Position numbers and translations under genes: made by a program
Notes under the pieces: model-generated
What the model was told of the DNA's origin: nothing
What the model saw: only the letters and a program-made list of their open reading frames with translations
The model's database searches: none
Shown: positions 1 through 64,000 of the stretch, piece by piece
Position numbering within the stretch: the stretch's first letter is position 1
How the letters are laid out: each line of letters begins with the position of its first letter
IMG/VR virus record: IMGVR_UViG_3300043464_002177
DNA: 64,000 nucleotides
DNA from: a virus
Lineage: Duplodnaviria; Heunggongvirae; Uroviricota; Caudoviricetes
Strand: one strand, 5' to 3'

Positions 1-19
1 TATTAAGTAGTAACCAGCA

Positions 20-54
20 CCAGCAGTATCGCATCTGGTACTGCTGGTTGTTTT
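20..54 (+). terminator. Rho-independent terminator-like hairpin (CCAGCAGTA / TACTGCTGG, 10-nt loop) followed by TTGTTTT
   Basis: 9-bp perfect inverted repeat 20-28/39-47 followed by T-rich run 48-54; presumably ends a + strand gene upstream of the window. Confidence 0.4.
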
Positions 55-253
55 AAATTATTAACCTAATCAATTTTATTATGAAAGAGTTTGTAGGAAT
101 GTTCAAGGAATTATATTACGGCACAATAGATATGTGGAAAAATGACAGAAAGGAATTCTGGGACACTTATCTGGGGTTTGCTTTGGTGATCTTTGTTTTC
201 TGGTTTTCGTTCTGGGTTGTATTACCTATTGTTGAAAATTAAAATAAATCTAT

Positions 254-490
254 ATGAAATTATCTGGCAGATATGTTGAGGCTATCAAGGTAGCGAATGT
301 ACCAGAAGGTATGCGTGGCTTTATTGAATACACGGACTTAGCTGGTAAGTTGTATGTGAAGTGGAATAATGGGACAGAAGGTGTCATACAAGAACGGGGT
401 GAAACTTATAGAATTATTGAAGTAAGAAGTAAGCCAAAAAAATTATTTTGGAATTTAAAAAGAATAATCTTATTTTTGCTACGCAAATAA
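254..490 (+). CDS. hypothetical protein (early-array small ORF)
   Basis: Six-frame ORF, first of a tightly packed co-directional array; no motif recognised. Confidence 0.5.
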   Translation: MKLSGRYVEAIKVANVPEGMRGFIEYTDLAGKLYVKWNNGTEGVIQERGETYRIIEVRSKPKKLFWNLKRIILFLLRK

Positions 491-499
491 AAACTATAT
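485..499 (+). promoter_or_regulatory. AAATAAAA(A)CTAT upstream motif copy
   Basis: caaataaaaactatatctatATG 5 nt upstream of ATG 504. Confidence 0.45.
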
Positions 500-503
500 C
501 TAT

Positions 504-719
504 ATGAATTTAAAAAAGCACATTTGGGAGGGTTGGCTCGTTCAAGATTTTATTGATAATTTAGAGCCGTTGTTTGATAACATTATGCGTAACGATTCTT
601 GGCAGAAACCTTTCAAGGATAAAGCAGAATTAATGCAATGGTGCAAGGACAATCAGCCGTATTACAAAAAGCACATACCCGAAGTTTACAACTACTTTCT
701 AAATAAATCTAATCTTTAA
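504..719 (+). CDS. hypothetical protein
   Basis: ORF in array; motif upstream. Confidence 0.5.
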   Translation: MNLKKHIWEGWLVQDFIDNLEPLFDNIMRNDSWQKPFKDKAELMQWCKDNQPYYKKHIPEVYNYFLNKSNL

Positions 720-735
720 CTAAACCCTTTTTAAA

Positions 736-1161
736 ATGAAAGCAAACCCAATTTTCGAAGGTATCCGTGACTCATACATAAAGCACGGACTCGAAACCGA
801 AAGAGCAGTATTCAGTATGTTAATGACCAAAGCAGTCAAGAACAAAATTAACTTTGAGGAATTTAATCTTGGTGACATTGTTAAAACTATTCACCAAACA
901 AGTATGGGAAATTCTTGTGTTAATTTTGGTGATGGTGAATTGTTATTTCAAGACAATTATGAAGTGCATTCGGTTAGTGCAAGTAGAGATGAAGATGGTG
1001 ACCCCGAAGTGTTTATTCACATGCTTGATGTTAATACAATGGAAACTCATTCAGTTCGCATTTATCAGTTCCCACAAATTGATTGGCTATTGCAGATTGT
1101 GAAAGCCGTGAATGACAAATGTGAATTAACCTTTAATATTGATGAAGATGACGAAGATTAA
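736..1161 (+). CDS. hypothetical protein
   Basis: ORF in array; acidic C-terminus DEDDED. Confidence 0.5.
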   Translation: MKANPIFEGIRDSYIKHGLETERAVFSMLMTKAVKNKINFEEFNLGDIVKTIHQTSMGNSCVNFGDGELLFQDNYEVHSVSASRDEDGDPEVFIHMLDVNTMETHSVRIYQFPQIDWLLQIVKAVNDKCELTFNIDEDDED

Positions 1162-1474
1162 AATTTTATCAGCGAGTTCGCCCGAGGGGTTGAATAGCAA
1201 AGTTCAAGATATGATTGCTGAGGGTTGGGAGCCAATGGGTTCCCACTCAGCAGTTAACATTCATTCGCAAAATCGTTATTCGGGTACTCAGCACATGGAT
1301 ACAATCCATAAGACCGAGTATTCAATAACAATGAAACTGATCAGCCTTGATCCGAAGATCGAAACCGGAGTGTATTGGTATGAAGATGAGGAGACCGGCA
1401 GAAAAGTGTATGACGAGGAGGAGATGCGTGATGAATTCGAAAAGAAGTTATTGGAATTAATAAACAATTCTTAA
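1139..1474 (+). CDS. hypothetical protein
   Basis: ORF in array, 23-nt overlap with upstream ORF. Confidence 0.45.
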   Translation: MMKMTKIKILSASSPEGLNSKVQDMIAEGWEPMGSHSAVNIHSQNRYSGTQHMDTIHKTEYSITMKLISLDPKIETGVYWYEDEETGRKVYDEEEMRDEFEKKLLELINNS

Positions 1475-1476
1475 TT

Positions 1477-1490
1477 AAATAAAACTATTT
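1477..1490 (+). promoter_or_regulatory. AAATAAAACTATTT motif copy
   Basis: aaataaaactatttcaattATG; overlaps stop of previous ORF, 5 nt before ATG 1496. Confidence 0.5.
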
Positions 1491-1495
1491 CAATT

Positions 1496-1771
1496 ATGAT
1501 AGATTTAGAATTAATCTTGCAGAGAGCCGAAGAAGAAAACTCAATTATCATTCATGGATTTGATGGTAGGGTTGATGGCTATAATGATGCTATTGTAGGT
1601 ATTACAAGAGATGGTCAATTAGTATATTCAATAGAAAAACTAATTGAACTTTGCGCCGAGCAAGGCGAGATGGAAGAAATTGATGCGATCGAATGGTTAG
1701 AGTTCAATACATTCGGTGCATACCTTGGTGAGAAGACACCAATTTACATTTACACAAACACTGGTTATTAA
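1496..1771 (+). CDS. hypothetical protein
   Basis: ORF in array. Confidence 0.5.
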   Translation: MIDLELILQRAEEENSIIIHGFDGRVDGYNDAIVGITRDGQLVYSIEKLIELCAEQGEMEEIDAIEWLEFNTFGAYLGEKTPIYIYTNTGY

Positions 1772-1783
1772 ATTCAAATTATT

Positions 1784-1996
1784 ATGGAAAAAAGATTCAC
1801 ATTAGAGTATAGCGAAGAACAAGGAGCGTTTCACATGAATGATGGGACACATTCCAAAAACACGAATGGTTATAGAACTATTCTGGATAATATCACGATC
1901 GAAGAATATAAAAGATTTACAGATCGGATAAGAAACAAAAAGATCACCTTTGCTTATCTGTTTAGAGAAGCTGAAAAATTCAATCTTGGAAAATAA
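1784..1996 (+). CDS. hypothetical protein
   Basis: ORF in array. Confidence 0.5.
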   Translation: MEKRFTLEYSEEQGAFHMNDGTHSKNTNGYRTILDNITIEEYKRFTDRIRNKKITFAYLFREAEKFNLGK

Positions 1997-2007
1997 AATA
2001 AAACTAT
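1996..2007 (+). promoter_or_regulatory. AAATAAAACTAT motif copy abutting ATG
   Basis: aaataaaataaaactatATG at 2008. Confidence 0.5.
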
Positions 2008-2352
2008 ATGAAAAGTTTAAAAGAAATAGCCGATCAATTAAAGATCGAAATTAAGCAAAAGAAAACAGATCTGGCACTCATTGAATGCGACCAGATCATA
2101 AATGATCTTAAAGTAGAAGATCTGGTATCTTGGATTAATGTACACCCAGTAACAAAGTATCATTATCTAAGTGTTACACCCAAAGTCCGATACCGCACAG
2201 ATGGGAAAAAGATCATGTCGAAGTGCCTGGGGAATGTGGAGAAGCTGGACGATAGGACGATCCTGGCGAAGAAGCGAGAAGCAATTATATTTTTTAAAAA
2301 TAAATGGGCGGAAATGAGAAATGATTTTGAGATATTAAAAAATAATTCTTAA
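2008..2352 (+). CDS. hypothetical protein
   Basis: ORF in array. Confidence 0.5.
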   Translation: MKSLKEIADQLKIEIKQKKTDLALIECDQIINDLKVEDLVSWINVHPVTKYHYLSVTPKVRYRTDGKKIMSKCLGNVEKLDDRTILAKKREAIIFFKNKWAEMRNDFEILKNNS

Positions 2353-2417
2353 TTTTGCGGACAGAATTTCACTTTACAGATTATTAACATTTTATTTTAC
2401 ATTTTAAATTTTAAATT

Positions 2418-2780
2418 ATGGCTACGATTATTAAATTAACTTACACCCAGACGGGTAAAGCAACATTGGTTAACATTGACCAGATGACAAGTGCATTTAG
2501 AATTTTTGAAAGAGGCACACGCAAGTATGCCACCAGAATTAATTTAGGTGGTGAACAATATGTGGTGGTAGATGAGGAACTACAAGAAATCCAGAAGTTA
2601 GCCCAGCAAGATTCTACGGGTGAATTTCAATCAACAGATTGGGTTCAAGTTGATGCTGGAATACCAGAGGGTGATGACTTTGTAGATAGGCTGGAACAAG
2701 ATTACCAGCGTAATACCTATCGCCCACAACAACAGAGGAATTACCAGCCTCGCAATCACCACTATAATAATAGATATTAG
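2418..2780 (+). CDS. hypothetical protein with Q/N/R-rich C-terminus
   Basis: ORF in array; C-terminal QQQRNYQPRNHHYNNRY low-complexity tail. Confidence 0.5.
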   Translation: MATIIKLTYTQTGKATLVNIDQMTSAFRIFERGTRKYATRINLGGEQYVVVDEELQEIQKLAQQDSTGEFQSTDWVQVDAGIPEGDDFVDRLEQDYQRNTYRPQQQRNYQPRNHHYNNRY

Positions 2781-2810
2781 TTTTTGGTTAGTTTCCATAG
2801 GTGGTAAGTA

Positions 2811-2852
2811 TGAGTACGGGCTTCCCCCAGCCCGACTCTGCTTATTTTTTTG
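2811..2852 (+). terminator. Rho-independent terminator
   Basis: GAGTACGGGCT/AGCCCG-ACTC 10-bp stem (1-nt bulge), loop TCCCCC, then T7 run; 30 nt after stop of ORF 2418..2780. Confidence 0.5.
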
Positions 2853-2887
2853 TTCAGCCTTTATGGAAAAAGATTAAACAAAAACAC

Positions 2888-2914
2888 TTGTTTGTAAAAA
2901 ATTTTGTATATTTG
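2888..2914 (+). promoter_or_regulatory. Host-type Bacteroidetes sigma promoter (-33 TTG / -7 TATATTTG)
   Basis: TATATTTG matches TAnnTTTG -7 consensus at 2907-2914; upstream TTG at 2888-2890; precedes ATG 2949. Confidence 0.4.
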
Positions 2915-2948
2915 CAGACTTTTTAGTACAAACAAAAACATAAAAAGA

Positions 2949-3281
2949 ATGAAAAAACAAATCGAAGACAAAAATCTGATAGACATTAAAAGGTCTATTG
3001 GAAGTTTGCGAAAGTTGTTGGCTGATGATCCGAAGCGTATGACACATAAGATTAGGTTTAAGCGTTACGGTGCGAAATATATTATCAGCAACAATGACAA
3101 CGACCTATCTACTAAATTAGAAAAGTCGTTCAATTCATTTATGGGTAAGTTGAATATCCAGAGTAATGATAAAAAAGTTAAGGGTATTTGCTTTCTGGAT
3201 AAAAAATCTGACAACTTTAATATAGGTTATCAGAGAGACGGGGAAAGCGTATTACACCAGATTAAAGGTAAGTTGGGTTAG
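2949..3281 (+). CDS. hypothetical protein (start moved to internal ATG downstream of promoter)
   Basis: Track ORF 2904..3281; -7 box lies inside its first 15 codons so ATG at 2949 (MKKQIEDK) preferred. Confidence 0.5.
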   Translation: MKKQIEDKNLIDIKRSIGSLRKLLADDPKRMTHKIRFKRYGAKYIISNNDNDLSTKLEKSFNSFMGKLNIQSNDKKVKGICFLDKKSDNFNIGYQRDGESVLHQIKGKLG

Positions 3282-3301
3282 TAAAGGGTTAGTTGTTCCT
3301 T

Positions 3302-3340
3302 GAAGACGGGTTTGTCATTTCCCGTCTTCTTTTTTTTTTT
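3302..3340 (+). terminator. Rho-independent terminator
   Basis: GAAGACGGG / CCCGTCTTC 9-bp stem, 10-nt loop, followed by T11; 20 nt after stop of ORF ending 3281. Confidence 0.7.
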
Positions 3341-3359
3341 AAATTATTACAAAAAAAAT

Positions 3360-3390
3360 TTTGTGGTTTGGATATAGTTTTATATTTTTG
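3360..3390 (+). promoter_or_regulatory. Host-type Bacteroidetes promoter (-33 TTTG 3360-3363, -7 TATTTTTG 3383-3390)
   Basis: TTTG ... 19 nt ... TAnnTTTG; preceded by ttattacaaaaaaaattttgt block shared with promoters at 6459 and 6959. Confidence 0.5.
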
Positions 3391-3425
3391 CTAACGATTT
3401 CATTATTCACCTAAATTCATTCAAA

Positions 3426-3686
3426 ATGAAAAAGAAACAAAAACACACTCTGTTGAAGGGCGAAGGCACTAATCAACACACATTGTATGGCGAATTTGCT
3501 ATTGAGGAAGTAGTAGATTTTCCGAAGGTTCAAGTAACGAAGGATAGCCTTCTTAAACACGAACAACCAGATGGTTCATTCAGTAACGAACACAAAGCGT
3601 TGCAGATTGATAAGGGGTTGTGGTCTATGGGTAAGCAAGTTGAGTACAACCCATTTGATAAAAGAGTTACTCAAATCTGGGATTAA
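3426..3686 (+). CDS. hypothetical protein
   Basis: ORF downstream of host-type promoter. Confidence 0.5.
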   Translation: MKKKQKHTLLKGEGTNQHTLYGEFAIEEVVDFPKVQVTKDSLLKHEQPDGSFSNEHKALQIDKGLWSMGKQVEYNPFDKRVTQIWD

Positions 3687-3717
3687 TTTTATTTAAAACT
3701 AATTTAATTTATTTACT

Positions 3718-4122
3718 ATGGCTAATCCTTTAATCCATTCAAAATCCAGCGTGAAGCGTTGGGGTGGTAATGTGGAAGATTATCTTCCAATCCACGAACT
3801 GATTGATAGTCCGAAGGCAGTAATGAATAACAACTCTGCCAGAGCATTAACACATCATACTTGGTTTGCTTATACTATCATTCCAAAAATCTTCGGTTAC
3901 AATATCACCAATAGTGATGGTAAGAGTGTTGATACTATTGATATTGCTATGTTGCATATTGCAGAAGATTTCAGAATGAAGTTTGTGCCAACAGCACAAG
4001 ATTACTTACAGCACATTCAAGTCCAAGCGTGGTTCAATAATGGCGTGAAGGAATTAGATAGTCAAGAAGGAAAAGAAATTGCTCAAAACTTAATTAAAAA
4101 ATTACAATATGAAAACAACTGA
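3718..4122 (+). CDS. hypothetical protein
   Basis: ORF in array. Confidence 0.5.
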   Translation: MANPLIHSKSSVKRWGGNVEDYLPIHELIDSPKAVMNNNSARALTHHTWFAYTIIPKIFGYNITNSDGKSVDTIDIAMLHIAEDFRMKFVPTAQDYLQHIQVQAWFNNGVKELDSQEGKEIAQNLIKKLQYENN

Positions 4123-4795
4123 ATTAACAGACTTGCAACAAATAATTGCACTCTGGAAAGAGAAGGGCATCACAGAATGTTCAATGGAATTTAATTGTGG
4201 TGGCGACCAGATGAATGATTACACCTTCACATTCTATACGAAGGAAGGTGAGATTAAGTGTGATGAACTTGAAAGTTACTTTGAGAACGAAGTGTATAAT
4301 CAAGTTGAGTTCTATGTTAATAGTGATGGTCATTATATGGGAGAGGCTGGATATGTTTATATCAGACTTGATGAAGATGATGAAGATAATGTGGATTTCA
4401 CTTACACAAAAGATGCTGAAAGTGAATGGAATGAAACCTTTTCAGAAGTCGCTTATTTCCCTTTAACAGATGACTATAAGAAGTTCATTCAAGATAAGGT
4501 TCAGAGTATTGTAGGTGGTGAAGATGGTGAAGCAATTAACTACAAAGGTGATTGCATCTTGACTGATGAAGAAGAAGCAATCGCAGATAACCTTCAAAGT
4601 GATTTGAGAGATTTTGCTTGTGATGTAGAAATATCTGATGCAGAAGGGGAAGCAGGTGATTGGTTTAGATTTAGTACCAATAATCCAGAAGATGATGATG
4701 CAGATGATGATACTATGGGGGTTACAATCACAGATGATGGGTTGAAGGTTAGCGTTGAAAAAACCTATTATGTTTACAAACCAAGCGAAGATTAA
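4109..4795 (+). CDS. hypothetical highly acidic protein
   Basis: ORF in array; D/E-rich throughout (DEDDEDN, EDDDADDD). Confidence 0.5.
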   Translation: MKTTELTDLQQIIALWKEKGITECSMEFNCGGDQMNDYTFTFYTKEGEIKCDELESYFENEVYNQVEFYVNSDGHYMGEAGYVYIRLDEDDEDNVDFTYTKDAESEWNETFSEVAYFPLTDDYKKFIQDKVQSIVGGEDGEAINYKGDCILTDEEEAIADNLQSDLRDFACDVEISDAEGEAGDWFRFSTNNPEDDDADDDTMGVTITDDGLKVSVEKTYYVYKPSED

Positions 4796-4818
4796 AAAAC
4801 ATTTAAAACTAATTCATT

Positions 4819-5499
4819 ATGAAGATTATCATTAACAATGTAGCGTTTGACTACAATATCGGTTGCAGACTTTTAAAGTCAAAGTATAAGAACGAACCAT
4901 TCGGAAATCTTGATGACATCTGGGAACATATTGTTCCTATGACATTCAAAGAAATCGCCACAGAGATTAAGAATTTAGAGCAGAGAAGAATAGCGATTGG
5001 TTGTCTGGGATTAGACCAGATAGTTAAAGAAGTTAATCCAACTCTGATGAGGTCTGAAACATTGAAGAAGCAGACCACTTGGGTTACACCAGAAGGTGAA
5101 TTGGAAACAAAGCAATTCAATGATACCTACGAACTATGGAAGGTTGAAGGTAATGCTTGGAGTGAAGGTACAGATGCCAGATGGGGTGCAGATGATGTCT
5201 TTTATATTAGATGTAAGGACACATCTACCGACAGAGAGTATCTTATCTGGGTTGATGCAGTAGATGTCGCCAGAACCAATAATAAAGATGGTTGGTTCAG
5301 TTCTGACAAGAGTAAGCACATCACACCAATTCAAGCGATTGCTTGGACAATCCAGACAGATATTGAGAAGGGTGGAATTGATAAGATTGTTAGACAGGGT
5401 GATTGCATCTTAATCAAGATGAAGAAAGATGCCACCAAAGGTAGAGTTAGACATCTGACAGAAGATGAATATAAAACTTTGTTGGTTGCAGAGAGTTAG
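4819..5499 (+). CDS. hypothetical protein
   Basis: ORF in array. Confidence 0.5.
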   Translation: MKIIINNVAFDYNIGCRLLKSKYKNEPFGNLDDIWEHIVPMTFKEIATEIKNLEQRRIAIGCLGLDQIVKEVNPTLMRSETLKKQTTWVTPEGELETKQFNDTYELWKVEGNAWSEGTDARWGADDVFYIRCKDTSTDREYLIWVDAVDVARTNNKDGWFSSDKSKHITPIQAIAWTIQTDIEKGGIDKIVRQGDCILIKMKKDATKGRVRHLTEDEYKTLLVAES

Positions 5500-5515
5500 T
5501 GCTGATTTGTTGAAT

Positions 5516-5547
5516 ACCCCCAGCAGAAATGTTGGGGGTTATTTTCT
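5516..5547 (+). terminator. Rho-independent terminator
   Basis: ACCCCCA / TGGGGGT stem with 10-nt loop followed by TATTTTCT; 17 nt after stop at 5499. Confidence 0.55.
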
Positions 5548-5566
5548 CACCTTTTAATTTTTTAAA

Positions 5567-5767
5567 ATGAAAGAAACTACTTTTTACATAGTTCAGTATA
5601 ATGACTGCTATGGTAATGGCGACCAGAAATCAAATGAAGTTCTGGTTAAAGATGAAGCAACCTTCTGGCGCTGGTTAAAGAAGCGTAATAAAGAAAGAAT
5701 CGCAGAAGGTGAGATGGAAGAACAAGTAGAAGAATTTGATTTAATCCCTATAACTTTATTTAAATGA
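5567..5767 (+). CDS. hypothetical protein
   Basis: ORF in array. Confidence 0.5.
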   Translation: MKETTFYIVQYNDCYGNGDQKSNEVLVKDEATFWRWLKKRNKERIAEGEMEEQVEEFDLIPITLFK

Positions 5768-6081
5768 GAAGAAACGCAAAGCGTGTCGCTGATCTATCCG
5801 ATCAGCTGGTCAGCGAGATCAACCAGGTGATAAGCACCAGATCAATCCAGGAAGTAGAATTCAATCGTCCGTTTACAATCCAGCTGGACGTTCAATCCAC
5901 CACAGGTGATTACTGGGACATAGAAGAAGGTTTATGTCGCAGGCTTACTGGTGAAGGTATTACAATCGTTCAATCCGATATTACAGGAGATGAGCAGGAG
6001 ATTAAACTGGAAGAACTTAGAGTTGTAGAACTTGCATTTATTCTGGACGAACTGGAAGAAGGGAATTACAAACCATTTTAA
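5764..6081 (+). CDS. hypothetical protein
   Basis: ORF in array; ATGA start/stop overlap with upstream ORF. Confidence 0.5.
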   Translation: MRRNAKRVADLSDQLVSEINQVISTRSIQEVEFNRPFTIQLDVQSTTGDYWDIEEGLCRRLTGEGITIVQSDITGDEQEIKLEELRVVELAFILDELEEGNYKPF

Positions 6082-6091
6082 ATAAAACTAT
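6080..6091 (+). promoter_or_regulatory. AAATAAAACTAT motif copy abutting ATG
   Basis: ttttaaataaaactatATG at 6092. Confidence 0.5.
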
Positions 6092-6352
6092 ATGGAAAAA
6101 TTCGAAAGAGATTCTAAGATTGCCAACTTCAATGAGAAGTTAAAAGCCATTCTAATTGAACTGGCAGTTAATGATGAGTTACCACTTGATATGACTACAC
6201 TGGACGCCAGTGTTTTTGATCCCTGTACTACACCAGTGATCGATACCCTGATCACATTACAGGAAGACGCTGAGTGGGCTCTTAATGGTAACTGGGACAG
6301 AAGCGATTCAGGTTTCGAAGCTCAGATTCAATTAATCAATAGTGTCTTATAG
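6092..6352 (+). CDS. hypothetical protein
   Basis: ORF in array. Confidence 0.5.
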   Translation: MEKFERDSKIANFNEKLKAILIELAVNDELPLDMTTLDASVFDPCTTPVIDTLITLQEDAEWALNGNWDRSDSGFEAQIQLINSVL

Positions 6353-6458
6353 TAAAAAAATTTAAGGAGCTTCGGACTGCTATGTATACGCAAGCTTTAA
6401 ACGTCACCAATCGAGCAGGGAATAGTGGTACCTTAATTTTTTATTACAGAAAAAATGT

Positions 6459-6488
6459 TTTGTATTTTAAATAACTTTATTACATTTG
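6459..6488 (+). promoter_or_regulatory. Host-type Bacteroidetes promoter (-33 TTTG 6459-6462; -7 TACATTTG 6481-6488)
   Basis: Perfect TAnnTTTG, 18-nt spacing; lies in a ~50-nt block (6441-6490) duplicated exactly 500 bp downstream. Confidence 0.55.
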
Positions 6489-6503
6489 TAAAAAAAACAC
6501 ACT

Positions 6504-6683
6504 ATGGTAAAAGTTTATTTTGAATTGGACAATGGCAAGTATGCCGAACTGGTCGCGATCTTTGATGATGAAGAGACGTATGACGTGTGCCTTCCCGCAC
6601 TGGAGAAGTTGTGTAAGAAACACAATTTTGATTTAGTAACAGAATCAGTAGATGAAGAAACAGAACTAAAAGAACTCGTATGA
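6504..6683 (+). CDS. hypothetical 59-aa protein (not in supplied track)
   Basis: ATG 6504 16 nt downstream of -7 box; translates MVKVYFELDNGKYAELVAIFDDEETYDVCLPALEKLCKKHNFDLVTESVDEETELKELV; stop TGA overlaps next ATG (gtATGAcg). Confidence 0.45.
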   Translation: MVKVYFELDNGKYAELVAIFDDEETYDVCLPALEKLCKKHNFDLVTESVDEETELKELV

Positions 6684-6940
6684 CGAAGACAGAATTTTAT
6701 CAGAAATATGGAGCGTATCTAGAAGCGGTTGCTGAGGATAATGCTGAGTATGGCGATCATTTGATTCTTCACCCAGAAGAAATTGATCTTGCTAGGAAGT
6801 ACCAGAAGGAAGGATTAAGTATTGTTTCTGTTCATGAGACGGAAGACGGCGAAGACTTCGTTGATATTTCGCAGCCATGTGATTTTGGTACGCAGCCATT
6901 TAAGTACGGGTATTACGCCGTAAACGTGGCGATTCATTAA
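6680..6940 (+). CDS. hypothetical protein
   Basis: ORF; ATGA overlap with upstream micro-gene suggests translational coupling; start embedded in CGTATGAC octamer. Confidence 0.5.
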   Translation: MTKTEFYQKYGAYLEAVAEDNAEYGDHLILHPEEIDLARKYQKEGLSIVSVHETEDGEDFVDISQPCDFGTQPFKYGYYAVNVAIH

Positions 6941-6958
6941 TTGTTACAAAAAAATATT

Positions 6959-6988
6959 TTTGTATTTTAAATAATTTTATTACTTTTG
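6959..6988 (+). promoter_or_regulatory. Host-type Bacteroidetes promoter (-33 TTTG 6959-6962; -7 TACTTTTG 6981-6988), duplicate of 6459-6488
   Basis: Same block as at 6441-6490, exactly 500 bp offset. Confidence 0.55.
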
Positions 6989-7009
6989 CTAAAACTTAAT
7001 AACGATCGT

Positions 7010-7816
7010 ATGACACAGTATCTTTCACAGTACAAAAACAAAGCCCAGGCTAAACGCGAAACTAGCTTGAGCTACCTAGGCGGAATTAACACCAGCTCAA
7101 AGATTGCAAAGGGGCTCAAGTATGACGAGATGACCTACATCCTGTACCTGGCACCTGCAGATCGCAGCGGCTATGAAGTTTGCCCAATGCGCAGCAAAGA
7201 ATGCACAGCAGCCTGCTTACATGAGAGCGGCCATAACAGGATTGACATCCATGAAAATGTTATCAATAAGGCCCGTATTACGAAGACGAAGTTATTCTTT
7301 GAGAATCGTCCTTTCTTCATGGGCTGGCTAGTGGATGAGATACGCAGCGCGCAGAGCAAAGCAATTGCTGCAGGCAAAAGCTTCAGCGTTCGTCTGAACG
7401 GTACTAGTGACCTAAGCCCTGAACAGTTTCACCTGGATGGGAAAAACATCCTGGAGATCTTTCCTGAAGTACAGTTCTATGATTATACCAAAGTATATAA
7501 CCGTACCAAGTTAACAAAGAAGTACAGCAACTATGACCTAACGTTTTCCTACAGTGGGACGAACGCTGTACAGTGCCAGGATGCATTGCTTCAGGATATC
7601 AGGGTCGCCGTAGTATTCGAAAAAGTTCCTGAACAGTTTTGGGGTAGACTAGTAATCGATGGAGATGCATACGATATGCGTTATCAGGACCAGGGCGGCG
7701 TGATCGTGGGCCTTAAGTATAAGAAGGTCCGCAATAAGCTTGAGCTCACTAAAAGCAAGTTCGTTATATCAGAAGAGAAACTTTTAAATAAATCTATTTC
7801 AAATGGAATATATTAA
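7010..7816 (+). CDS. hypothetical protein (269 aa)
   Basis: Track ORF 6986..7816 starts at TTG inside the -7 box; ATG at 7010 (MTQYLSQYK) inside CGTATGACACAG preferred. Confidence 0.5.
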   Translation: MTQYLSQYKNKAQAKRETSLSYLGGINTSSKIAKGLKYDEMTYILYLAPADRSGYEVCPMRSKECTAACLHESGHNRIDIHENVINKARITKTKLFFENRPFFMGWLVDEIRSAQSKAIAAGKSFSVRLNGTSDLSPEQFHLDGKNILEIFPEVQFYDYTKVYNRTKLTKKYSNYDLTFSYSGTNAVQCQDALLQDIRVAVVFEKVPEQFWGRLVIDGDAYDMRYQDQGGVIVGLKYKKVRNKLELTKSKFVISEEKLLNKSISNGIY

Positions 7817-8165
7817 ATATATCAACGACCTCAGGAATGAGCTACACAGAAAAATTGTATACCAGTCGATCTTAGCTCACCATCCAGGATCAGAATACGT
7901 CCTGGATCTTAACGAACCAGTCCAGGCGTTCTACACAGTGGCATCCAGGGAAACTGGTGAACCTAACGCAACCCAGGTTACAGTAACCGGGATTGATGGC
8001 TCAACCGGCGAGCTCATTGCAGCCACAGCGACCGGCATACGTAAGAAGTTATATTATAACGATCTTACTCTAGAACAGCTAGCCAGGTTATTACTTCACC
8101 TGGAAGCTAAATTATTCACAGTAACAGAATTTAAAAATGATAGAAACCTTATCACAGTTGGTTAG
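7803..8165 (+). CDS. hypothetical protein
   Basis: ORF in array. Confidence 0.5.
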   Translation: MEYIKYINDLRNELHRKIVYQSILAHHPGSEYVLDLNEPVQAFYTVASRETGEPNATQVTVTGIDGSTGELIAATATGIRKKLYYNDLTLEQLARLLLHLEAKLFTVTEFKNDRNLITVG

Positions 8166-8526
8166 AAAACCTAGCAAAGCTAGTGACCACGACCTTGAGC
8201 TTATTGGATGGAAAGAAAAACAAGCTAGAGTACTCAAGCACATGCAGCGAGATGAGAAGCTTATTCAGCTGCTAGAAGAATTCAAAGCCGTTAATGATCG
8301 TCTTAAGTTCTTTAGATCAAAGAACGACGTCAAAGTATACTTCTCGACTCAGGAGAAGGGCGGCGAAGAATATCTATACGCCCGCTGCTTCTTTAATATT
8401 GACGGGAAGCCCCGCGAGTTTAAGAAGTACCTGGGAATAGCGGATCAGGTGAATCCTGATCACCTGGACATGGGTGAGTTAAAAGAAATATTTTTAAGAA
8501 TGTTAAAAAATTATTTGGCATATTAA
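8137..8526 (+). CDS. hypothetical protein
   Basis: ORF in array. Confidence 0.45.
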   Translation: MIETLSQLVRKPSKASDHDLELIGWKEKQARVLKHMQRDEKLIQLLEEFKAVNDRLKFFRSKNDVKVYFSTQEKGGEEYLYARCFFNIDGKPREFKKYLGIADQVNPDHLDMGELKEIFLRMLKNYLAY

Positions 8527-8579
8527 AAATAAAATATAACTTGCCGGTGTATTACGAAAAAAGAGAAAACAACCAGTTC

Positions 8580-8594
8580 AAATAAAACTATTTT
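8580..8594 (+). promoter_or_regulatory. AAATAAAACTATTTT motif copy
   Basis: ttcaaataaaactattttaaatcATG at 8600. Confidence 0.5.
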
Positions 8595-8599
8595 AAATC

Positions 8600-8818
8600 A
8601 TGGAAGCATACAAGATTAAAGCGAATGAGGATTTTTGTGACCACCTGTTGCGTGTGATCAAAGATAACGGAACATGGGGATGGCCCGATCAACAGGTGAT
8701 CTTCGTAATACGCGGCGGGAAGATCCTAGGAGAAGCTGCGGCACTGGAAAAGGCTAAGACAATAGTTAGCCCTGAGTACTTCAAAAAAAATTTTGGAATA
8801 TTAAAAGAGAATTCTTAA
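8600..8818 (+). CDS. hypothetical protein
   Basis: ORF in array. Confidence 0.5.
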   Translation: MEAYKIKANEDFCDHLLRVIKDNGTWGWPDQQVIFVIRGGKILGEAAALEKAKTIVSPEYFKKNFGILKENS

Positions 8819-8838
8819 TTTTACAAAAAATAACAACT

Positions 8839-9084
8839 ATGGCAACGAAAATTCAAGACCCACAAACCTTTTGGAACAAGAAAGCTGCTGAAGTATTACG
8901 CGGCAAAACAATTGTAGAAGCTAGATACCTGAATGATAAGGAGATGGAGATGATGGGATGGTACAAACGCCCATTATGCTTTTTCCTGAACGACGGCACT
9001 TCATGCATTCTATCTATGGATGATGAAGGAAACGACGGCGGCGCATTATTCTATGGAAGTGACGGTGTATTACCTACCCTTTAA
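8839..9084 (+). CDS. hypothetical protein
   Basis: ORF in array. Confidence 0.5.
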   Translation: MATKIQDPQTFWNKKAAEVLRGKTIVEARYLNDKEMEMMGWYKRPLCFFLNDGTSCILSMDDEGNDGGALFYGSDGVLPTL

Positions 9085-9104
9085 TTTATATAAACTATAA
9101 TATC

Positions 9105-9302
9105 ATGATAACTCATCAAACAAAATTCGGAGAAGTTCAATTAAGAGTCGCAATGATTGACACTAATGGAACAGATTTATGTGAAGGCGTCGAAGTGAAA
9201 GTCGATGGCGAATTAATCGGAGAAGTTTTCGATGTTGATACAGATTACATTGAAGAAATGAGTGTTGAAGAAGTTGAAGAAATTGTAGAGAGTATTATCT
9301 AA
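9105..9302 (+). CDS. hypothetical acidic protein
   Basis: ORF in array. Confidence 0.45.
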   Translation: MITHQTKFGEVQLRVAMIDTNGTDLCEGVEVKVDGELIGEVFDVDTDYIEEMSVEEVEEIVESII

Positions 9303-9308
9303 CCTTTT

Positions 9309-9319
9309 AAATAAAACTA
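9309..9319 (+). promoter_or_regulatory. AAATAAAACTA motif copy
   Basis: ttttaaataaaactaactATG at 9323. Confidence 0.45.
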
Positions 9320-9322
9320 ACT

Positions 9323-9694
9323 ATGGCAAAGAAATTTAAAGTAAGGTTCAACCTGGGGAAAGGAAAGAACTACATGAAGTGGAAAGTAGAATCGGATGGA
9401 GAGTCCAACTACTACAGCCCTGAAGAATATAACCTGTATATGTACGGCTGCCAGTTGAAGAACCAGCGGGCTACTGCAAACAAGATTCACCAGGGAGCTA
9501 ACAAAGCTGTATGCGCCTGGATCTTGTGCGACACAATTCTGCTGGCACAAAACATCGAGCTTCCTGAAGCAAACACCAGGTTAACATATAACCCGCGTGT
9601 CAGGCCCAACTGGATGGCGGGAGATGTGCTCGCAGATAACGCTAACTTCGAAAGCATTTGGAGCGACGGTAGAAAATTATTCACAAATATTTAA
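9323..9694 (+). CDS. hypothetical protein
   Basis: ORF in array. Confidence 0.5.
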   Translation: MAKKFKVRFNLGKGKNYMKWKVESDGESNYYSPEEYNLYMYGCQLKNQRATANKIHQGANKAVCAWILCDTILLAQNIELPEANTRLTYNPRVRPNWMAGDVLADNANFESIWSDGRKLFTNI

Positions 9695-9706
9695 ATCTAT
9701 TTTAAA

Positions 9707-9997
9707 ATGGATGCATTAACTTTAAGTAATGAATATCTCGACAAGTATAAGTTCGAGATGTACACCAAAGCCGGCGATAACGCCTGCAGGTCAATTGTGC
9801 GCGCTGCGTGGAAAAAGCTGGACGGTACCAAAAGAGTTTCAGGGCAGGAGATGTTTGATTACGTAAAAGAAAGAATGGACGTAGTCAAAGCGAAACATCC
9901 TGAAGTATACGACACTGAGCCTAACTACCACATCTACCTGCTGGTGGCTAAGAAAGCAAAAGAGTATGAGTACGACTTCACACAATATTTTCAATAA
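9707..9997 (+). CDS. hypothetical protein
   Basis: ORF in array. Confidence 0.5.
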   Translation: MDALTLSNEYLDKYKFEMYTKAGDNACRSIVRAAWKKLDGTKRVSGQEMFDYVKERMDVVKAKHPEVYDTEPNYHIYLLVAKKAKEYEYDFTQYFQ

Positions 9998-10003
9998 GTT
10001 TCA

Positions 10004-10018
10004 AATAAAACTATTTTA
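10004..10018 (+). promoter_or_regulatory. AAATAAAACTATTTT motif copy
   Basis: gtttcaaataaaactattttaaaaATG at 10022. Confidence 0.5.
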
Positions 10019-10021
10019 AAA

Positions 10022-10273
10022 ATGGAAGCAGCATTAATAGGTGAAGAAACCATCCTGGTGTTTGTAATAATCACCCCGCCAGGAGAAGAACTGTTTGTTA
10101 CCTGGAACAAACATAACCACACTGAGAACAGACCGGACGCATTATCTTACATCCCGGAATATGTTGTTGAAGACAACTTAGAGAATGAACTTGAGCAGGG
10201 CTGTCAAGATTGGCTGGATGCTGTAGCTGCAGTAAAAGAATGGCAGGAGAAGCATAATGTGCAATTATATTAA
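10022..10273 (+). CDS. hypothetical protein
   Basis: ORF in array. Confidence 0.5.
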   Translation: MEAALIGEETILVFVIITPPGEELFVTWNKHNHTENRPDALSYIPEYVVEDNLENELEQGCQDWLDAVAAVKEWQEKHNVQLY

Positions 10274-10295
10274 AAACCAATTAAATTTAAATAAA

Positions 10296-10562
10296 ATGGA
10301 CAAAGTAGCAAAGTACAAGGCGGCTGCGCAAAGATGGGCAGCAAGATGGAAAGTTGAGGAGCAGCACGCAATAGATGTTGCAGCATCAATCTTGATGACT
10401 CGTGATAAAGTTCAAATGGGCGGAAGCTTCGCACAGGCGATTGTAGATAACAATCTACGTGAAGCGATCAACAGGGCGGATGATACCTGTATAAAGTATT
10501 TGAAGTTCTTCAGCATCATTAATTGGAACTGTGGTAGCTATGAAATCGAAAACGGACAGTAG
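10296..10562 (+). CDS. hypothetical protein (start at internal ATG after truncated motif)
   Basis: Track ORF 10257..10562; tttaaataaaATGgac at 10296 gives MDKVAKYK start without overlap. Confidence 0.45.
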   Translation: MDKVAKYKAAAQRWAARWKVEEQHAIDVAASILMTRDKVQMGGSFAQAIVDNNLREAINRADDTCIKYLKFFSIINWNCGSYEIENGQ

Positions 10563-10737
10563 GATGACCAGGGAGCAAATAGAAAGGAAGCTTGAGGATT
10601 TGAAATCACTTAAGCTTCCACAGCTAAACAAGAAAAGCAGAGCTCACCAGGACTGGAAGCGCGAGATGGAGAATCTCACCAGGCTTCTAGACACTGAGAT
10701 GGGTAAATTAAACAACCTTTTAAAAAGAACTATATGA
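10531..10737 (+). CDS. hypothetical protein (alternative non-overlapping start at 10564)
   Basis: ORF in array; ATG 10564 (MTREQIERK) lies just after upstream stop. Confidence 0.45.
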   Translation: MVAMKSKTDSRMTREQIERKLEDLKSLKLPQLNKKSRAHQDWKREMENLTRLLDTEMGKLNNLLKRTI

Positions 10738-11054
10738 AAGGAATATTCATAGACGCAAAGAATCGACAGGTAACTTATGTTAATACCAAAGCACAGCTGG
10801 AGGATCTTTACTTAATCCTTGGCGTCAATATGGTAGAGATCGGGAAGTACTGGGAGAACGGTGACACACTGTGGGTTGATGAGGAAGGATTAATTAACGG
10901 TACTGACTTCGGGTTCCAGGTTCAGGGATTAGAGTTCCTGGGCAATGGATTAATCCTGGGGACTAACAGGGAGAACCCTGAGGCTCACGACTCGGCCCTA
11001 ACAAAGATCGAGGACCTGAAGCTAAAGTTCTTTGAACTAGTCCCAGCAGTTTAA
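10734..11054 (+). CDS. hypothetical protein
   Basis: ORF in array; ATGA overlap. Confidence 0.5.
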   Translation: MKGIFIDAKNRQVTYVNTKAQLEDLYLILGVNMVEIGKYWENGDTLWVDEEGLINGTDFGFQVQGLEFLGNGLILGTNRENPEAHDSALTKIEDLKLKFFELVPAV

Positions 11055-11067
11055 AATAAAACTATTT
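11053..11067 (+). promoter_or_regulatory. AAAATAAAACTATTT motif copy
   Basis: tttaaaataaaactatttgaattATG at 11073. Confidence 0.5.
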
Positions 11068-11072
11068 GAATT

Positions 11073-11324
11073 ATGGAAAACAGTTACAGAGTTTTATGGG
11101 AGATAGATGTGGATGCGGCGGACGCTAAGGATGCTGCGCAACAGGCTTATGCTGCAATAGTGAGTGGTGCTGCACCGGTATTTGAAGTTCATCAATGGCG
11201 AGAACCGGAGATGATCCATATAGATCCGGTGGCCCTGGTGGATGTGAAGGACCTGTCGGCGGATCTACCTGTACCAGACAAAAGGATCATTACTGAAACC
11301 TATATGGGACCAGATATCATTTAA
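11073..11324 (+). CDS. hypothetical protein
   Basis: ORF in array. Confidence 0.5.
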   Translation: MENSYRVLWEIDVDAADAKDAAQQAYAAIVSGAAPVFEVHQWREPEMIHIDPVALVDVKDLSADLPVPDKRIITETYMGPDII

Positions 11325-11337
11325 AATAAAACTATTT
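11323..11337 (+). promoter_or_regulatory. AAAATAAAACTATTT motif copy
   Basis: tttaaaataaaactatttcaattATG at 11343; 23-mer nearly identical to copy at 11051. Confidence 0.5.
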
Positions 11338-11342
11338 CAATT

Positions 11343-11531
11343 ATGCACAAGACACTTGTTAAGATTTGGATCGATCAAAAGAAATCATCGATCAACTGGA
11401 AGATGAATATGGGATTGATCAATGTCAACTCAGCAACCGACCAGATCCAGCTCCTGGATGAATTGATCGACGACTTCAACCTGGAGGAGGTAACTGAAGA
11501 CCAGGATTACTTCATAGAAAAAAATTTTTGA
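11343..11531 (+). CDS. hypothetical protein
   Basis: ORF in array. Confidence 0.5.
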   Translation: MHKTLVKIWIDQKKSSINWKMNMGLINVNSATDQIQLLDELIDDFNLEEVTEDQDYFIEKNF

Positions 11532-11580
11532 TTCTAAGAAATAATTCTTAATTTTCCAGCTCAAACCAAAATTCATTCGT

Positions 11581-12213
11581 ATGACACAGACAATCAACCT
11601 AGGCCCAGAAGTTTATGTAACGGACCCTTGCTACAGTGTACCGACCTGGTGCCAAATCAAGCTTACCAATGTATTACCTGGTGAATGGATCGTATCAATG
11701 ATCTATGACGAAAAAGGCGGAAGCAACAGGAACGCTGAGCTCTACCTGGTCCACAAGGATTATCAGGGAAAGAATCTTCTGTATGACTGGGACTGGCTTG
11801 GGGACTTCGGCGTCGACAGCGGCCAGGCGGGAGTGTTTGATGCTGCGTCATACAGGAACGATGCATATGCTGCAGGTATTACAACACCTAAGTTAGATTT
11901 TGTGTATGAGTATTTTCAGGAAGGCGACATCTGGTATGAGAAGATGTGCAAGTTCACACTGGCGAACGACGGCTGGGGAGCATACGCAGCAGGTGCAGTA
12001 TCCAGCAGCGGCTATGGCGACGGAGAGTATCCAGTATACGGTGCTGAAGTTGACGGTAAGGTTGTAGCGCTTCAACTAGTGTTCATTGATCAATCCGCGG
12101 ATGACGATGAAGACCTGGAGGAGGACTGCTGCAATGAATGCGGGGCGGAACTAGAGTGGGACGGATCTTGTGACTACTGTGAGCACTTCAAGAATTCAAA
12201 GCTTGAAGATTAA
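11581..12213 (+). CDS. hypothetical protein with C-terminal Cys-rich zinc-ribbon-like motif
   Basis: ORF; start inside CGTATGACACAG; C-terminal CCNECGAELEWDGSCDYCEHF. Confidence 0.5.
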   Translation: MTQTINLGPEVYVTDPCYSVPTWCQIKLTNVLPGEWIVSMIYDEKGGSNRNAELYLVHKDYQGKNLLYDWDWLGDFGVDSGQAGVFDAASYRNDAYAAGITTPKLDFVYEYFQEGDIWYEKMCKFTLANDGWGAYAAGAVSSSGYGDGEYPVYGAEVDGKVVALQLVFIDQSADDDEDLEEDCCNECGAELEWDGSCDYCEHFKNSKLED

Positions 12214-12226
12214 ATAAAACTATTTC
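12213..12226 (+). promoter_or_regulatory. AAATAAAACTATTT motif copy
   Basis: gattaaataaaactatttcaaat; overlaps stop of previous ORF, 22 nt before ATG 12248. Confidence 0.45.
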
Positions 12227-12247
12227 AAATTCTTAAAACAAATCGAT

Positions 12248-12490
12248 ATGACTAAGAAGACTAAAGAACCGGTTCTAATCAAATGGGTTAAAATCGGAAT
12301 CAAGGAAAAGAAGAAGTGGGACACGAATCCGAAGTCCCCTCTAAATACAGCAGCGTGTCTCCAGTACCTGTACGACCGCTACGCTTACCAGATGTTTGAA
12401 GACGGGCTAACCCTCAACGACATTTTTTATGAAGCCAGGTTCTACTTCAAAAAGATCGGAATCACCGGCCGAGGTAAGAATCGCAAATAA
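12248..12490 (+). CDS. hypothetical basic protein
   Basis: ORF in array. Confidence 0.5.
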   Translation: MTKKTKEPVLIKWVKIGIKEKKKWDTNPKSPLNTAACLQYLYDRYAYQMFEDGLTLNDIFYEARFYFKKIGITGRGKNRK

Positions 12491-12499
12491 AACTATTTT
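12485..12499 (+). promoter_or_regulatory. AAATAAAACTATTTT motif copy
   Basis: Overlaps stop TAA 12488-12490; followed by weak hairpin TCCT-ccc-AGGA + T8 (12507-12525) then ATG 12569. Confidence 0.4.
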
Positions 12500-12568
12500 A
12501 AAATATTCCTCCCAGGATTTTTTTGTTCCAGTTTTTTTTCTTATATTATTTCATAAACAATAAATGTT

Positions 12569-12754
12569 ATGAAAAAGAACAGAACAACCAATTCCACCCC
12601 GCTAACTGTATACCAGGCAGTGGGACCAAACATCTACTTTGATGGTAACAGCTATCGAGTTCGTGTAATTGTTAAAGGTCAACGTTACTCTAAGAATCTA
12701 ACTTCGAAGAGAGCAGCTGTCCAATATCGCAATTCACTTCTTAAGACTGCTTAA
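12569..12754 (+). CDS. hypothetical protein
   Basis: Last ORF of the + array. Confidence 0.5.
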   Translation: MKKNRTTNSTPLTVYQAVGPNIYFDGNSYRVRVIVKGQRYSKNLTSKRAAVQYRNSLLKTA

Positions 12755-12781
12755 GAGATCAACAGTAGTAGGTTTGTTAAA

Positions 12782-12817
12782 TAAGGGAGAACATCAATAC
12801 GTCTCCCTTATTTTTTT
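12782..12817 (+). terminator. Rho-independent terminator ending the + strand array
   Basis: TAAGGGAGA / TCTCCCTTA 9-bp stem, 11-nt loop, followed by T7. Confidence 0.65.
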
Positions 12818-12836
12818 AACATTTAAATTCTGACGC

Positions 12837-12950
12837 ATGTATTACCTTCCAATCTGGCTCGAGTTCCTGATCTATGGAACAATTGTATTTTTCGCCATAG
12901 TAATGGTGAAGTACTGCTTCGATCTGATAAAGATCGTTAGGGAGAAGTAA
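12837..12950 (+). CDS. hypothetical 37-aa hydrophobic micro-protein (not in track)
   Basis: ATG 12837; MYYLPIWLEFLIYGTIVFFAIVMVKYCFDLIKIVREK; single predicted TM helix. Confidence 0.3.
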   Translation: MYYLPIWLEFLIYGTIVFFAIVMVKYCFDLIKIVREK

Positions 12951-12998
12951 CCAGATCTCCCATGTATTACCTGGACACCTGGGCGGGACAAGGAAAAT

Positions 12999-13014
12999 GA
13001 AATAAAACTATTTT
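12999..13014 (+). promoter_or_regulatory. GAAATAAAACTATTTT motif copy with no ORF downstream
   Basis: Followed by GC-rich palindromic sequence (AGCCGGCT) and a CGTATGAC copy; candidate sRNA promoter. Confidence 0.4.
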
Positions 13015-13052
13015 ATTTTTTAACCAGCCGGCTAGCCTGGCTCCCGGACACG

Positions 13053-13060
13053 CGTATGAC
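13053..13060 (+). repeat. CGTATGAC octamer copy (non-coding)
   Basis: acgCGTATGACacc. Confidence 0.5.
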
Positions 13061-13115
13061 ACCCCACCGATGAGCCTCATATATATGGGGCCTTTTCTTT
13101 TCCTGGATGTCAAGA

Positions 13116-13142
13116 GGCGCCGAGTCCTTTATACGAGGCGCC
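13116..13142. repeat. Hairpin family A copy 1: GGCGCC-[GAGTCCTTTATACGA]-GGCGCC
   Basis: 6-bp GC stem, 15-nt loop; loop near-identical to copy 2 while stem sequence differs but stays complementary. Confidence 0.55.
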
Positions 13143-13163
13143 GATCTATCCCACAAAAAATTG

Positions 13164-13171
13164 CGTATGAC
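13164..13171 (+). repeat. CGTATGAC octamer copy (non-coding)
   Basis: ttgCGTATGACatagg. Confidence 0.5.
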
Positions 13172-13206
13172 ATAGGGGACCCTCAGGGATCGCCACCTAA
13201 GATTTT

Positions 13207-13221
13207 AAATAAAACTATTTT
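13207..13221 (+). promoter_or_regulatory. AAATAAAACTATTTT motif copy with no ORF downstream
   Basis: Followed within 10 nt by CGTATGAC, then hairpin B1 (13255-13281); only an 11-codon ORF follows. Confidence 0.4.
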
Positions 13222-13229
13222 AAATTTCA

Positions 13230-13237
13230 CGTATGAC
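13230..13237 (+). repeat. CGTATGAC octamer copy (non-coding)
   Basis: ttcaCGTATGACgccc. Confidence 0.5.
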
Positions 13238-13247
13238 GCCCGGCCCA

Positions 13248-13290
13248 GTAGATCGGCCGCTCCCATAAAGGGGTCGCGGCCTCTTAGACA
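13248..13290. repeat. Hairpin family B copy 1: TAGATCG-GCCGC-TCCCATAAAGGGGTC-GCGGCC-TCTTAGACA
   Basis: Stem GGCCGC/GCGGCC 13255-13260/13276-13281; loop has inner CCC/GGG mini-stem; flanks and loop conserved with copy 2. Confidence 0.55.
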
Positions 13291-13344
13291 TCCCCGAATA
13301 TTTTGTTTAAGTATTACGCGCAAAAGTTAAACACTCAGTAACAC

Positions 13345-13352
13345 GTCATACG
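13345..13352 (-). repeat. CGTATGAC octamer copy, inverted orientation
   Basis: acacGTCATACGcgcg. Confidence 0.45.
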
Positions 13353-13372
13353 CGCGCGCCGCCGGAGGCAAA

Positions 13373-13401
13373 GCCCGCCGAGCCCTTCATGCGAGGCGGG
13401 C
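13373..13401. repeat. Hairpin family A copy 2: GCCCGCC-[GAGCCCTTCATGCGA]-GGCGGGC
   Basis: 7-bp GC stem, 15-nt loop matching copy 1 at 12/15 positions; stem covaries. Confidence 0.55.
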
Positions 13402-13482
13402 GTATTACATGAATATCAAGAAGAATTTTAGAATTTCAAAAAAATGTGGTCGTGATTCACACAAGGGACACTTCCTGGGTGG

Positions 13483-13511
13483 TTCCCACTTATTAACATT
13501 TTTTCCCACTT
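13483..13511. repeat. Direct repeat TTCCCACTT x2, 20-nt period
   Basis: ggTTCCCACTTattaacatttTTTCCCACTTtttg. Confidence 0.4.
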
Positions 13512-13880
13512 TTTGTGATTGTAATACAGGGAGCCCAAAAAAGTAGGGCTACAGGGGGTAATATCGCCAATAAATTTAGTACGATAGACGATGTACCTAA
13601 AATGGCAGTAAAATATATGTTTATTTATATAAATGTAGTCAATTTGTCATGGTCATAAAACCATAATACCTACTTCTTTTTTTTAGCTTTTGCTACCTTA
13701 ATTTTGTTAACAGTATGCTTCTGACCAAGATTATCAAGGAAGAGTTCACCTATAAAATAGAATAAAACTACACCTAAAGGAAAAAGGAATGTGCTCATAA
13801 TTTCAAGTTTTAATATGCAAAATTAATTATTAATATCCATACTACCAAATCTATTGTGCAAAATGTAGAGCATTTGTTGT

Positions 13881-13920
13881 GCCAAATTCGGAAGTAAAAA
13901 CGCGCCAAAGTCGGAAGTAA
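13881..13920. repeat. Direct repeat GCCAAAnTCGGAAGTAA x2, 21-nt period
   Basis: GCCAAATTCGGAAGTAAaaacgcGCCAAAGTCGGAAGTAAttag. Confidence 0.45.
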
Positions 13921-13921
13921 T

Positions 13922-13960
13922 TAGATCGCCCCTCCCCATAAAGGGGTGAGGGGCTCATAG
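13922..13960. repeat. Hairpin family B copy 2: TAGATCG-CCCC-TCCCCATAAAGGGGTGA-GGGGC-TCATAGAAC
   Basis: Stem GCCCC/GGGGC 13928-13932/13950-13954; same conserved flanks and loop as B1 with compensatory stem change; abuts 3' end of - strand ORF 13955..14137. Confidence 0.55.
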
Positions 13961-14137
13961 AACACCGAGGTTATCTATATGTTTTTCGATTAGATCTTCT
14001 GTTAGATCATCTTCATACATGAGTTCTAGAACCTTACCATTAAACATAGGGGAAGTTACCTTATGGTATATTACTTCACCTTCAGGATCTAGAATGGTCT
14101 CCAGATATACTTTAAACTTACCAATGATTTTTTCCAT
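13955..14137 (-). CDS. hypothetical protein
   Basis: First ORF of the - strand block. Confidence 0.45.
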   Translation of the reverse strand: MEKIIGKFKVYLETILDPEGEVIYHKVTSPMFNGKVLELMYEDDLTEDLIEKHIDNLGVL

Positions 14138-14157
14138 ATTATGATTTTAATAATTGT

Positions 14158-14487
14158 CTATAATAGCTTCATCATCCTTAGGGTTCTCTCATATCTTTCA
14201 TTAGCTGTTTCCTTCTTTTTCACCTTAGGCCAATCCTTTTTAAACCATGGTCTATTATAGGAATCTGAATAATAGTGATATAGAAATCCGTTAGATCTAA
14301 GCATTTGTTTTATGGCATCTGCTTTAGCATATGGTTTTTCTAGCTCATCAAAAGATCTTTTAATATCTATCTTTACTATGAGCTGGTTATCATATTTCTC
14401 ATATACTTCTACCTTTGTAAGTAAATACATACCATCCATCTCTGTATAGGGTTTCAGGTATTCTAGTATTTCTTTGTTGCTTTTCAT
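14158..14487 (-). CDS. hypothetical protein
   Basis: ORF in - strand block. Confidence 0.5.
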   Translation of the reverse strand: MKSNKEILEYLKPYTEMDGMYLLTKVEVYEKYDNQLIVKIDIKRSFDELEKPYAKADAIKQMLRSNGFLYHYYSDSYNRPWFKKDWPKVKKKETANERYERTLRMMKLL

Positions 14488-14527
14488 ATGGTATTAGTGT
14501 GTGTTGTAATATAAATCCTTAATAGAT

Positions 14528-15022
14528 TTATTGTTTAGTTTTTAAAAAATTATAAACATTATCCTTAATTGCTTGCGGTAAATCAGATTCAAGTAAAATC
14601 CAACTTAGGTAACGATCGTCATTTATTTCATCTATGTATTTTCCAGCATACTTACCGAAACTAAAATAATATACATCTGATCTATCTGTTTTAATATTAT
14701 CTATACATTTATTTACCGAAAGGGGTCGCCAGTGTGGATGATAACGATTTGAAAATTTGTTTTTATCAATCATAAGATTATACCCAGCATTTGTTTTCTT
14801 GACAGCAACAGCAAAGATTTCATCCTTTTTATGTTTATCTTCGTGATATGTTGCTAATTCAGTTAATATCTCTATATGATCATCATTAGTTATTTTTTGT
14901 GGATGCCAAGGTTTTTGTACATCATTAGGTTCGGGGGTTACATAATTGGTTTCCAATATTGATTTAATGAGGGTTTTAATATCATCTTTGCTGATGTACT
15001 TTTTATTACCAAGTGTGTACAT
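14528..15022 (-). CDS. hypothetical protein
   Basis: ORF in - strand block. Confidence 0.5.
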   Translation of the reverse strand: MYTLGNKKYISKDDIKTLIKSILETNYVTPEPNDVQKPWHPQKITNDDHIEILTELATYHEDKHKKDEIFAVAVKKTNAGYNLMIDKNKFSNRYHPHWRPLSVNKCIDNIKTDRSDVYYFSFGKYAGKYIDEINDDRYLSWILLESDLPQAIKDNVYNFLKTKQ

Positions 15023-15075
15023 AATGTTTTTGTTTATGAATACTAATATATGAGATTAATTCCGGATTTGCAAAT

Positions 15076-15471
15076 TTAAGAATGACCTATAAGGTATTCA
15101 TCCTTATCTTCTTCTTTATTTCCATATGCTAGTACAGAGGGAAGACCACTATATTCACAATATAGTTCTTCTCTTTGTCTTTTCATTTCTTCCTTAACTT
15201 CTTCTGGGAAATAGATACCATCGCTTTCCATATCAGCCATTGTTCTATGCATAGCTTTGTATACTAGGTCCTTTTGTTTAAAGGTCATTTTCTTGGAAGC
15301 TACTTCGTTGTCAAATAGTCTACCTACGAAGTTTACCATATCGGCTCTTGGTCCGGTTTCCTTTACGTATTTGTATGGGGTCTTTGCCATATGCATCATT
15401 TCTCTATAGGTGGCAATTCCGAATACTGCGAATAGGGTAACAACGATAGCTGTTAGTAATATGATATCCAT
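15076..15471 (-). CDS. hypothetical membrane-anchored protein
   Basis: N-terminal hydrophobic helix MDIILLTAIVVTLFAVFGIATY. Confidence 0.5.
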   Translation of the reverse strand: MDIILLTAIVVTLFAVFGIATYREMMHMAKTPYKYVKETGPRADMVNFVGRLFDNEVASKKMTFKQKDLVYKAMHRTMADMESDGIYFPEEVKEEMKRQREELYCEYSGLPSVLAYGNKEEDKDEYLIGHS

Positions 15472-15650
15472 TATTTCTTAGATTTAAGGTTGATGTATAT
15501 TAAGAATCCTAGTATGGTTGGAGGCCACAGTCCAATGAAGATTGCTTTGTTTGCATCTCCGTCTACAATGTAGTGGTATTCACTTACGAAGATCACTACT
15601 ACTGTAACGATTAGGATCAGGATTTCTGATGTCTTGAAGTTCTTGAGCAT
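15471..15650 (-). CDS. hypothetical 59-aa membrane micro-protein (not in track)
   Basis: ATG 15650 (reverse); MLKNFKTSEILILIVTVVVIFVSEYHYIVDGDANKAIFIGLWPPTILGFLIYINLKSKK; TAATG overlap with downstream ORF. Confidence 0.35.
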   Translation of the reverse strand: MLKNFKTSEILILIVTVVVIFVSEYHYIVDGDANKAIFIGLWPPTILGFLIYINLKSKK

Positions 15651-15713
15651 ATATTTTAAGTTTTAGAATTCAAAATTAAACAATAATATCCATACTGGCA
15701 AATAAAATATTAA

Positions 15714-15742
15714 ATAAAAAAACCGGGTGTTTATTCCGGTTT
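15714..15742 (-). terminator. Rho-independent terminator (- strand)
   Basis: AACCGG/CCGGTT stem with A7 run on + strand; 15 nt after 3' end of ORF 15731..16306. Confidence 0.55.
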
Positions 15743-16306
15743 GTCTATTTTATTTAAAATCCTGGTATATTTCTTTATTTGTGAGTTATAAAATTCTAGA
15801 TAGTCAACCAGTCTTTCTGGACTTATATGTTTACTTTTGAGTGACCTCAATTTCATTTCATTATAAGAGTTTATCATATCTTGAAGCTTCTCTCTCCTAT
15901 TTATTTCTTTTGGTCCGTCAGGATCGTATCCATAAACATTCTTCATAAAATGTTTAACTTTCGCCTCCGGATCTATGGTTTTACTGTTAGGTGTTGCATA
16001 ATAACCGCCAGATGTGCTTTCCAATATGGCACTGGAAATTTCATTATTACCGAACTCTTTTCTAGCCCATTTAACAATTTCCTTTCCAACCGTATCTTTA
16101 TCCTTTAAGATTTCCATTAGAGGTTCCCAGAATCTAGGACTTACAAAAAGGTTCTTTCCTCTGGTAAATCTCATGATATGTTCTTCGGTATAATCAAAAT
16201 AATCTATAGTACCGCCTCTGTTATTTGAATCATAAGGGGCTCTACCATCAAAGTAATCTTCAACAGGGTTTGATTTTCCTTCCTCAATAATATCTATTAG
16301 TTTCAT
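15731..16306 (-). CDS. hypothetical protein
   Basis: ORF. Confidence 0.5.
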   Translation of the reverse strand: MKLIDIIEEGKSNPVEDYFDGRAPYDSNNRGGTIDYFDYTEEHIMRFTRGKNLFVSPRFWEPLMEILKDKDTVGKEIVKWARKEFGNNEISSAILESTSGGYYATPNSKTIDPEAKVKHFMKNVYGYDPDGPKEINRREKLQDMINSYNEMKLRSLKSKHISPERLVDYLEFYNSQIKKYTRILNKIDKPE

Positions 16307-16315
16307 AAGTATAAT

Positions 16316-16702
16316 TTAAGCTTGTTTTAAATTGGTCTTATCAAAGATTAGGATATTCAATCCATTTTCGAACCCATCATAATTCTTGGACATTAGGAAT
16401 TTGATTAACTCAGGGGTTGGCTGATAGATATATTCTTCATTATCGGTCATGGGGTCAAATGAATTAACAAGAGCTTCCCATTCAGAATGGTTATATACCA
16501 CATCTACTATATTAAGATTGGTGGGCATAAGGTATTTTGTAACTTCACCATACTCGGATGCAAATTCCTCATCTTCACTTACCCATATAGAATCCCCAAC
16601 ATGTTCATGGTTCTGTCCTCTATAAACTTCTGTGTAAGTTGGATGGGAGACATCCTCCATATCTTCTAATATATCTATCAATTTCATACTGATAAATATC
16701 AA
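16316..16702 (-). CDS. hypothetical protein
   Basis: ORF. Confidence 0.5.
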   Translation of the reverse strand: MIFISMKLIDILEDMEDVSHPTYTEVYRGQNHEHVGDSIWVSEDEEFASEYGEVTKYLMPTNLNIVDVVYNHSEWEALVNSFDPMTDNEEYIYQPTPELIKFLMSKNYDGFENGLNILIFDKTNLKQA

Positions 16703-17160
16703 TTAAACCAGCTTGGTATATCTCTATGTTTCCAGGTGGAGAATGTTCTTTTCTCTCCCATATAATAATCTCTATAGGACTGTACATGGTTGATAGACTT
16801 ATACTCGTCCGGCATAGCCAAAGCTGGTGGGGTGAACTTTACATCTGGTATATTGGGATGGTTATCACAACACCATAGGATAGTATCAAATGACTTATGG
16901 GTCTTTCCATATCTGTGCTTATATTCATAACATAGATGCACGCCCAGTTCACATAACCAGATATAGTTATGCAGATCTTGTCTGGTCCATTTCGCACTAG
17001 GATGGTTTACGTGGGATAACTTATAGGGAGCTTGACCACCGGTTGCCCAATGAGCGCCACATAATAACTGAGCCGTTTCCAAGATCATTTTAACCACATG
17101 CTTATCATTATGATATTGAGCACATTTGATTGGAGACTTGTCCAAATAGAAAATATTCAT
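16699..17160 (-). CDS. pyrimidine-dimer DNA glycosylase (T4 endonuclease V / Pyr_excise family)-like protein
   Basis: N-terminus MNIFYLD..P..CAQYHNDKHVVKMILETAQLL and H..W.....L..Y.WL.ELG.HLC.EY.HRYG pattern match my recollection of bacterial endonuclease-V-type homologues; alignment by eye only. Confidence 0.45.
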   Translation of the reverse strand: MNIFYLDKSPIKCAQYHNDKHVVKMILETAQLLCGAHWATGGQAPYKLSHVNHPSAKWTRQDLHNYIWLCELGVHLCYEYKHRYGKTHKSFDTILWCCDNHPNIPDVKFTPPALAMPDEYKSINHVQSYRDYYMGEKRTFSTWKHRDIPSWFN

Positions 17161-17172
17161 ATAGTTTTATTT
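17161..17172 (-). promoter_or_regulatory. AAATAAAACTAT motif (reverse complement) abutting ATG of 16699..17160
   Basis: catATAGTTTTATTTtaaa on + strand. Confidence 0.45.
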
Positions 17173-17178
17173 TAAATG

Positions 17179-18339
17179 TTAGTTAATTCTGATTAGTTTC
17201 TTATCCCTGAGTTCCCATCTAATGAAACTCTGAGTACCATTTACCATACTGAATAGATCCACCTTACCATTATTATCATAGTCCTGGAATCTTAGCCAAG
17301 TTACCCAATTATGTCTACCAATATGGTTTACGGAATTATTCTCTATTAAACGATTGGTCATGTCCATGAATTCTTGATTATCCATTTTAAGAACTTGAAT
17401 ATACCACCCATCATAGAAGAATTGATTATATCCATTTCCTCCGGCTCTGTTTAGTATTAGTTCATTGACACCATCATTATCCAAATCATATACATCAATA
17501 TCGGTTATTACCCCATATCCATTTACCTTTGGGATTATGCTTTTTTGATTATAAGTGTAAGTATTATTCCCCCAATATACCCTGGTATTTGTTTCAAACT
17601 CATGACCGCCCATGATTAAATCCAGATATCCATCTTTGTTTATATCGATTAGTTCACAGGTATATTGGTTATCAATATCATTTATATTAATCTGGGTGGT
17701 TGAATAGGTAAAGTTACCTTTGCCATCATTGATTAGAAAGTATGAGAACATCTTATTAAGAACAAATATATCCAGATCACCATCTTTATCAATATCCCCG
17801 GAAGTGGCAGCATGATAGAAACCCACCTTTTCCTTGAATTCCTTTACATCATATTTTCCATTTGGACTGGATATGATTAGTTGAGCATGTTCGCCAGGCC
17901 ATGGATCATTGTCATATCCATGAGCGGCCACAAATATATCTGGGCGTTTGTCATTATTAAAATCCCCGGTGATTGCTTTCCTTGGGTGATAAAACGATGG
18001 AACTGTATTGAAGTATGTATTGTCCGGAATGTAGTCACCGTTTTTATATATATAAAACTGCGATGGGGTCTTTTCATTCTTTCCGTTGGTTGAACTGGTG
18101 AATATATCATCATGACCATCCCCGTTTATATCCAAGAATGCCACAGCAAATATCTCCCATGAACTATTGTTTCCATATCTGGATCTTAAACCATGAATAT
18201 CTATGGTTATATTTGATTGCTGAAGATGATATGACGGAAGATTGTAGTCTTTAACCACCGGCTCAGGTAATGGAACCACCGGGAGAGTCTCTTCCTTGCT
18301 ACAGGAAAACAATAATAATACCCACACCAATCTTTTCAT
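17179..18339 (-). CDS. FG-GAP/VCBS-repeat beta-propeller surface lipoprotein
   Basis: Start at MKRLVWVLLLFSCSKEE (lipobox LFSC plus Cys+2..+4 SKEE resembling the Bacteroidetes surface-lipoprotein export signal); five D-x-[DN]-x-D-G-x-x-[DE]-[LI]-[FI] repeats (DINGDGHDDIF, DIDKDGDLDIF, DINKDGYLDLI, DLDNDGVNELI, DYDNNGKVDLF). Confidence 0.55.
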   Translation of the reverse strand: MKRLVWVLLLFSCSKEETLPVVPLPEPVVKDYNLPSYHLQQSNITIDIHGLRSRYGNNSSWEIFAVAFLDINGDGHDDIFTSSTNGKNEKTPSQFYIYKNGDYIPDNTYFNTVPSFYHPRKAITGDFNNDKRPDIFVAAHGYDNDPWPGEHAQLIISSPNGKYDVKEFKEKVGFYHAATSGDIDKDGDLDIFVLNKMFSYFLINDGKGNFTYSTTQININDIDNQYTCELIDINKDGYLDLIMGGHEFETNTRVYWGNNTYTYNQKSIIPKVNGYGVITDIDVYDLDNDGVNELILNRAGGNGYNQFFYDGWYIQVLKMDNQEFMDMTNRLIENNSVNHIGRHNWVTWLRFQDYDNNGKVDLFSMVNGTQSFIRWELRDKKLIRIN

Positions 18340-18434
18340 TTTGCTATATGTTTCTGCAAATGTAGAGATTATTCTTGATATCACAAAAAAATATTCGCCA
18401 CCCATCTATATATGTGGTGTGAATTTTTGGTAAA

Positions 18435-19157
18435 TTAACCCCAGTAACCGTGAGATTTTAGGTAGAAATCAGGGTTGTTTCTGTTAAACCAGCACTTGAT
18501 CATTAAGGAAATCATATAAAACAATCCCTTATTTTTGAATCTTCTGGCTGATGTATATGCCCCATTTGTTTTATGTATGGTAAATAAAGGTGCCCATACC
18601 TTATTGCTAATATAATAATCCTCGGCGAATACTTGCTCTGGAACATATTCACCAGCGTTTCTATATACTTCTGTATTAAACAACTGGAACCCACCTATAG
18701 CAAAAGAAGAACCGAAATACTTCATCACCCTTTGAACAAATGTGAATATATCATATATCCAATTATAACCATAGTCGGTTGATAGGGTAACCGTGGTAAG
18801 TTGCTTTGTCTTTGCTAGTGTATCAAATATGATATTGGTGTCGTGTAGTAATATGTCAGCATCCAGGAATAAAACATAATCAGTTTCAACCATTCTACCA
18901 CCGGCATATCTTCCGTAAGCTGGATAACCACCTTTAATAACCTCAATGTTTAAACAATATCTGAAATCAATTGTGATCTTCTTAAGAAACTCTAATGATG
19001 TAACATTATCTGATATGTCAGCAATGATTACTCTTGTTCCGGCAATACCTCTTTGTCTGGATATATTATATACACAATCGTATAGAGTTCTGCTCTCGTT
19101 TTTACTTGGAATGACGATAGTAAGCCTATCTTTTATATTTGTAAACATGGTATTCAT
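18435..19157 (-). CDS. family-2 (GT-A fold) glycosyltransferase
   Basis: LTIVIPSKNESRTLYDCV and downstream LFLDADILL (DxD) motifs. Confidence 0.5.
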   Translation of the reverse strand: MNTMFTNIKDRLTIVIPSKNESRTLYDCVYNISRQRGIAGTRVIIADISDNVTSLEFLKKITIDFRYCLNIEVIKGGYPAYGRYAGGRMVETDYVLFLDADILLHDTNIIFDTLAKTKQLTTVTLSTDYGYNWIYDIFTFVQRVMKYFGSSFAIGGFQLFNTEVYRNAGEYVPEQVFAEDYYISNKVWAPLFTIHKTNGAYTSARRFKNKGLFYMISLMIKCWFNRNNPDFYLKSHGYWG

Positions 19158-19818
19158 TGTTATCGAAGACTATAAATGAATTATTTTCAATCCAGTCCCC
19201 ACAATTTAAATATCTAATACCATCAATCATTCTATCTTCAGGATGGTGAATGTGCCCAGAAATCACATTAACGCAATGATGTTTCTTTGCCTGTCTAACT
19301 AATTCGGTTTCATATTGTGTAATAAACTTCACAGCCTCTTTTACTTTACTCTTTAAGAACTTGGATAAAGATCTTTTCATCCCCAGCTTCTTTAAAAATC
19401 TATCAATGGATATTGCTGCATCATATCCAACTGATCCAAGAACACCTAACCACTTCAATTTAACCACACCATCATATAAATCACCATGAGTAATAAAGGT
19501 ATTCTTCCATACATACTCATTATGAATCTCCACGTTTCCAAAAAAGAATTCCCCGTACTCTCTTAGAAACTGATCATGGTTACCCGGAATATAAATCACT
19601 TTACATCCGTTCTTTGAATGAGATAAGATCTTTCTTAGTACATTGGTGTGTGATTGTGGCCAACGAAACTTTCGTTTTAATAACCAACCATCAATGATAT
19701 CACCAACAAGAAACAAATGTTTGGGCTGGTAGGTTTTAAGAATTTCAAGGACTTCATTTGCGTTAGATCCTTTCGAGCCCAAATGGACATCCGAGATAAA
19801 CAATGCTTCTACTTTCAT
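19126..19818 (-). CDS. LpxH-family metallophosphoesterase (UDP-2,3-diacylglucosamine diphosphatase-like)
   Basis: Colinear with E. coli LpxH motifs: LFISDVHLG / VGDIIDGW / IPGNHDQF / HGDLY / SGHIHHPE / CGDWIENNSFIVF. Confidence 0.55.
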   Translation of the reverse strand: MKVEALFISDVHLGSKGSNANEVLEILKTYQPKHLFLVGDIIDGWLLKRKFRWPQSHTNVLRKILSHSKNGCKVIYIPGNHDQFLREYGEFFFGNVEIHNEYVWKNTFITHGDLYDGVVKLKWLGVLGSVGYDAAISIDRFLKKLGMKRSLSKFLKSKVKEAVKFITQYETELVRQAKKHHCVNVISGHIHHPEDRMIDGIRYLNCGDWIENNSFIVFDNNEYHVYKYKR

Positions 19819-19865
19819 TGTATATAAATATCCAATTAATATTCCGTAATGTTAATATAATATTA

Positions 19866-19895
19866 ATTAAAAAAACCGGATGATTAGTCCGGTTT
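19866..19895 (-). terminator. Rho-independent terminator (- strand)
   Basis: ACCGGA/TCCGGT stem preceded by A8 on + strand; 23 nt after 3' end of 19918..20265. Confidence 0.55.
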
Positions 19896-19917
19896 ATATC
19901 ATATTGTAGTTTGTATT

Positions 19918-20265
19918 TTAGTAAACGTGAACTTCACCAGTTTCCACATCAAATGAAATAAAATCTGGGACATTTTTAAGTCCGCCATTTTCAATCATGT
20001 GTTCAACATATGCTTTTACTTCTTCATCATTAATCTTATCAGAGTAATTGAACATATCCACAATAACAGGTTTTTCCCCACTTATATCTATTGTGAAAGT
20101 AACGTCCGAATGAACACCAGAAGCTTCAATACTTACCATAATCTGATTAACAGGTACACCAGCATGTACTATACTAAATTTACCCATAGAATCTTCATCT
20201 TCCTTAAGAACCCTTTTAACAAGATTCGCAATATCGGATTCAGTTAACTTAACAATTTTTGACAT
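19918..20265 (-). CDS. hypothetical protein
   Basis: ORF. Confidence 0.5.
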   Translation of the reverse strand: MSKIVKLTESDIANLVKRVLKEDEDSMGKFSIVHAGVPVNQIMVSIEASGVHSDVTFTIDISGEKPVIVDMFNYSDKINDEEVKAYVEHMIENGGLKNVPDFISFDVETGEVHVY

Positions 20266-20310
20266 AATCTTTTTTTTATTATAAATATTTTAAAATATTA
20301 AAAACTCACA

Positions 20311-20574
20311 TTATTTAATTTTATCCTCGGGATAGGATGCAAATATGAATTTCCTGTTGTATACATTTGACCAACAGTTTCCGGTTATTTCATATACCGC
20401 GGCGTTGTGCGCCGAAGCCAGTGCCGATCTCACATGACACTTGGCGAATTCTATCATTATCTCACTCATTGTGATGTTCTCATCCTTTTCCATCATCCTT
20501 TCCATAAACTCTTGTGCACTTTGTTCCATTATTTCCCTGTTTAGATCCGTAAATATAAATATTTCATCCAACAA
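20311..20574 (-). CDS. hypothetical protein
   Basis: ORF. Confidence 0.45.
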   Translation of the reverse strand: MLDEIFIFTDLNREIMEQSAQEFMERMMEKDENITMSEIMIEFAKCHVRSALASAHNAAVYEITGNCWSNVYNRKFIFASYPEDKIK

Positions 20575-20624
20575 TTATACCAATAACTTGATATTAATAT
20601 ATATATTTTCGATATTTATTCATA

Positions 20625-22571
20625 ATGAAGTTTAAGAACATACTTGCGGAACAACTGATGCTCATGGAGAACGTGGCTCAGGCGGAAAAGGTCCTTAAGG
20701 ATTTAAATATCCCCTTGGATGATCCGGAATATCTTCGTATTAAAAACATGGTGGTTGCAGATAACAGTGTCGGATTCCTGGGGTTCATGTTTAACCTTAT
20801 GAAATTATGGGCGAATGAAGTATTGGCACCTGATACCGGAAATACATTTGTACCACCGATTGCCATATTCGGCGGCGTTAATACATTATATGACCTAATA
20901 AAAAAACATAGACAAGAGTTACATTTATTACCACAAAACATCAATAACTATAAAGATTATAAACAGTTGGTTATTGATTTAAGAAGAATACCAACTAATA
21001 AAACGCTTAAAAAATTTGCCAACCTAATACCCAATAAGGATTTAAAAAACCGAATTTTGGATATACAATCTACAGGGAAGTATGCTGAATTAATTAAAAG
21101 ATACCTTGATGTTATTCATGATACCCCGTATGGTAAGATGTTTATTAAAAAGATAAATAGATATTCCGATATTGATAAGTTGCTTGATTATCTTGAGACC
21201 GTTGAAATGTTTTATGATTTAGATATAAGTTATGAGAGTATATTGAAAAAAGGAAATAGTAGAAATGATATTCAAATTGTTTATAATAAGGATCAAAGAA
21301 TAATTCTTTTAATCAAGTCTTATGATGCAATGAGAGAAGTTGGTTCACCTAGTTGGTGTATCTATGATTCTAAATCTCAATATGAAAACTATACAAAGAA
21401 TGGTAGTGCAAATCAATATATATTCTATGATTTTGGTGATGAAGTTTCAAATATAAGTTACTCTATGATTGGGTTTACTATGCAAGGTGGTGAAATCACT
21501 GCATCGCATTTAATGAATGATGAACATATAGCTGACGTAATGTCTTATCTTAACAAAATAGGTGTTTATCCTAAGATTAAAATTATTAATATCGAACTGG
21601 AAAAAATCAGAAAAGATAAGGACGCTATTGATGGTTATATCAATGACATAAATCGATTAACAAAAGGTTGGTATCGTGGTCATGATGCCGAAAAGAAACA
21701 AGATTATTACACATCAATATATCATATACTTAATACTATTGTTGAAAGCATTAGTAATTATGAATCGGATTATTTTATGGAAGAATTAGAAACTGTTAGT
21801 TTAGATTATTTAAGTATAAAATATAATAAATTATTTACTAGATTTTTAAACACGAATGATAAAATTAATTACAACGTTCTTATAACAAAAATAACTAACA
21901 TAGTTAAATTCTTGCAAGATTACCCTTATATGAAATTTGATTGGGATTATGATAGTGATGGTGATAATCGATATGTAAAGTTAAAAGAAAACAAAAGAGT
22001 TAACATGTTATATAATGGATTTTTCGATAAACTAAATAAAAGACCTGATATATTAACAGCACTTAAAAAAGTTTTCATTAACTTTAAAGAAATGGAATCT
22101 AAAACATATTCAACATTTATTAATACATTTTATAATTGGGATGTTAGCGAAGATGAAGTTAATAAACTAATCAGATTAAGAAAAACAAAACAAGGTGAAG
22201 ATTACAGCGATGTTGAATTTCACCGAATTAAAGATACCGGAGATCTAAGTTCAATGATATTGAAAAAAATACAAGATACAAGAAGAGATCAATCCGTGTT
22301 TAAAATACCTTTAGACGTCGGCCTTACCTTTCAACAGGTAAAATATGGTGTGGATAAGGGATTAAAAAATATATTATTCAACTACTATAAAAAACTTCTT
22401 CCACAATTTATGGACAAACAAGTTGGATTTGAAGAAGCCAGAATATATCAAATACTCGGCTTAAGTAAAGAACTTAAAGACGTTGTTCTTAAAAAATACA
22501 ACATGATGGGTGGAGATCAAAATCCAAATTCAATCAATTCAATTGAAAGATCCGTTCTTGATGTAAATTAA
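20625..22571 (+). CDS. hypothetical large protein (648 aa), lone + strand gene inside the - strand block
   Basis: Long uninterrupted ORF; no domain recognised. Confidence 0.55.
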   Translation: MKFKNILAEQLMLMENVAQAEKVLKDLNIPLDDPEYLRIKNMVVADNSVGFLGFMFNLMKLWANEVLAPDTGNTFVPPIAIFGGVNTLYDLIKKHRQELHLLPQNINNYKDYKQLVIDLRRIPTNKTLKKFANLIPNKDLKNRILDIQSTGKYAELIKRYLDVIHDTPYGKMFIKKINRYSDIDKLLDYLETVEMFYDLDISYESILKKGNSRNDIQIVYNKDQRIILLIKSYDAMREVGSPSWCIYDSKSQYENYTKNGSANQYIFYDFGDEVSNISYSMIGFTMQGGEITASHLMNDEHIADVMSYLNKIGVYPKIKIINIELEKIRKDKDAIDGYINDINRLTKGWYRGHDAEKKQDYYTSIYHILNTIVESISNYESDYFMEELETVSLDYLSIKYNKLFTRFLNTNDKINYNVLITKITNIVKFLQDYPYMKFDWDYDSDGDNRYVKLKENKRVNMLYNGFFDKLNKRPDILTALKKVFINFKEMESKTYSTFINTFYNWDVSEDEVNKLIRLRKTKQGEDYSDVEFHRIKDTGDLSSMILKKIQDTRRDQSVFKIPLDVGLTFQQVKYGVDKGLKNILFNYYKKLLPQFMDKQVGFEEARIYQILGLSKELKDVVLKKYNMMGGDQNPNSINSIERSVLDVN

Positions 22572-22629
22572 AAAACCCCATCCAATATGGACAGGGTTTA
22601 TTTCAATAATCATTCACAAAAAAAAATAT

Positions 22630-22944
22630 CTAAACAAAATAATATTTTGATTGTAGAATTGGTAGGTTTTCCATATCAACCCAATCTTCAGAAAGACCGT
22701 GACCAAAAGGGTCAACACCATCAAATGTCCATACTGGATTATACCATTCTAACGGGCCACCTTGTTTAAAAACCTTTCTGAAATTACTATCATCATAGAT
22801 AGCAACCTGTTCATTCTCATATGCTGAGATCAAATTTTCTCTACTAGTTGACATCATGGCAATCCTACCAGACTCTGCTTTATCTGTTACAGGGTTCATT
22901 ATCAAATAATAAACCTTTGCTTGTTCTACTGTTCTTGTTTCCAT
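22630..22944 (-). CDS. hypothetical protein
   Basis: ORF. Confidence 0.45.
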   Translation of the reverse strand: METRTVEQAKVYYLIMNPVTDKAESGRIAMMSTSRENLISAYENEQVAIYDDSNFRKVFKQGGPLEWYNPVWTFDGVDPFGHGLSEDWVDMENLPILQSKYYFV

Positions 22945-22945
22945 T

Positions 22946-23485
22946 TTATATTTCTATTCTTGTTTTTAATCCGCTTGGTTCTGAGAACATAACATACTTT
23001 GGTGTTGTCATAAATTCTTTTGCCCCATATTTCATAAAGTGATCAACATATTGTTTTCCTTTGCCTGGTTTTAAATAAGCTATGGTCATGTGTGGATGAT
23101 AATCAGGATATGTTTGTGTGTTTGGTAGTATCTTTAATTTCTGATTGCATTGATGTAAGAATGATCCGCTTCTAGTTGGATATCCAACATCATATTTCAA
23201 AACATCGTACTCTGAGTTTTCAAATAAGGATGGATTAAACGCTCTTAAATTACTGAATTTAAACTGATTAACAATATCTGAAACTTGATCAATAGTGACC
23301 CCATCATGTAAACCATATAGTAATGTACAATGTGGTTCATACTCAACACCAGGATCTTGAAGATCGTCAGGATTAATAGTATCTTGTAGTTTAATAATTT
23401 CCCCAGGGAAATCAGTGTAGAGCATAACACAGCCGTAGTCATAAGCCTCCTTTCCTTCTGTAAGTAAATTTGTTAATTTTAACAT
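22946..23485 (-). CDS. 2H phosphoesterase superfamily protein (LigT / 2'-5' RNA ligase-like)
   Basis: Two H-x-[TS]-x motifs (EPHCTLLYG and HPHMTIAYL) at the spacing typical of 2H enzymes. Confidence 0.55.
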   Translation of the reverse strand: MLKLTNLLTEGKEAYDYGCVMLYTDFPGEIIKLQDTINPDDLQDPGVEYEPHCTLLYGLHDGVTIDQVSDIVNQFKFSNLRAFNPSLFENSEYDVLKYDVGYPTRSGSFLHQCNQKLKILPNTQTYPDYHPHMTIAYLKPGKGKQYVDHFMKYGAKEFMTTPKYVMFSEPSGLKTRIEI

Positions 23486-23494
23486 ATATTATTT

Positions 23495-23680
23495 TTATTC
23501 TTTTATTAACGCTTCACATATACCTGAAGCCGATCCAAATGCAAAAAGCAAATACACAGTTTTGGTTCCCCAATGCCATAGAAACAGATTAGGTTCCGTC
23601 GTTACAAACCAAAATATTAGATACCAAAACCCAAAACCAAAAAGGATTGCAGTAAGAGCGGATAATATTACTTTTAACAT
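23495..23680 (-). CDS. hypothetical small membrane protein
   Basis: Two hydrophobic helices. Confidence 0.4.
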   Translation of the reverse strand: MLKVILSALTAILFGFGFWYLIFWFVTTEPNLFLWHWGTKTVYLLFAFGSASGICEALIKE

Positions 23681-23847
23681 TCTATTTTATTTTTAACTCA
23701 AATCTGTATAGAAAAAAATTGCATCAAATCTTGAATGTGCAAGAAAGTATGTGCCATCTTTTCTTCGATATAGATTAACGTTTCTACCATTCACTATATC
23801 AGTAAAACGATATTCAATAAATGTGGCAAAGAATCTATTAATCATAA

Positions 23848-24087
23848 TCAATATTTTATATACAAAAACTTTTTATTTCTACGATTTTTATCAGAATCAA
23901 TTCTTTCTTTCGCCGTTGTTAAATCGTAAATAACATGTGGCTGCATATGTTCCCAAGAAAAAAATGTTCTCTTTTCTGGTTCATAATATTTCATTGAACC
24001 ATGTTCAATTTCTTTGATCCGATACTTTATGCACGACTGTAATGTGAACACTCCCATTAACATTACAAAAAATAATTGTTTTTTCAT
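23848..24087 (-). CDS. hypothetical small lipoprotein
   Basis: MKKQLFFVMLMGVFTLQSC signal peptide with lipobox. Confidence 0.45.
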   Translation of the reverse strand: MKKQLFFVMLMGVFTLQSCIKYRIKEIEHGSMKYYEPEKRTFFSWEHMQPHVIYDLTTAKERIDSDKNRRNKKFLYIKY

Positions 24088-24338
24088 TTTTTGTGAAACC
24101 TACCAAAATAAGATGGTGTTGTCATATAAAACTTATATGACATAAAATATTTTATGTGTTCCCTACCTTGGACTCTGTACTCAAAAGAATTATTGTACAA
24201 TCTTTTAACAATACAATAATCTCCCTTGAATATGAAATTATCACCCGGCCGTAAATAAGGCCAGGTGACAATTGGTGGGTTATCCATAGAATATTCTAAC
24301 ATATTATTTCTTGCTCTTTGTTTTTTTATCACAACCAC
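24084..24338 (-). CDS. hypothetical protein
   Basis: ORF. Confidence 0.4.
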   Translation of the reverse strand: MVVIKKQRARNNMLEYSMDNPPIVTWPYLRPGDNFIFKGDYCIVKRLYNNSFEYRVQGREHIKYFMSYKFYMTTPSYFGRFHKK

Positions 24339-24867
24339 AAGATATTTTCAAGCCGTTGTATAAATTTCTGAAAAGATATGCTTTGATGGTTCCGCACTTA
24401 CAAGTTGCTTCAACCCATCTTCCTGGTTTATCTAGATCTAATTCTCTAACCAATTTCAGTTTCCCGTATCTACCACCTTTAACAAACTTAACAGTTCTGC
24501 TAGTGTTTCTTGCTTGTTCTCTTGGTGTAGCCCAACCGCAATTAGCAGGTGAATATCCTTTGTTATTGTTGTATCGTTCTAAGCTGTAACCTGGACCTGG
24601 TTTTCTACCTAAATCACTTAAGAAGTTTGCGAAACCAACACCCTTTGGTTTTCTCCAGCGAGCACAGATTGTAATGTTTCTGTTGATGTATGTTTCGTTA
24701 TGGAAGATGTCAAACCTTTGATAGTTACATCTTTTATACATGTTTCTCCATGCATTATACTCTGGGGTTCTTTTGTTTACATCCCCTAATTTCTTTACGC
24801 TATTTTCACCGTGGTAATAGCCTAAAGGTTTTTTTGCAACTTTTTTGTTTTTTTTAGTATTTTTCAT
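24304..24867 (-). CDS. HNH-family (phage homing-endonuclease-like) protein
   Basis: TPEYNAWRNMYKRC ... SLERYNNNKGYSPANCGWATPREQARN recalls the phage E-Y-x-x-W-x-x-M-x-x-RC / NCRWAT-EQ-N endonuclease family; C-terminal CxC/CxC cluster. Confidence 0.45.
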   Translation of the reverse strand: MKNTKKNKKVAKKPLGYYHGENSVKKLGDVNKRTPEYNAWRNMYKRCNYQRFDIFHNETYINRNITICARWRKPKGVGFANFLSDLGRKPGPGYSLERYNNNKGYSPANCGWATPREQARNTSRTVKFVKGGRYGKLKLVRELDLDKPGRWVEATCKCGTIKAYLFRNLYNGLKISCGCDKKTKSKK

Positions 24868-24930
24868 TTTATCTTTATTTTAATATAATATAGATAAAAA
24901 AAATTAAAAAACAAAATATGGAGTGCACAA

Positions 24931-24960
24931 AATAAAAAAACCTTAGATAATTCTAAGGTT
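24931..24960 (-). terminator. Bidirectional-looking terminator hairpin
   Basis: AACCTTAGA-taat-TCTAAGGTT 9-bp stem flanked by A7 and T4; downstream of - strand ORF 24988..25287. Confidence 0.55.
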
Positions 24961-24987
24961 TTCAATTAGTTATGAGGTATTATTTTA

Positions 24988-25287
24988 TTATTTGTTTGGT
25001 TTTCTACCTTTTCTTGGGGCTCCATTTGCCGCTTTAGCTACCTGTTTAGCCTGTTCGGTTACCTTTTTTGCTGCTTTAACAACATCTTTAGCCTCTTCCT
25101 GTACTCTTTTAGCTCTTTTAGCCACAGCAACCTTCACTTCTTCTACTTTCTCTTTTACCTCAGCTACTTTCTCTTCAACAGCGTCAGGAACACCGTTCTT
25201 ATCTTCGTCTTTTACGAATCCAAATTTTGTTGCTACAAGCACTCCGGCTACAACAACTGCAAGAATAATTAAAACTGTAATAAGCAT
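24988..25287 (-). CDS. membrane-anchored K/E/A-rich coiled-coil protein
   Basis: N-terminal TM helix then KVAEVKEKVEEVKVAVAKRAKRVQEEAKD repeats. Confidence 0.5.
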   Translation of the reverse strand: MLITVLIILAVVVAGVLVATKFGFVKDEDKNGVPDAVEEKVAEVKEKVEEVKVAVAKRAKRVQEEAKDVVKAAKKVTEQAKQVAKAANGAPRKGRKPNK

Positions 25288-25349
25288 AAATGTTATGTTT
25301 TATATATAAATATAGTGAAAAATGGGAAAATTTTGAAGTGTAAATGTGA

Positions 25350-25550
25350 TTATTCTTCAAGTGTTTTCATATGATTGATGTACTCATCACACTGTTTTAA
25401 TTTAGTGATGAGCATACCTCTTACATACATTCCAAGTAATCTGTCATCGGTGTTCGACTCTATTAATTCTCTTGAAACTGTTACACTTTTTTTATACTCT
25501 TCAGTCAATTCAATTGCTTGTTTAATGTAAGGATTATATCTCTTTTTCAT
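25350..25550 (-). CDS. hypothetical protein
   Basis: ORF. Confidence 0.45.
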   Translation of the reverse strand: MKKRYNPYIKQAIELTEEYKKSVTVSRELIESNTDDRLLGMYVRGMLITKLKQCDEYINHMKTLEE

Positions 25551-25552
25551 AA

Positions 25553-26734
25553 CTAATTATATAATTTTTTATTATTTTTCTTTGCATCGTCCCAATTATA
25601 AAAAATATCCCACCAATTAGTCACCACTTTTCCATCAAAAGTAATTTTCTTTTCGCTAGGAATAGATTGAAACCAATATACCAACCAAGAACCATGTGGA
25701 TCACCACCACCAATCCAATTTCCAATAAACATATTCCATTTGGTATGCGATTTGGTCTTATTAAGACTTATTTGGCTATTCCTAATTTCTTTTTTCCAAA
25801 TAGCAGAAGTTACAGTATCTTTTTTACCACCATTTGGATTCCAATCAGCAATATCTGATACAATTTTTCTACCATTATCATAATCATAATCTCTCATTGA
25901 ATTTGGTGTAAAGTGTGTGTTACCACATCTACCTTCTGTATCGGCACCAACTTTCCCAACAAATTTATTTGAAAAAAAATTATCGTCAATATTTCTCATT
26001 TGAGCTTCAATCTGATGTCCTCTACAATGAATCATTTCAGCATATGTTCCTCTATAATAATGACCATACACAACATATGTTTTATTATAAACAGGTAAGT
26101 CTGATTTATCCATAAGACTATTTGATACATCACCATATGGAGATGACATATTAGATTCTGGAACCATCATATTAACCCCCAAACTATAGTTAAACCAAAC
26201 TTCTTTAACACCTTCTTCTTCAACTAGTTTTTTAAGTCCTATAGAATCGAACAAAGCTTTATAGTTTGGTACATTGCTATTATTATAAAATGTAATAGTA
26301 TGTAGTTTAAAATATTTTACAATCTTTATACCGACATAAGGTACTTCTGTTGGGTTATTATAACTACGAAATTTTGAACCTTCTTCAATGGCAAACTTAG
26401 CCCTTTCGTTATTGTTTAATGTCCAATTAAACACATCGTCTTTATTCAAATCAGAAACAACGGTTCCAGCAACACTAGGTAGATCTTTTTTGACACTTTC
26501 CAGTAATATACCGTTAGTATCTGTTGGTATAAAATCAATTATAATAACAGGAATAATTAATTTTGCCCCAGCTGCTGGTGTAGAAAGGTATGATGTGATT
26601 GTTGTATCAACAATCGATTTGAATTTATAGGTAGCAGTTTGTGGTTGCTGAACAACAGGCTGCTGCTTCTGTGGGGTTGGTATATCTTCCTTATTGCAAG
26701 AAAATAATACTAATATTATTAGCAAATATCTCAT
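25553..26734 (-). CDS. hypothetical surface lipoprotein (393 aa)
   Basis: MRYLLIILVLFSCNKEDIP: lipobox plus N-K-E-D after Cys resembling the Bacteroidetes export signal. Confidence 0.5.
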   Translation of the reverse strand: MRYLLIILVLFSCNKEDIPTPQKQQPVVQQPQTATYKFKSIVDTTITSYLSTPAAGAKLIIPVIIIDFIPTDTNGILLESVKKDLPSVAGTVVSDLNKDDVFNWTLNNNERAKFAIEEGSKFRSYNNPTEVPYVGIKIVKYFKLHTITFYNNSNVPNYKALFDSIGLKKLVEEEGVKEVWFNYSLGVNMMVPESNMSSPYGDVSNSLMDKSDLPVYNKTYVVYGHYYRGTYAEMIHCRGHQIEAQMRNIDDNFFSNKFVGKVGADTEGRCGNTHFTPNSMRDYDYDNGRKIVSDIADWNPNGGKKDTVTSAIWKKEIRNSQISLNKTKSHTKWNMFIGNWIGGGDPHGSWLVYWFQSIPSEKKITFDGKVVTNWWDIFYNWDDAKKNNKKLYN

Positions 26735-26790
26735 AGTTTTACTTTTTATGAAGCAAAATTAGCAATAATTTGTGATATTCCAAATTTTTT

Positions 26791-27729
26791 TTATAATTCA
26801 AACTTAACAACTGGCTCAAAATCATCTGGAACTTGATCCCAGAAATCCTTACCAACCTTTTCTATAAAGGTAACATCCTCGTTTTCTTTGGTGATATTGA
26901 TTTTCAATATTGGGTTTCCTTCTTTGATTAATTTTTTAATTCTTTTCTCAACATAAGGAATAATATCATTATAATAATCTGTGAACCATTCTCCACCGGT
27001 ACCTCTGTCTTCATAATAATTATGAAGTTCGGTTTCAAGATTTCTACACAATTTGGTTGGCATATACCATGCTTTCAATGCTTTAACATATAGTGGTGAA
27101 AGTGTACCACCATGTCTTTTATCTTTTGATAAATCTCCCATTCTTTTCCCAACCACTTTTGCTATTCCAATTTTCTTATCAAAACTTTGGAATTTAAATT
27201 GTTCTGGTCTTTCATCTTCTTTCTTATCAGCAAACTCTGCGATATATAAAAAGTTTTTGCTGACATTATCCAATTCACTTTTTTCTTCTTCATCCTCAAC
27301 AGACCTCATTGCGAAAGTCTTAACACCATTAACATCAATACTATAATCTCTAAAAAAATCTATTCTGAATTTTGTATACTGACTATAAGATCTAATCGAA
27401 TCATAAGTTTTTAAATGCCTGGCTAATTCTTTTGCTGATGTAGCGATAATTTTTTCGTTGATGTTCTCAACATCCAGAACATCCATTATATCAACAGCAA
27501 GCGCTTGTATTGATTCTGGGATATCATATACCTTTGGTTTGATACCGCTAGCGTCAACAATGGTTTCATTATTTAATAGTTCTTTCCAGGTGATCTTGGA
27601 AAGGAATGTGTAATCGCATTGAATCTCTTCAATACATTTTAATGTGAAATACCATTCGAAATACCCTTGGGCTTTTAGATCTGCATATATGAATTGTACA
27701 TCAGCATCAGTTAGATAAATTAACTTCAT
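26791..27729 (-). CDS. hypothetical protein (312 aa)
   Basis: ORF immediately upstream of ArdC-like gene. Confidence 0.5.
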   Translation of the reverse strand: MKLIYLTDADVQFIYADLKAQGYFEWYFTLKCIEEIQCDYTFLSKITWKELLNNETIVDASGIKPKVYDIPESIQALAVDIMDVLDVENINEKIIATSAKELARHLKTYDSIRSYSQYTKFRIDFFRDYSIDVNGVKTFAMRSVEDEEEKSELDNVSKNFLYIAEFADKKEDERPEQFKFQSFDKKIGIAKVVGKRMGDLSKDKRHGGTLSPLYVKALKAWYMPTKLCRNLETELHNYYEDRGTGGEWFTDYYNDIIPYVEKRIKKLIKEGNPILKINITKENEDVTFIEKVGKDFWDQVPDDFEPVVKFEL

Positions 27730-27788
27730 TAAAAATTAATGTTTAACATAGTTTATTGCTAAGAAAAATATAAGAAAAAAAATCCATA

Positions 27789-27819
27789 AAAAAAAATCCC
27801 CGTAAGAAATTACGAGGAT
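27789..27819 (-). terminator. Terminator-like hairpin (- strand)
   Basis: ATCCCCGTAA/TTACGAGGAT imperfect stem preceded by A8 on + strand. Confidence 0.35.
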
Positions 27820-27843
27820 TAATATTGCTACTTGTGATGGGGA

Positions 27844-27969
27844 TTAGAAAATTGCTTCAATTATCGCTTTGCCAAAAACAAATGCAAATGTAAATAATAT
27901 TATACCAACAGCGGCCGCTATGATAAAGACAGCACCATTAACGATTTTTTCCCAATTAATTTTTTTCAT
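27844..27969 (-). CDS. hypothetical 41-aa membrane micro-protein (not in track)
   Basis: MKKINWEKIVNGAVFIIAAAVGIILFTFAFVFGKAIIEAIF; single TM. Confidence 0.3.
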   Translation of the reverse strand: MKKINWEKIVNGAVFIIAAAVGIILFTFAFVFGKAIIEAIF

Positions 27970-28022
27970 ATATTCAAACATTAGTTATATATAATATAAT
28001 GAAAATAATCCTAAATAAAAAA

Positions 28023-29264
28023 TTATTCAGTATCTTTTTCTACATTATTATCAGACATTGATTCAACACCATCAATGATAAATTTAGAACACTTAACAAT
28101 TACATTCAAATTTACCATAATCTTTTCTTTATTGGCTTTCCACAATGCTAGATATGTTGGATGTTGTGTCACTGGTAATTCAAAATACTTCATTACAGCA
28201 TATGAAACAGACTCAGCTTGCAACTCTCTCATCTCTGCAGTTTGCGCTGCTGGATCGTCAATATAGAATGGTGATTTAGTTTTCCAGTGTAATAATTCGT
28301 GAGCTAATTCGTGTACTAATACACTCGCAACAGCCACACCTTCAATATCAGAAGATAAATTAATGTGTTCACCTGCACTGAAACCTTTTTCACCACCTTT
28401 AGCTGTATCTTTGGTTACTTTAATATTTAATGATTCTGCAAATTGTTTTAATTTGTTTACCAACTCATCAGCAACTTCATTCTTATCATTCTCAGCATAC
28501 CATTTTGGTGTTTCTGGTACTTCACCTTTTTCGTTCAATGGATATGTGTCAGATAAATCATATACCTTACCCATTGAGAATCTGGTAACAGTTTGACCTT
28601 TCTTTACGGCATCATCAACTTGACTAAAATCAACACCTGTTGTGTCAACTTCAGCGTCTGCTTTAACTTGCATTGGAAACCAAATCCAAATAGCTGTTGC
28701 ACCCTTTTTAACCCCACGATTATTTTTCTTCCAGGTGTTATAACCAGCAACCTTCTTAGCGTCTTTCTTTTGTAGATAGATCAAGAATGAATTGGTTAAA
28801 CTATAGTTGTGAAATCTACTATAGAAGGTTAGATAGTTTCTAATTGCAGCATCCATAGCCGCTTGATCGGTAGCATTAGCTAAGTCGTTAATGTACATAT
28901 CAAGCTTATCCATGATTAAGTTTTTCTTTGATTGTTCAACGTCAGTTTCCTCAATGAAATTCTCAAGCATTTCAAGATCGTCAATGATCTTTCTTAATTT
29001 GTTATGCCCCTTTATTAGAACATTAACCGCTTCAAGTTTATCATAGTCACCAACCCAGTGTCCTAGATCTGGTTTCCAATCAAAACCTAGTTTTCTAAAC
29101 TCTTTGGATAAACCAATAGTCTCTTTAACTCTATCTCTTTTATCCTCTTTGTCTGAAAATATTACAATTTTCTTATTTGTATCGTCTTTTTTAAGGAATA
29201 TGTCTTCCTTTAAATCAGCTTGTAGCGTTGGCCACTCGGATTCTTTAATTCTAATCTTTTTCAT
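28023..29264 (-). CDS. ArdC-like anti-restriction protein (N-terminal ssDNA-binding domain + C-terminal HExxH zincin domain)
   Basis: YLTFYSRFHNYSLTNSFLIYLQ resembles the ArdC N-domain signature; HELAHELLH metalloprotease motif in C-terminal third. Confidence 0.5.
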   Translation of the reverse strand: MKKIRIKESEWPTLQADLKEDIFLKKDDTNKKIVIFSDKEDKRDRVKETIGLSKEFRKLGFDWKPDLGHWVGDYDKLEAVNVLIKGHNKLRKIIDDLEMLENFIEETDVEQSKKNLIMDKLDMYINDLANATDQAAMDAAIRNYLTFYSRFHNYSLTNSFLIYLQKKDAKKVAGYNTWKKNNRGVKKGATAIWIWFPMQVKADAEVDTTGVDFSQVDDAVKKGQTVTRFSMGKVYDLSDTYPLNEKGEVPETPKWYAENDKNEVADELVNKLKQFAESLNIKVTKDTAKGGEKGFSAGEHINLSSDIEGVAVASVLVHELAHELLHWKTKSPFYIDDPAAQTAEMRELQAESVSYAVMKYFELPVTQHPTYLALWKANKEKIMVNLNVIVKCSKFIIDGVESMSDNNVEKDTE

Positions 29265-29277
29265 AATATATAAATAT

Positions 29278-29302
29278 TAAAAAACCCGGAATAATCCGGG
29301 TC
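29278..29302 (-). terminator. Rho-independent terminator (- strand)
   Basis: ACCCGGA/TCCGGGT stem with A-run on + strand, just downstream of 29308..29724. Confidence 0.55.
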
Positions 29303-29307
29303 TTATA

Positions 29308-29724
29308 TTATCTGTTATCCTTGATATCGATATAGTTATCGTGGAAATCGGTTCCCAACTTATTAAGAATGAGTCTAGCTCTTAATCTAAACACGTCATC
29401 ATATTGACAATGATCCTTAAATTTAAGTAACTGGTGTCTTATCGTTGTGTGATCTCTACCGCCCAGAATCTGACCAATTGAAACAAGGGTCATGTTTAGT
29501 TTAATTTTTAAAACACCGGATAAAAGTTTTCTACTGTTAACAATTTCCGATTTTCTAGATCCAGATGATAACTCTTCTAGAGTTACATTACCTTCTTTAC
29601 AAATCACCTCGATAATTTCTTCTTTTGTCATAAGTGTTTTTTTGTAGTTAAGATAAGGGTACCTTTCTTTAGAAAGCCCAGCCATTTTTAAGCCAGGGAA
29701 ACTATAAGGACTAATCATTTCCAT
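29308..29724 (-). CDS. DnaA C-terminal (domain IV) DNA-binding domain-like protein
   Basis: SRKLLSGVLKIKLNMTLVSIGQILGGRDHTTIRHQLLKFKD resembles the DnaA HTH signature (G-x-x-DHTTV-h); no AAA+ domain present. Confidence 0.45.
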   Translation of the reverse strand: MEMISPYSFPGLKMAGLSKERYPYLNYKKTLMTKEEIIEVICKEGNVTLEELSSGSRKSEIVNSRKLLSGVLKIKLNMTLVSIGQILGGRDHTTIRHQLLKFKDHCQYDDVFRLRARLILNKLGTDFHDNYIDIKDNR

Positions 29725-29730
29725 ATTTTA

Positions 29731-29770
29731 ATGTTTTCACAAATATATCCACATTTGTGAATCCACCCAA
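29731..29770. promoter_or_regulatory. DnaA-box-like palindrome upstream of DnaA-CTD-like gene
   Basis: TTCACAAATAT-ATCCAC-ATTTGTGAA-TCCACCC: 9-bp perfect inverted repeat flanking TATCCACA; second ATCCAC 9 nt downstream. Confidence 0.4.
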
Positions 29771-29778
29771 ATATATTT

Positions 29779-30399
29779 TTAGAACGGCATTTCGTCTAAA
29801 ACACCATAGATTTCTGGCTTACTACCAAATCTATTGGTTACAATCTTATAAATGGTACGGGTTAATTCAATATCATATTGTGCATCGTGAAGTTTAGATT
29901 CATCAATTTCAATACCAACGGCTGTAGCCACACTCATCAATTTGAAGTTTGGCATCGCAACTCTTTTTTCTAAAAGATATTCAGTTGCTAACACCATAAC
30001 ATCCAATGTGTTCCCCCAGAAATAAGAATTAAAGAAATCATCTTTCTGATGAATCTCATACCATCTTCTTAAGAAAGGATTATCAAAAGATGCATTATTA
30101 TACCCAACCAAAAACATCTTATCTGTTTTCTTATACCTGTTAATGTATCTATTAACCATCGCCATAAACTTAGCAAACATAGCTTCTGACGGCTCGTATG
30201 TTGCCAACATATCCATTGTTACATTCGATACTTCCAATGCTTTTGGTTCAATAACAGCACCTTCATATGGTTGCATCTTAAAGTTAAATTCTTCCACAAC
30301 AGTACCATCTATTTCAATACAACCTGAAAATTGATGAATAGCATTTGAGCGATAGTCTAACCCAGTTGTCTCCAGGTCAAAGAAAAGTTTTTTGATCAT
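29779..30399 (-). CDS. DnaQ-like 3'-5' exonuclease (DEDDh family)
   Basis: Start at MIKKLFFDLETTGL (Exo I motif); HDAQYDIELT Exo III motif with His. Confidence 0.65.
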   Translation of the reverse strand: MIKKLFFDLETTGLDYRSNAIHQFSGCIEIDGTVVEEFNFKMQPYEGAVIEPKALEVSNVTMDMLATYEPSEAMFAKFMAMVNRYINRYKKTDKMFLVGYNNASFDNPFLRRWYEIHQKDDFFNSYFWGNTLDVMVLATEYLLEKRVAMPNFKLMSVATAVGIEIDESKLHDAQYDIELTRTIYKIVTNRFGSKPEIYGVLDEMPF

Positions 30400-30410
30400 G
30401 ATATTTTTTG

Positions 30411-30878
30411 TTAATGATTGATGACCCAAATTCTTAGGTCTGAAAGTTTAGATAATGTTTTTCTTTTGTTTTTTGGTGAAGATAAGATCACAAGATCATC
30501 ATCAGTAATTTCTGTTAAGATCCATTTAGCCATGGGGTTTGCCCAAGATGTTGTATATTCACCACCGATCTCAATCTTTTCAGGTATCTTTTTTGTCCAT
30601 TGTGTTTCAGAATTTTGTCTTTTCATATCCCAATGAACAAAATCTAATTTAAAATGCTTACAGAACCTTCTTAGAAGCGTATCTTTCGACTCTACGGTTG
30701 TTTTGCTAGTATTTGTATTCAGAACTTTAAACACGAAAGGATTGTTCTTAAATGGCAAAAGATCAACGATGTATGTTACTTTAGCAGTATCAACAGCAAT
30801 CTGATCTTTAGAGTGTTCTCTAAAGGGTATATTGTATTTTGTGAATAAATCTCGATTTTTTGTTGATTGGCCCGCCAT
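30411..30878 (-). CDS. hypothetical protein
   Basis: ORF. Confidence 0.5.
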   Translation of the reverse strand: MAGQSTKNRDLFTKYNIPFREHSKDQIAVDTAKVTYIVDLLPFKNNPFVFKVLNTNTSKTTVESKDTLLRRFCKHFKLDFVHWDMKRQNSETQWTKKIPEKIEIGGEYTTSWANPMAKWILTEITDDDLVILSSPKNKRKTLSKLSDLRIWVINH

Positions 30879-30922
30879 TAAAACTAATATAGTGAATTTT
30901 GTTTAAAAAAAGAAAATTTGTT

Positions 30923-31399
30923 CTAGTTTTCTTTTGATCTGTCCCATTTAGCTTTTCTAGCTTCTGGTGACAATTGGATATCTTCGTCTATAGTGTGTTC
31001 AATATGTGCGCGAATGCAGGTTTGTGATAATCGACAGTTCATAAGGTAATTGTTAATATACCCCATGATGTTTGCACTACCAATAGGATTTGCAGAGTGA
31101 ACATAAATTTGTGGTAAGGGTATGCTCTTCCCCATACTTTCTGCAACAAGAAACTTTGCGGCATCATAGCCTGTCTTCTCGTTGATGTTTTGATAATCTA
31201 ATGTGTAGTTGTTTCTTACATTTGTATAGTATTCAACCATAGCCTGTTCGCCTAGGTCATGATCCAATGAAATGATTTCAAACGAATCCAATCCATGAAA
31301 CTTAACCTGGGCAACAAACTCATCATAGTTTCTACATACTATCCAATTATCAGTAACTGGTGTTCTAACATCGTCAAGATAAAGGTATTTCTTTTCCAT
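30923..31399 (-). CDS. hypothetical protein
   Basis: ORF; SLDHDLG ... HSANPIG pattern, family not confidently recognised. Confidence 0.5.
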   Translation of the reverse strand: MEKKYLYLDDVRTPVTDNWIVCRNYDEFVAQVKFHGLDSFEIISLDHDLGEQAMVEYYTNVRNNYTLDYQNINEKTGYDAAKFLVAESMGKSIPLPQIYVHSANPIGSANIMGYINNYLMNCRLSQTCIRAHIEHTIDEDIQLSPEARKAKWDRSKEN

Positions 31400-31541
31400 T
31401 ATGATTTTTTTCTGTGAAGACCTTTCTGCTGATTAAGCTTTCTAGATTTCTTCGCCATTTTAGTTCTGTTTTTCTGTTTTTTTTCTCTTTTTGTTAACAT
31501 TTTAATTGATTTTATATCAATTAAATATATGTTAACCGCTA

Positions 31542-32471
31542 TTAGTTTACTGGCTTATATAGCATTGGTGCTGCACCATAAACAGGGAGCTTACCATCCC
31601 ATTTGTTAATCCACTCTAATTGTAATAGCATTGGTGTGATGGTCTTTTGTTTTAAACTATTTGCTTCAGCCTCAGCTTTAGCAGATGTTAACATCGCTTG
31701 AGCATTACCTTGTGCAGTTGCTACTTTGATCTTCGCCTCAGCTTCTGCTTGTTTAACTTTATTCTCAGCCATCAATGCACCTTGAACAGCATTGTTCTTA
31801 GCTTCAATAGCTTTCTTAAATGTTTCTGGATATAATAGGTTTGATGTGAATTGAGTGATAACAAATCCTTCTTTACCTAATTCACCATCTAAGATTCTAC
31901 GAACTTCAATTTCAAACTTCTGACGATTACTAATCAATTCATCAGCAGTGTAAACGTTAGTTGCTAATCTAAATGCATCAAACACAGCGGTCTTTAAAAA
32001 ACCTTCTTCGATCTGCTCTAAACTTCTGCGGTACTTCGCAAATATTTGTGGAACTTTTTCTCTTTGTACAGAGTAGTTGATGATTGGTGAAACGTGAAAC
32101 TCACTACCATCTTTACTGTTTACTACGAACGAATTCTCACCTGTATATTCTTTGTGTTGAATGAATGTTGGGAACTCATAAATGCTATGTGTGATTGGAT
32201 TGAAGAATACCATACCGGTAACTTCGACTACATCACTAACACCTTTATTATCACCATACTGGTTTACTTTAACACCAACATGTCCTGCATCAATTCTCTC
32301 GCAAGAGAAGAAAAAAAAGGTTAATGTAAAAAATACACCAACACCGATTAAAATGTTTCTCATCATTTGTTTTTGTTTTATTTGTTTTCTTATTAGTTCT
32401 TCTTGTTCTTGTTTAGCTCGTTCAATTAATCTTTGAGCTCGTTTTTCTTGTTCCTCTTCCCAATAACCCAT
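31542..32471 (-). CDS. SPFH/band-7 (stomatin/HflC-like) membrane protein
   Basis: TM segment then SPFH-like core; C-terminal A/E/K-rich coiled coil (AENKVKQAEAEAKIKVATAQGNAQAMLTSAKAEAEANSLKQK). Confidence 0.5.
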   Translation of the reverse strand: MGYWEEEQEKRAQRLIERAKQEQEELIRKQIKQKQMMRNILIGVGVFFTLTFFFFSCERIDAGHVGVKVNQYGDNKGVSDVVEVTGMVFFNPITHSIYEFPTFIQHKEYTGENSFVVNSKDGSEFHVSPIINYSVQREKVPQIFAKYRRSLEQIEEGFLKTAVFDAFRLATNVYTADELISNRQKFEIEVRRILDGELGKEGFVITQFTSNLLYPETFKKAIEAKNNAVQGALMAENKVKQAEAEAKIKVATAQGNAQAMLTSAKAEAEANSLKQKTITPMLLQLEWINKWDGKLPVYGAAPMLYKPVN

Positions 32472-32472
32472 A

Positions 32473-32922
32473 TTAGTTGTTTTTAGTGTTTGATTTTTTA
32501 ACTGGATGATGTGGTGGTAAAGGGTATTCCGATTTCTTTTTCTTTCTGGTTTTTAGAAATGGTTCATCACTTTTAACACCATCGAATTGTTTAGCATTTC
32601 TTTTCTTTTTTGGTTTTAACTCTTCTGGATTAATATAATCCAATTCAGTTTCACCTGGCTCAATGTTTATAAATTGGTCAACAAACTTATCCATGTTTAT
32701 ATAATAGTAAACAAAGATCAGCGTGAATAATCCGAGAATGCCTGATAAAATATTAAACATTGTGTTCGCCGCAGTTAATCCTGGAAACACAATGAATGTA
32801 AAAATAGCAAATGCTCCGAAGCCAACAAAGATTGGTGTAGATGTTTTCTTCGAGAACACCTTTTTAAAAAGTTCTTTCATTTTTTTTTGGTTTAGTCGTT
32901 TATTATGTATGGTTGGGTTCAA
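32473..32922 (-). CDS. membrane protein co-operonic with SPFH gene (NfeD-like arrangement)
   Basis: Two TM helices; stop TAA abuts ATG of SPFH gene; C-terminal K-rich tail. Confidence 0.4.
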   Translation of the reverse strand: MNPTIHNKRLNQKKMKELFKKVFSKKTSTPIFVGFGAFAIFTFIVFPGLTAANTMFNILSGILGLFTLIFVYYYINMDKFVDQFINIEPGETELDYINPEELKPKKKRNAKQFDGVKSDEPFLKTRKKKKSEYPLPPHHPVKKSNTKNN

Positions 32923-33102
32923 AGCTTCAATTAAAAAAATCTTAATGGAAGTTTAAAGTTTGAGGAATAAATGTTGATTCGTTGATTGTTAATTGTTGAA
33001 TTCATTAACGATATCTATTCATCAGGCTTAGTTGATATGTCAAATGACTTGTGGCCATTCGTCTTAATTTAATTAATATCCACTTATCCCCCAACCAATA
33101 TT

Positions 33103-33555
33103 TTATTCACCAGATGTGAATTCAATTAATGTAGTGTGGTTCCACTGATCAAGTTGATCTTGTAAAGATTCAATTCTTGTTTCCAAACTTTTAACCATAC
33201 CATCTCTTTCAACGATATTGATTTCGGCGTGTTTAACTACCGGCTCACCTTCACCCCATCTACCGCCAGCAACTTTTCCTGACGAACAGTTTAGTGATTT
33301 TAAATGCTTTACCTGGTTTTTCAATTCTGATAATTCAAATATCTTATCATAAATTGGAGCGTTAGCTTTATGAATAGCGCTCTTTAATACAATCAACTCA
33401 TTTGTTAATTGCATCCACTTACCAATTGCTTCTGTTGCAGAGTATGGACGTGGATTACCCTCATCAACAACATTATATTGTGATGCTTTGTGAAACTCTT
33501 CACTAATCATCCCGACTAGTTTGTTTTTCTTCTTTAATGCTTGTTTAATATTCAT
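33103..33555 (-). CDS. hypothetical protein
   Basis: ORF. Confidence 0.5.
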   Translation of the reverse strand: MNIKQALKKKNKLVGMISEEFHKASQYNVVDEGNPRPYSATEAIGKWMQLTNELIVLKSAIHKANAPIYDKIFELSELKNQVKHLKSLNCSSGKVAGGRWGEGEPVVKHAEINIVERDGMVKSLETRIESLQDQLDQWNHTTLIEFTSGE

Positions 33556-33706
33556 ATTGTTTTATTTTAAAATTTACCCCATTGAGATTTATCTCTGTTT
33601 TGTTCTGCGATTTTAAATCCTAACCAAACATCTTTAAAAAATTGTTTGATTTTATTAAATGTTGATTTCATAATTTAATATAGTTAAAATTATTTAAAAT
33701 AAAAAA

Positions 33707-34360
33707 TTAAGTGTCAACATTTTGTAAATCATCTGTGTGATGATCTAATGGCCCCATCTCACTTCCGATCTCTCTCTTCTTTAACATTTTTATAACTTCA
33801 TGCAAATCATATGGTTCAAAGTCTGGGTTACCATCCATACCGATGTCCATTCTTCTACCATTACTGATTTTTTGATTGTGTGGTAAATGACAATGTCCAT
33901 GTAAATGAATCCTACCCTTACGTAATCCATTCCAACTTGATATTGGGTAGTGACAACATTCAATTGTTTCGCCCATATATTCAAATTGTTCAAACCAGCT
34001 TACACTTTTAAACAAACTTCTTACACCACTTCTATTTCTATCAATGTGATGATCATGATTACCAAGAACTAAATGAATGTTCTTGCAAATCAATCGATTA
34101 TAAAACTCTTCAATGTTTTCAAATCCACCAAAGGACCAATCACCTAAATGGATCAACACATCATCTTGACCAGCACATTCATTTATACTATTAACAATAG
34201 CGGCATTCATTTTTTCTAATGTACCGAATGGTCTAGTCTGCGCTTCAGGAACCTCACCATTAGGTAAACGCCAGTTCGTAACACCTCTACATATATTTTT
34301 ATGTGAATAGTGAGTATCAGATGTAACCCAAACTTTAATATTGTTATCTATTCTTATCAT
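33707..34360 (-). CDS. calcineurin-like metallophosphoesterase
   Basis: VTSDTHYSH / HLGDWSFGG / LGNHDHH / HGHCHLPH motif series. Confidence 0.55.
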   Translation of the reverse strand: MIRIDNNIKVWVTSDTHYSHKNICRGVTNWRLPNGEVPEAQTRPFGTLEKMNAAIVNSINECAGQDDVLIHLGDWSFGGFENIEEFYNRLICKNIHLVLGNHDHHIDRNRSGVRSLFKSVSWFEQFEYMGETIECCHYPISSWNGLRKGRIHLHGHCHLPHNQKISNGRRMDIGMDGNPDFEPYDLHEVIKMLKKREIGSEMGPLDHHTDDLQNVDT

Positions 34361-34863
34361 TAACAGAAATCTGTGGACGAACTTACTCGAAGACCGTCTA
34401 TTATTAAATCGTCATATTTCTCACTATCTAACCAAAAAGAACCATGACCCTTAACTCTTTCGCTTTTTCGATATTCTTCATTTACCACCAATCCATTTGG
34501 TTCCCCCCAATTAAGGGCCATAAGAATAAATTCATTAACATCCTGTTCCTCACCATATTCATCAACTACGCGACCAGAACGAATGAAATTAAGTAATTCT
34601 TCTTTATTGGAATAGTATTTGTTGTTATGAAAATTCCAACAGAACTTCCAACCGGAACTTCTTTTACCTAGATGAATATTAGTATCTTCCAAGAACATTT
34701 CCCAGGGAGAAAACCATTCCCAATCTTTTCTCGGGCTGATAAATTTAAAACCGCTCTTGATATTCTCAGGAGATAAATCAAGATTATTTACAAACCCAAT
34801 CAAAGTTTGTTTACGAGCTTCCATTTCTTCCGCTTTCGGAATTCTGTAGTAATTTGTCCCCAT
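34360..34863 (-). CDS. hypothetical protein
   Basis: ORF. Confidence 0.5.
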   Translation of the reverse strand: MGTNYYRIPKAEEMEARKQTLIGFVNNLDLSPENIKSGFKFISPRKDWEWFSPWEMFLEDTNIHLGKRSSGWKFCWNFHNNKYYSNKEELLNFIRSGRVVDEYGEEQDVNEFILMALNWGEPNGLVVNEEYRKSERVKGHGSFWLDSEKYDDLIIDGLRVSSSTDFC

Positions 34864-34960
34864 TTAAGTATTAATTCTTACGCAAATATAAACATTATTT
34901 TTATAAAATCAAAAAATATAGATACAGAATCATATATTTTTTCGTGATATTTATATTATT

Positions 34961-35524
34961 ATGGGAATTAAAATAGTTTTAACGGAAAGCCAACTTAATA
35001 GGTTGGAAAATAATGTAGGGAAAAGTGAGGTAAAAGAAATGAGAGTTAGCCTTGGGTGTACCTACATGAATTATAATAGTTTAGTTAACTTTCTTGGAGA
35101 CAAACCTTCAAGAAAATTGGGTAATAATACTATTGTTCATATGGTTAAACCATTAGACACTCGTGAAGAAGAAGTGGCTGTTAAATACTGGAGCACAAAT
35201 ATCATTAGAATAAACCCAGAAAACGTTGTTACCTTAAACACGAATGGTCACGAAACAAACACAACAAAAGACCGTTTAAATCAATTCTTAAGCTGTAGAG
35301 ACGCTTATGTTTTCCAAAAGAAACATGTTTGGTACATTAAAAACCGCCAAGAAACTATTGAATACCAAGATGGTATGCAAATCTTACCAGACGGTCATTT
35401 CTATATTCCTGGTGGGGTAGATCCTAGAAAAATAAGTGCTCAAATTGAAAAAATGAAGGATTTAGATATTGATCCAAAGTACAGAGAGCTTTATGGTTTA
35501 TCCGACGAGGAAAAAACTAATTAA
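34961..35524 (+). CDS. hypothetical protein
   Basis: ORF, + strand, convergent with M23 gene. Confidence 0.5.
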   Translation: MGIKIVLTESQLNRLENNVGKSEVKEMRVSLGCTYMNYNSLVNFLGDKPSRKLGNNTIVHMVKPLDTREEEVAVKYWSTNIIRINPENVVTLNTNGHETNTTKDRLNQFLSCRDAYVFQKKHVWYIKNRQETIEYQDGMQILPDGHFYIPGGVDPRKISAQIEKMKDLDIDPKYRELYGLSDEEKTN

Positions 35525-38500
35525 CCCTTCATTGTATATTTCTTATACTCACCACTTTCTGGATTGAAAGAATAGAAAACATTTTGTACGTTTTTAATCA
35601 AATACGTTTTTCCAGTTCTATCTATTTTATTTTGACCCACACCTAAAAATTGTGGGTGTAAAATTGTTTCACCGTTTTGTTTGATTAATCCCCAATATCC
35701 ATCTTCAGTTTTAACAGCGATGTTACCGTTAGAATCTACCGGACTATTCTCCGCAAATCTAGTTAAGAATGGTAATATTTCACTACACGAATATAATGAT
35801 CTCTTAATTCCTCTCTGACTAATAATAGCAATTCTTTGTTCTTCATTGAATTTTCTAAATCCGTGATCAATAAAACCGCAGAATAATTGATAGTTATCAA
35901 ACAATTCTTGAGATATCTCTTTAAGTGCGCCAGCAAAAAATTCCATAGCCGCCTCTGTGGTTGCTTTCTTATCTAATTGTTTGGTTAAAATGTTGTTAAT
36001 TCTTTCTGCGAAGTTAAGAACATAAACTCGCTTAACGCTGCTAGATATTGTACTGAAATCATCGATAGTATCAACAACCATCTTGTCTGTGAACTTAGCA
36101 CTAAATTCCTCACCTTTATCCATTTCAATTGCGGCCGCAAGTAATTCAGCTCTAACTTTGTTAGAGAATTGTGAGAATGTTAATTCATTGTTTAAAATAG
36201 CTTCAATAATCTCCGGCCAGTTATCTGAATTATTAATATCAAATTTTAACGCCGCATTTCCTTGATATACTTTTCTTAAGTCCTCTGGTGACAAATCAGT
36301 TAAATGAAAATTATCTTCATATCTATGAACACCTTGTTGTGTTAACTGTGTTACAGGATATCTAGTATTAATTAAAAAATCAACAATTTGTTTGTGAAAT
36401 CTAGTGGTTGGTTTTTTATTGCCATGTCTGTGGAAATCACCAAGAATACCACCTGGTCTGTAGTCAACTGTTAAATATGATTCACCTTCACCAAATTCAT
36501 TAATTCTTCTAAATGATATTAACTTACCAGTGTTTGATCTACCACAGTGTCCCATTCTTTCTCTCTCATCATCACAATATCCTTTACCTAAATGAACCCA
36601 ATAATAACCAATACCATCTGCGTTTCTATAATCAATAAAAACATCTCCAGTTTCTTGATAGTTACTTTGTTTTCTTACTTGTAAAGTATCGTGCCATTCT
36701 TGAGCTTGACTATATGCATCTTCCAAGCTCATCGCTCTAATGTTAAGCTGTTCTCTTCTTGGTGCACGAATCCAGTGCATGATGTATTCGTACTTTGGTT
36801 TATAAAGTCTATCCCAAGTTGGATTTCTATTTGGTGATGTTGCATTAAACAATTCAACAGTATATTCTTTTGGGTCTTTACCATTTAAATCAATATCTGT
36901 CATTTGAAGATTTCTTATATAATCTTTTACAAATGTATCTACAATCCAGATTGATAACTTGTCACTTAAATTATGAAATTCATTTGCCCAGTCATCATTA
37001 AAACCAAATGCATTCTTAATTGCTTGTCTCTTGTCCGCTTCGTTTAATAACTCTTCAGCTAATGTTGATTGATTTTTGGTTTTCAATTGTGCATATATTG
37101 GAGCGTTCTTTTCTCTAATGTTTTTTATTAAAGATTTCAATCCTTCTTCATATTTTATAGGTGTTGCATAATGACTACCAATAGAATTTCTAAAATCATT
37201 TACCAAATCATTAGCGGTTTTACCTTTAACAAGATATCTCCTAGCTATAAGATCGTAATAAAGATCCACACCGGATTGGAAACTAGGTTGGTAATTATCC
37301 TTATATGGTTTGTCAGTATTTCCAACATTAAAAGGATTCTTAGTCTTAATTGGTCTAGCATTAGAATCTGTACTCAATCCACCTTCAAGTGTTAATTGTG
37401 CTAAAGCTAATTCCGGTGGAACATACTTACCATATCTTTTAAAAACACTTTCCGCTGATTTAGCCATCATAGCACCAGTGACATTGGTACCTTGTTTTCT
37501 TTGTGTAATAAAGTTACTACATATTTTTTCATATGCGTCAACACCTTCTGGTGTGTTTAAATCTAAATCTGTGAAATCAATTGAACCACCAGTTGTAACC
37601 GCAGGATCTATATGTTTTTTAATATCATCTGATGTTATATTTTTAGATTTTAGATCACTAATCAATTGTTTAACCATCTCTGTAGATATGGTCGCACCAC
37701 CTAAGACTGCCACAGATGAACCACTATCATAGTAATCACCAATAGATGACCCAAAATATTGCATTGGATCAACTCTTTGACCATTTTTCTTAAGTGTTAA
37801 ATGTAAGTGAGGGCCTTGTGAATTGCCTGAACCTTTAGCACCAACAGCACCGCCGGTTAAACCTATTACAACACCTTGTTTAATGATATCACCAGCCTTT
37901 ACATTTATGCCAGATAAGTGACAATAACCACTTGTTAAACCTTCCGCATGTTCTACTGATATACCATCTCCGCACTTTGAACCCAATGGGCCGGCCGCTA
38001 TTACTTTACCATCCGCAATTGACTTAATCGGTGTACCAACTTTAGCGCCGATATCTATACCACCATGAATTCTATTTCCTCTTTTTTCATTAAATCCATG
38101 TTTAATATCACTTGTGATTGGCACAGGTGTTATTAATACCATTTCATTTAAATCTGTAGCATTAGCTGCAGCAACATTGTCTTCTGCAGTGTCATCATCA
38201 ACTATATTCTTTTCTTCTTTATACTTGTTAACAGCGGCTGCTGTTTCTGGACCAAATAATCCGTCAGTACCAAATCTAGGTAAACTATAACCCAATAACT
38301 GTAAACCAATTTGTACAGCTTCAACGCCTTGTTGTCTGGTCATTGAACCGTATTTTTGTTGTGTTATTGGGGATTTTATATTATCAAGTATCTCGTAAAA
38401 ATCTTCAACATCTCCACTAATGAAATCCGCTTTATGTGGAACATCGCTACTTTTTTTCTCAACAGGTACATCTAGTCCGGAGATAAAATCTTTAGCAGCA

Positions 38501-38628
38501 TTAATTCCTTTATTAGCACTATCGGCTCCTTTGGAGATTAAATCATCCAAAACGTCTTCATTGACATTTTCATTTGAAAGTCTCTGTTTTAACCTTACAA
38601 TCTGGTCCTCGTTAAATATAAATCTCAT
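35521..38628 (-). CDS. 1035-aa multidomain cell-wall hydrolase: PG-binding domain + M23 (LytM) peptidase + large C-terminal region
   Basis: GYSLPRFGTDGLFGPETAAAVNKYK (PG_binding_1-like); HGGIDIGAKVGTPIKSIADGKVI ... GPHLHLTL (M23 H-x-x-x-D and H-x-H motifs); size fits a virion-associated or tail lysin. Confidence 0.55.
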   Translation of the reverse strand: MRFIFNEDQIVRLKQRLSNENVNEDVLDDLISKGADSANKGINAAKDFISGLDVPVEKKSSDVPHKADFISGDVEDFYEILDNIKSPITQQKYGSMTRQQGVEAVQIGLQLLGYSLPRFGTDGLFGPETAAAVNKYKEEKNIVDDDTAEDNVAAANATDLNEMVLITPVPITSDIKHGFNEKRGNRIHGGIDIGAKVGTPIKSIADGKVIAAGPLGSKCGDGISVEHAEGLTSGYCHLSGINVKAGDIIKQGVVIGLTGGAVGAKGSGNSQGPHLHLTLKKNGQRVDPMQYFGSSIGDYYDSGSSVAVLGGATISTEMVKQLISDLKSKNITSDDIKKHIDPAVTTGGSIDFTDLDLNTPEGVDAYEKICSNFITQRKQGTNVTGAMMAKSAESVFKRYGKYVPPELALAQLTLEGGLSTDSNARPIKTKNPFNVGNTDKPYKDNYQPSFQSGVDLYYDLIARRYLVKGKTANDLVNDFRNSIGSHYATPIKYEEGLKSLIKNIREKNAPIYAQLKTKNQSTLAEELLNEADKRQAIKNAFGFNDDWANEFHNLSDKLSIWIVDTFVKDYIRNLQMTDIDLNGKDPKEYTVELFNATSPNRNPTWDRLYKPKYEYIMHWIRAPRREQLNIRAMSLEDAYSQAQEWHDTLQVRKQSNYQETGDVFIDYRNADGIGYYWVHLGKGYCDDERERMGHCGRSNTGKLISFRRINEFGEGESYLTVDYRPGGILGDFHRHGNKKPTTRFHKQIVDFLINTRYPVTQLTQQGVHRYEDNFHLTDLSPEDLRKVYQGNAALKFDINNSDNWPEIIEAILNNELTFSQFSNKVRAELLAAAIEMDKGEEFSAKFTDKMVVDTIDDFSTISSSVKRVYVLNFAERINNILTKQLDKKATTEAAMEFFAGALKEISQELFDNYQLFCGFIDHGFRKFNEEQRIAIISQRGIKRSLYSCSEILPFLTRFAENSPVDSNGNIAVKTEDGYWGLIKQNGETILHPQFLGVGQNKIDRTGKTYLIKNVQNVFYSFNPESGEYKKYTMKG

Positions 38629-38663
38629 AACTTATAAATATTACAAAATGATAAGTTGTTAGC

Positions 38664-38909
38664 TTATATTTTAGCTTTCTCTATGGTTTTGTTATTATCC
38701 TTATTATCATCTTCCCATGGTGCAGTTTCATTACCCCAATCTAAAAAATCCTCACCCTTATAATCAGGGTAATTCTTACTCATATAATCAATACCTTCAA
38801 CCCATCTCCAAGAGACGATTGCAACTACAATAAACATTATCCCGAAAACTAGTAGGTATTCCATATTATTTGTTTTTTTTATTATGTGATTTAGGTCTTC
38901 CATTTTCAT
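38664..38909 (-). CDS. hypothetical small membrane protein
   Basis: One TM helix. Confidence 0.4.
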   Translation of the reverse strand: MKMEDLNHIIKKTNNMEYLLVFGIMFIVVAIVSWRWVEGIDYMSKNYPDYKGEDFLDWGNETAPWEDDNKDNNKTIEKAKI

Positions 38910-39228
38910 CCAGCAGAACGAAAACTATCTTATCAATTCTAATGATAGATTCTTTTGTATTTTTGTTTCTAACGTCACAACATATTGTTACTGATGTTGT
39001 TCCAAATTTAACCAAATCCATACCAAATTCAATTACATCACCAACCTTTGCTGTGGTTACAAAATCAATCTCAGACATTGCTTTAGTTACAATATTAGAA
39101 CTACTCAATTGACAAATGGCAAATATTGCGGCCTCCTCATCAATCCACTTTAATAATTGACCACCAAATAATGTGCCTCTTGGGTTTAAATCACCTGGTT
39201 TAATCAACTTTCTAGTTCTATATATCAT
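38866..39228 (-). CDS. hotdog-fold acyl-CoA thioesterase (YciA-like)
   Basis: GTLFGGQLLKWIDEEAAIFA ... VGDVIEFG resembles YciA/4HBT family. Confidence 0.45.
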   Translation of the reverse strand: MIYRTRKLIKPGDLNPRGTLFGGQLLKWIDEEAAIFAICQLSSSNIVTKAMSEIDFVTTAKVGDVIEFGMDLVKFGTTSVTICCDVRNKNTKESIIRIDKIVFVLLDENGRPKSHNKKNK

Positions 39229-39823
39229 CAGTTAAAAATTTTAAAATCTTTTCTTTAATACCGGTTTGTTTTATCCCTTCAGATCCACGAGGCGTCTCAA
39301 CGAAGTTATCCAATCCCCATTCATGTACATATTCAACACTATAATCAAGACCAGTTTTACCCATTCTTAAATCATCAATTGAAACCCAATGAGTCACTTC
39401 TGGGTGGTCATGTAAGTATTGTTTGATCTCAATACATCTGGTCTGTTCTAAATCCCATTGACGAGACCAGGGGAATCCAGCTTTATAACCTTCAATATAC
39501 CAAGTACATTGACCAAGGTTTGGCGTGAAATCTATAGGTTTCTTGATAATACCTTGTTGTTCATAATATTCACCCATCTGTTCAACACTTGCCCATCTCT
39601 TCCAATCTGAACTAACAACAATTTCAGCACCAGTTTCTTCTAATATTGAATTTAAAAGTTTAATTGCTTTATCATCAAAGTTATCGAAACGATATTCCAA
39701 TGGAATTTCATCATTGGTCATGGATAATTTACGTCCACCCCAATCTTTTTGTTTTTTAAATCGTCCACCCCAATTATTGGATAAACAAATCACACCATCG
39801 TGATCAAGAAATATTACTTTCAT
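39218..39823 (-). CDS. HAD-superfamily phosphatase
   Basis: Motif I FLDHDGV, motif II VVSSDW, C-terminal SIDDL. Confidence 0.45.
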   Translation of the reverse strand: MKVIFLDHDGVICLSNNWGGRFKKQKDWGGRKLSMTNDEIPLEYRFDNFDDKAIKLLNSILEETGAEIVVSSDWKRWASVEQMGEYYEQQGIIKKPIDFTPNLGQCTWYIEGYKAGFPWSRQWDLEQTRCIEIKQYLHDHPEVTHWVSIDDLRMGKTGLDYSVEYVHEWGLDNFVETPRGSEGIKQTGIKEKILKFLTDDI

Positions 39824-40142
39824 CCTTTCTTTTTTTAAGTATTAATCTAAATGTACTCAAAAAACCTAAAAACATGAATAGTTGAACTGGCCAATACGGG
39901 AGATTTTGCAGTTCATGAAGCATCCAAAATATGTTCATATTAAGCCATGATAATAGAACAAGATTACTATCTCTTGATTCTTTCTCCCCAATAAAAATGT
40001 ATAATGCTAAAAGCAAAGTTGGTAAAACCATTACTGTAGCCATCCACGTCCATTTCAACGTCCAAAAAACGTCTTTAAGTAGCCACGAAATTACATGGAT
40101 CTCATGAGTATTCAAAATTTTTTTATGAGTTTCCTTCGACAT
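39804..40142 (-). CDS. hypothetical membrane protein
   Basis: Three hydrophobic helices. Confidence 0.4.
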   Translation of the reverse strand: MSKETHKKILNTHEIHVISWLLKDVFWTLKWTWMATVMVLPTLLLALYIFIGEKESRDSNLVLLSWLNMNIFWMLHELQNLPYWPVQLFMFLGFLSTFRLILKKRKDESNIS

Positions 40143-40548
40143 ATTCTAACTGAGGTGTCCAAACACCTTCAGAAATTACTTTGGGTGTCCCATTTCTATC
40201 GATCATAACCCACTCATAATTCACAATACCCCAAGGTTCAAATTGCTCAATAACATCTTCAAGACTGAAACACTTACATGAATAGATATCAAATTGAGCC
40301 ATAGCTGGTTCGTGATGATCCCAGATATGTATTGAGGAATGAGAGGTTGCTAAAGTAACTGTTCCTGTTAATCCTTCATTACCTGGATAATCAACATAAA
40401 CACTGGTTGGTCCGCCAACCACTTCCATCTTTACTTTGTGGACTAAATCAACAAACCATTTATTAAGAACATCCACCTCTTTTGGTGGATTTTTAACCCA
40501 AATCTTCATTAGAAGATGTTGATGATATGGAACAAATTCTTCCTGCAT
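40123..40548 (-). CDS. speH: S-adenosylmethionine decarboxylase proenzyme, SpeH/class-1b-like (pyruvoyl-dependent)
   Basis: VTLATSHSSIHIWDHHE matches the autoprocessing-site motif (AESHISIHTWPE) of small bacterial AdoMetDCs; size 141 aa fits. Confidence 0.55.
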   Translation of the reverse strand: MQEEFVPYHQHLLMKIWVKNPPKEVDVLNKWFVDLVHKVKMEVVGGPTSVYVDYPGNEGLTGTVTLATSHSSIHIWDHHEPAMAQFDIYSCKCFSLEDVIEQFEPWGIVNYEWVMIDRNGTPKVISEGVWTPQLEYVEGNS

Positions 40549-40625
40549 TAGTATAATTTTTACTATACATATATATCATCAAAATTGTATTTTTTTATGA
40601 TTTATTTAAAATAGATTTCCATCTA

Positions 40626-41306
40626 TTATTTGGTGAACTTTTTGAAGTTCTTTACGAATGGACGTTCGTATTTTTTAAGTTCCTTTACCTCTAAACCGTT
40701 GTATAAACCGGTAGACATAAAAGCTTGAATTTCATCATCAATGATCTTCTTATCATCAACATACCCCATCTTAATAAGCTTCTTTTTTAACTTATTGTAA
40801 TGTGTTGGTTTGATCTCAGCAATTAGTTTCTTAACCTCAGCATTATATTCTTTATTTGTATAATATAAACCATGTGCGATTTCATGATCGATAGTCTTAA
40901 GATCTTTACTGCTAGCACCAATTAGATACCATGGTTTATGAGTACCATCATTCTTTTGTTGCGCATCAGAACCACAATAGAAATAAATGTTATTCATTAT
41001 TTCATCATACTGTGTTTCCTTATAAAAAGCATCAACACCTTTCTCTAGTATATTAGATGGAATATTATAACCAGTCCAATCTTCTGGATATGTAAAGACA
41101 TCTTTCTTCCAGAACTTCTTATAATGTCTCATATACTCTACCCAAGAAAAATATTTTCCTCTGAATTTTTTAAATGGGGTTTCATAAAATTCTTGATAAC
41201 GACAGAACAACATAGCCCTATCATAATTGTCATCAACAATTACACAATAGATAGATGGTTTTATTTCTTTTACTTTACCTTTAACTAAAGGGTGATTTAT
41301 TTTCAT
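40626..41306 (-). CDS. hypothetical protein with HExxH motif
   Basis: IDHEIAHGLYY; no family recognised. Confidence 0.45.
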   Translation of the reverse strand: MKINHPLVKGKVKEIKPSIYCVIVDDNYDRAMLFCRYQEFYETPFKKFRGKYFSWVEYMRHYKKFWKKDVFTYPEDWTGYNIPSNILEKGVDAFYKETQYDEIMNNIYFYCGSDAQQKNDGTHKPWYLIGASSKDLKTIDHEIAHGLYYTNKEYNAEVKKLIAEIKPTHYNKLKKKLIKMGYVDDKKIIDDEIQAFMSTGLYNGLEVKELKKYERPFVKNFKKFTK

Positions 41307-41381
41307 ATTAAATGTTTAAGAATAATTGTTAACGATTAAACACCATGTTTTAATATAGTTAAAAAGTTGGAAATAAAAAAA

Positions 41382-41711
41382 TTAAAGTGCGAAACTTTCT
41401 CCACACCCGCAGGTCCTTGATGCGTTTGGATTTACCCATTGAAATCCTTTCCCGTTTAAACCACTAGAGTATTGTAGTTCAGTTCCGAATAAATAAAGAA
41501 CAGATTTTTTATCGATCACCACTTTAAGTTCTGGTAGTTCGATGATCTCATCCATTTCGGTAATGTCTGTATCAAAGTCCATAACATATGATAGCCCACT
41601 ACATCCACCACCCTTAACCCCTACACGCAAAAAATGGGTACCGTTGTCGATACCCTCTTCTTTCATAACGTCTTTAAGATGTGTTAATGCTGTCTCAGTA
41701 ATAGTAATCAT
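41382..41711 (-). CDS. iscA: A-type Fe-S cluster carrier (IscA/ErpA/HesB family)
   Basis: GGGCSGLSY and C-terminal TCGCGESF: the three conserved Cys at canonical spacing. Confidence 0.7.
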   Translation of the reverse strand: MITITETALTHLKDVMKEEGIDNGTHFLRVGVKGGGCSGLSYVMDFDTDITEMDEIIELPELKVVIDKKSVLYLFGTELQYSSGLNGKGFQWVNPNASRTCGCGESFAL

Positions 41712-41713
41712 GA

Positions 41714-41941
41714 TTAACCTTCGTCAATTAATTTACCATCATGAAAATACTTTTTAAGTGTTTCAAGTTTATCCTCGGCGTCCACCAGTCTTTGTAAAGC
41801 GATTTCTCCATCCTTAAAAAAATCGTTTGCTGTGTGATCACCAATACCAACTGAGTTCTCAGTTAATAATTCCAATGCCATTAGTGCTTGCTCTCGTTCA
41901 GAGATCGCCTGCGCTGTTAATGCTTTAATTAGTCTAGACAT
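41714..41941 (-). CDS. hypothetical protein
   Basis: ORF. Confidence 0.45.
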   Translation of the reverse strand: MSRLIKALTAQAISEREQALMALELLTENSVGIGDHTANDFFKDGEIALQRLVDAEDKLETLKKYFHDGKLIDEG

Positions 41942-41942
41942 T

Positions 41943-42128
41943 CTATTTGTTGTTTAATTTATTTAAAAGTGAATCTGTTGTTTTTTTATCAACAGTTATT
42001 TCTTTTACCACATGGGATTCTTTTCTTAATTTAGATAACTCTTTTTGTTGAAAGTAACAAACAAGTAGTAGGACTACTGCAGCACCTTTTGTCAGGTTAT
42101 CATGGTTTTTTTTGAAGAATTCAATCAT
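41943..42128 (-). CDS. hypothetical protein
   Basis: ORF. Confidence 0.4.
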   Translation of the reverse strand: MIEFFKKNHDNLTKGAAVVLLLVCYFQQKELSKLRKESHVVKEITVDKKTTDSLLNKLNNK

Positions 42129-42141
42129 AATTATAAATATT

Positions 42142-42387
42142 TTAAAGTATTAATTCATCTGTTCGTATATTATGTTCATCTAGTATTTCATGTATCTTTT
42201 CAAATACCATCTCCAGAGCATCATACTTGTCCATCTCTTTACCTTCCATAGACCATTCTAATCCCTTCTTGGTATTATGTGTTATATCCCATAATGCCAT
42301 AGCCATATCAAGTGATTTAATAGCACGAAGATGTGCCATTCTATCATCAATATCATTTAAATCATATTTTATTTTCGCTTTCGCCAT
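42142..42387 (-). CDS. hypothetical protein
   Basis: ORF. Confidence 0.45.
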   Translation of the reverse strand: MAKAKIKYDLNDIDDRMAHLRAIKSLDMAMALWDITHNTKKGLEWSMEGKEMDKYDALEMVFEKIHEILDEHNIRTDELIL

Positions 42388-42521
42388 AAGTCACTAAGTT
42401 TTTTTGCTGGTCTTTTTGTTCTCAACCCACCATTTTCAGTTTCTTCCATAAGAGGTGCTCGCCAAATTTCATATGCTGTCCACAATATTGTGATTAACAT
42501 CACAAACATTAAGTATTTCAT

Positions 42522-42533
42522 ATAGTTTTATTT
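42522..42533 (-). promoter_or_regulatory. AAATAAAACTAT motif (reverse complement) abutting a - strand ATG at 42521
   Basis: catATAGTTTTATTTtattg on + strand. Confidence 0.4.
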
Positions 42534-42835
42534 TATTGTGTGAAATATTTTGATTTCCAAAACTGCCACCACTTGCGTTTAACGATTGGTTTACATTCTG
42601 AAAATGGATTGTCACCAAAAGATGCTTTATTTAAATACTTAGATGATAAAACATTAAAGAAGATCTCATGATACTTTGGATCAATAGTTGCAAAGTCAGC
42701 TGTTACTTCAGTTCTTAATGTTATTGGACCATCTGGTGTGTATATGACAAACTGTTCATCTAATCTAACGATTGAACTAGTTTTCATATTAATATAGGAA
42801 CCGTTACCTATATGAAAATCATTACTCATACTCAT
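42533..42835 (-). CDS. hypothetical protein
   Basis: ORF. Confidence 0.45.
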   Translation of the reverse strand: MSMSNDFHIGNGSYINMKTSSIVRLDEQFVIYTPDGPITLRTEVTADFATIDPKYHEIFFNVLSSKYLNKASFGDNPFSECKPIVKRKWWQFWKSKYFTQ

Positions 42836-43138
42836 TTACTCTGTTTGTGTAGTTAATATTAATTCAAATTCATCTGCTCCCGTTTTGTTTTTTTCTTTAA
42901 ACAACTCGAGAGTAATTTGATAACGACTTAGTTGAACTTCACTAACAAATAATTCTGATTGTAAACTATCTCTTTGATTGATCAACTCTTGTTTTTCTAT
43001 ATCTCCACCAAGAAAAAAATCTTGACCGTCTTTACATTTCTGTAGGTCATCTTTTTGTTGGAAATAAAACAATGACATGGTTATTAATCCAAGTAAAGAT
43101 ATTACTAAACCAGTTTTTAATTTTGTTTCTGTTTTCAT
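42836..43138 (-). CDS. hypothetical membrane-anchored coiled-coil protein
   Basis: ORF; N-terminal TM. Confidence 0.45.
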   Translation of the reverse strand: MKTETKLKTGLVISLLGLITMSLFYFQQKDDLQKCKDGQDFFLGGDIEKQELINQRDSLQSELFVSEVQLSRYQITLELFKEKNKTGADEFELILTTQTE

Positions 43139-43439
43139 TTCGATCTAAATTTTTAATATCCTTCAATATTTTTTCAACTTCTTTTTCAGATAAATGCCCA
43201 AGAACATCGTTAGTAATTGGTGTGTCATATGTTATTTCACCATTCTTACCAAACACCGCTATCTCATACAAACCATTTGAACCCCCATATGTATATGGGC
43301 CCCGAACAATACTAGCGCCGTAACCATTTGAAAACTGCACTATACATTGTTTCCCCATTCCCGTTGGGTGTTGTTGGAAGTTCAACTCTTTGAATTTTGT
43401 TGTGTTCAGATTGTTTGTTGGTCTTACTGTTTTGTTCAT
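43047..43439 (-). CDS. hypothetical protein
   Basis: ORF overlapping downstream gene. Confidence 0.4.
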   Translation of the reverse strand: MNKTVRPTNNLNTTKFKELNFQQHPTGMGKQCIVQFSNGYGASIVRGPYTYGGSNGLYEIAVFGKNGEITYDTPITNDVLGHLSEKEVEKILKDIKNLDRNENRNKIKNWFSNIFTWINNHVIVLFPTKR

Positions 43440-43483
43440 GACGTATTTTTTTTACAAACGCTCTTAATAAAAAGAAGTTCATG

Positions 43484-43648
43484 TTAAAAGATTTCTTCGG
43501 CGATGCCTAGCGCCTCAGCTATGATTAATAATGCGCCGGCAGACATATAATCACCATACCATAGTGTTATCCCAGCGCCAATTCTAAAACCAGATTTAAC
43601 TAAACTGATCCAGAAATGTGTGTTTGACTTCGATTCTTTAGGTTGCAT
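43484..43648 (-). CDS. hypothetical 54-aa membrane micro-protein (not in track)
   Basis: MQPKESKSNTHFWISLVKSGFRIGAGITLWYGDYMSAGALLIIAEALGIAEEIF. Confidence 0.3.
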   Translation of the reverse strand: MQPKESKSNTHFWISLVKSGFRIGAGITLWYGDYMSAGALLIIAEALGIAEEIF

Positions 43649-43877
43649 AAATCTAATATAAGATATTTTTTTGAAAATAAAAAATCACTTAACAAACATA
43701 GAAATTAAAACTAATTTTATGTGTTTTACCCAACCCAAGAAACTGTTTTCTCTTTGATAATTCTTGTATTTTTCTTGATAATACTCTCTGTTGTATCGTT
43801 TCATAAAAGTGTTATTTGATTTCGAACGCTAAATTATAAAATATAATTAGAATCAAAAAATTTTTTATAATAATTTT

Positions 43878-45275
43878 TTAATCTGTTGATTTTGAAGACG
43901 TTATAACATCATATTTTTCTTTATTTGGTGTAACATCTTTGTATTTCTCCATTTTTTTGCTGAACATATCAATAACTTCTGTGAATTCTTTTGATGGGTT
44001 TGAATTTGCTTTTCCTCTAAACTGATTTAAATGCCCCTTCCTATATTGAATGTTAACTCTTTTACTACCTAAAGACATTGAGGCGTGAATGTATAATGCC
44101 CCAACTGGAAACTGTTTTGCCATACAGTTCTTCATTACCATCCCCTCAATTTTGAATTGATCTTCAGTTAGAATTAATGATGGTTTATATATTTTGTCAC
44201 CTATTTTAATAGGTTCTTCAAGATCCTTAATCATTTCTTCTGGTAATGAATATTTTAACTTGTAACCTAATTTAAAATGCTTCTTATGTAGCTCCCAGGT
44301 GTCTTTTAGTGATATTAATTGATGACAACTGTTTGCTTTTATTTTAACAATTAAATTTTCTTTTTTTAAAAATTCCTTTAATATAAAAAGATCCTGAATT
44401 GTGTTAAGAATACCATCGCTGGTTATTACTTCAACTTCAGAATATTTTTTTAAAGAATTTGCTAATGCTCGTTTTTCTGGTTCATTGTCACAGACGAAAG
44501 TTTTATTACTTTTAACATACTCTAAACAAATCGTTTCCCAGTCGAATTCTCTAAGGTAATCAATGTAATTACTACCAAATAACGTACAAAGAAATTTGAC
44601 TGATTTAAAGTTAATTTTAGTTATGCTTGGTTTTCTACTTGATAATGCGCCAATAAGATATTTGGTTTTAATACCGTATTGATCTAGAATAGCTGGAATG
44701 AATTTCCAATCATTTTGTTTGAGGTATTTTTTTTTAGGGTAAGCTTCACATATGTCCCAATAGATACAGTCGTGACCTTTAATACCTTTTTTATTTAAAT
44801 GGTATTCTAAAACAAGATCGTACAAGGGGTTTACGTTATGAGTTTTGTCTTGCTGAACGTTTTCGATTTTAAGATCGTTAACTATTAATTTATATACATC
44901 AAGACAAGCTTTTTTATATTTTACCCCCCAAAAGTTAAATCGTTTTTCACCAGTGTAAAATCCTCTACTGGTAAATTCCATTAACATATCGAAGTTGTTT
45001 TTTTGTGCTCTCATAATGTTCTTATGAAGCATATGACTATTTTCTTTTTTGTTTAATAGTCTGTATATAACATTAATGTCCCCGGTTGATTTATTAATAG
45101 TTAAACCATGTTCATATGTTAAATAATTTTTTTTACCCATTCTTGAATATTCAATATAATATTCAGAAATCAACATAAGAAAATCATTATCTGATGCTAA
45201 CTTTAATTTACATAAATTTCTATGTGGTTTATTTCTTTCGTATTTTTCTTGTTCGTGATAAAATAAAACTTCCAT
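43878..45275 (-). CDS. hypothetical large protein, paralogue of 45327..47234 (possibly PcfJ-like C-terminal region)
   Basis: EAYPKKKYLKQNDWKFIPAILDQYGIKTKY aligns with EAYPTKHFLKKNDNKLVAAILDRIGIKSKS of neighbour; C-terminal KIEGMVMKNCMAKQF vs EEGGHMHHCVASY. Confidence 0.55.
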   Translation of the reverse strand: MEVLFYHEQEKYERNKPHRNLCKLKLASDNDFLMLISEYYIEYSRMGKKNYLTYEHGLTINKSTGDINVIYRLLNKKENSHMLHKNIMRAQKNNFDMLMEFTSRGFYTGEKRFNFWGVKYKKACLDVYKLIVNDLKIENVQQDKTHNVNPLYDLVLEYHLNKKGIKGHDCIYWDICEAYPKKKYLKQNDWKFIPAILDQYGIKTKYLIGALSSRKPSITKINFKSVKFLCTLFGSNYIDYLREFDWETICLEYVKSNKTFVCDNEPEKRALANSLKKYSEVEVITSDGILNTIQDLFILKEFLKKENLIVKIKANSCHQLISLKDTWELHKKHFKLGYKLKYSLPEEMIKDLEEPIKIGDKIYKPSLILTEDQFKIEGMVMKNCMAKQFPVGALYIHASMSLGSKRVNIQYRKGHLNQFRGKANSNPSKEFTEVIDMFSKKMEKYKDVTPNKEKYDVITSSKSTD

Positions 45276-45326
45276 CTACATCTTAGTTTACCTAAAATAT
45301 AGATGGAAATTATATAATAATAAACT

Positions 45327-47234
45327 CTAAAAATCTAAAAAATTGGGAAGGAGATTTTCTTCCTTAACTGCTAATTGAACACCATTAATTACTAATGGTA
45401 TTCTTTCTTTCGAAATTGATTTGATAGATCCTTTATAGGCTAAAATTCTATCTTGTAATATAACCAATGCTGTTTCAAATCTCTCTGGTGGTTTAGCATT
45501 GCAAAAATACTTTTCTTGAACACACCCCTTATCTCTAACATCATATTCACAAGTTACCCTTTCGTTCCCAAGTACATTATCTTCTCTAAGAGAAACAATA
45601 ATAGATTTTTCTTTATCTGCATACGATGCCACACAGTGATGCATGTGTCCACCTTCTTCGGTATACTCACCATCAATTTTTAACAACACTGGATAAAATG
45701 TTCCCATTATTTCATCATCCAAGTTTTTAACAATTATCGGTTTTTCAATATGCTTTATCAACTTATCCTCAAAAACGTATTTGATGCTATACCCTTTTTT
45801 TATCTGTCTATCTAACTTAGCCAATTCTAAATGTTCGTTATGAAAATCACTTAGATTATTCGCCCTCATTTCAATATTTGGTAAAAACCTTCTTATTTTG
45901 ATTAACATATCTAAATGATCATTGAACGCACCAAATTGTGAACGCACAATACTATTCCCCATCAAACTAGAATTACTGCTTTTATACCCATCATCTTCAG
46001 TATCAATCTTTTCAATAAATTCATTTATTAATTTAAGTAAACAGCTTTTTTCTGAATCTTTAATATCATAAATGTGTTTGTTTTCCATTGCAAAATAGAT
46101 AGAACTATCATCACTAAAAATACCTTTTTCTTTGGGTATCCCCCAATACTTTTCATTTATGTTATGTATGTACTTGTGCAAGTCGTCATAACCAAAATAT
46201 CTTGCCATCAATATCAATTTACTAATATCGATCTTTGGGAATTTATGTAACAATCTTATTGTACTTTTCGATTTAATACCAATTCTATCTAGTATAGCTG
46301 CCACCAATTTATTATCATTCTTTTTTAAGAAATGTTTTGTTGGATAAGCTTCCATTAATAACCTTTTATAATCATTAGGTACTTTAATTTTATTAACAGA
46401 AATAAATGTTTCCATCGAAATTAATAACATTTTTTTTCTAATGTTTAATTCGGTATTAGATATAATATTAGCATTGTGTGGAATTTTTGATAAGATGCTA
46501 TGAAATAAACATTTCATAAATTCATCATCATTAAAAACGTTATTTGCCTCTTTATTTATTGGGTGATCTTTATCAGAATCATTACCCCTAATATAGATAA
46601 TAGAAATTGCGGTTCTACCAAAAAACTGATTAAGAACCTGAGAGAGATGTTTAAAGTTGTTCTGTCTTATTTTAGGTTTTTCAGTCCCTTCATAACTAAT
46701 AACATTACCAGTTTTAAAGTTTATTTTAAAACCTAATGCTGTTCTAGTTTTCTTAAAGAATTTACAATTTACAACTCTACTTTTTTTATATACATAAAAC
46801 CTTACTGAAATTGTATCCTCATCTACTGTTATGTTTCTTTCTTGTATTTCTACAGAAACACTACTTAGCGGTCTACCGTAATGTTTTAATAAATGTCGTT
46901 CTTTGGTTGTATAAAATGTAGGAAAACTGGGGTTCCAATTATCTAGGTTAATTTGTTCCCCTTCAAGCTCATTGCTATAAAAATATTTTGTATTTTTCTT
47001 TTTAAGTTCCTTTTTATTGAAAAGCCTAATTTTGTGACCACCCTTGAACTTTACTCGAGATTCAGTACCATCTTTAATGTTGGTAAGAAGCGTTTCAAAA
47101 AAGTCTATATTGGATAAACCCAAATCTAGTTCTTTCCTAACCTCATTTTCTCTTTTTTTTTCAAGAGATGTGTAATCCTTATATGGTTCAATCGCATAAA
47201 ACTGAAACCGCTGGGCTAATACGACTTTTTTCAT
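45327..47234 (-). CDS. hypothetical large protein (635 aa), paralogue of 43878..45275
   Basis: Shared colinear blocks with the 465-aa neighbour; E-G-x-M-x-H-C-V-x-x-Y near C-terminus recalls PcfJ-like proteins (tentative). Confidence 0.55.
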   Translation of the reverse strand: MKKVVLAQRFQFYAIEPYKDYTSLEKKRENEVRKELDLGLSNIDFFETLLTNIKDGTESRVKFKGGHKIRLFNKKELKKKNTKYFYSNELEGEQINLDNWNPSFPTFYTTKERHLLKHYGRPLSSVSVEIQERNITVDEDTISVRFYVYKKSRVVNCKFFKKTRTALGFKINFKTGNVISYEGTEKPKIRQNNFKHLSQVLNQFFGRTAISIIYIRGNDSDKDHPINKEANNVFNDDEFMKCLFHSILSKIPHNANIISNTELNIRKKMLLISMETFISVNKIKVPNDYKRLLMEAYPTKHFLKKNDNKLVAAILDRIGIKSKSTIRLLHKFPKIDISKLILMARYFGYDDLHKYIHNINEKYWGIPKEKGIFSDDSSIYFAMENKHIYDIKDSEKSCLLKLINEFIEKIDTEDDGYKSSNSSLMGNSIVRSQFGAFNDHLDMLIKIRRFLPNIEMRANNLSDFHNEHLELAKLDRQIKKGYSIKYVFEDKLIKHIEKPIIVKNLDDEIMGTFYPVLLKIDGEYTEEGGHMHHCVASYADKEKSIIVSLREDNVLGNERVTCEYDVRDKGCVQEKYFCNAKPPERFETALVILQDRILAYKGSIKSISKERIPLVINGVQLAVKEENLLPNFLDF

Positions 47235-47306
47235 TTGTGATTTTTTTTATTCCAAGACAAATATATAATATTTTTTTGAATAATTATAAAAAATAAAGAA
47301 AATATT

Positions 47307-47438
47307 ATGGCAAAAACAAAATCAGCTGGTAGTTCACGAAAGGTATCTTTTGGTAAAAAAGGTAAAGGTAAAGCTAAGAAGAAATTCGGTCCTAAAGAAC
47401 AAAAACCAAAAAGATACGTAGGTCAGGGTAGAGTTTAA
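47307..47438 (+). CDS. hypothetical 43-aa highly basic protein (not in track)
   Basis: MAKTKSAGSSRKVSFGKKGKGKAKKKFGPKEQKPKRYVGQGRV; 4-nt overlap with convergent NlpC/P60 gene. Confidence 0.35.
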   Translation: MAKTKSAGSSRKVSFGKKGKGKAKKKFGPKEQKPKRYVGQGRV

Positions 47439-47917
47439 TTTTTAAGTCTACCAGACCCTTTATAGGATTTCATATACTTTGGCTCTTTAAGAGAACTTAT
47501 CTTAACACCCTCAAATTTATTTGCTGCGTGAACAAAATAGGTGTTTCCAATGTAAGCCCCACAATGCCAGCCAGATGGCGATTGTCTACTACGGAAGAAG
47601 ACAATATCCCCAACTTGTAAACTATCACGCTTAATTCTTATGGTTTGATTCCATTGTTTATATGCCACGTTTTCCAGTTGTTTACCATAAACATCTTTAT
47701 ATAAACGTTTTGTGAACTGTGAACAATCAATACCCTTTTCAGTCTTACCACCCAACTTGTATGGTTTACCTAACCATTTTAAAATAAAACTATTTAAAAC
47801 AGAGTCTTCAGTAAAAATCCCCGTATCAAATTTATCCAAAGGTACTTGTGCAATTAATGTTGTTGGTAAAAGTAGCGATCCGATCACCACAATTAATTTT
47901 AATTTGTTTTTAATCAT
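47435..47917 (-). CDS. secreted NlpC/P60 (C40) cell-wall peptidase, candidate endolysin
   Basis: Signal peptide; GIDCSQFT catalytic Cys context and downstream GWHCGAY His. Confidence 0.55.
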   Translation of the reverse strand: MIKNKLKLIVVIGSLLLPTTLIAQVPLDKFDTGIFTEDSVLNSFILKWLGKPYKLGGKTEKGIDCSQFTKRLYKDVYGKQLENVAYKQWNQTIRIKRDSLQVGDIVFFRSRQSPSGWHCGAYIGNTYFVHAANKFEGVKISSLKEPKYMKSYKGSGRLKN

Positions 47918-48225
47918 AATAAGCCTAATAAATAGTAAGAGAGTTTATAGCCAGCGAATGCCCCTAAAGCAGATGGTATTGGAAATACAATCATCTTACC
48001 TAAGTCGGTCACATACTTTGGTCTATTAACAATTTTACCCATGAAAAAATAATAGGTTAAATAACCTACTAGCACTGCAATATCGGTTCTTGTAGCGATA
48101 AACACAACTAAAGTTGCACCGATAAATCCAAATGTAAAGTTATCTCGAACACCTTCCCAGATTTCAAACCAGGTAGCGTCTTTCCACTCTTTATATATTT
48201 TTTTTGATTTATTTTTCACCATCAA
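47914..48225 (-). CDS. small membrane protein, candidate holin
   Basis: 2-3 TM helices, directly upstream of and overlapping the peptidase gene. Confidence 0.3.
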   Translation of the reverse strand: MMVKNKSKKIYKEWKDATWFEIWEGVRDNFTFGFIGATLVVFIATRTDIAVLVGYLTYYFFMGKIVNRPKYVTDLGKMIVFPIPSALGAFAGYKLSYYLLGLL

Positions 48226-48337
48226 ACCTCCCTAACTCTTGTTGTAATAGTTGAATTCTTAATTTATCTTTTTGTGTAATAACTTTTTTTGACTTTAATT
48301 CTAAAATCTCTTTAACAATTTCTTTTTTGTCCATAAT

Positions 48338-48586
48338 CTACTGACTTAGTGGTACTTTTATTCTTATGGTAATGCCAGCACTACCTGATGATATATCATA
48401 TGAATTATATCTATTATCCATGATAAACCCATATTTTTTAAATCGAAATATGATTACCTGTTTACCTTCAAACACAGCATAGATTGCGTTATCTGCATAA
48501 TCTATAGATGGGTGAATTATAAATCCTAATTTCCAGGATTCTCTAAATTCTTCTTCCAGTTCGTCAGGTGTAATATGAATAAACAT
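48338..48586 (-). CDS. hypothetical protein
   Basis: ORF. Confidence 0.45.
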   Translation of the reverse strand: MFIHITPDELEEEFRESWKLGFIIHPSIDYADNAIYAVFEGKQVIIFRFKKYGFIMDNRYNSYDISSGSAGITIRIKVPLSQ

Positions 48587-48587
48587 C

Positions 48588-49601
48588 TTAATTACTTAAT
48601 GGTGCTTTAATCGCTGGATGTGATTGATAGTTTTCTAATATCACGTCCTGATCACCAAATGAAAATATACCATCTCTAATGTGTACAGTTGGTAACTCAA
48701 ATGGTTCTCTTTTTATTTGTTCTTTGGCTTGTTCAATATGATTTGAATAAAGATGTACATCACCTAAATTACCAATCAGTTCATCTGGTACCATACCCAT
48801 TTCATCAGCTAGCATTGTTAATAACAAACCATAAGACGCTATATTAAATGGTAAACCTAAAAATGTATCTACCGAACGTTGATTCCACATTAAAGAGATT
48901 GCTCGTTTAGGTACAGGATACAACTCATCAATTTCTTCATGATCAGCTCTGTGAAAATCAAATGGTTCAAATACTTTATATTTTTTAGATGCTAAATCCA
49001 GACGCTCTTCGACGCTTAACACTCTAGTATAAACTTGAAATCCGTAATGACAGGGTGGTAAAACCATTTGGTCTAACTCACCCACATTCCAAGCACTCAC
49101 CATTAATCGTCTACTATCTGGATTTGTTTTAAGTTCATCAATAAGGTTTTGAATTTGATCTATTGGTTCATATCCATTCCAAATATTCCATTCTCTCCAT
49201 TGTTTACCATAGATCGGCCCCAAATCACCGAAATCTTTTGCAAAATCATCATTTGTTTTAATTAACTCAATAAATTGCTCCTGAGTATATCTAGGACCGT
49301 GAAAGTCTTTAGTAAACAATTTTGTGTAATTCTTATATGCATCACCATCCCAAATATGACAATTATTATCTACAAGATATTTGATGTTAGTGCTACCACT
49401 TAGAAACCAAATCAACTCAGTTACCATTGTTTTCCAAGCCATCTTCTTTGTGGTTAACAAAGGGAAACCTTCTGACATTTTATGACGAATCTGTCTACCA
49501 AATACAGATATTGTACCAGTGCCGGTTCTATCTGATTTAGTTATTCCGTTGTCTAAAATGTCTTGTAATAATGCTTGATATTGTTTGTCTATATTATTCA
49601 T
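48588..49601 (-). CDS. thyA: thymidylate synthase (ThyA-type) with internal insertion
   Basis: Colinear ThyA motifs incl. FPLLTTKK, catalytic LPPCHYGFQ, DLGPIYGKQWR; ~50-aa insertion (RVLSVEERLDLASKKYKVFEPFDFHRADHEEIDELYPVPKRAISLMWNQ). Confidence 0.8.
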   Translation of the reverse strand: MNNIDKQYQALLQDILDNGITKSDRTGTGTISVFGRQIRHKMSEGFPLLTTKKMAWKTMVTELIWFLSGSTNIKYLVDNNCHIWDGDAYKNYTKLFTKDFHGPRYTQEQFIELIKTNDDFAKDFGDLGPIYGKQWREWNIWNGYEPIDQIQNLIDELKTNPDSRRLMVSAWNVGELDQMVLPPCHYGFQVYTRVLSVEERLDLASKKYKVFEPFDFHRADHEEIDELYPVPKRAISLMWNQRSVDTFLGLPFNIASYGLLLTMLADEMGMVPDELIGNLGDVHLYSNHIEQAKEQIKREPFELPTVHIRDGIFSFGDQDVILENYQSHPAIKAPLSN

Positions 49602-50004
49602 ATTCAGTGTCTAATCTTTTTTTATTGTCTCTTTCAAGTTCAAATGAATATCTTTCTTTCATACCAATTATTCTATGAAAATCTTGATATGCTTTTGGAT
49701 GGTAGTCTTTTAAATAAGACAACCCTAATTGATATTCATTAATAATATCTTCATAACGATGTTCTTTTTTATCAAAACCATCTTCTTGTAATTTCAAATC
49801 GGATTGTAAATTATTAATAACGTTTTGTAACGAGTCTACATTACACACACCACTAATTGGTTGGGGCGCTATTTGTTCATGTGGTTTATTTAAAGCCATA
49901 GTTAATAATACCATGATTACAATTAAACCAACAAGAAGTCTGATTATTGTATCTTTATTGTCCATTTTTGTAATATATGTTTTTTTGAATTTGTATACCA
50001 GCAA
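49594..50004 (-). CDS. hypothetical membrane-anchored protein
   Basis: N-terminal TM. Confidence 0.45.
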   Translation of the reverse strand: MLVYKFKKTYITKMDNKDTIIRLLVGLIVIMVLLTMALNKPHEQIAPQPISGVCNVDSLQNVINNLQSDLKLQEDGFDKKEHRYEDIINEYQLGLSYLKDYHPKAYQDFHRIIGMKERYSFELERDNKKRLDTEYE

Positions 50005-50141
50005 AAAATGTTAACCATCTAACAGACAACCCTACTGCTGGTGAAGTGATCCCTGTTTCGAAAAACACATCTTTCCTATAATAAAAAACGATTGTTGGCA
50101 TAATAAACCAATGATATCTTTTATTATAAATAAAGAAATCT

Positions 50142-50456
50142 TTAAGGTACTTTTTCTCCATCTTCTTTTTTGTTAAATAATGAATAAATTTTTGATCTGT
50201 AATTTTCATATTGAGTCATAGCAATCCATTTCCCAATAACACTACCGGCTATATAAAATATTATCCCATAATAGTCACCACGAAACATACCATCTAGAGA
50301 ATAATATGCTGATCCCAGAGACATTAAATTTATCCAAACACTATTCAATAAAAGTGATTTTATTTTATTTTCATATGTATATTTTATTTCCAATACCTTG
50401 AAAATATTAAACATAATTTGAAAAAACAAAATTAAAAAATAACTTTTATTCATCAT
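50142..50456 (-). CDS. hypothetical membrane protein
   Basis: Hydrophobic throughout. Confidence 0.4.
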   Translation of the reverse strand: MMNKSYFLILFFQIMFNIFKVLEIKYTYENKIKSLLLNSVWINLMSLGSAYYSLDGMFRGDYYGIIFYIAGSVIGKWIAMTQYENYRSKIYSLFNKKEDGEKVP

Positions 50457-50736
50457 AGTTACCTGTAGTTCTTCTTAACAAACGATCCACATCGTCTTCT
50501 CTTTCTTTCAATTCGATTATACGAATGTAATAACTATTTGGGTTTGCATCAGAGTTTTCTGATTTTACATTCCTGTCAAACCATTTACTAAACCACTTAC
50601 CCTTATAAGCTAAAACCTGACATCTTTCAGAAAATTCGTCCGAATCGGATTGGTCTAATAGCCCCTCACTTACTAATTTGTTCAGCACTATGTCTTTAAC
50701 TTTGTTGTAATTCTCCATTTCCGATGTTAAGTCCAT
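50446..50736 (-). CDS. hypothetical protein
   Basis: ORF. Confidence 0.45.
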   Translation of the reverse strand: MDLTSEMENYNKVKDIVLNKLVSEGLLDQSDSDEFSERCQVLAYKGKWFSKWFDRNVKSENSDANPNSYYIRIIELKEREDDVDRLLRRTTGNYDE

Positions 50737-50926
50737 CTTGTTTTTCTTTTAATTTAGTTAAACATTTATATATAACGTGATTCTCAGTTATTGAGAATCT
50801 ATCTGTGCAGCCATCTAAAGCTATCTCTAATAGCTTGACAGCCAATGTGTTATCCATTTTATCTAGGACCGAATCTAGATCCTTCTCGTCTCTAAATTCC
50901 AATAAATCATTAAAAATTGCTGGCAT
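50696..50926 (-). CDS. hypothetical protein
   Basis: ORF. Confidence 0.4.
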   Translation of the reverse strand: MPAIFNDLLEFRDEKDLDSVLDKMDNTLAVKLLEIALDGCTDRFSITENHVIYKCLTKLKEKQDGLNIGNGELQQS

Positions 50927-50978
50927 AGGACTAAAATAGATAAAAAAAATTAAAAAACCAAATAATGTATTTATTATT

Positions 50979-51335
50979 ATGCAACTAAGTGTTAATGGTC
51001 AAAAATTTCCGGTTGAATTAATGTCCTCGCCAGAAGATATCCAAAGAGGTATGCAAGGTAGACAGGATCTTGATGGTTGTATGGGGTTTAAATTAAAGAA
51101 AGGACACCACACTTTTTGGATGAAAGATTGTTTAATACCCTTGGATATTGTATTCGTTTTAAACGGAAGAATCAGTAAAATACACAGAGATTGTCAACCA
51201 TGCTCTGGTGAAGATTGTCAAAGATATCATGGACCAGCTGATCATGTTTTCGAATTCCCATCTGGTACCTGTGAAAGTTTTAAGGAAGGTGATCAAGCTA
51301 ATCTTTACTTAGGTACAAAATTTAATCCCGCGTAA
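50979..51335 (+). CDS. DUF192 (COG1430)-like protein
   Basis: PLDIVFV and paired Cys (CQPCSGEDC) as I recall for DUF192. Confidence 0.4.
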   Translation: MQLSVNGQKFPVELMSSPEDIQRGMQGRQDLDGCMGFKLKKGHHTFWMKDCLIPLDIVFVLNGRISKIHRDCQPCSGEDCQRYHGPADHVFEFPSGTCESFKEGDQANLYLGTKFNPA

Positions 51336-51414
51336 GCTTTAACTTTTAATTTTTTTTTCTTATATTTCTATATAATAATTCTTATAATAAACTATTTATT
51401 TTAAAAGCAATACT

Positions 51415-51585
51415 ATGGGATGCGGCTGCAAAAAAAAGAACAATGAAAATCCTCAACCTACTGAAGGACAGGTTACATCAACAGTTGTAACAGATAATCA
51501 AACAACACAACAACAACAAACACAAGAGCAAGTTGTACAGGTAGCTGTAGCTCTTCGTGAGATGATTGAAAATAAAGAACTTTAA
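51415..51585 (+). CDS. hypothetical 56-aa Q/T-rich micro-protein starting MGCGCKKK (not in track)
   Basis: ATG 51415 preceded by aataaactatttattttaaaagcaatact; followed by terminator 51591-51629. Confidence 0.4.
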   Translation: MGCGCKKKNNENPQPTEGQVTSTVVTDNQTTQQQQTQEQVVQVAVALREMIENKEL

Positions 51586-51590
51586 TATAT

Positions 51591-51629
51591 AACGGGCGTC
51601 TTTTAGGCGTCCGTTTATTTTCTTTATTT
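51591..51629 (+). terminator. Rho-independent terminator
   Basis: AACGGGCGTC-tttta-GGCGTCCGTT stem followed by TATTTTCTTTATTT. Confidence 0.55.
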
Positions 51630-51660
51630 AAACATATATATAAATAAATAAATATTTAAA

Positions 51661-51858
51661 ATGAAAAACAATACTAAATTGACGAGTGTCACTGTGGTGG
51701 ACGACGTTTACAAAAAATTCAAATTAAAAACTATAGATGGTTCTATCAACTTTCAAAAATTGGTTAACAGAGCAATGGATCTATATAATAAAGATGATCA
51801 TTTTCAAGAGAAAATAAATAATCATACTGGTTTATCTAACACCGGATCAAAGTTTTAA
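51661..51858 (+). CDS. hypothetical protein
   Basis: ORF. Confidence 0.45.
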   Translation: MKNNTKLTSVTVVDDVYKKFKLKTIDGSINFQKLVNRAMDLYNKDDHFQEKINNHTGLSNTGSKF

Positions 51859-51862
51859 ATTA

Positions 51863-53218
51863 ATGAAGAAAAAAATACTATTGTTATCTGATGATTTAAG
51901 AATGTCATCAGGTATTGCCACTATGTCGAAAGAGATTGTGATGGGCACCATACACAAGTATGATTGGGTACAACTTGGTGCTGCAATTAAACATCCAGAG
52001 TTCGGTAAAGTTGTTGATATAAACGATGATATCCGTAAAAGAACTGGTGTTAAAAATGCAAATTTAAAAATAATCCCATACAATGGTTATGGTGATATTG
52101 GTGTTTTAAGAAAATTAATAAAAGAAGAGAAGCCGGATGCTATTCTTCATTTTACTGATCCACATTATTGGCAGTGGTTGTATGATAATGAACATGAAGT
52201 TAGACAACAAGTTCCTTTATTGTATTATCATATATGGGATAATTTACCAGATCCATTATATAATAGAAACTATTATGAAAGTTGTGACTGGTTAGGTTGT
52301 ATATCTAAGCAAACATATGGTATCGTACATAGAGTTGGTAAATTACAAAATGGTTCCACATGGAAACCTTTAGAAGATTGGCAGATCAAATACGTTCCTC
52401 ATGGTATTAACCCAGAAACATTCAAACCATTGGATAAAGTTTCAGATGAAATAAAAAATATTATCTTTGGTGATAAGAAGTATGATTTTGTTTTATTTTT
52501 TAACAGTAGAAACATTAGAAGGAAACAACCAAGTGATGTTATCTATTCATTTAAATTGTTTTGTGATCAACTACCAAAAGAAAAAGCAGATAAGTGTCTA
52601 TTATTAATGCACACAGCCGCTGTTGATGAGAACGGAACAGACTTACCAGCAGTTATCGAAACTCTTTGTCCATATGATGTTAAGTTTACAGGATTAAAGT
52701 TAGAACAAGATAAGTTAAATGAAATATATAACCTAGTCGATTGTACTATCAACATCGCTAACAATGAAGGGTTTGGTTTAACAACGGCAGAATCATTGAT
52801 GGCTGGTACACCAATTATTGTTAATGTGACTGGTGGCTTACAAGATCAATGTGGATTTGAATATAGTGCAGATGATTATATTTCAGTTGGAACGTTACAT
52901 AATAAAAAAGTACACAGCTCAATATCACATGGCGAATGGGTAGAACCGATTTGGTCATCAGCTATAAATTTAAATGGATCTGTACCAACCCCATACATTT
53001 TTGATGACAGGGTAAACGATGATGATGTTGCAAATGTTATCATGAAGATGTATAAGATAGGTAAGAAAAAAAGAAAAGCAAAAGGATTAAAAGGTAGAGA
53101 GTTTATGTTAAACAATCTATCCAATAAAATAATGTGTGATAAAATGATTGAGGGTATTGAAGATGCTCTTAAGAATTGGGAACCTAAAAAAAGATTTGAT
53201 TTATATAAAATAGTATGA
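51863..53218 (+). CDS. GT-B fold glycosyltransferase (GT4/group-1 family)
   Basis: NNEGFGLTTAESLMAGTPIIVNVTGGLQDQ matches the E-x-F-G ... E-A-x-A-x-G-x-P-V-I signature. Confidence 0.55.
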   Translation: MKKKILLLSDDLRMSSGIATMSKEIVMGTIHKYDWVQLGAAIKHPEFGKVVDINDDIRKRTGVKNANLKIIPYNGYGDIGVLRKLIKEEKPDAILHFTDPHYWQWLYDNEHEVRQQVPLLYYHIWDNLPDPLYNRNYYESCDWLGCISKQTYGIVHRVGKLQNGSTWKPLEDWQIKYVPHGINPETFKPLDKVSDEIKNIIFGDKKYDFVLFFNSRNIRRKQPSDVIYSFKLFCDQLPKEKADKCLLLMHTAAVDENGTDLPAVIETLCPYDVKFTGLKLEQDKLNEIYNLVDCTINIANNEGFGLTTAESLMAGTPIIVNVTGGLQDQCGFEYSADDYISVGTLHNKKVHSSISHGEWVEPIWSSAINLNGSVPTPYIFDDRVNDDDVANVIMKMYKIGKKKRKAKGLKGREFMLNNLSNKIMCDKMIEGIEDALKNWEPKKRFDLYKIV

Positions 53219-54474
53219 GTAAACCGTTTTTATTATTTAGAGGGCCAGTACAAACTAGAAGTGGGTATGGCGCGCATTCAAGAGACCTTTTACAGGCTCT
53301 GTATGAAATGAACACATATGACATTAAGATTGACAGTTGTGGCTGGGGATCAACCCCAATGACTGCGCTAGAAAAAAATAATGTTTTTCATAAATGGATA
53401 GAATCAAATATCATATCATCACTAACAACACAGCCAGATGTTTATGTTCAAGTAACTGTACCAAATGAATTTCAAAGAGTTGGTAAGATTAACATAGGTA
53501 TCACTGCTGGAATTGAAACAACCGTCGCACCTAAATCTTGGGTTGATGGTTGTAACAAAATGGATATGATCATTGCGACATCACAATTTTCTAGTGAGGT
53601 TTTAATGAGTACAGTTTACAATGAGACCGATAATGTTACAGGAAAATTAATTAAACAACATAAGATTGAAAAACCAATAAAGGTTCTTTTTGAAGGTGTT
53701 CATCCTGATACATTCAACAATGAATATAGTGATATCGATTTAAATATTAATGAAGATTTTGCTTTCCTTTTTGTTGGTCATTGGTTAAAAGGTAATTTAG
53801 GTCAAGACAGAAAAGATGTGGGTATGTTAATCAAGTGTTTTGTTGAGGCATTTAAAAATGAGGAAAACAAACCGGCATTGATTCTTAAAACTTCATCAGC
53901 AACTTTCTCAATAAAGCAAAGAGAAGATCTATCTAAAAAAATAAAAGAATTGGTTGGTGACATTGAAACACCGCCACCAATTTACCTATTGTTTGGAGAA
54001 TTAACAGATAAAGAAATGAACAATCTTTACAACCATTCTAAAATTAAAGCAATGATTTCTTTAACAAAGGGTGAAGGATTCGGTAGACCACTATTAGAAT
54101 TCACAATGACTGGCAAACCGGTTATTGCATCTAATTGGTCTGGACATAAAGATTTCTTACCAATGGATAAGGGAATCATGATTGGCGGTAAATTAAACGA
54201 AGTTGATGAAAGTGCTATTGATGATTTCATTTTAAAAGGTTCAAAGTGGTTCACCGCAAATTACAATGAAGCTGCTGAAGTTATGAAGATCGTAAAGAAT
54301 GATTACCAGAAATTTTTAGATCGTGCAGAAAATCTAAGAATTGAAAATTCGACTAAGTTTAGTTTCCAGAGAATGGTAGAAGAGTTTGAAAAATTGTTAC
54401 CGAAAACAGTTCCACAAGAAGAGTTACCAAAACAAAAGCCAATTAACTTACCTAAATTAAATAAAATAAAATAA
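53215..54474 (+). CDS. GT-B fold glycosyltransferase (group-1-like)
   Basis: GEGFGRPLLEFTMTGKPVIASNWSGHKDFL. Confidence 0.5.
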   Translation: MSKPFLLFRGPVQTRSGYGAHSRDLLQALYEMNTYDIKIDSCGWGSTPMTALEKNNVFHKWIESNIISSLTTQPDVYVQVTVPNEFQRVGKINIGITAGIETTVAPKSWVDGCNKMDMIIATSQFSSEVLMSTVYNETDNVTGKLIKQHKIEKPIKVLFEGVHPDTFNNEYSDIDLNINEDFAFLFVGHWLKGNLGQDRKDVGMLIKCFVEAFKNEENKPALILKTSSATFSIKQREDLSKKIKELVGDIETPPPIYLLFGELTDKEMNNLYNHSKIKAMISLTKGEGFGRPLLEFTMTGKPVIASNWSGHKDFLPMDKGIMIGGKLNEVDESAIDDFILKGSKWFTANYNEAAEVMKIVKNDYQKFLDRAENLRIENSTKFSFQRMVEEFEKLLPKTVPQEELPKQKPINLPKLNKIK

Positions 54475-54483
54475 AATGCCTAT

Positions 54484-55107
54484 ATGAAAATTAGTTTTGC
54501 GATCACAGTATGTAATGAGTTTGAAGAAATCAAACAGTTAGTACCATTCTTAATCGAGAACAAAAGAGTAAACGATGAAATTGTTATTCTATTTGATAAT
54601 AAAAATGGAGATGAAAGAGTCTTAAATTATTTGTTAGAATTTAATAAACTACCAAATGTGCAGACTTGGCAAAGCATGGATTTTAATAATGATTTTTCGG
54701 AATGGAAAAATAAATTAAACGAATATTGTACAGGTGATTATATTTTTCAATTAGATGCTGACGAATTAATAAGTGAGTATATGGTTAAAAATCTACATGA
54801 GATAATCGAAGCTAACGATGAGATTGACTTATTTTATGTCCCAAGAATCAATACAGTAAAGGGAATTACTGAAGAACATATTAGAAGATGGAGATGGAAT
54901 GTAGACGCCGATGGTAGAGTAAACTTCCCAGATTACCAGGGTAGAATTTATAAATCTAAATTAAAATGGGGTGGTAAGGTACATGAAAGAATAGTAGGGG
55001 CTAAATTTTATTCTCTATTACCAACAGAAGATATGTACTCGTTATCACACCACAAAACAATTAGTAGACAAGAAAAACAAAATGATTATTATGAAAACAT
55101 TAAATGA
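54484..55107 (+). CDS. GT-A fold glycosyltransferase-like protein
   Basis: ISFAITVCNE ... FQLDADELI (DxD). Confidence 0.4.
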   Translation: MKISFAITVCNEFEEIKQLVPFLIENKRVNDEIVILFDNKNGDERVLNYLLEFNKLPNVQTWQSMDFNNDFSEWKNKLNEYCTGDYIFQLDADELISEYMVKNLHEIIEANDEIDLFYVPRINTVKGITEEHIRRWRWNVDADGRVNFPDYQGRIYKSKLKWGGKVHERIVGAKFYSLLPTEDMYSLSHHKTISRQEKQNDYYENIK

Positions 55108-55633
55108 AATTTATCAAAATTATCAATCACCTGATGGTCACGGTGATAAGGGCACAGCGCACACATACATAGATGAATATGAAAGATTATTAGAACCATA
55201 TAGAAAGAATTCAATTGTTCTTGAAATTGGTTTATGTGAAGGCGAATCTTTGAGAATGTGGGAAGAATATTTTATTGATTCAAAAGTGATTGGTGTCGAT
55301 ATCACTAGCAAATATTTAAGTGAATTAATTAAGGAGTGTACACATCACATTATTATTGCTGATGCAACTAGAGAGAGTATAATAAATAAAATTGATGAGA
55401 AAACATTTGATGTTTTAATTGATGATGGTAGTCATCGTCTAGTAGATCAACTAAAAACATTTTTTATTTTTAAAAATAAGATTAACCCTGGTGGGATTTA
55501 TATTATTGAAGATATTGAGGATTTGGATAATGTAAAAAATATCTTCTTAGCACTTCACAATAACGTAGAAATTATCGATAATAGACATATAAAAGGTAGA
55601 CACGATGATGTGTTAATAGTATATAAATTTTAA
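55082..55633 (+). CDS. class I SAM-dependent methyltransferase
   Basis: VLEIGLCEGES (motif I), VIGVDIT, VLIDDGSH. Confidence 0.5.
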   Translation: MIIMKTLNEIYQNYQSPDGHGDKGTAHTYIDEYERLLEPYRKNSIVLEIGLCEGESLRMWEEYFIDSKVIGVDITSKYLSELIKECTHHIIIADATRESIINKIDEKTFDVLIDDGSHRLVDQLKTFFIFKNKINPGGIYIIEDIEDLDNVKNIFLALHNNVEIIDNRHIKGRHDDVLIVYKF

Positions 55634-55636
55634 ACT

Positions 55637-56632
55637 ATGAAAGTATTAATTACAGGTATTGCGGGGCTGCTAGGTTCCAGATTAACAGATTACATCATTG
55701 AAAATCATCCGGATGTTCATATTGTTGGTATTGATGATTTAAGCGGTGGTTATTATGAAAACATTAATCATAAAGTTCCAGAATTTAGAAGATTAAATTT
55801 GGTAACAGGTGATTTGGAAAGTTGTTTTGAGGAACATAAATTTGATTATGTATACCACTTTGCAGCATATGCTGCTGAAGGTTTATCACCTTTCATTAGA
55901 AAATACAATTATGAAAATAATTTAATTTCAACAACCAGGATTATTAATCAATGCATCAAACACGATGTTAAAAGATTAGTTTTCACATCTACTATGGCAG
56001 TTTATGGGCATGGTTATGGTGATGTCTTTGATGAAGCTCAAATCCCTTCACCAATTGATCCATATGGTATTGCTAAATACGCTTGTGAAATGGATATTAA
56101 AGTTGCTGGTGAACAACACGGGCTTGATTGGTGCATCATTAGACCACACAATGTTTATGGGATTAAACAAAACATATGGGATAAATACCGTAACGTATTA
56201 GGTATTTGGATGTATCAACATATGAACGGTGAACCAATGACAATATTTGGAGATGGTGAACAAAAAAGAGCGTTCAGTTATATTGATGATTGTTTAGAGG
56301 GATTATGGAAAGCATCACAACTTCCTGAATGTTCTAAAGAGATTATTAATTTAGGTGGTACTAAACACTATACCATAAACGAAGCAAATAAGATTTTGCG
56401 TGAAGTTATTAATGGTGGAGAGACTATCCACAAAGAACAAAGACATGAAGTTAAAACAGCAGTACCCACTTGGGCTAAATCTGTTAGACTACTTGGTTAT
56501 GAAGATAAAACATCTTTACATGATGGTTTAAAATCAATGTGGGAGTGGGCTCAACAGCAACCAAAGAGAGATAGATTCATATGGGATTCATATGAACTAG
56601 ATAAAGGAATTTATAGTTTTTGGAAAAAATAA
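55637..56632 (+). CDS. NAD-dependent sugar epimerase/dehydratase (extended SDR)
   Basis: VLITGIAGLLGSRL Rossmann motif; YGIAKYACE (YxxxK). Confidence 0.7.
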   Translation: MKVLITGIAGLLGSRLTDYIIENHPDVHIVGIDDLSGGYYENINHKVPEFRRLNLVTGDLESCFEEHKFDYVYHFAAYAAEGLSPFIRKYNYENNLISTTRIINQCIKHDVKRLVFTSTMAVYGHGYGDVFDEAQIPSPIDPYGIAKYACEMDIKVAGEQHGLDWCIIRPHNVYGIKQNIWDKYRNVLGIWMYQHMNGEPMTIFGDGEQKRAFSYIDDCLEGLWKASQLPECSKEIINLGGTKHYTINEANKILREVINGGETIHKEQRHEVKTAVPTWAKSVRLLGYEDKTSLHDGLKSMWEWAQQQPKRDRFIWDSYELDKGIYSFWKK

Positions 56633-56636
56633 GAAT

Positions 56637-57218
56637 ATGAAAAAAATAGAATTTATTATCCCAACTTATAACAGACCAGATAAATTAATGGTAATGTTAT
56701 CATCAATAAAAGCTCAATCCGTTGACTTATGGAAAGTGCATGTTGTTGCTGATGCAGTATATGACGGGTATCAAGAAATAAAAGATTACTTTAAAGATGA
56801 CGAGAGATTTAAATTCTCTGAATTAAATGGTCCACATAAAGATTGGGGTCACACAGCAAGAAACTATGGATTAGAAAGAGCTGAAGAAGAATGGGTAGTA
56901 ATGTCTGGTGATGACAATTATTATGTTCCTGTTTTTGTTGCAGAATTTTTAGATGCGGTAAAATTCAGAAAAGACGCAAACTTCGTTCATTGTAATTTAG
57001 TACACAACTGGCTAAACAATGATTATATTGGTTTAATGTCTAGACCTCAACTTAACGGTATTGATATCGGTAACTTTATGACAAAGACAAAATTCGCAAA
57101 ACAAATGAGATTAGATGTTACTAAAGTAGATGCTGATGGGTTATTTGTAGAAGAATATATAGACAAATTTAAAGGAGGTATCATTCACATTCAAAAAATA
57201 TTATATGTCCACAACTAA
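56637..57218 (+). CDS. family-2 glycosyltransferase
   Basis: EFIIPTYNRPDKLMVMLSSI; SGDDNYY. Confidence 0.5.
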   Translation: MKKIEFIIPTYNRPDKLMVMLSSIKAQSVDLWKVHVVADAVYDGYQEIKDYFKDDERFKFSELNGPHKDWGHTARNYGLERAEEEWVVMSGDDNYYVPVFVAEFLDAVKFRKDANFVHCNLVHNWLNNDYIGLMSRPQLNGIDIGNFMTKTKFAKQMRLDVTKVDADGLFVEEYIDKFKGGIIHIQKILYVHN

Positions 57219-57648
57219 TATTGAGGGACACATACCAATACCTAGAAAAAATTATAATAAAAAACCAACATTACTAATAATAAGCGGAGAATCAATGGTT
57301 GGTAAAACTACATTGTGTTTTTTACTAAAGGAGGTTAAAAAATCTTATTATGTTAGTCTTGATCAATTAACATTAGATGTAAATTTACCAATAAAAAGTA
57401 TTAACGATTTGGTTAGTAAATTTGGTAATGATTTTTCTGCCCGTTCCATTTTTTATTTTTGTGAACACGTTTTCAGGAATAAAATAATTTTTATAGATTA
57501 TTGTTTTAATTTAATATTAAATAAAAAACAAGAACTTTTTATCTTTGATGGGGTTTATTTTACAAATGAAGAGTTTTTAAATGAGTTTATCAAAAAATTT
57601 GAAGATGCCTATCACATATGGATCGTCAATAGACCAACAAAAAAATAA
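57205..57648 (+). CDS. P-loop NTPase (kinase-like)
   Basis: Walker A GESMVGKTT. Confidence 0.45.
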   Translation: MSTTNIEGHIPIPRKNYNKKPTLLIISGESMVGKTTLCFLLKEVKKSYYVSLDQLTLDVNLPIKSINDLVSKFGNDFSARSIFYFCEHVFRNKIIFIDYCFNLILNKKQELFIFDGVYFTNEEFLNEFIKKFEDAYHIWIVNRPTKK

Positions 57649-57651
57649 TAT

Positions 57652-58764
57652 ATGAATATAACATTTGTTCTTGCAGTATTAAATAAATTAGATTTAACCA
57701 AAGATTGTTATTCTAGAATAAGGGATCTTTACCCAGAAGCACCATTCGTTATAAGTAGTGGTGGTTCAACTGATGGCACAAAAGAATGGTTGTTAGAAAT
57801 GTCTGATAAAGATGAATACTTAACAATTTTTCACGATGACGATAGATTAACATTTTCTGAAACATACAATTCAGGAATTAAGATGGTCGATACTGAAAAA
57901 TTAGTTTTGATTCACAATGATATGATCATAGGTGAAGGGTTTTTAGAGGCTATAGATAGACTATTAACCCCAAACATGTTATTATCATATACAACAATAG
58001 AACCACCCATTTTTAAGGGACATAGAAGACCAGGTAAAGTATTAATAGATCTGGGCTCATCGTTTGCTGATTTTGATTACTTTAACTTTAATGCATATGT
58101 TACTGCGAATAATAATAACGACATTTTATATGATGGTGCAGTTTTCTTTATGAGTGGATATAAGAAGATGTTTGAAGAAGTCGGGTTTTTTGATGGGTTT
58201 AGTTTCGTTCCTTGTTTCTGTGAAGATGATGATTTTATTATTAGAGCTAAATTAAAAGGTTATGAATTAAAAACTTGTGAGTCTGCAATTGTTTATCATT
58301 TTGTTTCACAAACGTCTAGATTTAGTGATGAGTTTAAAAAAGACAGAATAATTCATGAAGTAGCATCTACTAGAAATTTCGTAAGAAAATGGGGGGTAAC
58401 AATATCGGTGTTTAACGAATTGCGTTATTGGGAAGAGAAAAATTTTAAGTACAATACATTTTCAATGGGCTTACTTACAAGAAACAAAAAGAGATTAATG
58501 GAGGTAGAACCATTTTTCGACAAAATAGATCTAGGGGAAATACCTGAAGATTATATTAACAATGAACAAAAGAGAACCAGATATGATATTAGAACTAAAT
58601 TTACATTAACAGATACTGTAGATGTACTTATCACTGAGGTTAGTGAATTTACGGATGAAGATATTAATACATTAAAACGATTAAGATTATCAATACCTTA
58701 CTATGAACCTGGTGAATATCATATAGGTAATATGTTAATACAAATAAAAAAGGAGCTTAATTAG
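57652..58764 (+). CDS. family-2 glycosyltransferase
   Basis: FVLAVLNKLDLT ... SSGGSTDGT; CEDDDF. Confidence 0.5.
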   Translation: MNITFVLAVLNKLDLTKDCYSRIRDLYPEAPFVISSGGSTDGTKEWLLEMSDKDEYLTIFHDDDRLTFSETYNSGIKMVDTEKLVLIHNDMIIGEGFLEAIDRLLTPNMLLSYTTIEPPIFKGHRRPGKVLIDLGSSFADFDYFNFNAYVTANNNNDILYDGAVFFMSGYKKMFEEVGFFDGFSFVPCFCEDDDFIIRAKLKGYELKTCESAIVYHFVSQTSRFSDEFKKDRIIHEVASTRNFVRKWGVTISVFNELRYWEEKNFKYNTFSMGLLTRNKKRLMEVEPFFDKIDLGEIPEDYINNEQKRTRYDIRTKFTLTDTVDVLITEVSEFTDEDINTLKRLRLSIPYYEPGEYHIGNMLIQIKKELN

Positions 58765-59236
58765 CTCCTTCTTTTTTTACTTCCTTTTTAATCAGTTTAA
58801 ATAACACCAGGTATTTGTCTTTTGTTTTCCCCGCGTCTTTTAAATCTTCTTTAGTAATTTCTGGATATTCAATTTCAATCTCTTGATTTAAAAGTGTACC
58901 ATATTCTTTATCGAATTCAACATATTTTGGGTTAACAACTTTCCCAGTTACATTACCCTCTTCGTCTTTTAATTCGTTGTACATTTTAACCATGACACTA
59001 CCATTAGGATCTTCTTCACCATGTTTTTTAATCAAATCATCTCTTAATGCTTCAACTTTACTTCTCTCACTTTTAAGTGTTGTTGAGAAATCGCTTAGTT
59101 CATATTTTAAAATGATTGATAGATTTTGCTTTGAAAATCCTTCATAAATCTGTTCACCAGACTGTGGGTCAATATAACCATTTATTTCACTTTCTAATTG
59201 TAGAACGTCACCTAGTTTTAATGTAATTTTGTCCAT
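58757..59236 (-). CDS. hypothetical protein
   Basis: ORF. Confidence 0.5.
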   Translation of the reverse strand: MDKITLKLGDVLQLESEINGYIDPQSGEQIYEGFSKQNLSIILKYELSDFSTTLKSERSKVEALRDDLIKKHGEEDPNGSVMVKMYNELKDEEGNVTGKVVNPKYVEFDKEYGTLLNQEIEIEYPEITKEDLKDAGKTKDKYLVLFKLIKKEVKKEGAN

Positions 59237-59287
59237 AAATTTAAATTATCTTTTATAATATATATGTTATTTTTAGAAAAGTAAACA

Positions 59288-60295
59288 CTAAATTATTGTC
59301 AAAAGTGCATAAGTTATCATAATTGAGATCCACACAATTAACGCTTTTAAATAGGTCATAAATCCGGTATGGAAATACCTTTGACCAATAGGTAAACACT
59401 TATGTGACGGTGAGATCAAATATGCTGAGTATTCTAATGTGAAGAACAGAACAAAATACTGCATACCAAACACACTTGTTAATAAGCTAACGATACTAGC
59501 ATACTTTGCTGACGACCCTAACATAAATGATGATAGGAAAGATATAACAGAAACCACTAGAATATATTCTGGTTTACTATATTGTTTGATATATGATTCT
59601 ATCACACCATAGTAAGAACCAACAAGGTTACCTAGAATGATCACTAATGCAACGATCCATATCAATTCCCAGTCAATATAACCCATTAGTTTATACCAAC
59701 TTTTAGAATAATATACTAACCATAGTGTAAACCCTGTAAAGAAACCAAAATAATATTCAGTAAGAAATACACACATTAGTATAGTAACCAAGAACGGTAT
59801 AACCACCATAGTAATGTTTTGCATATTAATTGGTTCGTCTTTAACTTCAATATCAATCTCATCATCATTTAATGATAAAATATAATATGTTACATATAAT
59901 ACAGATATTAAAAGCAACGGCCAGATATATGACATGAATTGCATATAAGTTAAACTCAACACAGCCATTGGAATAATAACAGTCTTCTCTAATGGTGACC
60001 ATAGATAATAGTGGTGTGTTGCTAGGTAATCAATGATACCAAACTTCTTACGTTTCTTATTATCAACAGGTGCAATACTGTTTAACATTGATGCCGATAA
60101 TGCAACACGCCCAGGGATAGGTAAGATACCACCAAATAGTGACACTAGGAATACCACCATTTTTTTAGACTTAACTTTTTGTTCAAGTAGTCTGAAAATG
60201 TCCATAAGGTATCCTCTTTCTTTGAGAATACCTGTTACGAACATAATGAATATTAAATAGACAAGGAACTCTTGTCCTTTGATTAGAATTGACAT
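59288..60295 (-). CDS. polytopic membrane protein (possible polysaccharide polymerase/ligase-type)
   Basis: About 9-10 hydrophobic helices; function inferred only from adjacency to glycosyltransferase cluster. Confidence 0.3.
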   Translation of the reverse strand: MSILIKGQEFLVYLIFIMFVTGILKERGYLMDIFRLLEQKVKSKKMVVFLVSLFGGILPIPGRVALSASMLNSIAPVDNKKRKKFGIIDYLATHHYYLWSPLEKTVIIPMAVLSLTYMQFMSYIWPLLLISVLYVTYYILSLNDDEIDIEVKDEPINMQNITMVVIPFLVTILMCVFLTEYYFGFFTGFTLWLVYYSKSWYKLMGYIDWELIWIVALVIILGNLVGSYYGVIESYIKQYSKPEYILVVSVISFLSSFMLGSSAKYASIVSLLTSVFGMQYFVLFFTLEYSAYLISPSHKCLPIGQRYFHTGFMTYLKALIVWISIMITYALLTII

Positions 60296-60297
60296 AA

Positions 60298-62073
60298 TTA
60301 AAAATTATATTTAAGGTTTAAATTAATACTTCTTGTTGGTAAATCAACTGACGATCCCCAAACTCTACTAGCATCATTGAATAAGTTATAAAACAACATA
60401 GTGTATTCTAAATTTTTATACTTTGTGGTGTATCCAATGTTCACCAATCTCACACCTTTATTGTGTAAAAATTGTCGAACATCATTTCTATCTGCAAATG
60501 ATAAAGATTGATCAATTGGTTGATATCTACCTTCCACCCATAGCTTATTATAATTTAGTTTGATGTAGCCAAAATATGGTACTGTTTTATCAACTGGTTC
60601 TGTTGTGGTTCCTGTTAATCTTTTAACACCATAAACATATTCTGCTCTAGCATTCACACCTAATTTAGTTCCAAACAAACTATCATTAAAATAACCTAAC
60701 GTTGCACCGTTTACCGAAACGCCACCAATGTTATCTGTCCTAAAGACGTTTGTCGATAGTACGGTTACATTAAATGCTTCATCTAATTCTTTAAAGTAAA
60801 CGTCTAAATATAAATTACTTCTTTTATAACCAAATCGATATGTTTGACCTCTCTCTTGTATTAAATCCGGGTTTGGTAATTGTGTACCTCTACCATTTGT
60901 CATTGCTTGTTTAATCATCAAATAACTTGGTGCGTTTAAGCTATTGTCATAACTTGCAAATAGACCTTTGTATCCAACAATTGCTGAATATTCAAAACCA
61001 TTAAATGGATCAATATCAGTTATTTGAACATTCTTTAATCCTAAGCTTGTATAAACTTTTACTTTACCAATTTCATTAATCCAACGAATACCATGCTTTG
61101 TTGTTTTGTAATCATCGTTTGATACCCCGCCAACTAAACCATTTTCATATCTGATTTTTTCGATTGTGTTTGTTGAATATATACTAAATGAATGTGGTAA
61201 TTGATATTCAAGATTTGCGGTATATGCGTCTAGGCGACTAGCAACTTTTTTTGTCCCATCTAAAATATCTTCTGCACTGTTTTGATACGCAAGGTTCACA
61301 CGTAGTCTGTTTAAATTCATCTCATGATTAACAAACAAATATCTTTGTAGTTCCCATGTATAAACCGCCGGTCTTTGATAACCAGAGCTTCTGAAGCCAC
61401 CATTCCATCTATCTGTTCTTTCTAAATCATTTGATTGTGAAAAAATTAAAGTTGTTTTTTGTGTTGAAGACCAGTTCGCTTCAGACACCAATGCTTTTTG
61501 ATTGTAAGCACTGTGTTGAAATGTACTATCAGGAGATATCACATTACCATAGTCAATGTTGTTAAACCCAATACCAAATTTCTTACCCTTATAAGATGCT
61601 GATTGGCTAAATCCATCCGTACCACCCACATAATTTAATCCAACATGTGATGATTGAACACCAACCTTTCTTTCGATTGTTCCACCAATATTACCACCAT
61701 CTGTAATAGAAATTAACTTTGTGAATTCTAGTGGAACCCATCCAAAATATTGGTTTGGTCCGGTTCTAAACAAACCGTTATTAACCCTAATACCATTAAT
61801 TGATTGGTCAACTTGATTACCAGTAAACGCCCCAACATATGGACTTAGTTGTCCTGGACTTGTTTCCTGAATTCGTGCAGAGTTCAAGTATACTTTCGGG
61901 TTTTTTATTACTTGTTGCACCTGATAGTTGGTGCCCCCAACAACAACAACTTCTTTCAATTCTATTGAAGCTGTGTCTTTTTGAATTGTACCGCTACTTT
62001 GTTGTCCAAATGACATAGTAGTAGTAAACAATAGTGCTAACATTAGCGATAGCATTGTGATTGTTTTTCTCAT
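60298..62073 (-). CDS. TonB-dependent-receptor-like outer-membrane beta-barrel protein
   Basis: Start at MRKTITMLSLMLALLFTTTMSFGQQ (signal peptide); plug-like region (VVVVGGTNY ... DGGNIGGTIER); alternating beta-strand pattern; C-terminal ...LKYNF aromatic terminus. Confidence 0.45.
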   Translation of the reverse strand: MRKTITMLSLMLALLFTTTMSFGQQSSGTIQKDTASIELKEVVVVGGTNYQVQQVIKNPKVYLNSARIQETSPGQLSPYVGAFTGNQVDQSINGIRVNNGLFRTGPNQYFGWVPLEFTKLISITDGGNIGGTIERKVGVQSSHVGLNYVGGTDGFSQSASYKGKKFGIGFNNIDYGNVISPDSTFQHSAYNQKALVSEANWSSTQKTTLIFSQSNDLERTDRWNGGFRSSGYQRPAVYTWELQRYLFVNHEMNLNRLRVNLAYQNSAEDILDGTKKVASRLDAYTANLEYQLPHSFSIYSTNTIEKIRYENGLVGGVSNDDYKTTKHGIRWINEIGKVKVYTSLGLKNVQITDIDPFNGFEYSAIVGYKGLFASYDNSLNAPSYLMIKQAMTNGRGTQLPNPDLIQERGQTYRFGYKRSNLYLDVYFKELDEAFNVTVLSTNVFRTDNIGGVSVNGATLGYFNDSLFGTKLGVNARAEYVYGVKRLTGTTTEPVDKTVPYFGYIKLNYNKLWVEGRYQPIDQSLSFADRNDVRQFLHNKGVRLVNIGYTTKYKNLEYTMLFYNLFNDASRVWGSSVDLPTRSINLNLKYNF

Positions 62074-62106
62074 TTTGTTTTTGTTTAAGAAAAATTTATA
62101 AAATTG

Positions 62107-62196
62107 CGGGGAGGAAGAGATTCGGACTCTCGATTGAATGTTAAGTCCAATAGCAGCTTCGGAGGCTGTCGGTTTAAACCACTCACCCACCTCCCC
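62107..62196 (-). tRNA. tRNA-like cloverleaf, 90 nt (anticodon-loop CUCCGAA suggests anticodon CCG; long variable arm)
   Basis: On - strand: 7-bp acceptor stem GGGGAGG/CCUCCCC; U8; D-arm with A14, GG, A21; anticodon stem CAGC/GCUG with loop C-U-CCG-A-A; 21-nt variable arm with 5-bp stem; T-arm GAGAG-UCCGAAU-CUCUU (G53, C56, A58, C61 conserved; C at 55); discriminator G; no encoded CCA. Confidence 0.35.
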
Positions 62197-62240
62197 TTGC
62201 AATCATATTATAATATAAACAAAAAATATCAGATATACAA

Positions 62241-62939
62241 CTATCTTTCAATTAAAAATATTCCAAGACCATTCCAAAAGTCAGTGCTATCCTCACCAGA
62301 TGTGAAGATTTCTCTATAATGACTAATAAATAAATTATTATCATTTATAAACTTATCAAAAGCACCACCGTTCCAATTCCAATCGTCCATGATAAGAATA
62401 GTTTGATTAGAAAATATGGGTAACATATTAGTTAATGCCACGTATTGATCATGAAATTTTGTTTCACCATCATAAAAAATAATGTCAACATTTGGTAAGG
62501 TACTAAAATCAAATGTTTGATAATCTGTTTTATATACTGAAGTTTTATTAACATTACCATGTTTTTTAACATTCAATAAAAATTCCTCCTGTGGTATTGT
62601 TTCAATATTATGTTTATAGTAGTTACCTATTTTTTGACTAACACCCTTTGGTGTTAAGTTAGGTGACATGAAGTTGTCAATACCTATTGCGTTAATATTA
62701 TTACTATATATTGCAGAACAAAAAGTGGCCCCTCTAAACACACCAACCTCTAGGTACGTTGTGCCATCAATGTTACAAATATTATTAAGAAAGGCTCTGA
62801 CTTTATTGCTGGTGATTCCATGTATATCTAAAATTTCTTGTGTTAATTTAGATACTTCAAGTTTACCCCATTCAATAGATTCATCTATATGTTTAACTAA
62901 GTCCATATGATTTCTTTTTGTGGTTAGCAACGACGTCAC
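62241..62939 (-). CDS. class I SAM-dependent methyltransferase-like protein
   Basis: YLEVGVFRGATF glycine-rich motif; IMDDWNW. Confidence 0.4.
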   Translation of the reverse strand: MTSLLTTKRNHMDLVKHIDESIEWGKLEVSKLTQEILDIHGITSNKVRAFLNNICNIDGTTYLEVGVFRGATFCSAIYSNNINAIGIDNFMSPNLTPKGVSQKIGNYYKHNIETIPQEEFLLNVKKHGNVNKTSVYKTDYQTFDFSTLPNVDIIFYDGETKFHDQYVALTNMLPIFSNQTILIMDDWNWNGGAFDKFINDNNLFISHYREIFTSGEDSTDFWNGLGIFLIER

Positions 62940-63933
62940 AATAGTTACAATCCCAGCACTGAAATTTACATTTCTTTATTTTATTTCTCCATCCTTTTAA
63001 CTCCTCGTGTGGAATACCGTCAAGATATATGTGTGATGTTTCAGATAGTATTTCTTTACCCTGTACATATGAATCAACAATTTCCATGGTTTCTTTTAAT
63101 CGATTGAAACTATCTCTACCATGCATTTTAAAAACATCAATGTATTCTAAAAATTCATCAAACTCTTCTTTAAATGGTGGTATTGTTCCTGTCTTGAAAA
63201 AGAAAGCATTAATATCTTTTTCCCATTTATGTTCACAAGTTACTTTGGAGATCTCGTGATGAAAGTATGGTAATTCGTTGTTTGTTCTTAAGTTATTATA
63301 TGTGTAATGTTCATCCATCACTGGGCATCTACCTAAACAACCTTCATTAACTAGTAATGATATTTTAACATATCTACCTTTATCTTCTTGATATTTTAAT
63401 TGTGCTCTCTTAATGTTTTTTAACTCTTCAACATCTCTCATTAAAATTCTATCAAGGTTAATGTAATCAAACCCCTGATCCGCATTATACCAAAAGTCTT
63501 GTCCTGTTGCAACCTTTCTTAATATAGTATTTTTAATTTCCATCTCAGGAAAATGTTTCTTAAGCCCCATTGCAACCCAATGACCGTGTGGAATAGTAAT
63601 GCACCTCAAACCCTTTTCATATAAGGGTTTCAGATTATCAACAAACAATTTATAGTTCTGATAATTTGGTGAGATGTTAACATTATTAAATGTTGCACTT
63701 ATTTTTATACCTAACGCCTTTTGTATAATCATTGCGTTTTCAAACACAACATCCCTATCCTCTTCTCTGAACACAGCACCCATAGCGTCTTGTGTGAATG
63801 GTGGTGTTCTACATGTAAAATAAATGTCATAGATCCATTCTTTATTTCTTTCTAAGAATGGATAGAATTCATTCATGAACATATCCTCCGTTAACATTGG
63901 ATTAAACGGTATTGAAAATATTTTCTTTATCAT
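62893..63933 (-). CDS. hypothetical Cys-rich protein (346 aa)
   Basis: ORF; C-terminal CKFQCWDCNYCD cluster and CLGRCP. Confidence 0.45.
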   Translation of the reverse strand: MIKKIFSIPFNPMLTEDMFMNEFYPFLERNKEWIYDIYFTCRTPPFTQDAMGAVFREEDRDVVFENAMIIQKALGIKISATFNNVNISPNYQNYKLFVDNLKPLYEKGLRCITIPHGHWVAMGLKKHFPEMEIKNTILRKVATGQDFWYNADQGFDYINLDRILMRDVEELKNIKRAQLKYQEDKGRYVKISLLVNEGCLGRCPVMDEHYTYNNLRTNNELPYFHHEISKVTCEHKWEKDINAFFFKTGTIPPFKEEFDEFLEYIDVFKMHGRDSFNRLKETMEIVDSYVQGKEILSETSHIYLDGIPHEELKGWRNKIKKCKFQCWDCNYCDVVANHKKKSYGLS

Positions 63934-64000
63934 TTGCTACCTTCCATACAACCTCCACAAATTCCATTACATTCTGTTTTATAAAAAACGCAATCTAAAC

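Follow-up and report, generated by a model that had tools for sequence, protein, structure and literature searches.

We describe an operon of glycosyltransferase genes that is common to hundreds of large aquatic phages and that encodes soluble, cytoplasmic enzymes. Four of its transferases form a conserved frame around an exchangeable cassette of sugar-modifying genes. We read the operon, tentatively and with a probability of about 0.4, as a system that glycosylates proteins encoded by the phage, probably those of the virion, in the cytoplasm. Operons of this type are already known from phages, although without functional characterization so far.

RESULTS

Gene content and boundaries of the operon

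The operon lies in a 64,000-nucleotide stretch of viral DNA (IMG/VR record IMGVR_UViG_3300043464_002177), here called the window. The genes and signals in and around it are as follows.

50979 to 51335, plus strand: DUF192 protein, 118 aa (Pfam DUF192, E = 1.3e-16)
51415 to 51585, plus strand: 56-aa MGCGCKK protein, membership in the system uncertain (invariant MGCGCKK N terminus, linker rich in T, Q, S, P and N, C-terminal helix)
51591 to 51615, plus strand: terminator-like hairpin, 11-pair stem followed by a T-run, between the 56-aa gene and the glycosyltransferase operon
51661 to 51858, plus strand: conserved 65-aa protein, first gene of the operon, directly 5' of GTB1
51863 to 53218, plus strand: GTB1, core, GT-B fold transferase of the retaining GT4 type, 451 aa (Pfam Glycos_transf_1; EX7E motif, E302 to E310)
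53215 to 54474, plus strand: GTB2, core, GT-B/GT4, 419 aa (Pfam Glycos_transf_1, 35.1 bits; EX7E motif, E287 to E295)
54484 to 55107, plus strand: GT2a, core, minimal GT-A/GT2, 207 aa (Pfam Glycos_transf_2, E = 5.6e-9; DAD motif at residue 91)
55082 to 55633, plus strand: class I SAM methyltransferase, cassette, 183 aa (Pfam Methyltransf_31/24, Methyltransf_31 at 31.4 bits; PHROG methyltransferase, E = 2e-21)
55637 to 56632, plus strand: NAD-dependent NDP-hexose 4-epimerase-like (GalE-like) SDR protein, cassette, 331 aa (Pfam Epimerase, E = 2e-43)
56637 to 57218, plus strand: GT2b, cassette, GT-A/GT2, 193 aa (Pfam Glycos_transf_2, E = 9e-14)
57205 to 57648, plus strand: small P-loop NTPase, rare cassette gene, 147 aa (Walker A GESMVGKT; weak AAA_14 and guanylate-kinase matches)
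57652 to 58764, plus strand: GT2c, core, GT-A/GT2, 370 aa, closing the cassette (Pfam Glycos_transf_2, 27.8 bits)
58746 to 58774, both strands: bidirectional terminator-like hairpin separating the operon from the convergent genes, stems of 12 and 8 pairs, T-runs on each strand
58757 to 59236, minus strand: acidic 159-aa protein, frequent neighbor (43 of 83 loci), membership uncertain
59288 to 60295, minus strand: DUF401/CitMHS-like transporter, 10-TM, 335 aa (Pfam DUF401, E = 2.7e-10, 40.6 bits; TIGR00529, E = 2.5e-14)

The initial annotation had placed eight plus-strand genes in this region, and indeed, eight co-directional open reading frames run from 51863 to 58764. Its range of 51863 to 60295 merged two convergent units, as the two terminator-like hairpins indicate, and the transcription unit most likely extends from the 65-aa gene to the bidirectional terminator (51661 to 58764). 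None of the eight plus-strand proteins has a transmembrane segment, and their pI values lie between 5.0 and 6.9, except for the P-loop protein (8.9). The two GT-B enzymes that had been proposed matched Glycos_transf_1 with 30.7 and 35.1 bits (cutoff, 26.4). Instead of the four GT-A enzymes, only three proteins matched Glycos_transf_2, with 36.6, 52.1 and 27.8 bits (cutoff, 23.3); the original list had in fact given nine functions to eight genes. The NAD-dependent epimerase and the SAM methyltransferase were borne out by Pfam (Methyltransf_31 cutoff, 27 bits). The epimerase has a GxxGxxG motif at residue 7 and a YxxxK motif at residue 143, and its best PDB match was the UDP-glucose 4-epimerase 4zrm (E = 1.4e-47). 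The P-loop was evident from the Walker A motif, whereas a kinase role drew only the weak matches listed above. Taken together, the enzyme identities agree with the proposal that the locus encodes machinery for building and methylating a glycan.

A structural model of GTB1 (AF2, pTM 0.80) had a GT-B fold, and the best Foldseek matches were MshA, PimB', BshA and chlorovirus B736L, a neighborhood of retaining GT4 enzymes; B736L of chlorovirus NY-2A was also the best PDB match by sequence. GTB2 is a paralogue of GTB1. GT2c is extended at its C terminus by about 140 aa without assigned function.

The 10-TM neighbor had been suggested to be a polymerase or ligase. About 10 hydrophobic segments were indeed found, but the protein matched DUF401 (cutoff, 24 bits), CitMHS and TIGR00529, and neither Pfam nor NCBIfam gave a match to an O-antigen polymerase or ligase. 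It is a transporter of the DUF401/CitMHS type, and the suggested role is not supported. Only 20 of 83 loci have the gene, and distant lineages lack it; it is outside the conserved system. The 159-aa protein had no match in Pfam or NCBIfam.

A conserved frame of four transferases around an exchangeable cassette

Relatives of GTB1 were found on 457 IMG/VR stretches, and 80 syntenic loci were retrieved; the family comprises 277 representatives (50% identity, E <= 1e-30). GTB1 was present in all 83 loci compared, GTB2 in 82 and GT2a in 79, the last also in 23 distant loci, and the GTB1-GTB2 pair was clustered in 35 of 37 diverse loci. GT2c occurred in 61 of the 83 loci and stood at the 3' end every time. 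Among 55 loci, there were 31 gene orders with 4 to 13 genes per locus, and the smallest form was GTB1-GTB2-GT2a-GT2c. These data show that the four transferases are a conserved frame around an exchangeable cassette.

In the window, the cassette consists of the methyltransferase (15 of 83 loci only), the GalE-like 4-epimerase (common, 58 of 83), the third GT2 enzyme, GT2b (29 of 83), and the P-loop protein (1 of 83, plus near-identical contigs). The cassettes of relatives encode other transferases and enzymes of sugar-nucleotide tailoring, among them GLF (Glf), DegT, hexapeptide acetyltransferase, KAS III, SDR and PhyH proteins, acyltransferases and sugar O-methyltransferases of the TylF/RMNT_CmcI type. 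No multi-TM protein was seen among about 1,050 cassette open reading frames, and flippases, polymerases, ligases and initiating transferases were absent from about 1,000 of them.

The small genes upstream are conserved to different depths. The 65-aa gene directly precedes GTB1 in 82 loci; at least 16 distant lineages have it too, phage immuto as its gene 88. Its product had no match in Pfam or the PDB, and the AF2 model (pLDDT 65.9, three helices) gave no Foldseek match. The motif M[G/A/S]CGCKK was found in 73 of 80 close loci and in L086, about 300 to 450 nt 5' of GTB1 wherever the peptide was located, but not in distant lineages; codons at its invariant Cys and Gly residues vary synonymously, and S, T, P, Q and N make up 61% of the linker. 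In 77 of 83 loci, the DUF192 gene lies 5' of GTB1; it is a conserved neighbor, probably in a separate transcription unit.

The operon is part of phage genomes

The core gene order was found in 80 IMG/VR viral contigs of up to 335 kb, and at least six metagenomes gave the identical gene order in independent assemblies; the cluster is thus not a chance arrangement. The locus is inside a phage genome, as had been assumed at first: both flanks are syntenic in contigs of 100 to 335 kb, the locus has an even GC content, and homologous clusters are annotated in mid-genome in three cultured phages, Flavobacterium vB_FspM_immuto, Microcystis Mel-JY01 and Rhodothermus RM378. The arrangement that had been named as the one to check for, a prophage with host chromosome at its side, is extremely improbable: ThyA, the epimerase and the transferases are generally bacterial in type, but the same genes occur on both sides in the viral contigs, the GC content shows no break, isolate genomes gave no match, and the homologous clusters are internal to genomes of cultured lytic-type myoviruses. 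Signs of a temperate lifestyle were not seen within the window.

A search of 185,579 species genomes with the GTB1 family gave 32 matches, all in metagenome-assembled genomes (MAGs) with incoherent taxonomy, including marine contigs binned into many other groups, and none in isolate genomes. The GT-B pair and the 65-aa gene were found only on viral or virus-like contigs, and the hosts of the cultured members belong to three phyla, Bacteroidota, Cyanobacteria and Rhodothermota. The core transferase family appears to be restricted to phages.

DISCUSSION

Proposed glycosylation of phage-encoded proteins and alternative acceptors

In the reading that we prefer, NDP-sugars would be taken from the host and one of them converted to its 4-epimer by the epimerase. 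A short oligosaccharide of perhaps five residues would be made stepwise, with the conserved transferases adding the inner part to a conserved acceptor and the cassette enzymes supplying a strain-specific, methyl-capped outer part. The likeliest acceptors would be surface proteins of the virion (capsid, tail or fibers). They would receive their sugars in the cytoplasm, ahead of assembly, as virion proteins of mycobacteriophages, chloroviruses and mimiviruses do, and the particle would end up with a glycan coat that varies. Since the cluster comes without export or initiation machinery and its inner transferases are kept across unrelated hosts, we think that the acceptor is a phage-encoded protein. 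The GT-B fold does not separate the possible acceptors, because similarity to MshA and BshA is also seen in phage GT-B enzymes that act on DNA (Pyle et al.).

The genomic position counts against a virion acceptor. The cluster lies among genes of replication and nucleotide metabolism (clamp loader, DUF1599/NMAD1, PD-(D/E)XK nuclease, SLOG protein and ThyA across lineages), away from structural genes. This placement is like that of DNA modification modules and unlike that of mycobacteriophage glycosyltransferase genes.

Remodeling of the host envelope is a serious but less likely alternative. The soluble transferases would work at the inner membrane on undecaprenyl- or other lipid-linked intermediates of the host, would leave initiation, flipping and ligation to the host, and would alter lipopolysaccharide (LPS), O-antigen, capsule or the general O-glycan of Bacteroidota during infection; superinfection might thereby be excluded, or progeny kept from being trapped on debris. 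The lack of TM segments is compatible with host glycolipid acceptors, since solubility or a peripheral location is also usual for GT4 and GT2 enzymes whose substrates are Und-PP-linked intermediates. In gene content, and in having a variable center between conserved flanks, the locus resembles O-antigen and capsule loci, LPS-like clusters in large cyanomyoviruses are usually read in this way (PMC12801897), and an extra GT2 gene in the window adjoins an FG-GAP protein that starts with a lipoprotein-like signal. However, an initiating phosphoglycosyl transferase, Wzx, Wzy, an ABC transporter and WaaL are absent from all of about 90 clusters, and the 10-TM neighbor is the DUF401 transporter of a minority of loci. 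The classical machinery of seroconversion (membrane GtrABC, Wzx/Wzy) is absent. Moreover, the inner transferases are kept across cultured phages of Bacteroidota, Cyanobacteria and Rhodothermota and in many MAG groups, whose lipid-linked intermediates differ. The lack of GTB1 matches in isolate bacterial genomes and of temperate signs in the window also argues against this role.

The same genomic position would suit glycosylation of phage DNA after replication as a protection against restriction, as with the T4 alpha- and beta-glucosyltransferases, the MT+5mYOX+GT systems and the arabinosyl-5hoC clusters of RB69 and DLP3; this is a second serious alternative, slightly less likely than the first. 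In diverse lineages, the cluster adjoins replication and nucleotide genes, among them DUF1599 ("nucleotide modification associated domain 1"), and 66 of 83 loci, as well as LR756508, have a thymidylate synthase (TS) gene no more than about 2 kb away; DNA glycosylation clusters with several transferases and sugar-nucleotide genes are known (PMC13326640; Pyle et al.), and palindrome avoidance is weak. In hm- and ho-dCMP synthases, N177 is replaced by D and L143 by D or E, but the neighboring TS is canonical (L143, C146 and N177 kept), and N177 and L143 are also kept in three further lineages and in the single TS of immuto. Pfam gave no match to a C5-methyltransferase, TET/JBP or DpdA among the scanned window open reading frames of at least 100 aa (all but those at 35521 to 38628, 37310 to 37732, 42836 to 43138 and 43047 to 43439), nor was an enzyme for a hydroxylated base found among them. 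The transferases are acidic to neutral, T4 beta-glucosyltransferase was outside the top 50 Foldseek PDB matches, "DNA alpha-GT" entries ranked low in BFVD (TM about 0.42), and CATG is underrepresented (observed/expected, 0.61). Finally, cassettes of up to 13-gene loci with Galf, amino, acetyl, acyl and O-methyl functions surpass in complexity the mono- to trisaccharides described on DNA (PMC13326640; Pyle et al.).

It is improbable that the acceptor is the mucin-like 56-aa MGCGCKK-type protein or another small product, as might be imagined by analogy with glycopeptide (glycocin) clusters. The peptide gene has its own terminator and a fixed place just 5' of the operon in the close loci, the peptide combines an invariant Cys-Gly-Cys N terminus with a variable linker rich in S, T, P, Q and N, and the best NCBIfam match of GT2a was the SunS peptide S-glycosyltransferase family. 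That match, at 25 bits against a cutoff of 350, reflects generic GT2 similarity, the peptide is limited to one lineage, a range far narrower than that of the four-transferase core, and genes for peptide maturation or export are absent.

Comparison with known systems

The initial annotation knew of no characterized glycan cluster of this size in phages of Bacteroidetes. None has been characterized functionally, but the implication that such clusters are unseen there is not supported: a 13-gene homologous cluster is annotated in immuto. Our literature search found no experimental study of the clusters of immuto, Mel-JY01 or RM378. In immuto (genes 88 to 101), the orthologues of GTB1, GTB2 and GT2a stand in the same order, with 47%, 45% and 51% identity to those of the window; the small upstream gene (immuto_88) is shared, and an epimerase and a terminal GT2 also occur. 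The immuto cassette is larger and different, with two WecE-type aminotransferases, a mannosyltransferase and a "pilin glycosylation protein"; a 152-aa Zn-ribbon gene lies between GTB2 and GT2a, and a PD-(D/E)XK nuclease gene is found upstream in place of the DUF192 and MGCGCKK genes. Mel-JY01 has an equivalent cluster, and RM378 (p013, p014 and p016) has the core only.

The moraphages are large freshwater phages with genomes of 200 to 307 kb and predicted Bacteroidota hosts, and their description counts four glycosyltransferase orthogroups among the core orthogroups and a Rhodothermus phage among the relatives in the MCP tree (Perez-Hernandez et al. 2025, PMC12619734). Set alongside by description only, these four orthogroups match the four-transferase frame found here, and a moraphage identity of the window phage is a lead to be followed. 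For the transferases, the description lists several roles without choosing one. It also summarizes virion glycosylation in mycobacteriophages (PMC12619734), a precedent for the reading preferred here.

O-antigen and capsule loci and the LPS-like islands of cyanomyoviruses (P-SSM2, S-SCSM1 and S-SCSM2R) have the same conserved flanks and variable center and share the content of GT4, GT2, epimerase, aminotransferase, acetyltransferase, Glf and O-methyltransferase genes. In contrast to these, the locus described here lacks an initiating transferase, a flippase, a polymerase, an ABC transporter and a ligase, and its core family appears to be phage restricted. DNA hypermodification clusters are alike in combining several transferases with NDP-sugar enzymes in an early nucleotide-metabolism setting near a TS-family gene, but here, the TS is canonical at N177 and L143 and the cassettes are much more elaborate; an MT/TET pair was not found, and no dedicated dNMP kinase is conserved. 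The glycans of mycobacteriophage capsids and tail tubes, chlorovirus capsids and mimivirus fibrils are made by soluble virus-encoded GT4 and GT2 transferases together with sugar-nucleotide and methyl-transfer enzymes. These virion glycosylation systems differ in having transferase genes beside structural genes rather than in a replication and nucleotide region, and in their unrelated hosts and virus lineages; like the operon described here, they are cytoplasmic, lack export machinery and vary in gene content between clades.

Eight soluble proteins encoded by one operon

Eight tightly packed open reading frames on the + strand at 51863-58764 overlap or are separated by gaps of at most 10 nt. 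They encode two glycosyltransferases of the GT-B/GT4 type (GTB1, the first transferase, and GTB2), three of the GT-A/GT2 type (GT2a, GT2b and GT2c), and three further proteins of 183, 331 and 147 aa.

Genes and hairpins at the operon
48588-49601, - strand: ThyA homologue (thymidylate synthase, TS), 337 aa
51415-51585, + strand: small gene, 56 aa
51591-51615: terminator-like hairpin
51661-51858, + strand: conserved small gene, 65 aa
51863-53218, + strand: GTB1, 451 aa
53215-54474, + strand: GTB2, 419 aa
54484-55107, + strand: GT2a, 207 aa
56637-57218, + strand: GT2b, 193 aa
57652-58764, + strand: GT2c, 370 aa
58746-58774: terminator-like hairpin

GTB1 and GTB2 matched Pfam Glycos_transf_1 with 30.7 and 35.1 bits (gathering score, 26.4), and GT2a, GT2b and GT2c matched Glycos_transf_2 with 36.6, 52.1 and 27.8 bits (gathering score, 23.3). 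Both GT-B enzymes have the EX7E motif (E302..E310 in GTB1 and E287..E295 in GTB2), which is invariant across the GTB1 alignment, and acidic motifs of the DXD type are present in GT2a (DAD at 91), GT2b (GDD at 91-93) and GT2c (DDD at 62 and 192). The AlphaFold (AF2) model of GTB1 has the two-Rossmann GT-B fold (pTM 0.80, pLDDT 72.9), and its Foldseek neighbours are the retaining GT4 enzymes MshA, PimB', BshA and OtsA as well as B736L of chlorovirus NY-2A (E values of 1e-13 to 1e-9). According to Pfam, the 183-aa protein is a class I SAM methyltransferase and the 331-aa protein an NAD-dependent epimerase/dehydratase (E 2e-43) with GxxGxxG and YxxxK kept, whose closest solved relative is the UDP-glucose 4-epimerase 4zrm (E 1.4e-47). 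The 147-aa protein has a Walker A motif (GESMVGKT) and matched AAA_14 weakly. None of the eight proteins has a transmembrane segment, and all but the 147-aa protein are acidic to neutral. No NCBIfam match came near any curated cut-off, and the similarities to SunS and PglI were generic. The inventory in the initial annotation was thus accurate apart from the GT-A enzymes, of which it counted four; Pfam and motif searches found three.

Since the two hairpins bracket the transcription unit and the 65-aa gene lies directly ahead of GTB1, ending 4 nt before it, the operon most likely extends from 51661 to 58764. A scan for sigma-70 promoters gave no excess of sites over shuffled sequence. Two convergent genes had also been assigned to the locus. 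One encodes a 159-aa protein that has no database match; the other encodes a 335-aa protein with about 10 transmembrane segments, which had been proposed to be a polymerase or ligase. This protein matched DUF401, CitMHS and TIGR00529 and hence belongs to a transporter family, not to the O-antigen polymerases or ligases.

The locus belongs to the phage

A scan of IMG/VR with GTB1 gave 457 matching stretches. In the 80 IMG/VR loci retained (67-91% identity, on contigs reaching 335 kb), synteny with the window extends to either flank: NlpC/P60, ThyA and small genes on the left, and the 159-aa gene, DUF401, a methyltransferase and the phrog_1458 protein on the right. At least six metagenomes yielded the same eight-gene arrangement in independent assemblies, and GC content stays flat along the locus. 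When the locus was compared with GenBank phages by Megablast, nothing matched, and relatives emerged only at the protein level: tblastn with GTB1 matched Flavobacterium phage vB_FspM_immuto (47%), Microcystis phage Mel-JY01 (49%), Rhodothermus phage RM378 (27%) and a 484-kb uncultured phage. The order GT-B, GT-B, GT2 is identical in vB_FspM_immuto and Mel-JY01, and the cluster is located centrally in the genome of a T4-like myovirus.

Among 185,579 prokaryotic species, each represented by one genome, 32 GTB1 loci were found, every one of them in a metagenome-assembled bin and none in an isolate genome. The taxonomy of these bins is mutually inconsistent (Flavobacteriaceae, Pelagibacter, Woesearchaeota, Saccharibacteria and others), and the loci look like mis-binned phage contigs. 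The synteny on both sides, the flat GC content and the lack of isolate carriers contradict the idea that the segment is host chromosome flanking the phage and confirm the phage context of the locus. Judged by the syntenic viral contigs, the phage homologues and the absence of carriers among isolate genomes, the GTB1 family appears to be confined to phages.

A conserved frame around an exchangeable cassette

We compared 83 loci that carry GTB1. GTB1 itself was present in 83 of 83, GTB2 in 82, GT2a in 79 and GT2c in 61; the epimerase occurred in 58 of the 83 loci, GT2b in 29, the methyltransferase in 15 and the P-loop protein in 1. The 55 loci that cover the cluster from end to end have 31 distinct gene orders with 4 to 13 genes, and the cluster always opens with GTB1-GTB2 and always closes with GT2c; its smallest form is GTB1-GTB2-GT2a-GT2c. 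Between the genes of this frame, the cassettes of the relatives encode UDP-galactopyranose mutase (GLF, E 4e-74), DegT aminotransferase (E 7e-77), hexapeptide acetyltransferase, KAS III-like and SDR enzymes, PhyH dioxygenase and extra GT-A-like transferases. They are also rich in methyltransferases, some of which match the TylF or rhamnosyl-O-methyltransferase families. Even loci whose GTB1 is about 90% identical to that of the window hold different cassettes. Judged by the many gene orders and the differing cassettes beside close GTB1 relatives, the cluster is laid out like an O-antigen or capsule locus, with a conserved frame and a swappable centre. Of about 1,050 cassette open reading frames (700 + 357), none encodes a protein with two or more convincing transmembrane segments, and thus none encodes a flippase, polymerase, ABC permease, ligase or initiating phosphoglycosyl transferase.

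Small genes linked to GTB1

In distant lineages (33-67% identity), which are largely marine, the block begins with clamp-loader subunits, a Zn-ribbon protein, DUF1599 ("nucleotide modification associated domain 1," NMAD1), a PD-(D/E)XK nuclease and a YspA-type SLOG protein, followed by a 60- to 65-aa protein, GTB1, GTB2, a 150-aa Zn-ribbon protein, GT2a and variable sugar genes. The clamp-loader, DUF1599, PD-(D/E)XK, YspA-type SLOG and 150-aa Zn-ribbon genes of the marine loci (L089-L104 and others) are all absent from the window. The 65-aa gene of the window is homologous to the small protein ahead of GTB1 in the distant lineages and to gene 88 of vB_FspM_immuto, and the linkage of such proteins to GTB1 is as tight as that of GTB2. 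A pattern in its sequence had suggested a ribbon-helix-helix regulator. This reading found no support: a profile search against PDB sequences gave noise, hhalign against CopG gave a probability of 0.1, and the AF2 model was of low confidence, all helical and without a Foldseek match.

Situated between the operon and DUF192, the 56-aa gene is followed by a strong terminator of its own. Its product combines an invariant MGCGCKK N terminus, in which the codons of the invariant Cys and Gly vary synonymously, with a hypervariable linker rich in S, T, P, Q and N and a short C-terminal helix; it looks like a mucin-type acceptor. The match to Pfam DUF7196 was weak (E 0.023). The gene was present in 73 of the 80 close loci, 300 to 450 nt upstream of GTB1 wherever it was located, and absent from the distant lineages.

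Other genes in the window

Further features of the window
6000-13000, + strand: gene block richer in GC (0.40-0.43) than the rest of the window (about 0.30-0.33), containing GP88-family and DUF4241/DUF3846 proteins
17179-19157, - strand: extra GT2 (240 aa) adjoining an FG-GAP-repeat protein of 408 aa that has a lipoprotein-like signal (LLLFSC)
25553-26734: second protein with a signal similar to that of the FG-GAP protein
28023-29724, - strand: ArdC-N-like anti-restriction protein (413 aa) adjoining a protein with a DnaA C-terminal helix-turn-helix
35521-38628, - strand: 1035-aa protein with an M23-type metallopeptidase region and PHROG endolysin/tape-measure-like matches at residues ~170-300
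38866-41711, - strand: run of auxiliary-metabolic type (4HBT thioesterase, HAD_SAK_2, AdoMet-decarboxylase-like protein, IscA-like Fe-S assembly protein)
62106-62196, - strand: tRNA-Arg(CCG), inside the mechanically listed open reading frame 60298-62202
62241-63933, - strand: Methyltransf_24 protein and phrog_1458/36869 protein (E ~1e-90)

The FG-GAP protein, the neighbouring GT2 and the protein at 25553-26734 may be directed to the surface during infection, and the genes for the ArdC-N-like and DnaA helix-turn-helix proteins may serve counter-defence. The 1035-aa protein may be a lysin associated with the virion or may resemble a tape-measure protein; nothing else in the window hints at a structural gene. 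The real start of the open reading frame 60298-62202 is probably at about 62073, as metagenome gene calls give 591 aa, and the tRNA gene therefore lies just upstream of it. A radical SAM protein encoded just past the right end of the window (18478-19122 in locus L120) is co-directional with the Methyltransf_24 and phrog_1458 genes; this group is conserved and may be another modification module.

Acceptor of the glycan

Phage-encoded proteins, most plausibly virion proteins, would be the acceptor with a probability of roughly 0.4, and we rank them ahead of the host envelope and, in third place, DNA. Glycosylation of phage proteins fits the soluble enzymes, the lack of export machinery, the conserved inner and diversifying outer part of the predicted glycan and its methyl caps. 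The position of the genes is a weakness of this reading: the cluster of the distant lineages neighbours clamp-loader, PD-(D/E)XK, DUF1599 and SLOG genes, not structural genes, and in vB_FspM_immuto the structural genes are more than 20 kb away from it.

The transferases could instead remodel the host envelope, with which the gene content is compatible. We consider this less likely, since the export and initiation genes expected for host-specific lipid-linked acceptors are wholly absent, and since the inner transferases are conserved across cultured phages whose hosts belong to three phyla but absent from isolate bacterial genomes.

Phage DNA as the target is somewhat less probable still. Known glycosylation of phage DNA requires a hydroxyl-bearing base, made by a TS homologue with N177D and L143D/E (PMC13326640) or, alternatively, by a C5-methyltransferase and a TET-type dioxygenase (Pyle et al.). 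A neighbourhood of replication and nucleotide-metabolism genes speaks for DNA, as does the finding that DNA-acting GT-B enzymes have the same structural neighbours as GTB1 (MshA and BshA). These neighbours are generic retaining GT4 enzymes that DNA-acting phage GT-Bs share, and hence the structure search is uninformative with respect to the acceptor. The known DNA glycosyltransferases T4 beta-GT and JGT were not among the best 50 PDB matches of GTB1 in Foldseek, and BFVD entries labelled "DNA alpha-GT" ranked 20th and 37th (TM ~0.42). Against DNA stand the transferases, which are not basic, and the TS encoded 2 kb from the operon, which is canonical: it matched the S. aureus TS with 276 bits and has kept L143, C146 and N177, as have the only TS of vB_FspM_immuto and three other TSs. 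A function of ThyA as a dCMP/dUMP hydroxymethylase or 5hoC synthase that primes DNA glycosylation was therefore rejected. The TS of the window has an insertion of about 40 aa (residues ~193-235) directly after the strand of the catalytic Cys, and the insertion is larger in the 423-aa orthologue of vB_FspM_immuto. No Pfam match to DNA_methylase, TET_JBP or DpdA was found among the open reading frames of at least 100 aa in the window, all but four of which were scanned. CATG was the sole clearly depleted 4-bp palindrome in the whole window (O/E 0.61, z -6); palindrome avoidance, taken as a proxy for protection of the DNA, was weak overall.

It is improbable that the operon places strain-variable, methyl-capped oligosaccharides on phage DNA through an acceptor made without a hydroxymethyl- or hydroxy-pyrimidine synthase or a TET enzyme. 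A derivative of 7-deazaguanine or some other, novel handle might serve as such an acceptor, and if this reading holds, this abundant group of aquatic phages would have the most elaborate DNA glycans known. That the 56-aa protein receives the glycan of this operon is very improbable, and its restriction to one lineage rules it out as a general acceptor for the core.

Comparison with known systems

Glycosyltransferase-rich islands of large aquatic phages are commonly annotated and almost never explained. The four-transferase core is very widespread: besides the 457 IMG/VR stretches, the GTB1 family has more than 8,000 database members and 277 representatives at 50% identity (E<=1e-30). A widespread, phage-specific core with a swappable cassette implies diversifying selection on a phage-made glycan. 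Since three carriers of the core (vB_FspM_immuto, Mel-JY01 and RM378) are in culture, the choice between virion, DNA and host surface can be approached directly. If the virion is the target, abundant environmental myoviruses would join the actinobacteriophages and giant viruses in which virions are glycosylated, and phage "serotypes" would be suggested.

The initial annotation was largely correct in its observation and overstated the novelty of the cluster: homologous clusters are annotated in a cultured Flavobacterium phage and have been noted as part of the core of a described lineage. These "moraphages" (200 to 307 kb, mostly freshwater, with predicted Bacteroidota hosts and related to a Rhodothermus phage in a capsid tree) are described as having four glycosyltransferase orthogroups among their core orthogroups (PMC12619734). 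At the level of description, this matches the four-transferase frame; the four-transferase core, the freshwater source and the relationship to RM378 are consistent with moraphage membership, as a lead only. The markers that would place a phage in that lineage are its MCP, TerL and PolB genes, which are absent from the window, and a genome over 200 kb. Our search of the literature on glycosylation in Immutovirus, Mel-JY01 and RM378 found no functional study. The new element seems to be the account of this cluster as a phage-specific frame of four transferases that holds an O-antigen-like cassette, together with the linked small genes.

The phage clusters share transferases, NDP-sugar tailoring enzymes, conserved flanks and a variable centre with O-antigen and capsule loci, but the latter (Wzx/Wzy or ABC) also have initiation, export, polymerase and ligase genes, which the phage clusters lack. 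Likewise, the seroconversion modules gtrABC include the membrane proteins GtrA and GtrC, whereas the phage clusters encode no convincing multi-transmembrane proteins. Mycobacteriophages, chloroviruses and mimiviruses are precedents for virus-encoded glycosylation of virion proteins. The transferases of mycobacteriophages are linked to structural genes, whereas the operon in the window adjoins ThyA and NlpC/P60. Soluble virus-encoded transferases, accompanied by sugar-nucleotide and methylation enzymes and without export, are common to the virion-glycosylation systems and to the operon described here.

What the first reader, a model, noticed from the sequence alone, without database searches (positions are those of the whole stretch)
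62107..62196. 90-nt GC-rich cloverleaf 30 nt upstream of the TBDR-like gene: candidate tRNA with a long variable arm
In an AT-rich intergenic region, a - strand segment folds into a canonical tRNA layout. It has a perfect 7-bp acceptor stem (GGGGAGG/CCUCCCC), U8, a D-arm with A14, G18-G19 and A21, an anticodon stem-loop with U33 and purine 37 (loop CUCCGAA gives anticodon CCG, Arg), a 21-nt variable arm that forms its own 5-bp stem, and a T-arm GAGAG-UCCGAAU-CUCUU with G53, C56, A58 and C61, followed by discriminator G. Position 55 is C rather than U, there is an A-C mismatch at the top of the anticodon stem, and CCA is not encoded, so it may be a divergent phage tRNA, a tRNA-derived regulatory element, or a remnant attachment site. 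Large phages often carry tRNAs; a class-II-shaped Arg tRNA would be odd and worth confirming.
Basis: seen in the sequence. Interest (0 to 1): 0.6.

Follow-up and report, generated by a model that had tools for sequence, protein, structure and literature searches.

The report
Phage tRNA: serine body, arginine anticodon
A real, strongly conserved tRNA gene carried by some members of a family of large AT-rich phages has the build of a serine tRNA but the anticodon for the rare arginine codon CGG, and the phages that carry it are the ones that use CGG in their tail-fibre-like genes.

Summary
Window 62107-62196 (- strand) is a tRNA gene: ARAGORN calls it, and the Rfam tRNA model scores it 50 bits. 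It is the only tRNA in the window.

- **Conservation.** Near-identical copies occur in 32 viral and 10 metagenome contigs. There are three sequence variants, with five compensatory base-pair changes between them.
- **Body.** It is seryl-type: 3-bp D stem, long variable arm, G73, G1-C72 and G2-C71. Profiles built here score it Ser 28-40 bits and Arg no hit. It lacks A20, the main bacterial ArgRS determinant.
- **Anticodon.** It is CCG in every copy.
- **Accessory status.** Close relatives lack exactly this ~107-nt unit at the same site.
- **Codon use.** Carriers use CGG about 5 times more than non-carriers. Nearly all of it lies in large tail-fibre-like proteins and phrog_1417 paralogs just upstream.
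- **What CGG means.** CGG sits at Arg-conserved columns. One is a motif Arg that is CGG in 18/20 carrier hits and a non-CGG Arg codon in 29/30 non-carrier hits.

I conclude that it is a working CGG decoder on a recruited seryl scaffold. It probably delivers Arg. Ser, or mixed Arg/Ser, is a serious rival.

No cellular counterpart turned up in 185,579 genomes within the pattern searched. It is not an attachment-site remnant.

The parts
62107..62196 (-). tRNA gene, 90 nt to the discriminator. Class II cloverleaf with a 7-bp acceptor stem and 5-bp T stem, anticodon CCG, no encoded CCA.
   Evidence: ARAGORN. Rfam RF00005 at 50 bits. Covariation counts: 98.4% of cells paired and 22/26 pairs covarying with tRNA-Ser relatives; 5 compensatory pairs within the CCG family.
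62160..62162 (-). Anticodon C34 C35 G36, which reads CGG, inside the loop CUCCGAA.
   Evidence: Invariant in all three sequence variants and all copies.
62132..62152 (-). Variable region, 21 nt: U44, then a 6-bp AU-rich stem ATTGGA/TTCAAT with a 7-nt loop, then C48. There is one unpaired base on each side of the stem, as in tRNA-Ser.
   Evidence: Sequence. Indels among copies fall only in the loop, which is 6, 7 or 9 nt. The stem is kept in variants T2 and T3.
62120..62126 (-). T loop UCCGAAU, with C at position 55 (window 62125) instead of the usual U.
   Evidence: C55 is invariant in T1, T2 and T3. The TCC form is rare among the phage tRNAs collected here, 15 of 523 scorable T loops, and some of those were selected by my own search pattern.
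62143..62150 (-). 5' strand of the variable arm (UUGGACUU). It can alternatively pair with the T stem/loop GAGUCCGA (62122-62129). Significance unexplained.
   Evidence: Part of the MFE fold at -31.1 kcal/mol, against -25.6 for the cloverleaf. Paired in 9/9 distinct family sequences with one compensatory change. Not kept in tRNA-Ser relatives.
62211..62226 (-). Conserved upstream box TTTTTTGTTTATATTA, promoter-like. It also lies in front of the downstream gene in relatives that lack the tRNA.
   Evidence: junction comparison. Promoter function is inferred, not shown.
62074..62106 (-). 33-nt spacer CAATTTTATAAATTTTTCTTAAACAAAAACAAA between the tRNA 3' end and the next start codon. No terminator-like site. 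It contains TATAAAT.
60298..62073 (-). Downstream gene, 591 aa with an N-terminal signal-peptide-like sequence. Probably co-transcribed with the tRNA. The first ~32 codons are conserved and the rest is replaced in many relatives. Context only.
   Evidence: No family hit.
62241..62939 (-). Upstream gene: SAM-methyltransferase domain, matching the C-terminal half of phrog_1458. It is the syntenic anchor used to class relatives as carrying or lacking the tRNA. Context only.

Best explanation
This is a functional, accessory phage tRNA that reads the rare codon CGG. Its scaffold was recruited from a phage seryl-type (class II) tRNA.

Proposed mechanism:
1. It is transcribed from the promoter/leader region of the next gene, into which it is inserted. 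This is inferred.
2. Host RNase P and a 3' endonuclease cut it out, and the host CCA-adding enzyme completes it. This is inferred from the absent CCA and the absent terminator.
3. It then supplies decoding capacity for CGG.

In these ~33% G+C phages CGG is almost absent unless the tRNA is present. In carriers it is concentrated at Arg positions of the large tail-fibre-like proteins and phrog_1417 paralogs encoded just upstream.

Those CGG codons sit at Arg-conserved columns, one of them a near-invariant motif Arg. I therefore think the tRNA delivers arginine, at least in substantial part. ArgRS would recognise it through C35, G36 and G73 despite the missing A20. The amino acid is inferred and not shown.
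For: Real and selected:
- (ARAGORN and Rfam).
- The tRNA is about 100% identical in 27 contigs whose flanks are 74-99% identical.
- Variants T1, T2 and T3 differ by compensatory pairs 3-70, 4-69, 5-68, 30-40 and 52-62, while the anticodon and T loops are invariant.

Accessory unit:
- It is cleanly absent from the same site in close relatives.
- It also occurs in a second genomic context.

Codon link:
- Carriers have 106 CGG in 128,398 codons; non-carriers have 18 in 110,832. CGA, AGG and G+C are equal. Mann-Whitney p=0.0012 over 9 vs 19 lineage groups.
- Large proteins: 63 CGG in 28,592 codons in carriers, and 19/19 ORFs have at least one. Non-carriers have 0 in 6,900.
- phrog_1417 family: 31 in 19,322 against 2 in 31,900.
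- At position 25 of one phrog_1417 paralog, CGG occurs in 21/28 carrier loci and 0/23 non-carrier loci, interleaved in the gene tree.

CGG means Arg:
- CGG columns are Arg-majority in 63% and at least 90% Arg in 43%. The other Arg codons give 60-65% and 44-47%.
- In the large proteins 76% are Arg-majority, against 74% for AGG.
- The Arg of the motif ...DISSTRTINV... is CGG in 18/20 carrier hits. It is AGA, CGT, AGG, CGC or CGA in 29/30 hits in proteins from loci without a known tRNA.

Arginine identity:
- C35, G36 and G73 are arginine determinants (PMC9976931).
- The loop CUCCGAA is identical to that of a class I phage tRNA-Arg(CCG) in L081.
- Long-variable-arm tRNAs for His, Cys, Thr, Lys, Pro and Ile exist in other phage contigs, so extra arms on class I isoacceptors are not unheard of.
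Against: Against arginine charging:
- The body has every known bacterial SerRS determinant: long variable arm, G73, G1-C72 and G2-C71 (PMC9976931).
- It scores as Ser and not as Arg in isotype profiles.
- SerRS ignores the anticodon.
- A20, the main determinant for E. coli-type ArgRS, is U here. It is A in 28 of the 29 class I phage tRNA-Arg whose D loop could be scored.
- Shulgina and Eddy's rule (PMC8629427) would class this tRNA as not an Arg acceptor.

Weaknesses of the codon association:
- It rests on few independent events, about 10-15 CGG columns.
- The carrier tail-fibre genes form one clade for the motif column, which is therefore one event.
- In 13 other shared gene families, carriers have 0 CGG in ~43,000 codons. 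A general relaxation of selection against CGG would not predict this.

Other points:
- CGG is very rare in the window itself, 9 of 19,032 codons and mostly in doubtful small ORFs.
- Conservation of the anticodon across T1-T3 is not statistically distinguishable from general loop conservation.
- The host and its tRNA set are unknown.
Confidence: 0.5

Rival explanations
1. Missense or ambiguity tRNA. SerRS charges it because the scaffold is seryl-type and SerRS does not read the anticodon. It then inserts Ser at CGG in competition with the host tRNA-Arg. The effect would be either targeted diversification of tail-fibre and phrog_1417 proteins, giving Arg and Ser isoforms from one gene, or damage to host proteins.
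For: - Seryl architecture and determinants. The D arm is identical to that of dozens of phage tRNA-Ser. It has G73, G1-C72, G2-C71 and one unpaired base on each side of the variable stem. Variant T3 even starts with the typical tRNA-Ser sequence GGAA.
- The Ser profile scores 27.7-39.8 bits while Arg gives no hit.
- There is no A20.
- Engineered tRNA-Ser with foreign anticodons mistranslates (PMC9976931, citing yeast tRNA-Ser UGG).
- CGG in carriers is confined to hypervariable, probably host-recognition genes rather than spread over all genes.
- Two of the three high-frequency phrog_1417 CGG sites are variable columns.
- Ser-majority columns are slightly over-represented among CGG columns: 3/35, against 5/437 for AGG, CGA and CGT together.
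Against: - CGG in carriers sits at Arg-conserved columns as often as other Arg codons do. One is a motif Arg conserved in 29/30 hits outside carriers and encoded by CGG in 18/20 carrier hits. Another column is Arg in 157/157 other sequences.
- A Ser-inserting tRNA should make carriers avoid CGG, yet they use it about 5 times more.
- G3-C70 in T1 and T2 is atypical for tRNA-Ser in this data set: only 1 of 97 tRNA-Ser starts GGG, against 67 that start GGA.
Confidence: 0.28
2. Not a decoder. The tRNA-shaped RNA serves another role: a processing signal that sets the 5' end of the downstream mRNA, a decoy or replacement aimed at a host tRNA-targeting defence, or an aminoacyl donor for a non-ribosomal transferase.
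For: - It sits in the leader of the next gene with no terminator between them.
- CGG is too rare in the window (9 codons) for classical codon supplementation.
- It has an unusual C55 and an alternative 8-bp helix kept in all variants.
- Phage enzymes that use charged tRNA outside translation exist. Mom uses Gly-tRNA (PMC13219725).
Against: - None of these roles predicts the link between tRNA presence and CGG codons.
- The tRNA also occurs upstream of a different gene, so it is not tied to one mRNA.
- No tRNA-dependent transferase, synthetase, ligase or nuclease domain was found among 39 window proteins and 10 from related loci scanned against Pfam and/or PHROGs.
- The full set of tertiary-interaction nucleotides is kept.
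Confidence: 0.12
3. Neutral passenger or decaying gene. A duplicated tRNA-Ser whose anticodon drifted, carried along by recombination with the tail-fibre module. On this view the CGG association is linkage only.
For: - Patchy presence and absence among close relatives.
- The CGG columns are few, and they lie within about 12 kb of the tRNA.
Against: - Near-perfect sequence conservation while flanks diverge 10-25%.
- Three variants with compensatory changes that keep every helix.
- All three anticodon bases differ from any Ser anticodon, and no intermediate forms were found.
- Carriers and non-carriers are interleaved in two gene trees, which argues against simple linkage.
Confidence: 0.1

Closest known systems
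Bacterial and phage tRNA-Ser (class II tRNA)
   Same: - Same D arm (GGGUGAGUGGUUUAAACC) as dozens of phage tRNA-Ser.
- 3-bp D stem plus G13.A22.
- G15 and C48.
- Long variable arm with one unpaired base on each side.
- G73, G1-C72 and G2-C71.
- Best isotype profile match.
   Different: - Anticodon CCG, in the Arg box, instead of NGA or GCU.
- C55 in the T loop.
- A non-Watson-Crick 27-43 pair in most copies.
- G3-C70 in T1 and T2.
- An AU-rich variable stem with an unusually large 6-9 nt loop.
Canonical bacterial and phage tRNA-Arg(CCG)
   Same: - Anticodon loop CUCCGAA, identical to a class I phage tRNA-Arg(CCG) in L081.
- C35, G36 and G73.
- The codon it reads behaves as Arg in these phages.
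   Different: - Class II body with a 21-nt variable region, against 4-5 nt.
- U20 instead of A20.
- No detectable similarity to an Arg profile.
allo-tRNAs (Mukai et al. 2017, PMC5389517)
   Same: The same idea: tRNAs with a long variable arm and predicted serine identity that carry non-serine anticodons, Arg-box anticodons among them. They were proposed to be missense suppressors or regulatory RNAs.
   Different: - allo-tRNAs are defined by an 8/4 or 9/3 acceptor/T-stem geometry. This tRNA is a standard 7/5.
- The mismatched-anticodon forms were attributed to Acidobacteria and other bacteria, whereas this one is phage-borne.
- The predominant allo-tRNA Arg-box anticodon is GCG, not CCG.
tRNA(CCG) with non-Arg identity in CGG-reassigned bacteria (Shulgina and Eddy 2021, PMC8629427)
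   Same: - Low-G+C genomes in which CGG is very rare.
- A dedicated tRNA(CCG) that lacks A20.
   Different: In those bacteria CGG columns shift to Trp or Gln. Here CGG columns remain Arg, so there is no sign of reassignment. The body here is Ser-type, not Trp- or Gln-like.
Accessory tRNAs of T4-like and other large phages (codon supplementation)
   Same: A phage-borne tRNA whose presence goes with use of the matching codon in late structural genes.
   Different: Such tRNAs normally match codons that are common in the phage and have the canonical body for their amino acid. Here the codon is the rarest Arg codon of an AT-rich phage and the body belongs to another amino acid.
tRNA-Ser(CAG) of CTG-clade yeasts and nematode nev-tRNAs
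   Same: Class II tRNAs that carry anticodons of other amino acids and give ambiguous or altered decoding.
   Different: Those are eukaryotic and chromosomal. In the yeast case the codon meaning has demonstrably changed.

Membership tests
tRNA (Rfam RF00005) | Cloverleaf with acceptor, D, anticodon and T arms that scores above the family threshold | tested here: met
   50 bits against a gathering score of 29, model positions 1-71. ARAGORN call. 98.4% of cells paired and 22/26 pairs covarying.
tRNA (Rfam RF00005) | Universal nucleotides U8, A14, G18-G19, A21, U33, G53, U55, C56, A58, C61 | tested here: inconclusive
   All are present except position 55, which is C in every copy. C55 also occurs in a few other phage tRNAs.
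tRNA-Ser (bacterial type) | Long variable arm (the main SerRS determinant), G73, G1-C72 and G2-C71 | tested here: met
   Read from the sequence. Identity rules from PMC9976931. Ser isotype profile: 39.8 bits, and 27.7 bits with a control Ser set not selected by the D-arm motif.
tRNA-Ser (bacterial type) | Anticodon of a serine codon box (NGA or GCU) | tested here: not met
   The anticodon is CCG in all 32 IMG/VR contigs and all 10 metagenome copies.
tRNA-Ser (bacterial type) | Actually charged with serine | not testable with these tools
   Needs an aminoacylation assay or mass spectrometry.
tRNA-Arg (bacterial type) | C35 with G36 or U36, and A73 or G73 | tested here: met
   C35, G36 and G73. 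Rules from PMC9976931.
tRNA-Arg (bacterial type) | A20 in the D loop (the main determinant for E. coli-type ArgRS) | tested here: not met
   The base after G18-G19 is U in all variants. It is A in 28 of the 29 class I phage tRNA-Arg that could be scored.
tRNA-Arg (bacterial type) | Class I body with a 4-5 nt variable loop, and similarity to Arg isoacceptors | tested here: not met
   The variable region is 21 nt. All 48 other tRNA-Arg are 73-77 nt long. The Arg profile gives no hit.
tRNA-Arg (bacterial type) | The codon it reads behaves as arginine in the genomes that carry it | tested here: met
   CGG columns are as Arg-conserved as AGG, CGA and CGT columns. The motif Arg is encoded by CGG in 18/20 carrier hits.
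allo-tRNA (Mukai 2017) | 12-bp acceptor branch split 8/4 or 9/3 | tested here: not met
   7-bp acceptor stem and 5-bp T stem, with U8 and G9 between acceptor and D stems.
Phage attachment-site tRNA remnant | A partial tRNA (usually the 3' half), or a duplicated half, marking an integration junction | tested here: not met
   The gene is full length. Each half occurs once in the window at up to 3 mismatches. No cellular tRNA matching the searched D-loop-plus-CCG-loop pattern turned up in 185,579 genomes. That scan required the CCG anticodon loop, so it would not detect a host tRNA gene sharing only the 3' half.
Sense-codon reassignment (CGG to another amino acid) | Conserved columns at the codon shift to the new amino acid | tested here: not met
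   Arg is the majority in 63-76% of CGG columns. Ser is the majority in 3/35.

The most novel reading that the evidence does not exclude
The phage carries a deliberate missense tRNA. SerRS charges the seryl scaffold, and the tRNA inserts Ser at CGG in competition with the host Arg-tRNA. The CGG codons have been gathered in the tail-fibre-like and phrog_1417 genes, so one genome makes mixed Arg/Ser versions of its host-recognition proteins. This would be programmed decoding ambiguity used as a host-range device. A milder but still new reading is that this is the first class II tRNA that is a true arginine acceptor without A20.
Probability: 0.28. Interest if true: 0.85.

Novelty: new variant of a known kind. 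Interest (0 to 1): 0.62.

Why it matters
Phage tRNAs are usually read as simple codon supplements and are named from the anticodon alone. Here the anticodon says Arg, the body says Ser, and the codon evidence says the tRNA is used.

- If it is charged with Arg, it breaks the rule that bacterial ArgRS needs A20. It would also be a natural class II tRNA-Arg, showing that a seryl scaffold can be moved to another amino acid in nature.
- If it is charged with Ser, it is a natural phage-borne mistranslating tRNA aimed at host-recognition proteins.

Either way the accessory tRNA travels with a tail-fibre module that has become dependent on a codon its relatives avoid. That makes it a compact, testable case of tRNA-codon co-adaptation.

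It is also a warning for annotation pipelines. ARAGORN labels it tRNA-Arg, and a standard Rfam scan of the whole window missed it.

Tried and rejected
1. **CGG reassignment to Ser.** Rejected. CGG columns are Arg-type.
2. **Attachment-site remnant.** Rejected. Neither half is duplicated and the gene is full length.
3. **A cellular source or counterpart.** A scan of 185,579 genomes for the class II D loop plus the CCG loop gave 39 hits. All were chance matches in coding DNA. The same pattern in IMG/VR returned only this family.
4. **Relatives in cultured phages.** No similar tRNA. The only near-DNA match of the window is a thymidylate synthase gene of Flavobacterium phages.
5. **Family members with another anticodon.** None among the 32 IMG/VR contigs that share the 5' half.
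6. **A CGG-rich target gene.** The small ORFs with 3-4 CGG codons look like out-of-frame artefacts.
7. **tRNA-handling enzymes nearby** (synthetase, CCA enzyme, ligase, nuclease, Fem- or GNAT-type transferase). None among the proteins scanned. The neighbours are methyltransferases, a radical SAM enzyme, glycosyltransferases and structural proteins.
8. **Downstream gene as a TonB-dependent receptor.** No support.
9. **Intrinsic terminator after the tRNA.** None. A sigma-70 scan was uninformative.
10. **A uniform rise of CGG in carriers.** Not seen. The excess is confined to two gene families, so I do not claim a genome-wide effect.
11. **First attempt at grouping loci and detecting tRNA-less sites**. 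It was too crude and was replaced.

Full report
**What is there.** The - strand of window 62107-62196 encodes a tRNA. ARAGORN finds exactly one tRNA in the 64 kb, at 62106-62196 (-), with anticodon CCG. The Rfam tRNA model aligns end to end at 50 bits (threshold 29), E 7.9e-10, when 501 nt are searched. The whole-window scan at gathering threshold returned nothing, which I take to be a filter artefact. Three small corrections apply:
- The variable stem is 6 bp, not 5.
- The gap to the next ATG is 33 nt, not 30.
- The 'TBDR-like' label of the next gene has no support from Pfam, PHROGs or PDB sequences.

The minimum-free-energy fold is not the cloverleaf (-31.1 against -25.6 kcal/mol).

**It is conserved and under selection.** The exact 43-nt 5' half occurs in 27 IMG/VR contigs. 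The 25-nt 5' end occurs in 32 contigs, all with anticodon CCG. Ten metagenome contigs carry it as well. Most copies are identical over about 90 nt, while the flanking genes are only 74-99% identical.

There are three sequence variants: T1 (the window), T2 and T3.
- They differ by compensatory double changes at pairs 3-70, 4-69, 5-68, 30-40 and 52-62, plus several G.U changes.
- Length changes fall only in the variable-arm loop.
- The anticodon loop CUCCGAA and the T loop UCCGAAU never change.

When aligned with 13 phage tRNA-Ser, 98.4% of pair cells are standard pairs and 22 of 26 pairs covary. Slid controls give 35-55%.

**The body is a serine tRNA.**
- The D arm GGGUGAGUGGUUUAAACC is the one found in dozens of phage tRNA-Ser. 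Viral tRNAs with this D arm include 87 Ser. The rest are 27 copies of this CCG tRNA, 3 'Cys', 1 'Leu' and 1 Tyr.
- It has a 3-bp D stem with G13.A22, G15 and C48, one unpaired base on each side of the variable stem, G73, G1-C72 and G2-C71.
- These are the bacterial SerRS determinants. [quoted passage not shown]
- I built isotype profiles from ARAGORN-labelled phage tRNAs. They score it 39.8 bits for Ser, or 27.7 bits with a control Ser set that was not selected by the D-arm motif. The next best is Cys at 12 bits. Arg and Leu give no hit.
- The main E. coli-type ArgRS determinant A20 is U here. It is A in 28 of the 29 class I phage tRNA-Arg that could be scored.
- Departures from typical tRNA-Ser: G3-C70 in T1 and T2 (only 1 of 97 tRNA-Ser starts GGG), C55 (rare), a non-Watson-Crick 27-43 pair in most copies, and an AU-rich variable arm with a large loop.

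**No cellular counterpart was found.** A pattern joining the class II D loop to the CCG anticodon loop gave 39 hits in one genome from each of 185,579 species. None is a tRNA. In IMG/VR the same pattern returns only this family.

**It is an accessory insert.**
- I used the neighbouring phrog_1458 protein to fetch 80 syntenic loci. One of them matches at 100% and comes from a 169,422-bp contig, which is probably the source of the window.
- Of the 78 newly fetched loci, 26 carry the tRNA and many close relatives do not.
- In the tRNA-less relatives a unit of about 107 nt is cleanly missing. It lies between a conserved box TTTTTTGTTTATATTA and the leader ATAAACTTTTCTTAAACAAAAACAAAATG of the next gene.
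- A third state has a gene for a membrane protein of about 110 aa at the same spot.
- In L013, L020 and T3 the tRNA lies next to a different gene.
- No terminator-like site separates the tRNA from the next gene, so co-transcription followed by RNase processing is likely but is inferred.
- The nearest cultured relatives of the neighbouring protein are T4-like cyanomyoviruses at about 45% amino-acid identity. The only near-DNA match is to Flavobacterium myovirus thymidylate synthase. The host is unknown.

**Link to CGG codons.** CGG is the rarest Arg codon in the window, 9 of 19,032 codons. I classed loci as carriers or as non-carriers (syntenic site covered, no tRNA) and collapsed them into lineage groups.

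| Set compared | Carriers | Non-carriers |
|---|---|---|
| All ORFs, CGG per 1000 codons | 0.83 (106/128,398) | 0.16 (18/110,832) |
| Large (930-2030 aa) tail-fibre-like proteins | 2.2 (63/28,592) | 0 (0/6,900) |
| phrog_1417 family | 31/19,322 | 2/31,900 |
| 13 other shared families | 0 in ~43,000 | 14 in ~56,500 |

- CGA, AGG and G+C are the same in both sets. Mann-Whitney p=0.0012 over 9 against 19 groups.
- In the large proteins 19 of 19 carrier ORFs have at least one CGG.
- So the excess is not uniform. It comes from two gene families within about 12 kb upstream of the tRNA.
- At position 25 of one phrog_1417 paralog, CGG is present in 21/28 carrier loci and 0/23 non-carrier loci. The two classes are interleaved in the gene tree.
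- The number of independent events is small, about 10-15 columns.

**What CGG means.**
- Across ortholog alignments, 63% of CGG columns are Arg-majority and 43% are at least 90% Arg. AGG, CGA and CGT give 60-65% and 44-47%. Ser is the majority in 3 of 35.
- For CGG codons of carrier tail-fibre-like proteins compared with homologues from other phages, 76% are Arg-majority, against 74% for AGG.
- The Arg of a conserved motif (...GGGDISSTRTINVGAGNG...) is encoded by CGG in 18 of 20 carrier hits. In hits from loci without a known tRNA it is AGA, CGT, AGG, CGC or CGA in 29 of 30.
- One carrier has CGG at a column that is Arg in all 157 other sequences.
- There is therefore no sign of reassignment. 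Carriers have placed CGG at positions where Arg is required.

**Interpretation.** Three things are shown: a selected, accessory tRNA gene with a seryl-type scaffold and a CCG anticodon; an association of that gene with CGG codons in neighbouring structural genes; and Arg-type conservation at those codons. It is inferred that the tRNA is expressed, matured and used on the ribosome, and which amino acid it carries.

The two lines of evidence on the amino acid disagree. Identity rules predict charging by SerRS and poor recognition by ArgRS. The codon data predict Arg. My estimates are:
- Arg, at least in substantial part: about 0.5.
- Ser or mixed Arg/Ser (missense): about 0.28.
- A non-decoding role: about 0.12.
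- A neutral passenger: about 0.1.

Other phage contigs hold long-variable-arm tRNAs for His, Cys, Thr, Lys, Pro and Ile. The class II-like 'Cys' tRNAs carry U73. This makes recruitment of class II-like scaffolds to other amino acids less far-fetched. Unlike those, however, this tRNA has not acquired the expected determinant, A20.

The weak 27-43 pair gives a 4-bp anticodon stem. Such stems have been proposed to let C34 read A-ending codons (PMC13092985). CGA usage does not differ between carriers and non-carriers.

**Unexplained.**
- The 5' strand of the variable arm (UUGGACUU) can pair with the T stem/loop (GAGUCCGA, which includes C55). This 8-bp helix is intact in all nine distinct family sequences, with one compensatory change. 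It is absent from tRNA-Ser relatives and is favoured by the energy model. It may be chance, or it may be the reason C55 is kept.
- It is not clear why CGG is confined to two gene families.

**Comparison with known systems.** It works like an accessory phage tRNA, and it resembles allo-tRNAs in pairing a seryl-type body with a non-Ser anticodon (PMC5389517). It is not an allo-tRNA, because its geometry is 7/5. It fails one defining test for tRNA-Ser (the anticodon) and two for tRNA-Arg (A20 and the class I body). I file it as a new variant of a known kind: a phage accessory tRNA with mismatched body and anticodon. My literature searches found no description of a class II tRNA(CCG).

Noticed in passing
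L037 (3788-7564), L064 (9397-9485, 13287-13378), L100 (90-179, 9881-9966), L051, L069, L074, L077, L080, L120, L125, L134: Many other phage tRNAs with long variable arms (82-93 nt) carry class I anticodons: His-GUG, Cys-GCA, Thr-UGU, Lys-UUU, Pro-UGG, Ile-UAU and Met-CAU. The 'Cys' ones in L064 and L100 have the same seryl-type D arm as the window tRNA but a U73 discriminator, as if re-assigned to CysRS.
   Followed up: partly
L030, about 13710-13803: A 94-nt 'tRNA-Leu(GAG)' with the seryl-type D arm and a G73 discriminator. G73 fits SerRS and is an antideterminant for LeuRS. This is another possible body/anticodon mismatch.
   Followed up: no
L160 3141-3324 (MAG contig CAIPUJ010000074.1, Loclat_bin-14315): A 93-nt tRNA-Lys(UUU) lies next to a tRNA-Ile(UAU) on a short contig binned as bacterial. 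It looks like phage-type irregular tRNAs in a MAG.
   Followed up: no
window 62122-62129 with 62143-62150 (- strand): An alternative 8-bp helix can form between the variable-arm 5' strand and the T stem/loop, and it includes the unusual C55. It is kept in all three tRNA variants with one compensatory change, and the energy model prefers it by about 5.5 kcal/mol.
   Followed up: partly
window 62241-62939 and 62893-63933 (- strand): Two overlapping ORFs together cover one PHROG profile, phrog_1458 (519 positions): an N-terminal unknown part plus a C-terminal SAM methyltransferase. This is either a split gene or a frameshifted one. Many T4-like cyanophage records also annotate two hypothetical proteins under the match.
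   Followed up: no
window 62197-62240 and the equivalent site in L192-L242: The intergenic site between the methyltransferase gene and the secreted-protein gene exists in three states among close relatives: with the tRNA, empty, or holding a membrane-protein ORF of about 110 aa (L193, L194, L242). It is a small insertion hotspot.
   Followed up: partly
window 60298-62073 (- strand): The downstream 591-aa protein has a signal-peptide-like N terminus and matches no family. Its first ~32 codons are conserved across relatives. The remainder is replaced by unrelated, shorter sequence in many of them.
   Followed up: partly
window 51863-58764 (+ strand): A glycosylation cluster: two GT1-type and three GT2-type glycosyltransferases, a methyltransferase and an NAD-dependent epimerase/dehydratase. 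A DUF401/CitMHS-like membrane protein follows at 59288-60295 on the - strand.
   Followed up: no
L001 156-7519 and equivalents (just beyond the window end): The module upstream of the tRNA holds a 930-2030 aa mosaic tail-fibre-like protein with a repeated ...GGGDISSTRTINVGAGNG... motif. It is followed by three tandem phrog_1417 paralogs (~370 aa) and a radical SAM enzyme.
   Followed up: partly
window 1-64000: The standard Rfam scan of the whole window at gathering threshold reported nothing. Yet the tRNA scores 21 bits above threshold when a 501-nt stretch is searched. Long-variable-arm tRNAs can be lost to the speed filters.
   Followed up: yes
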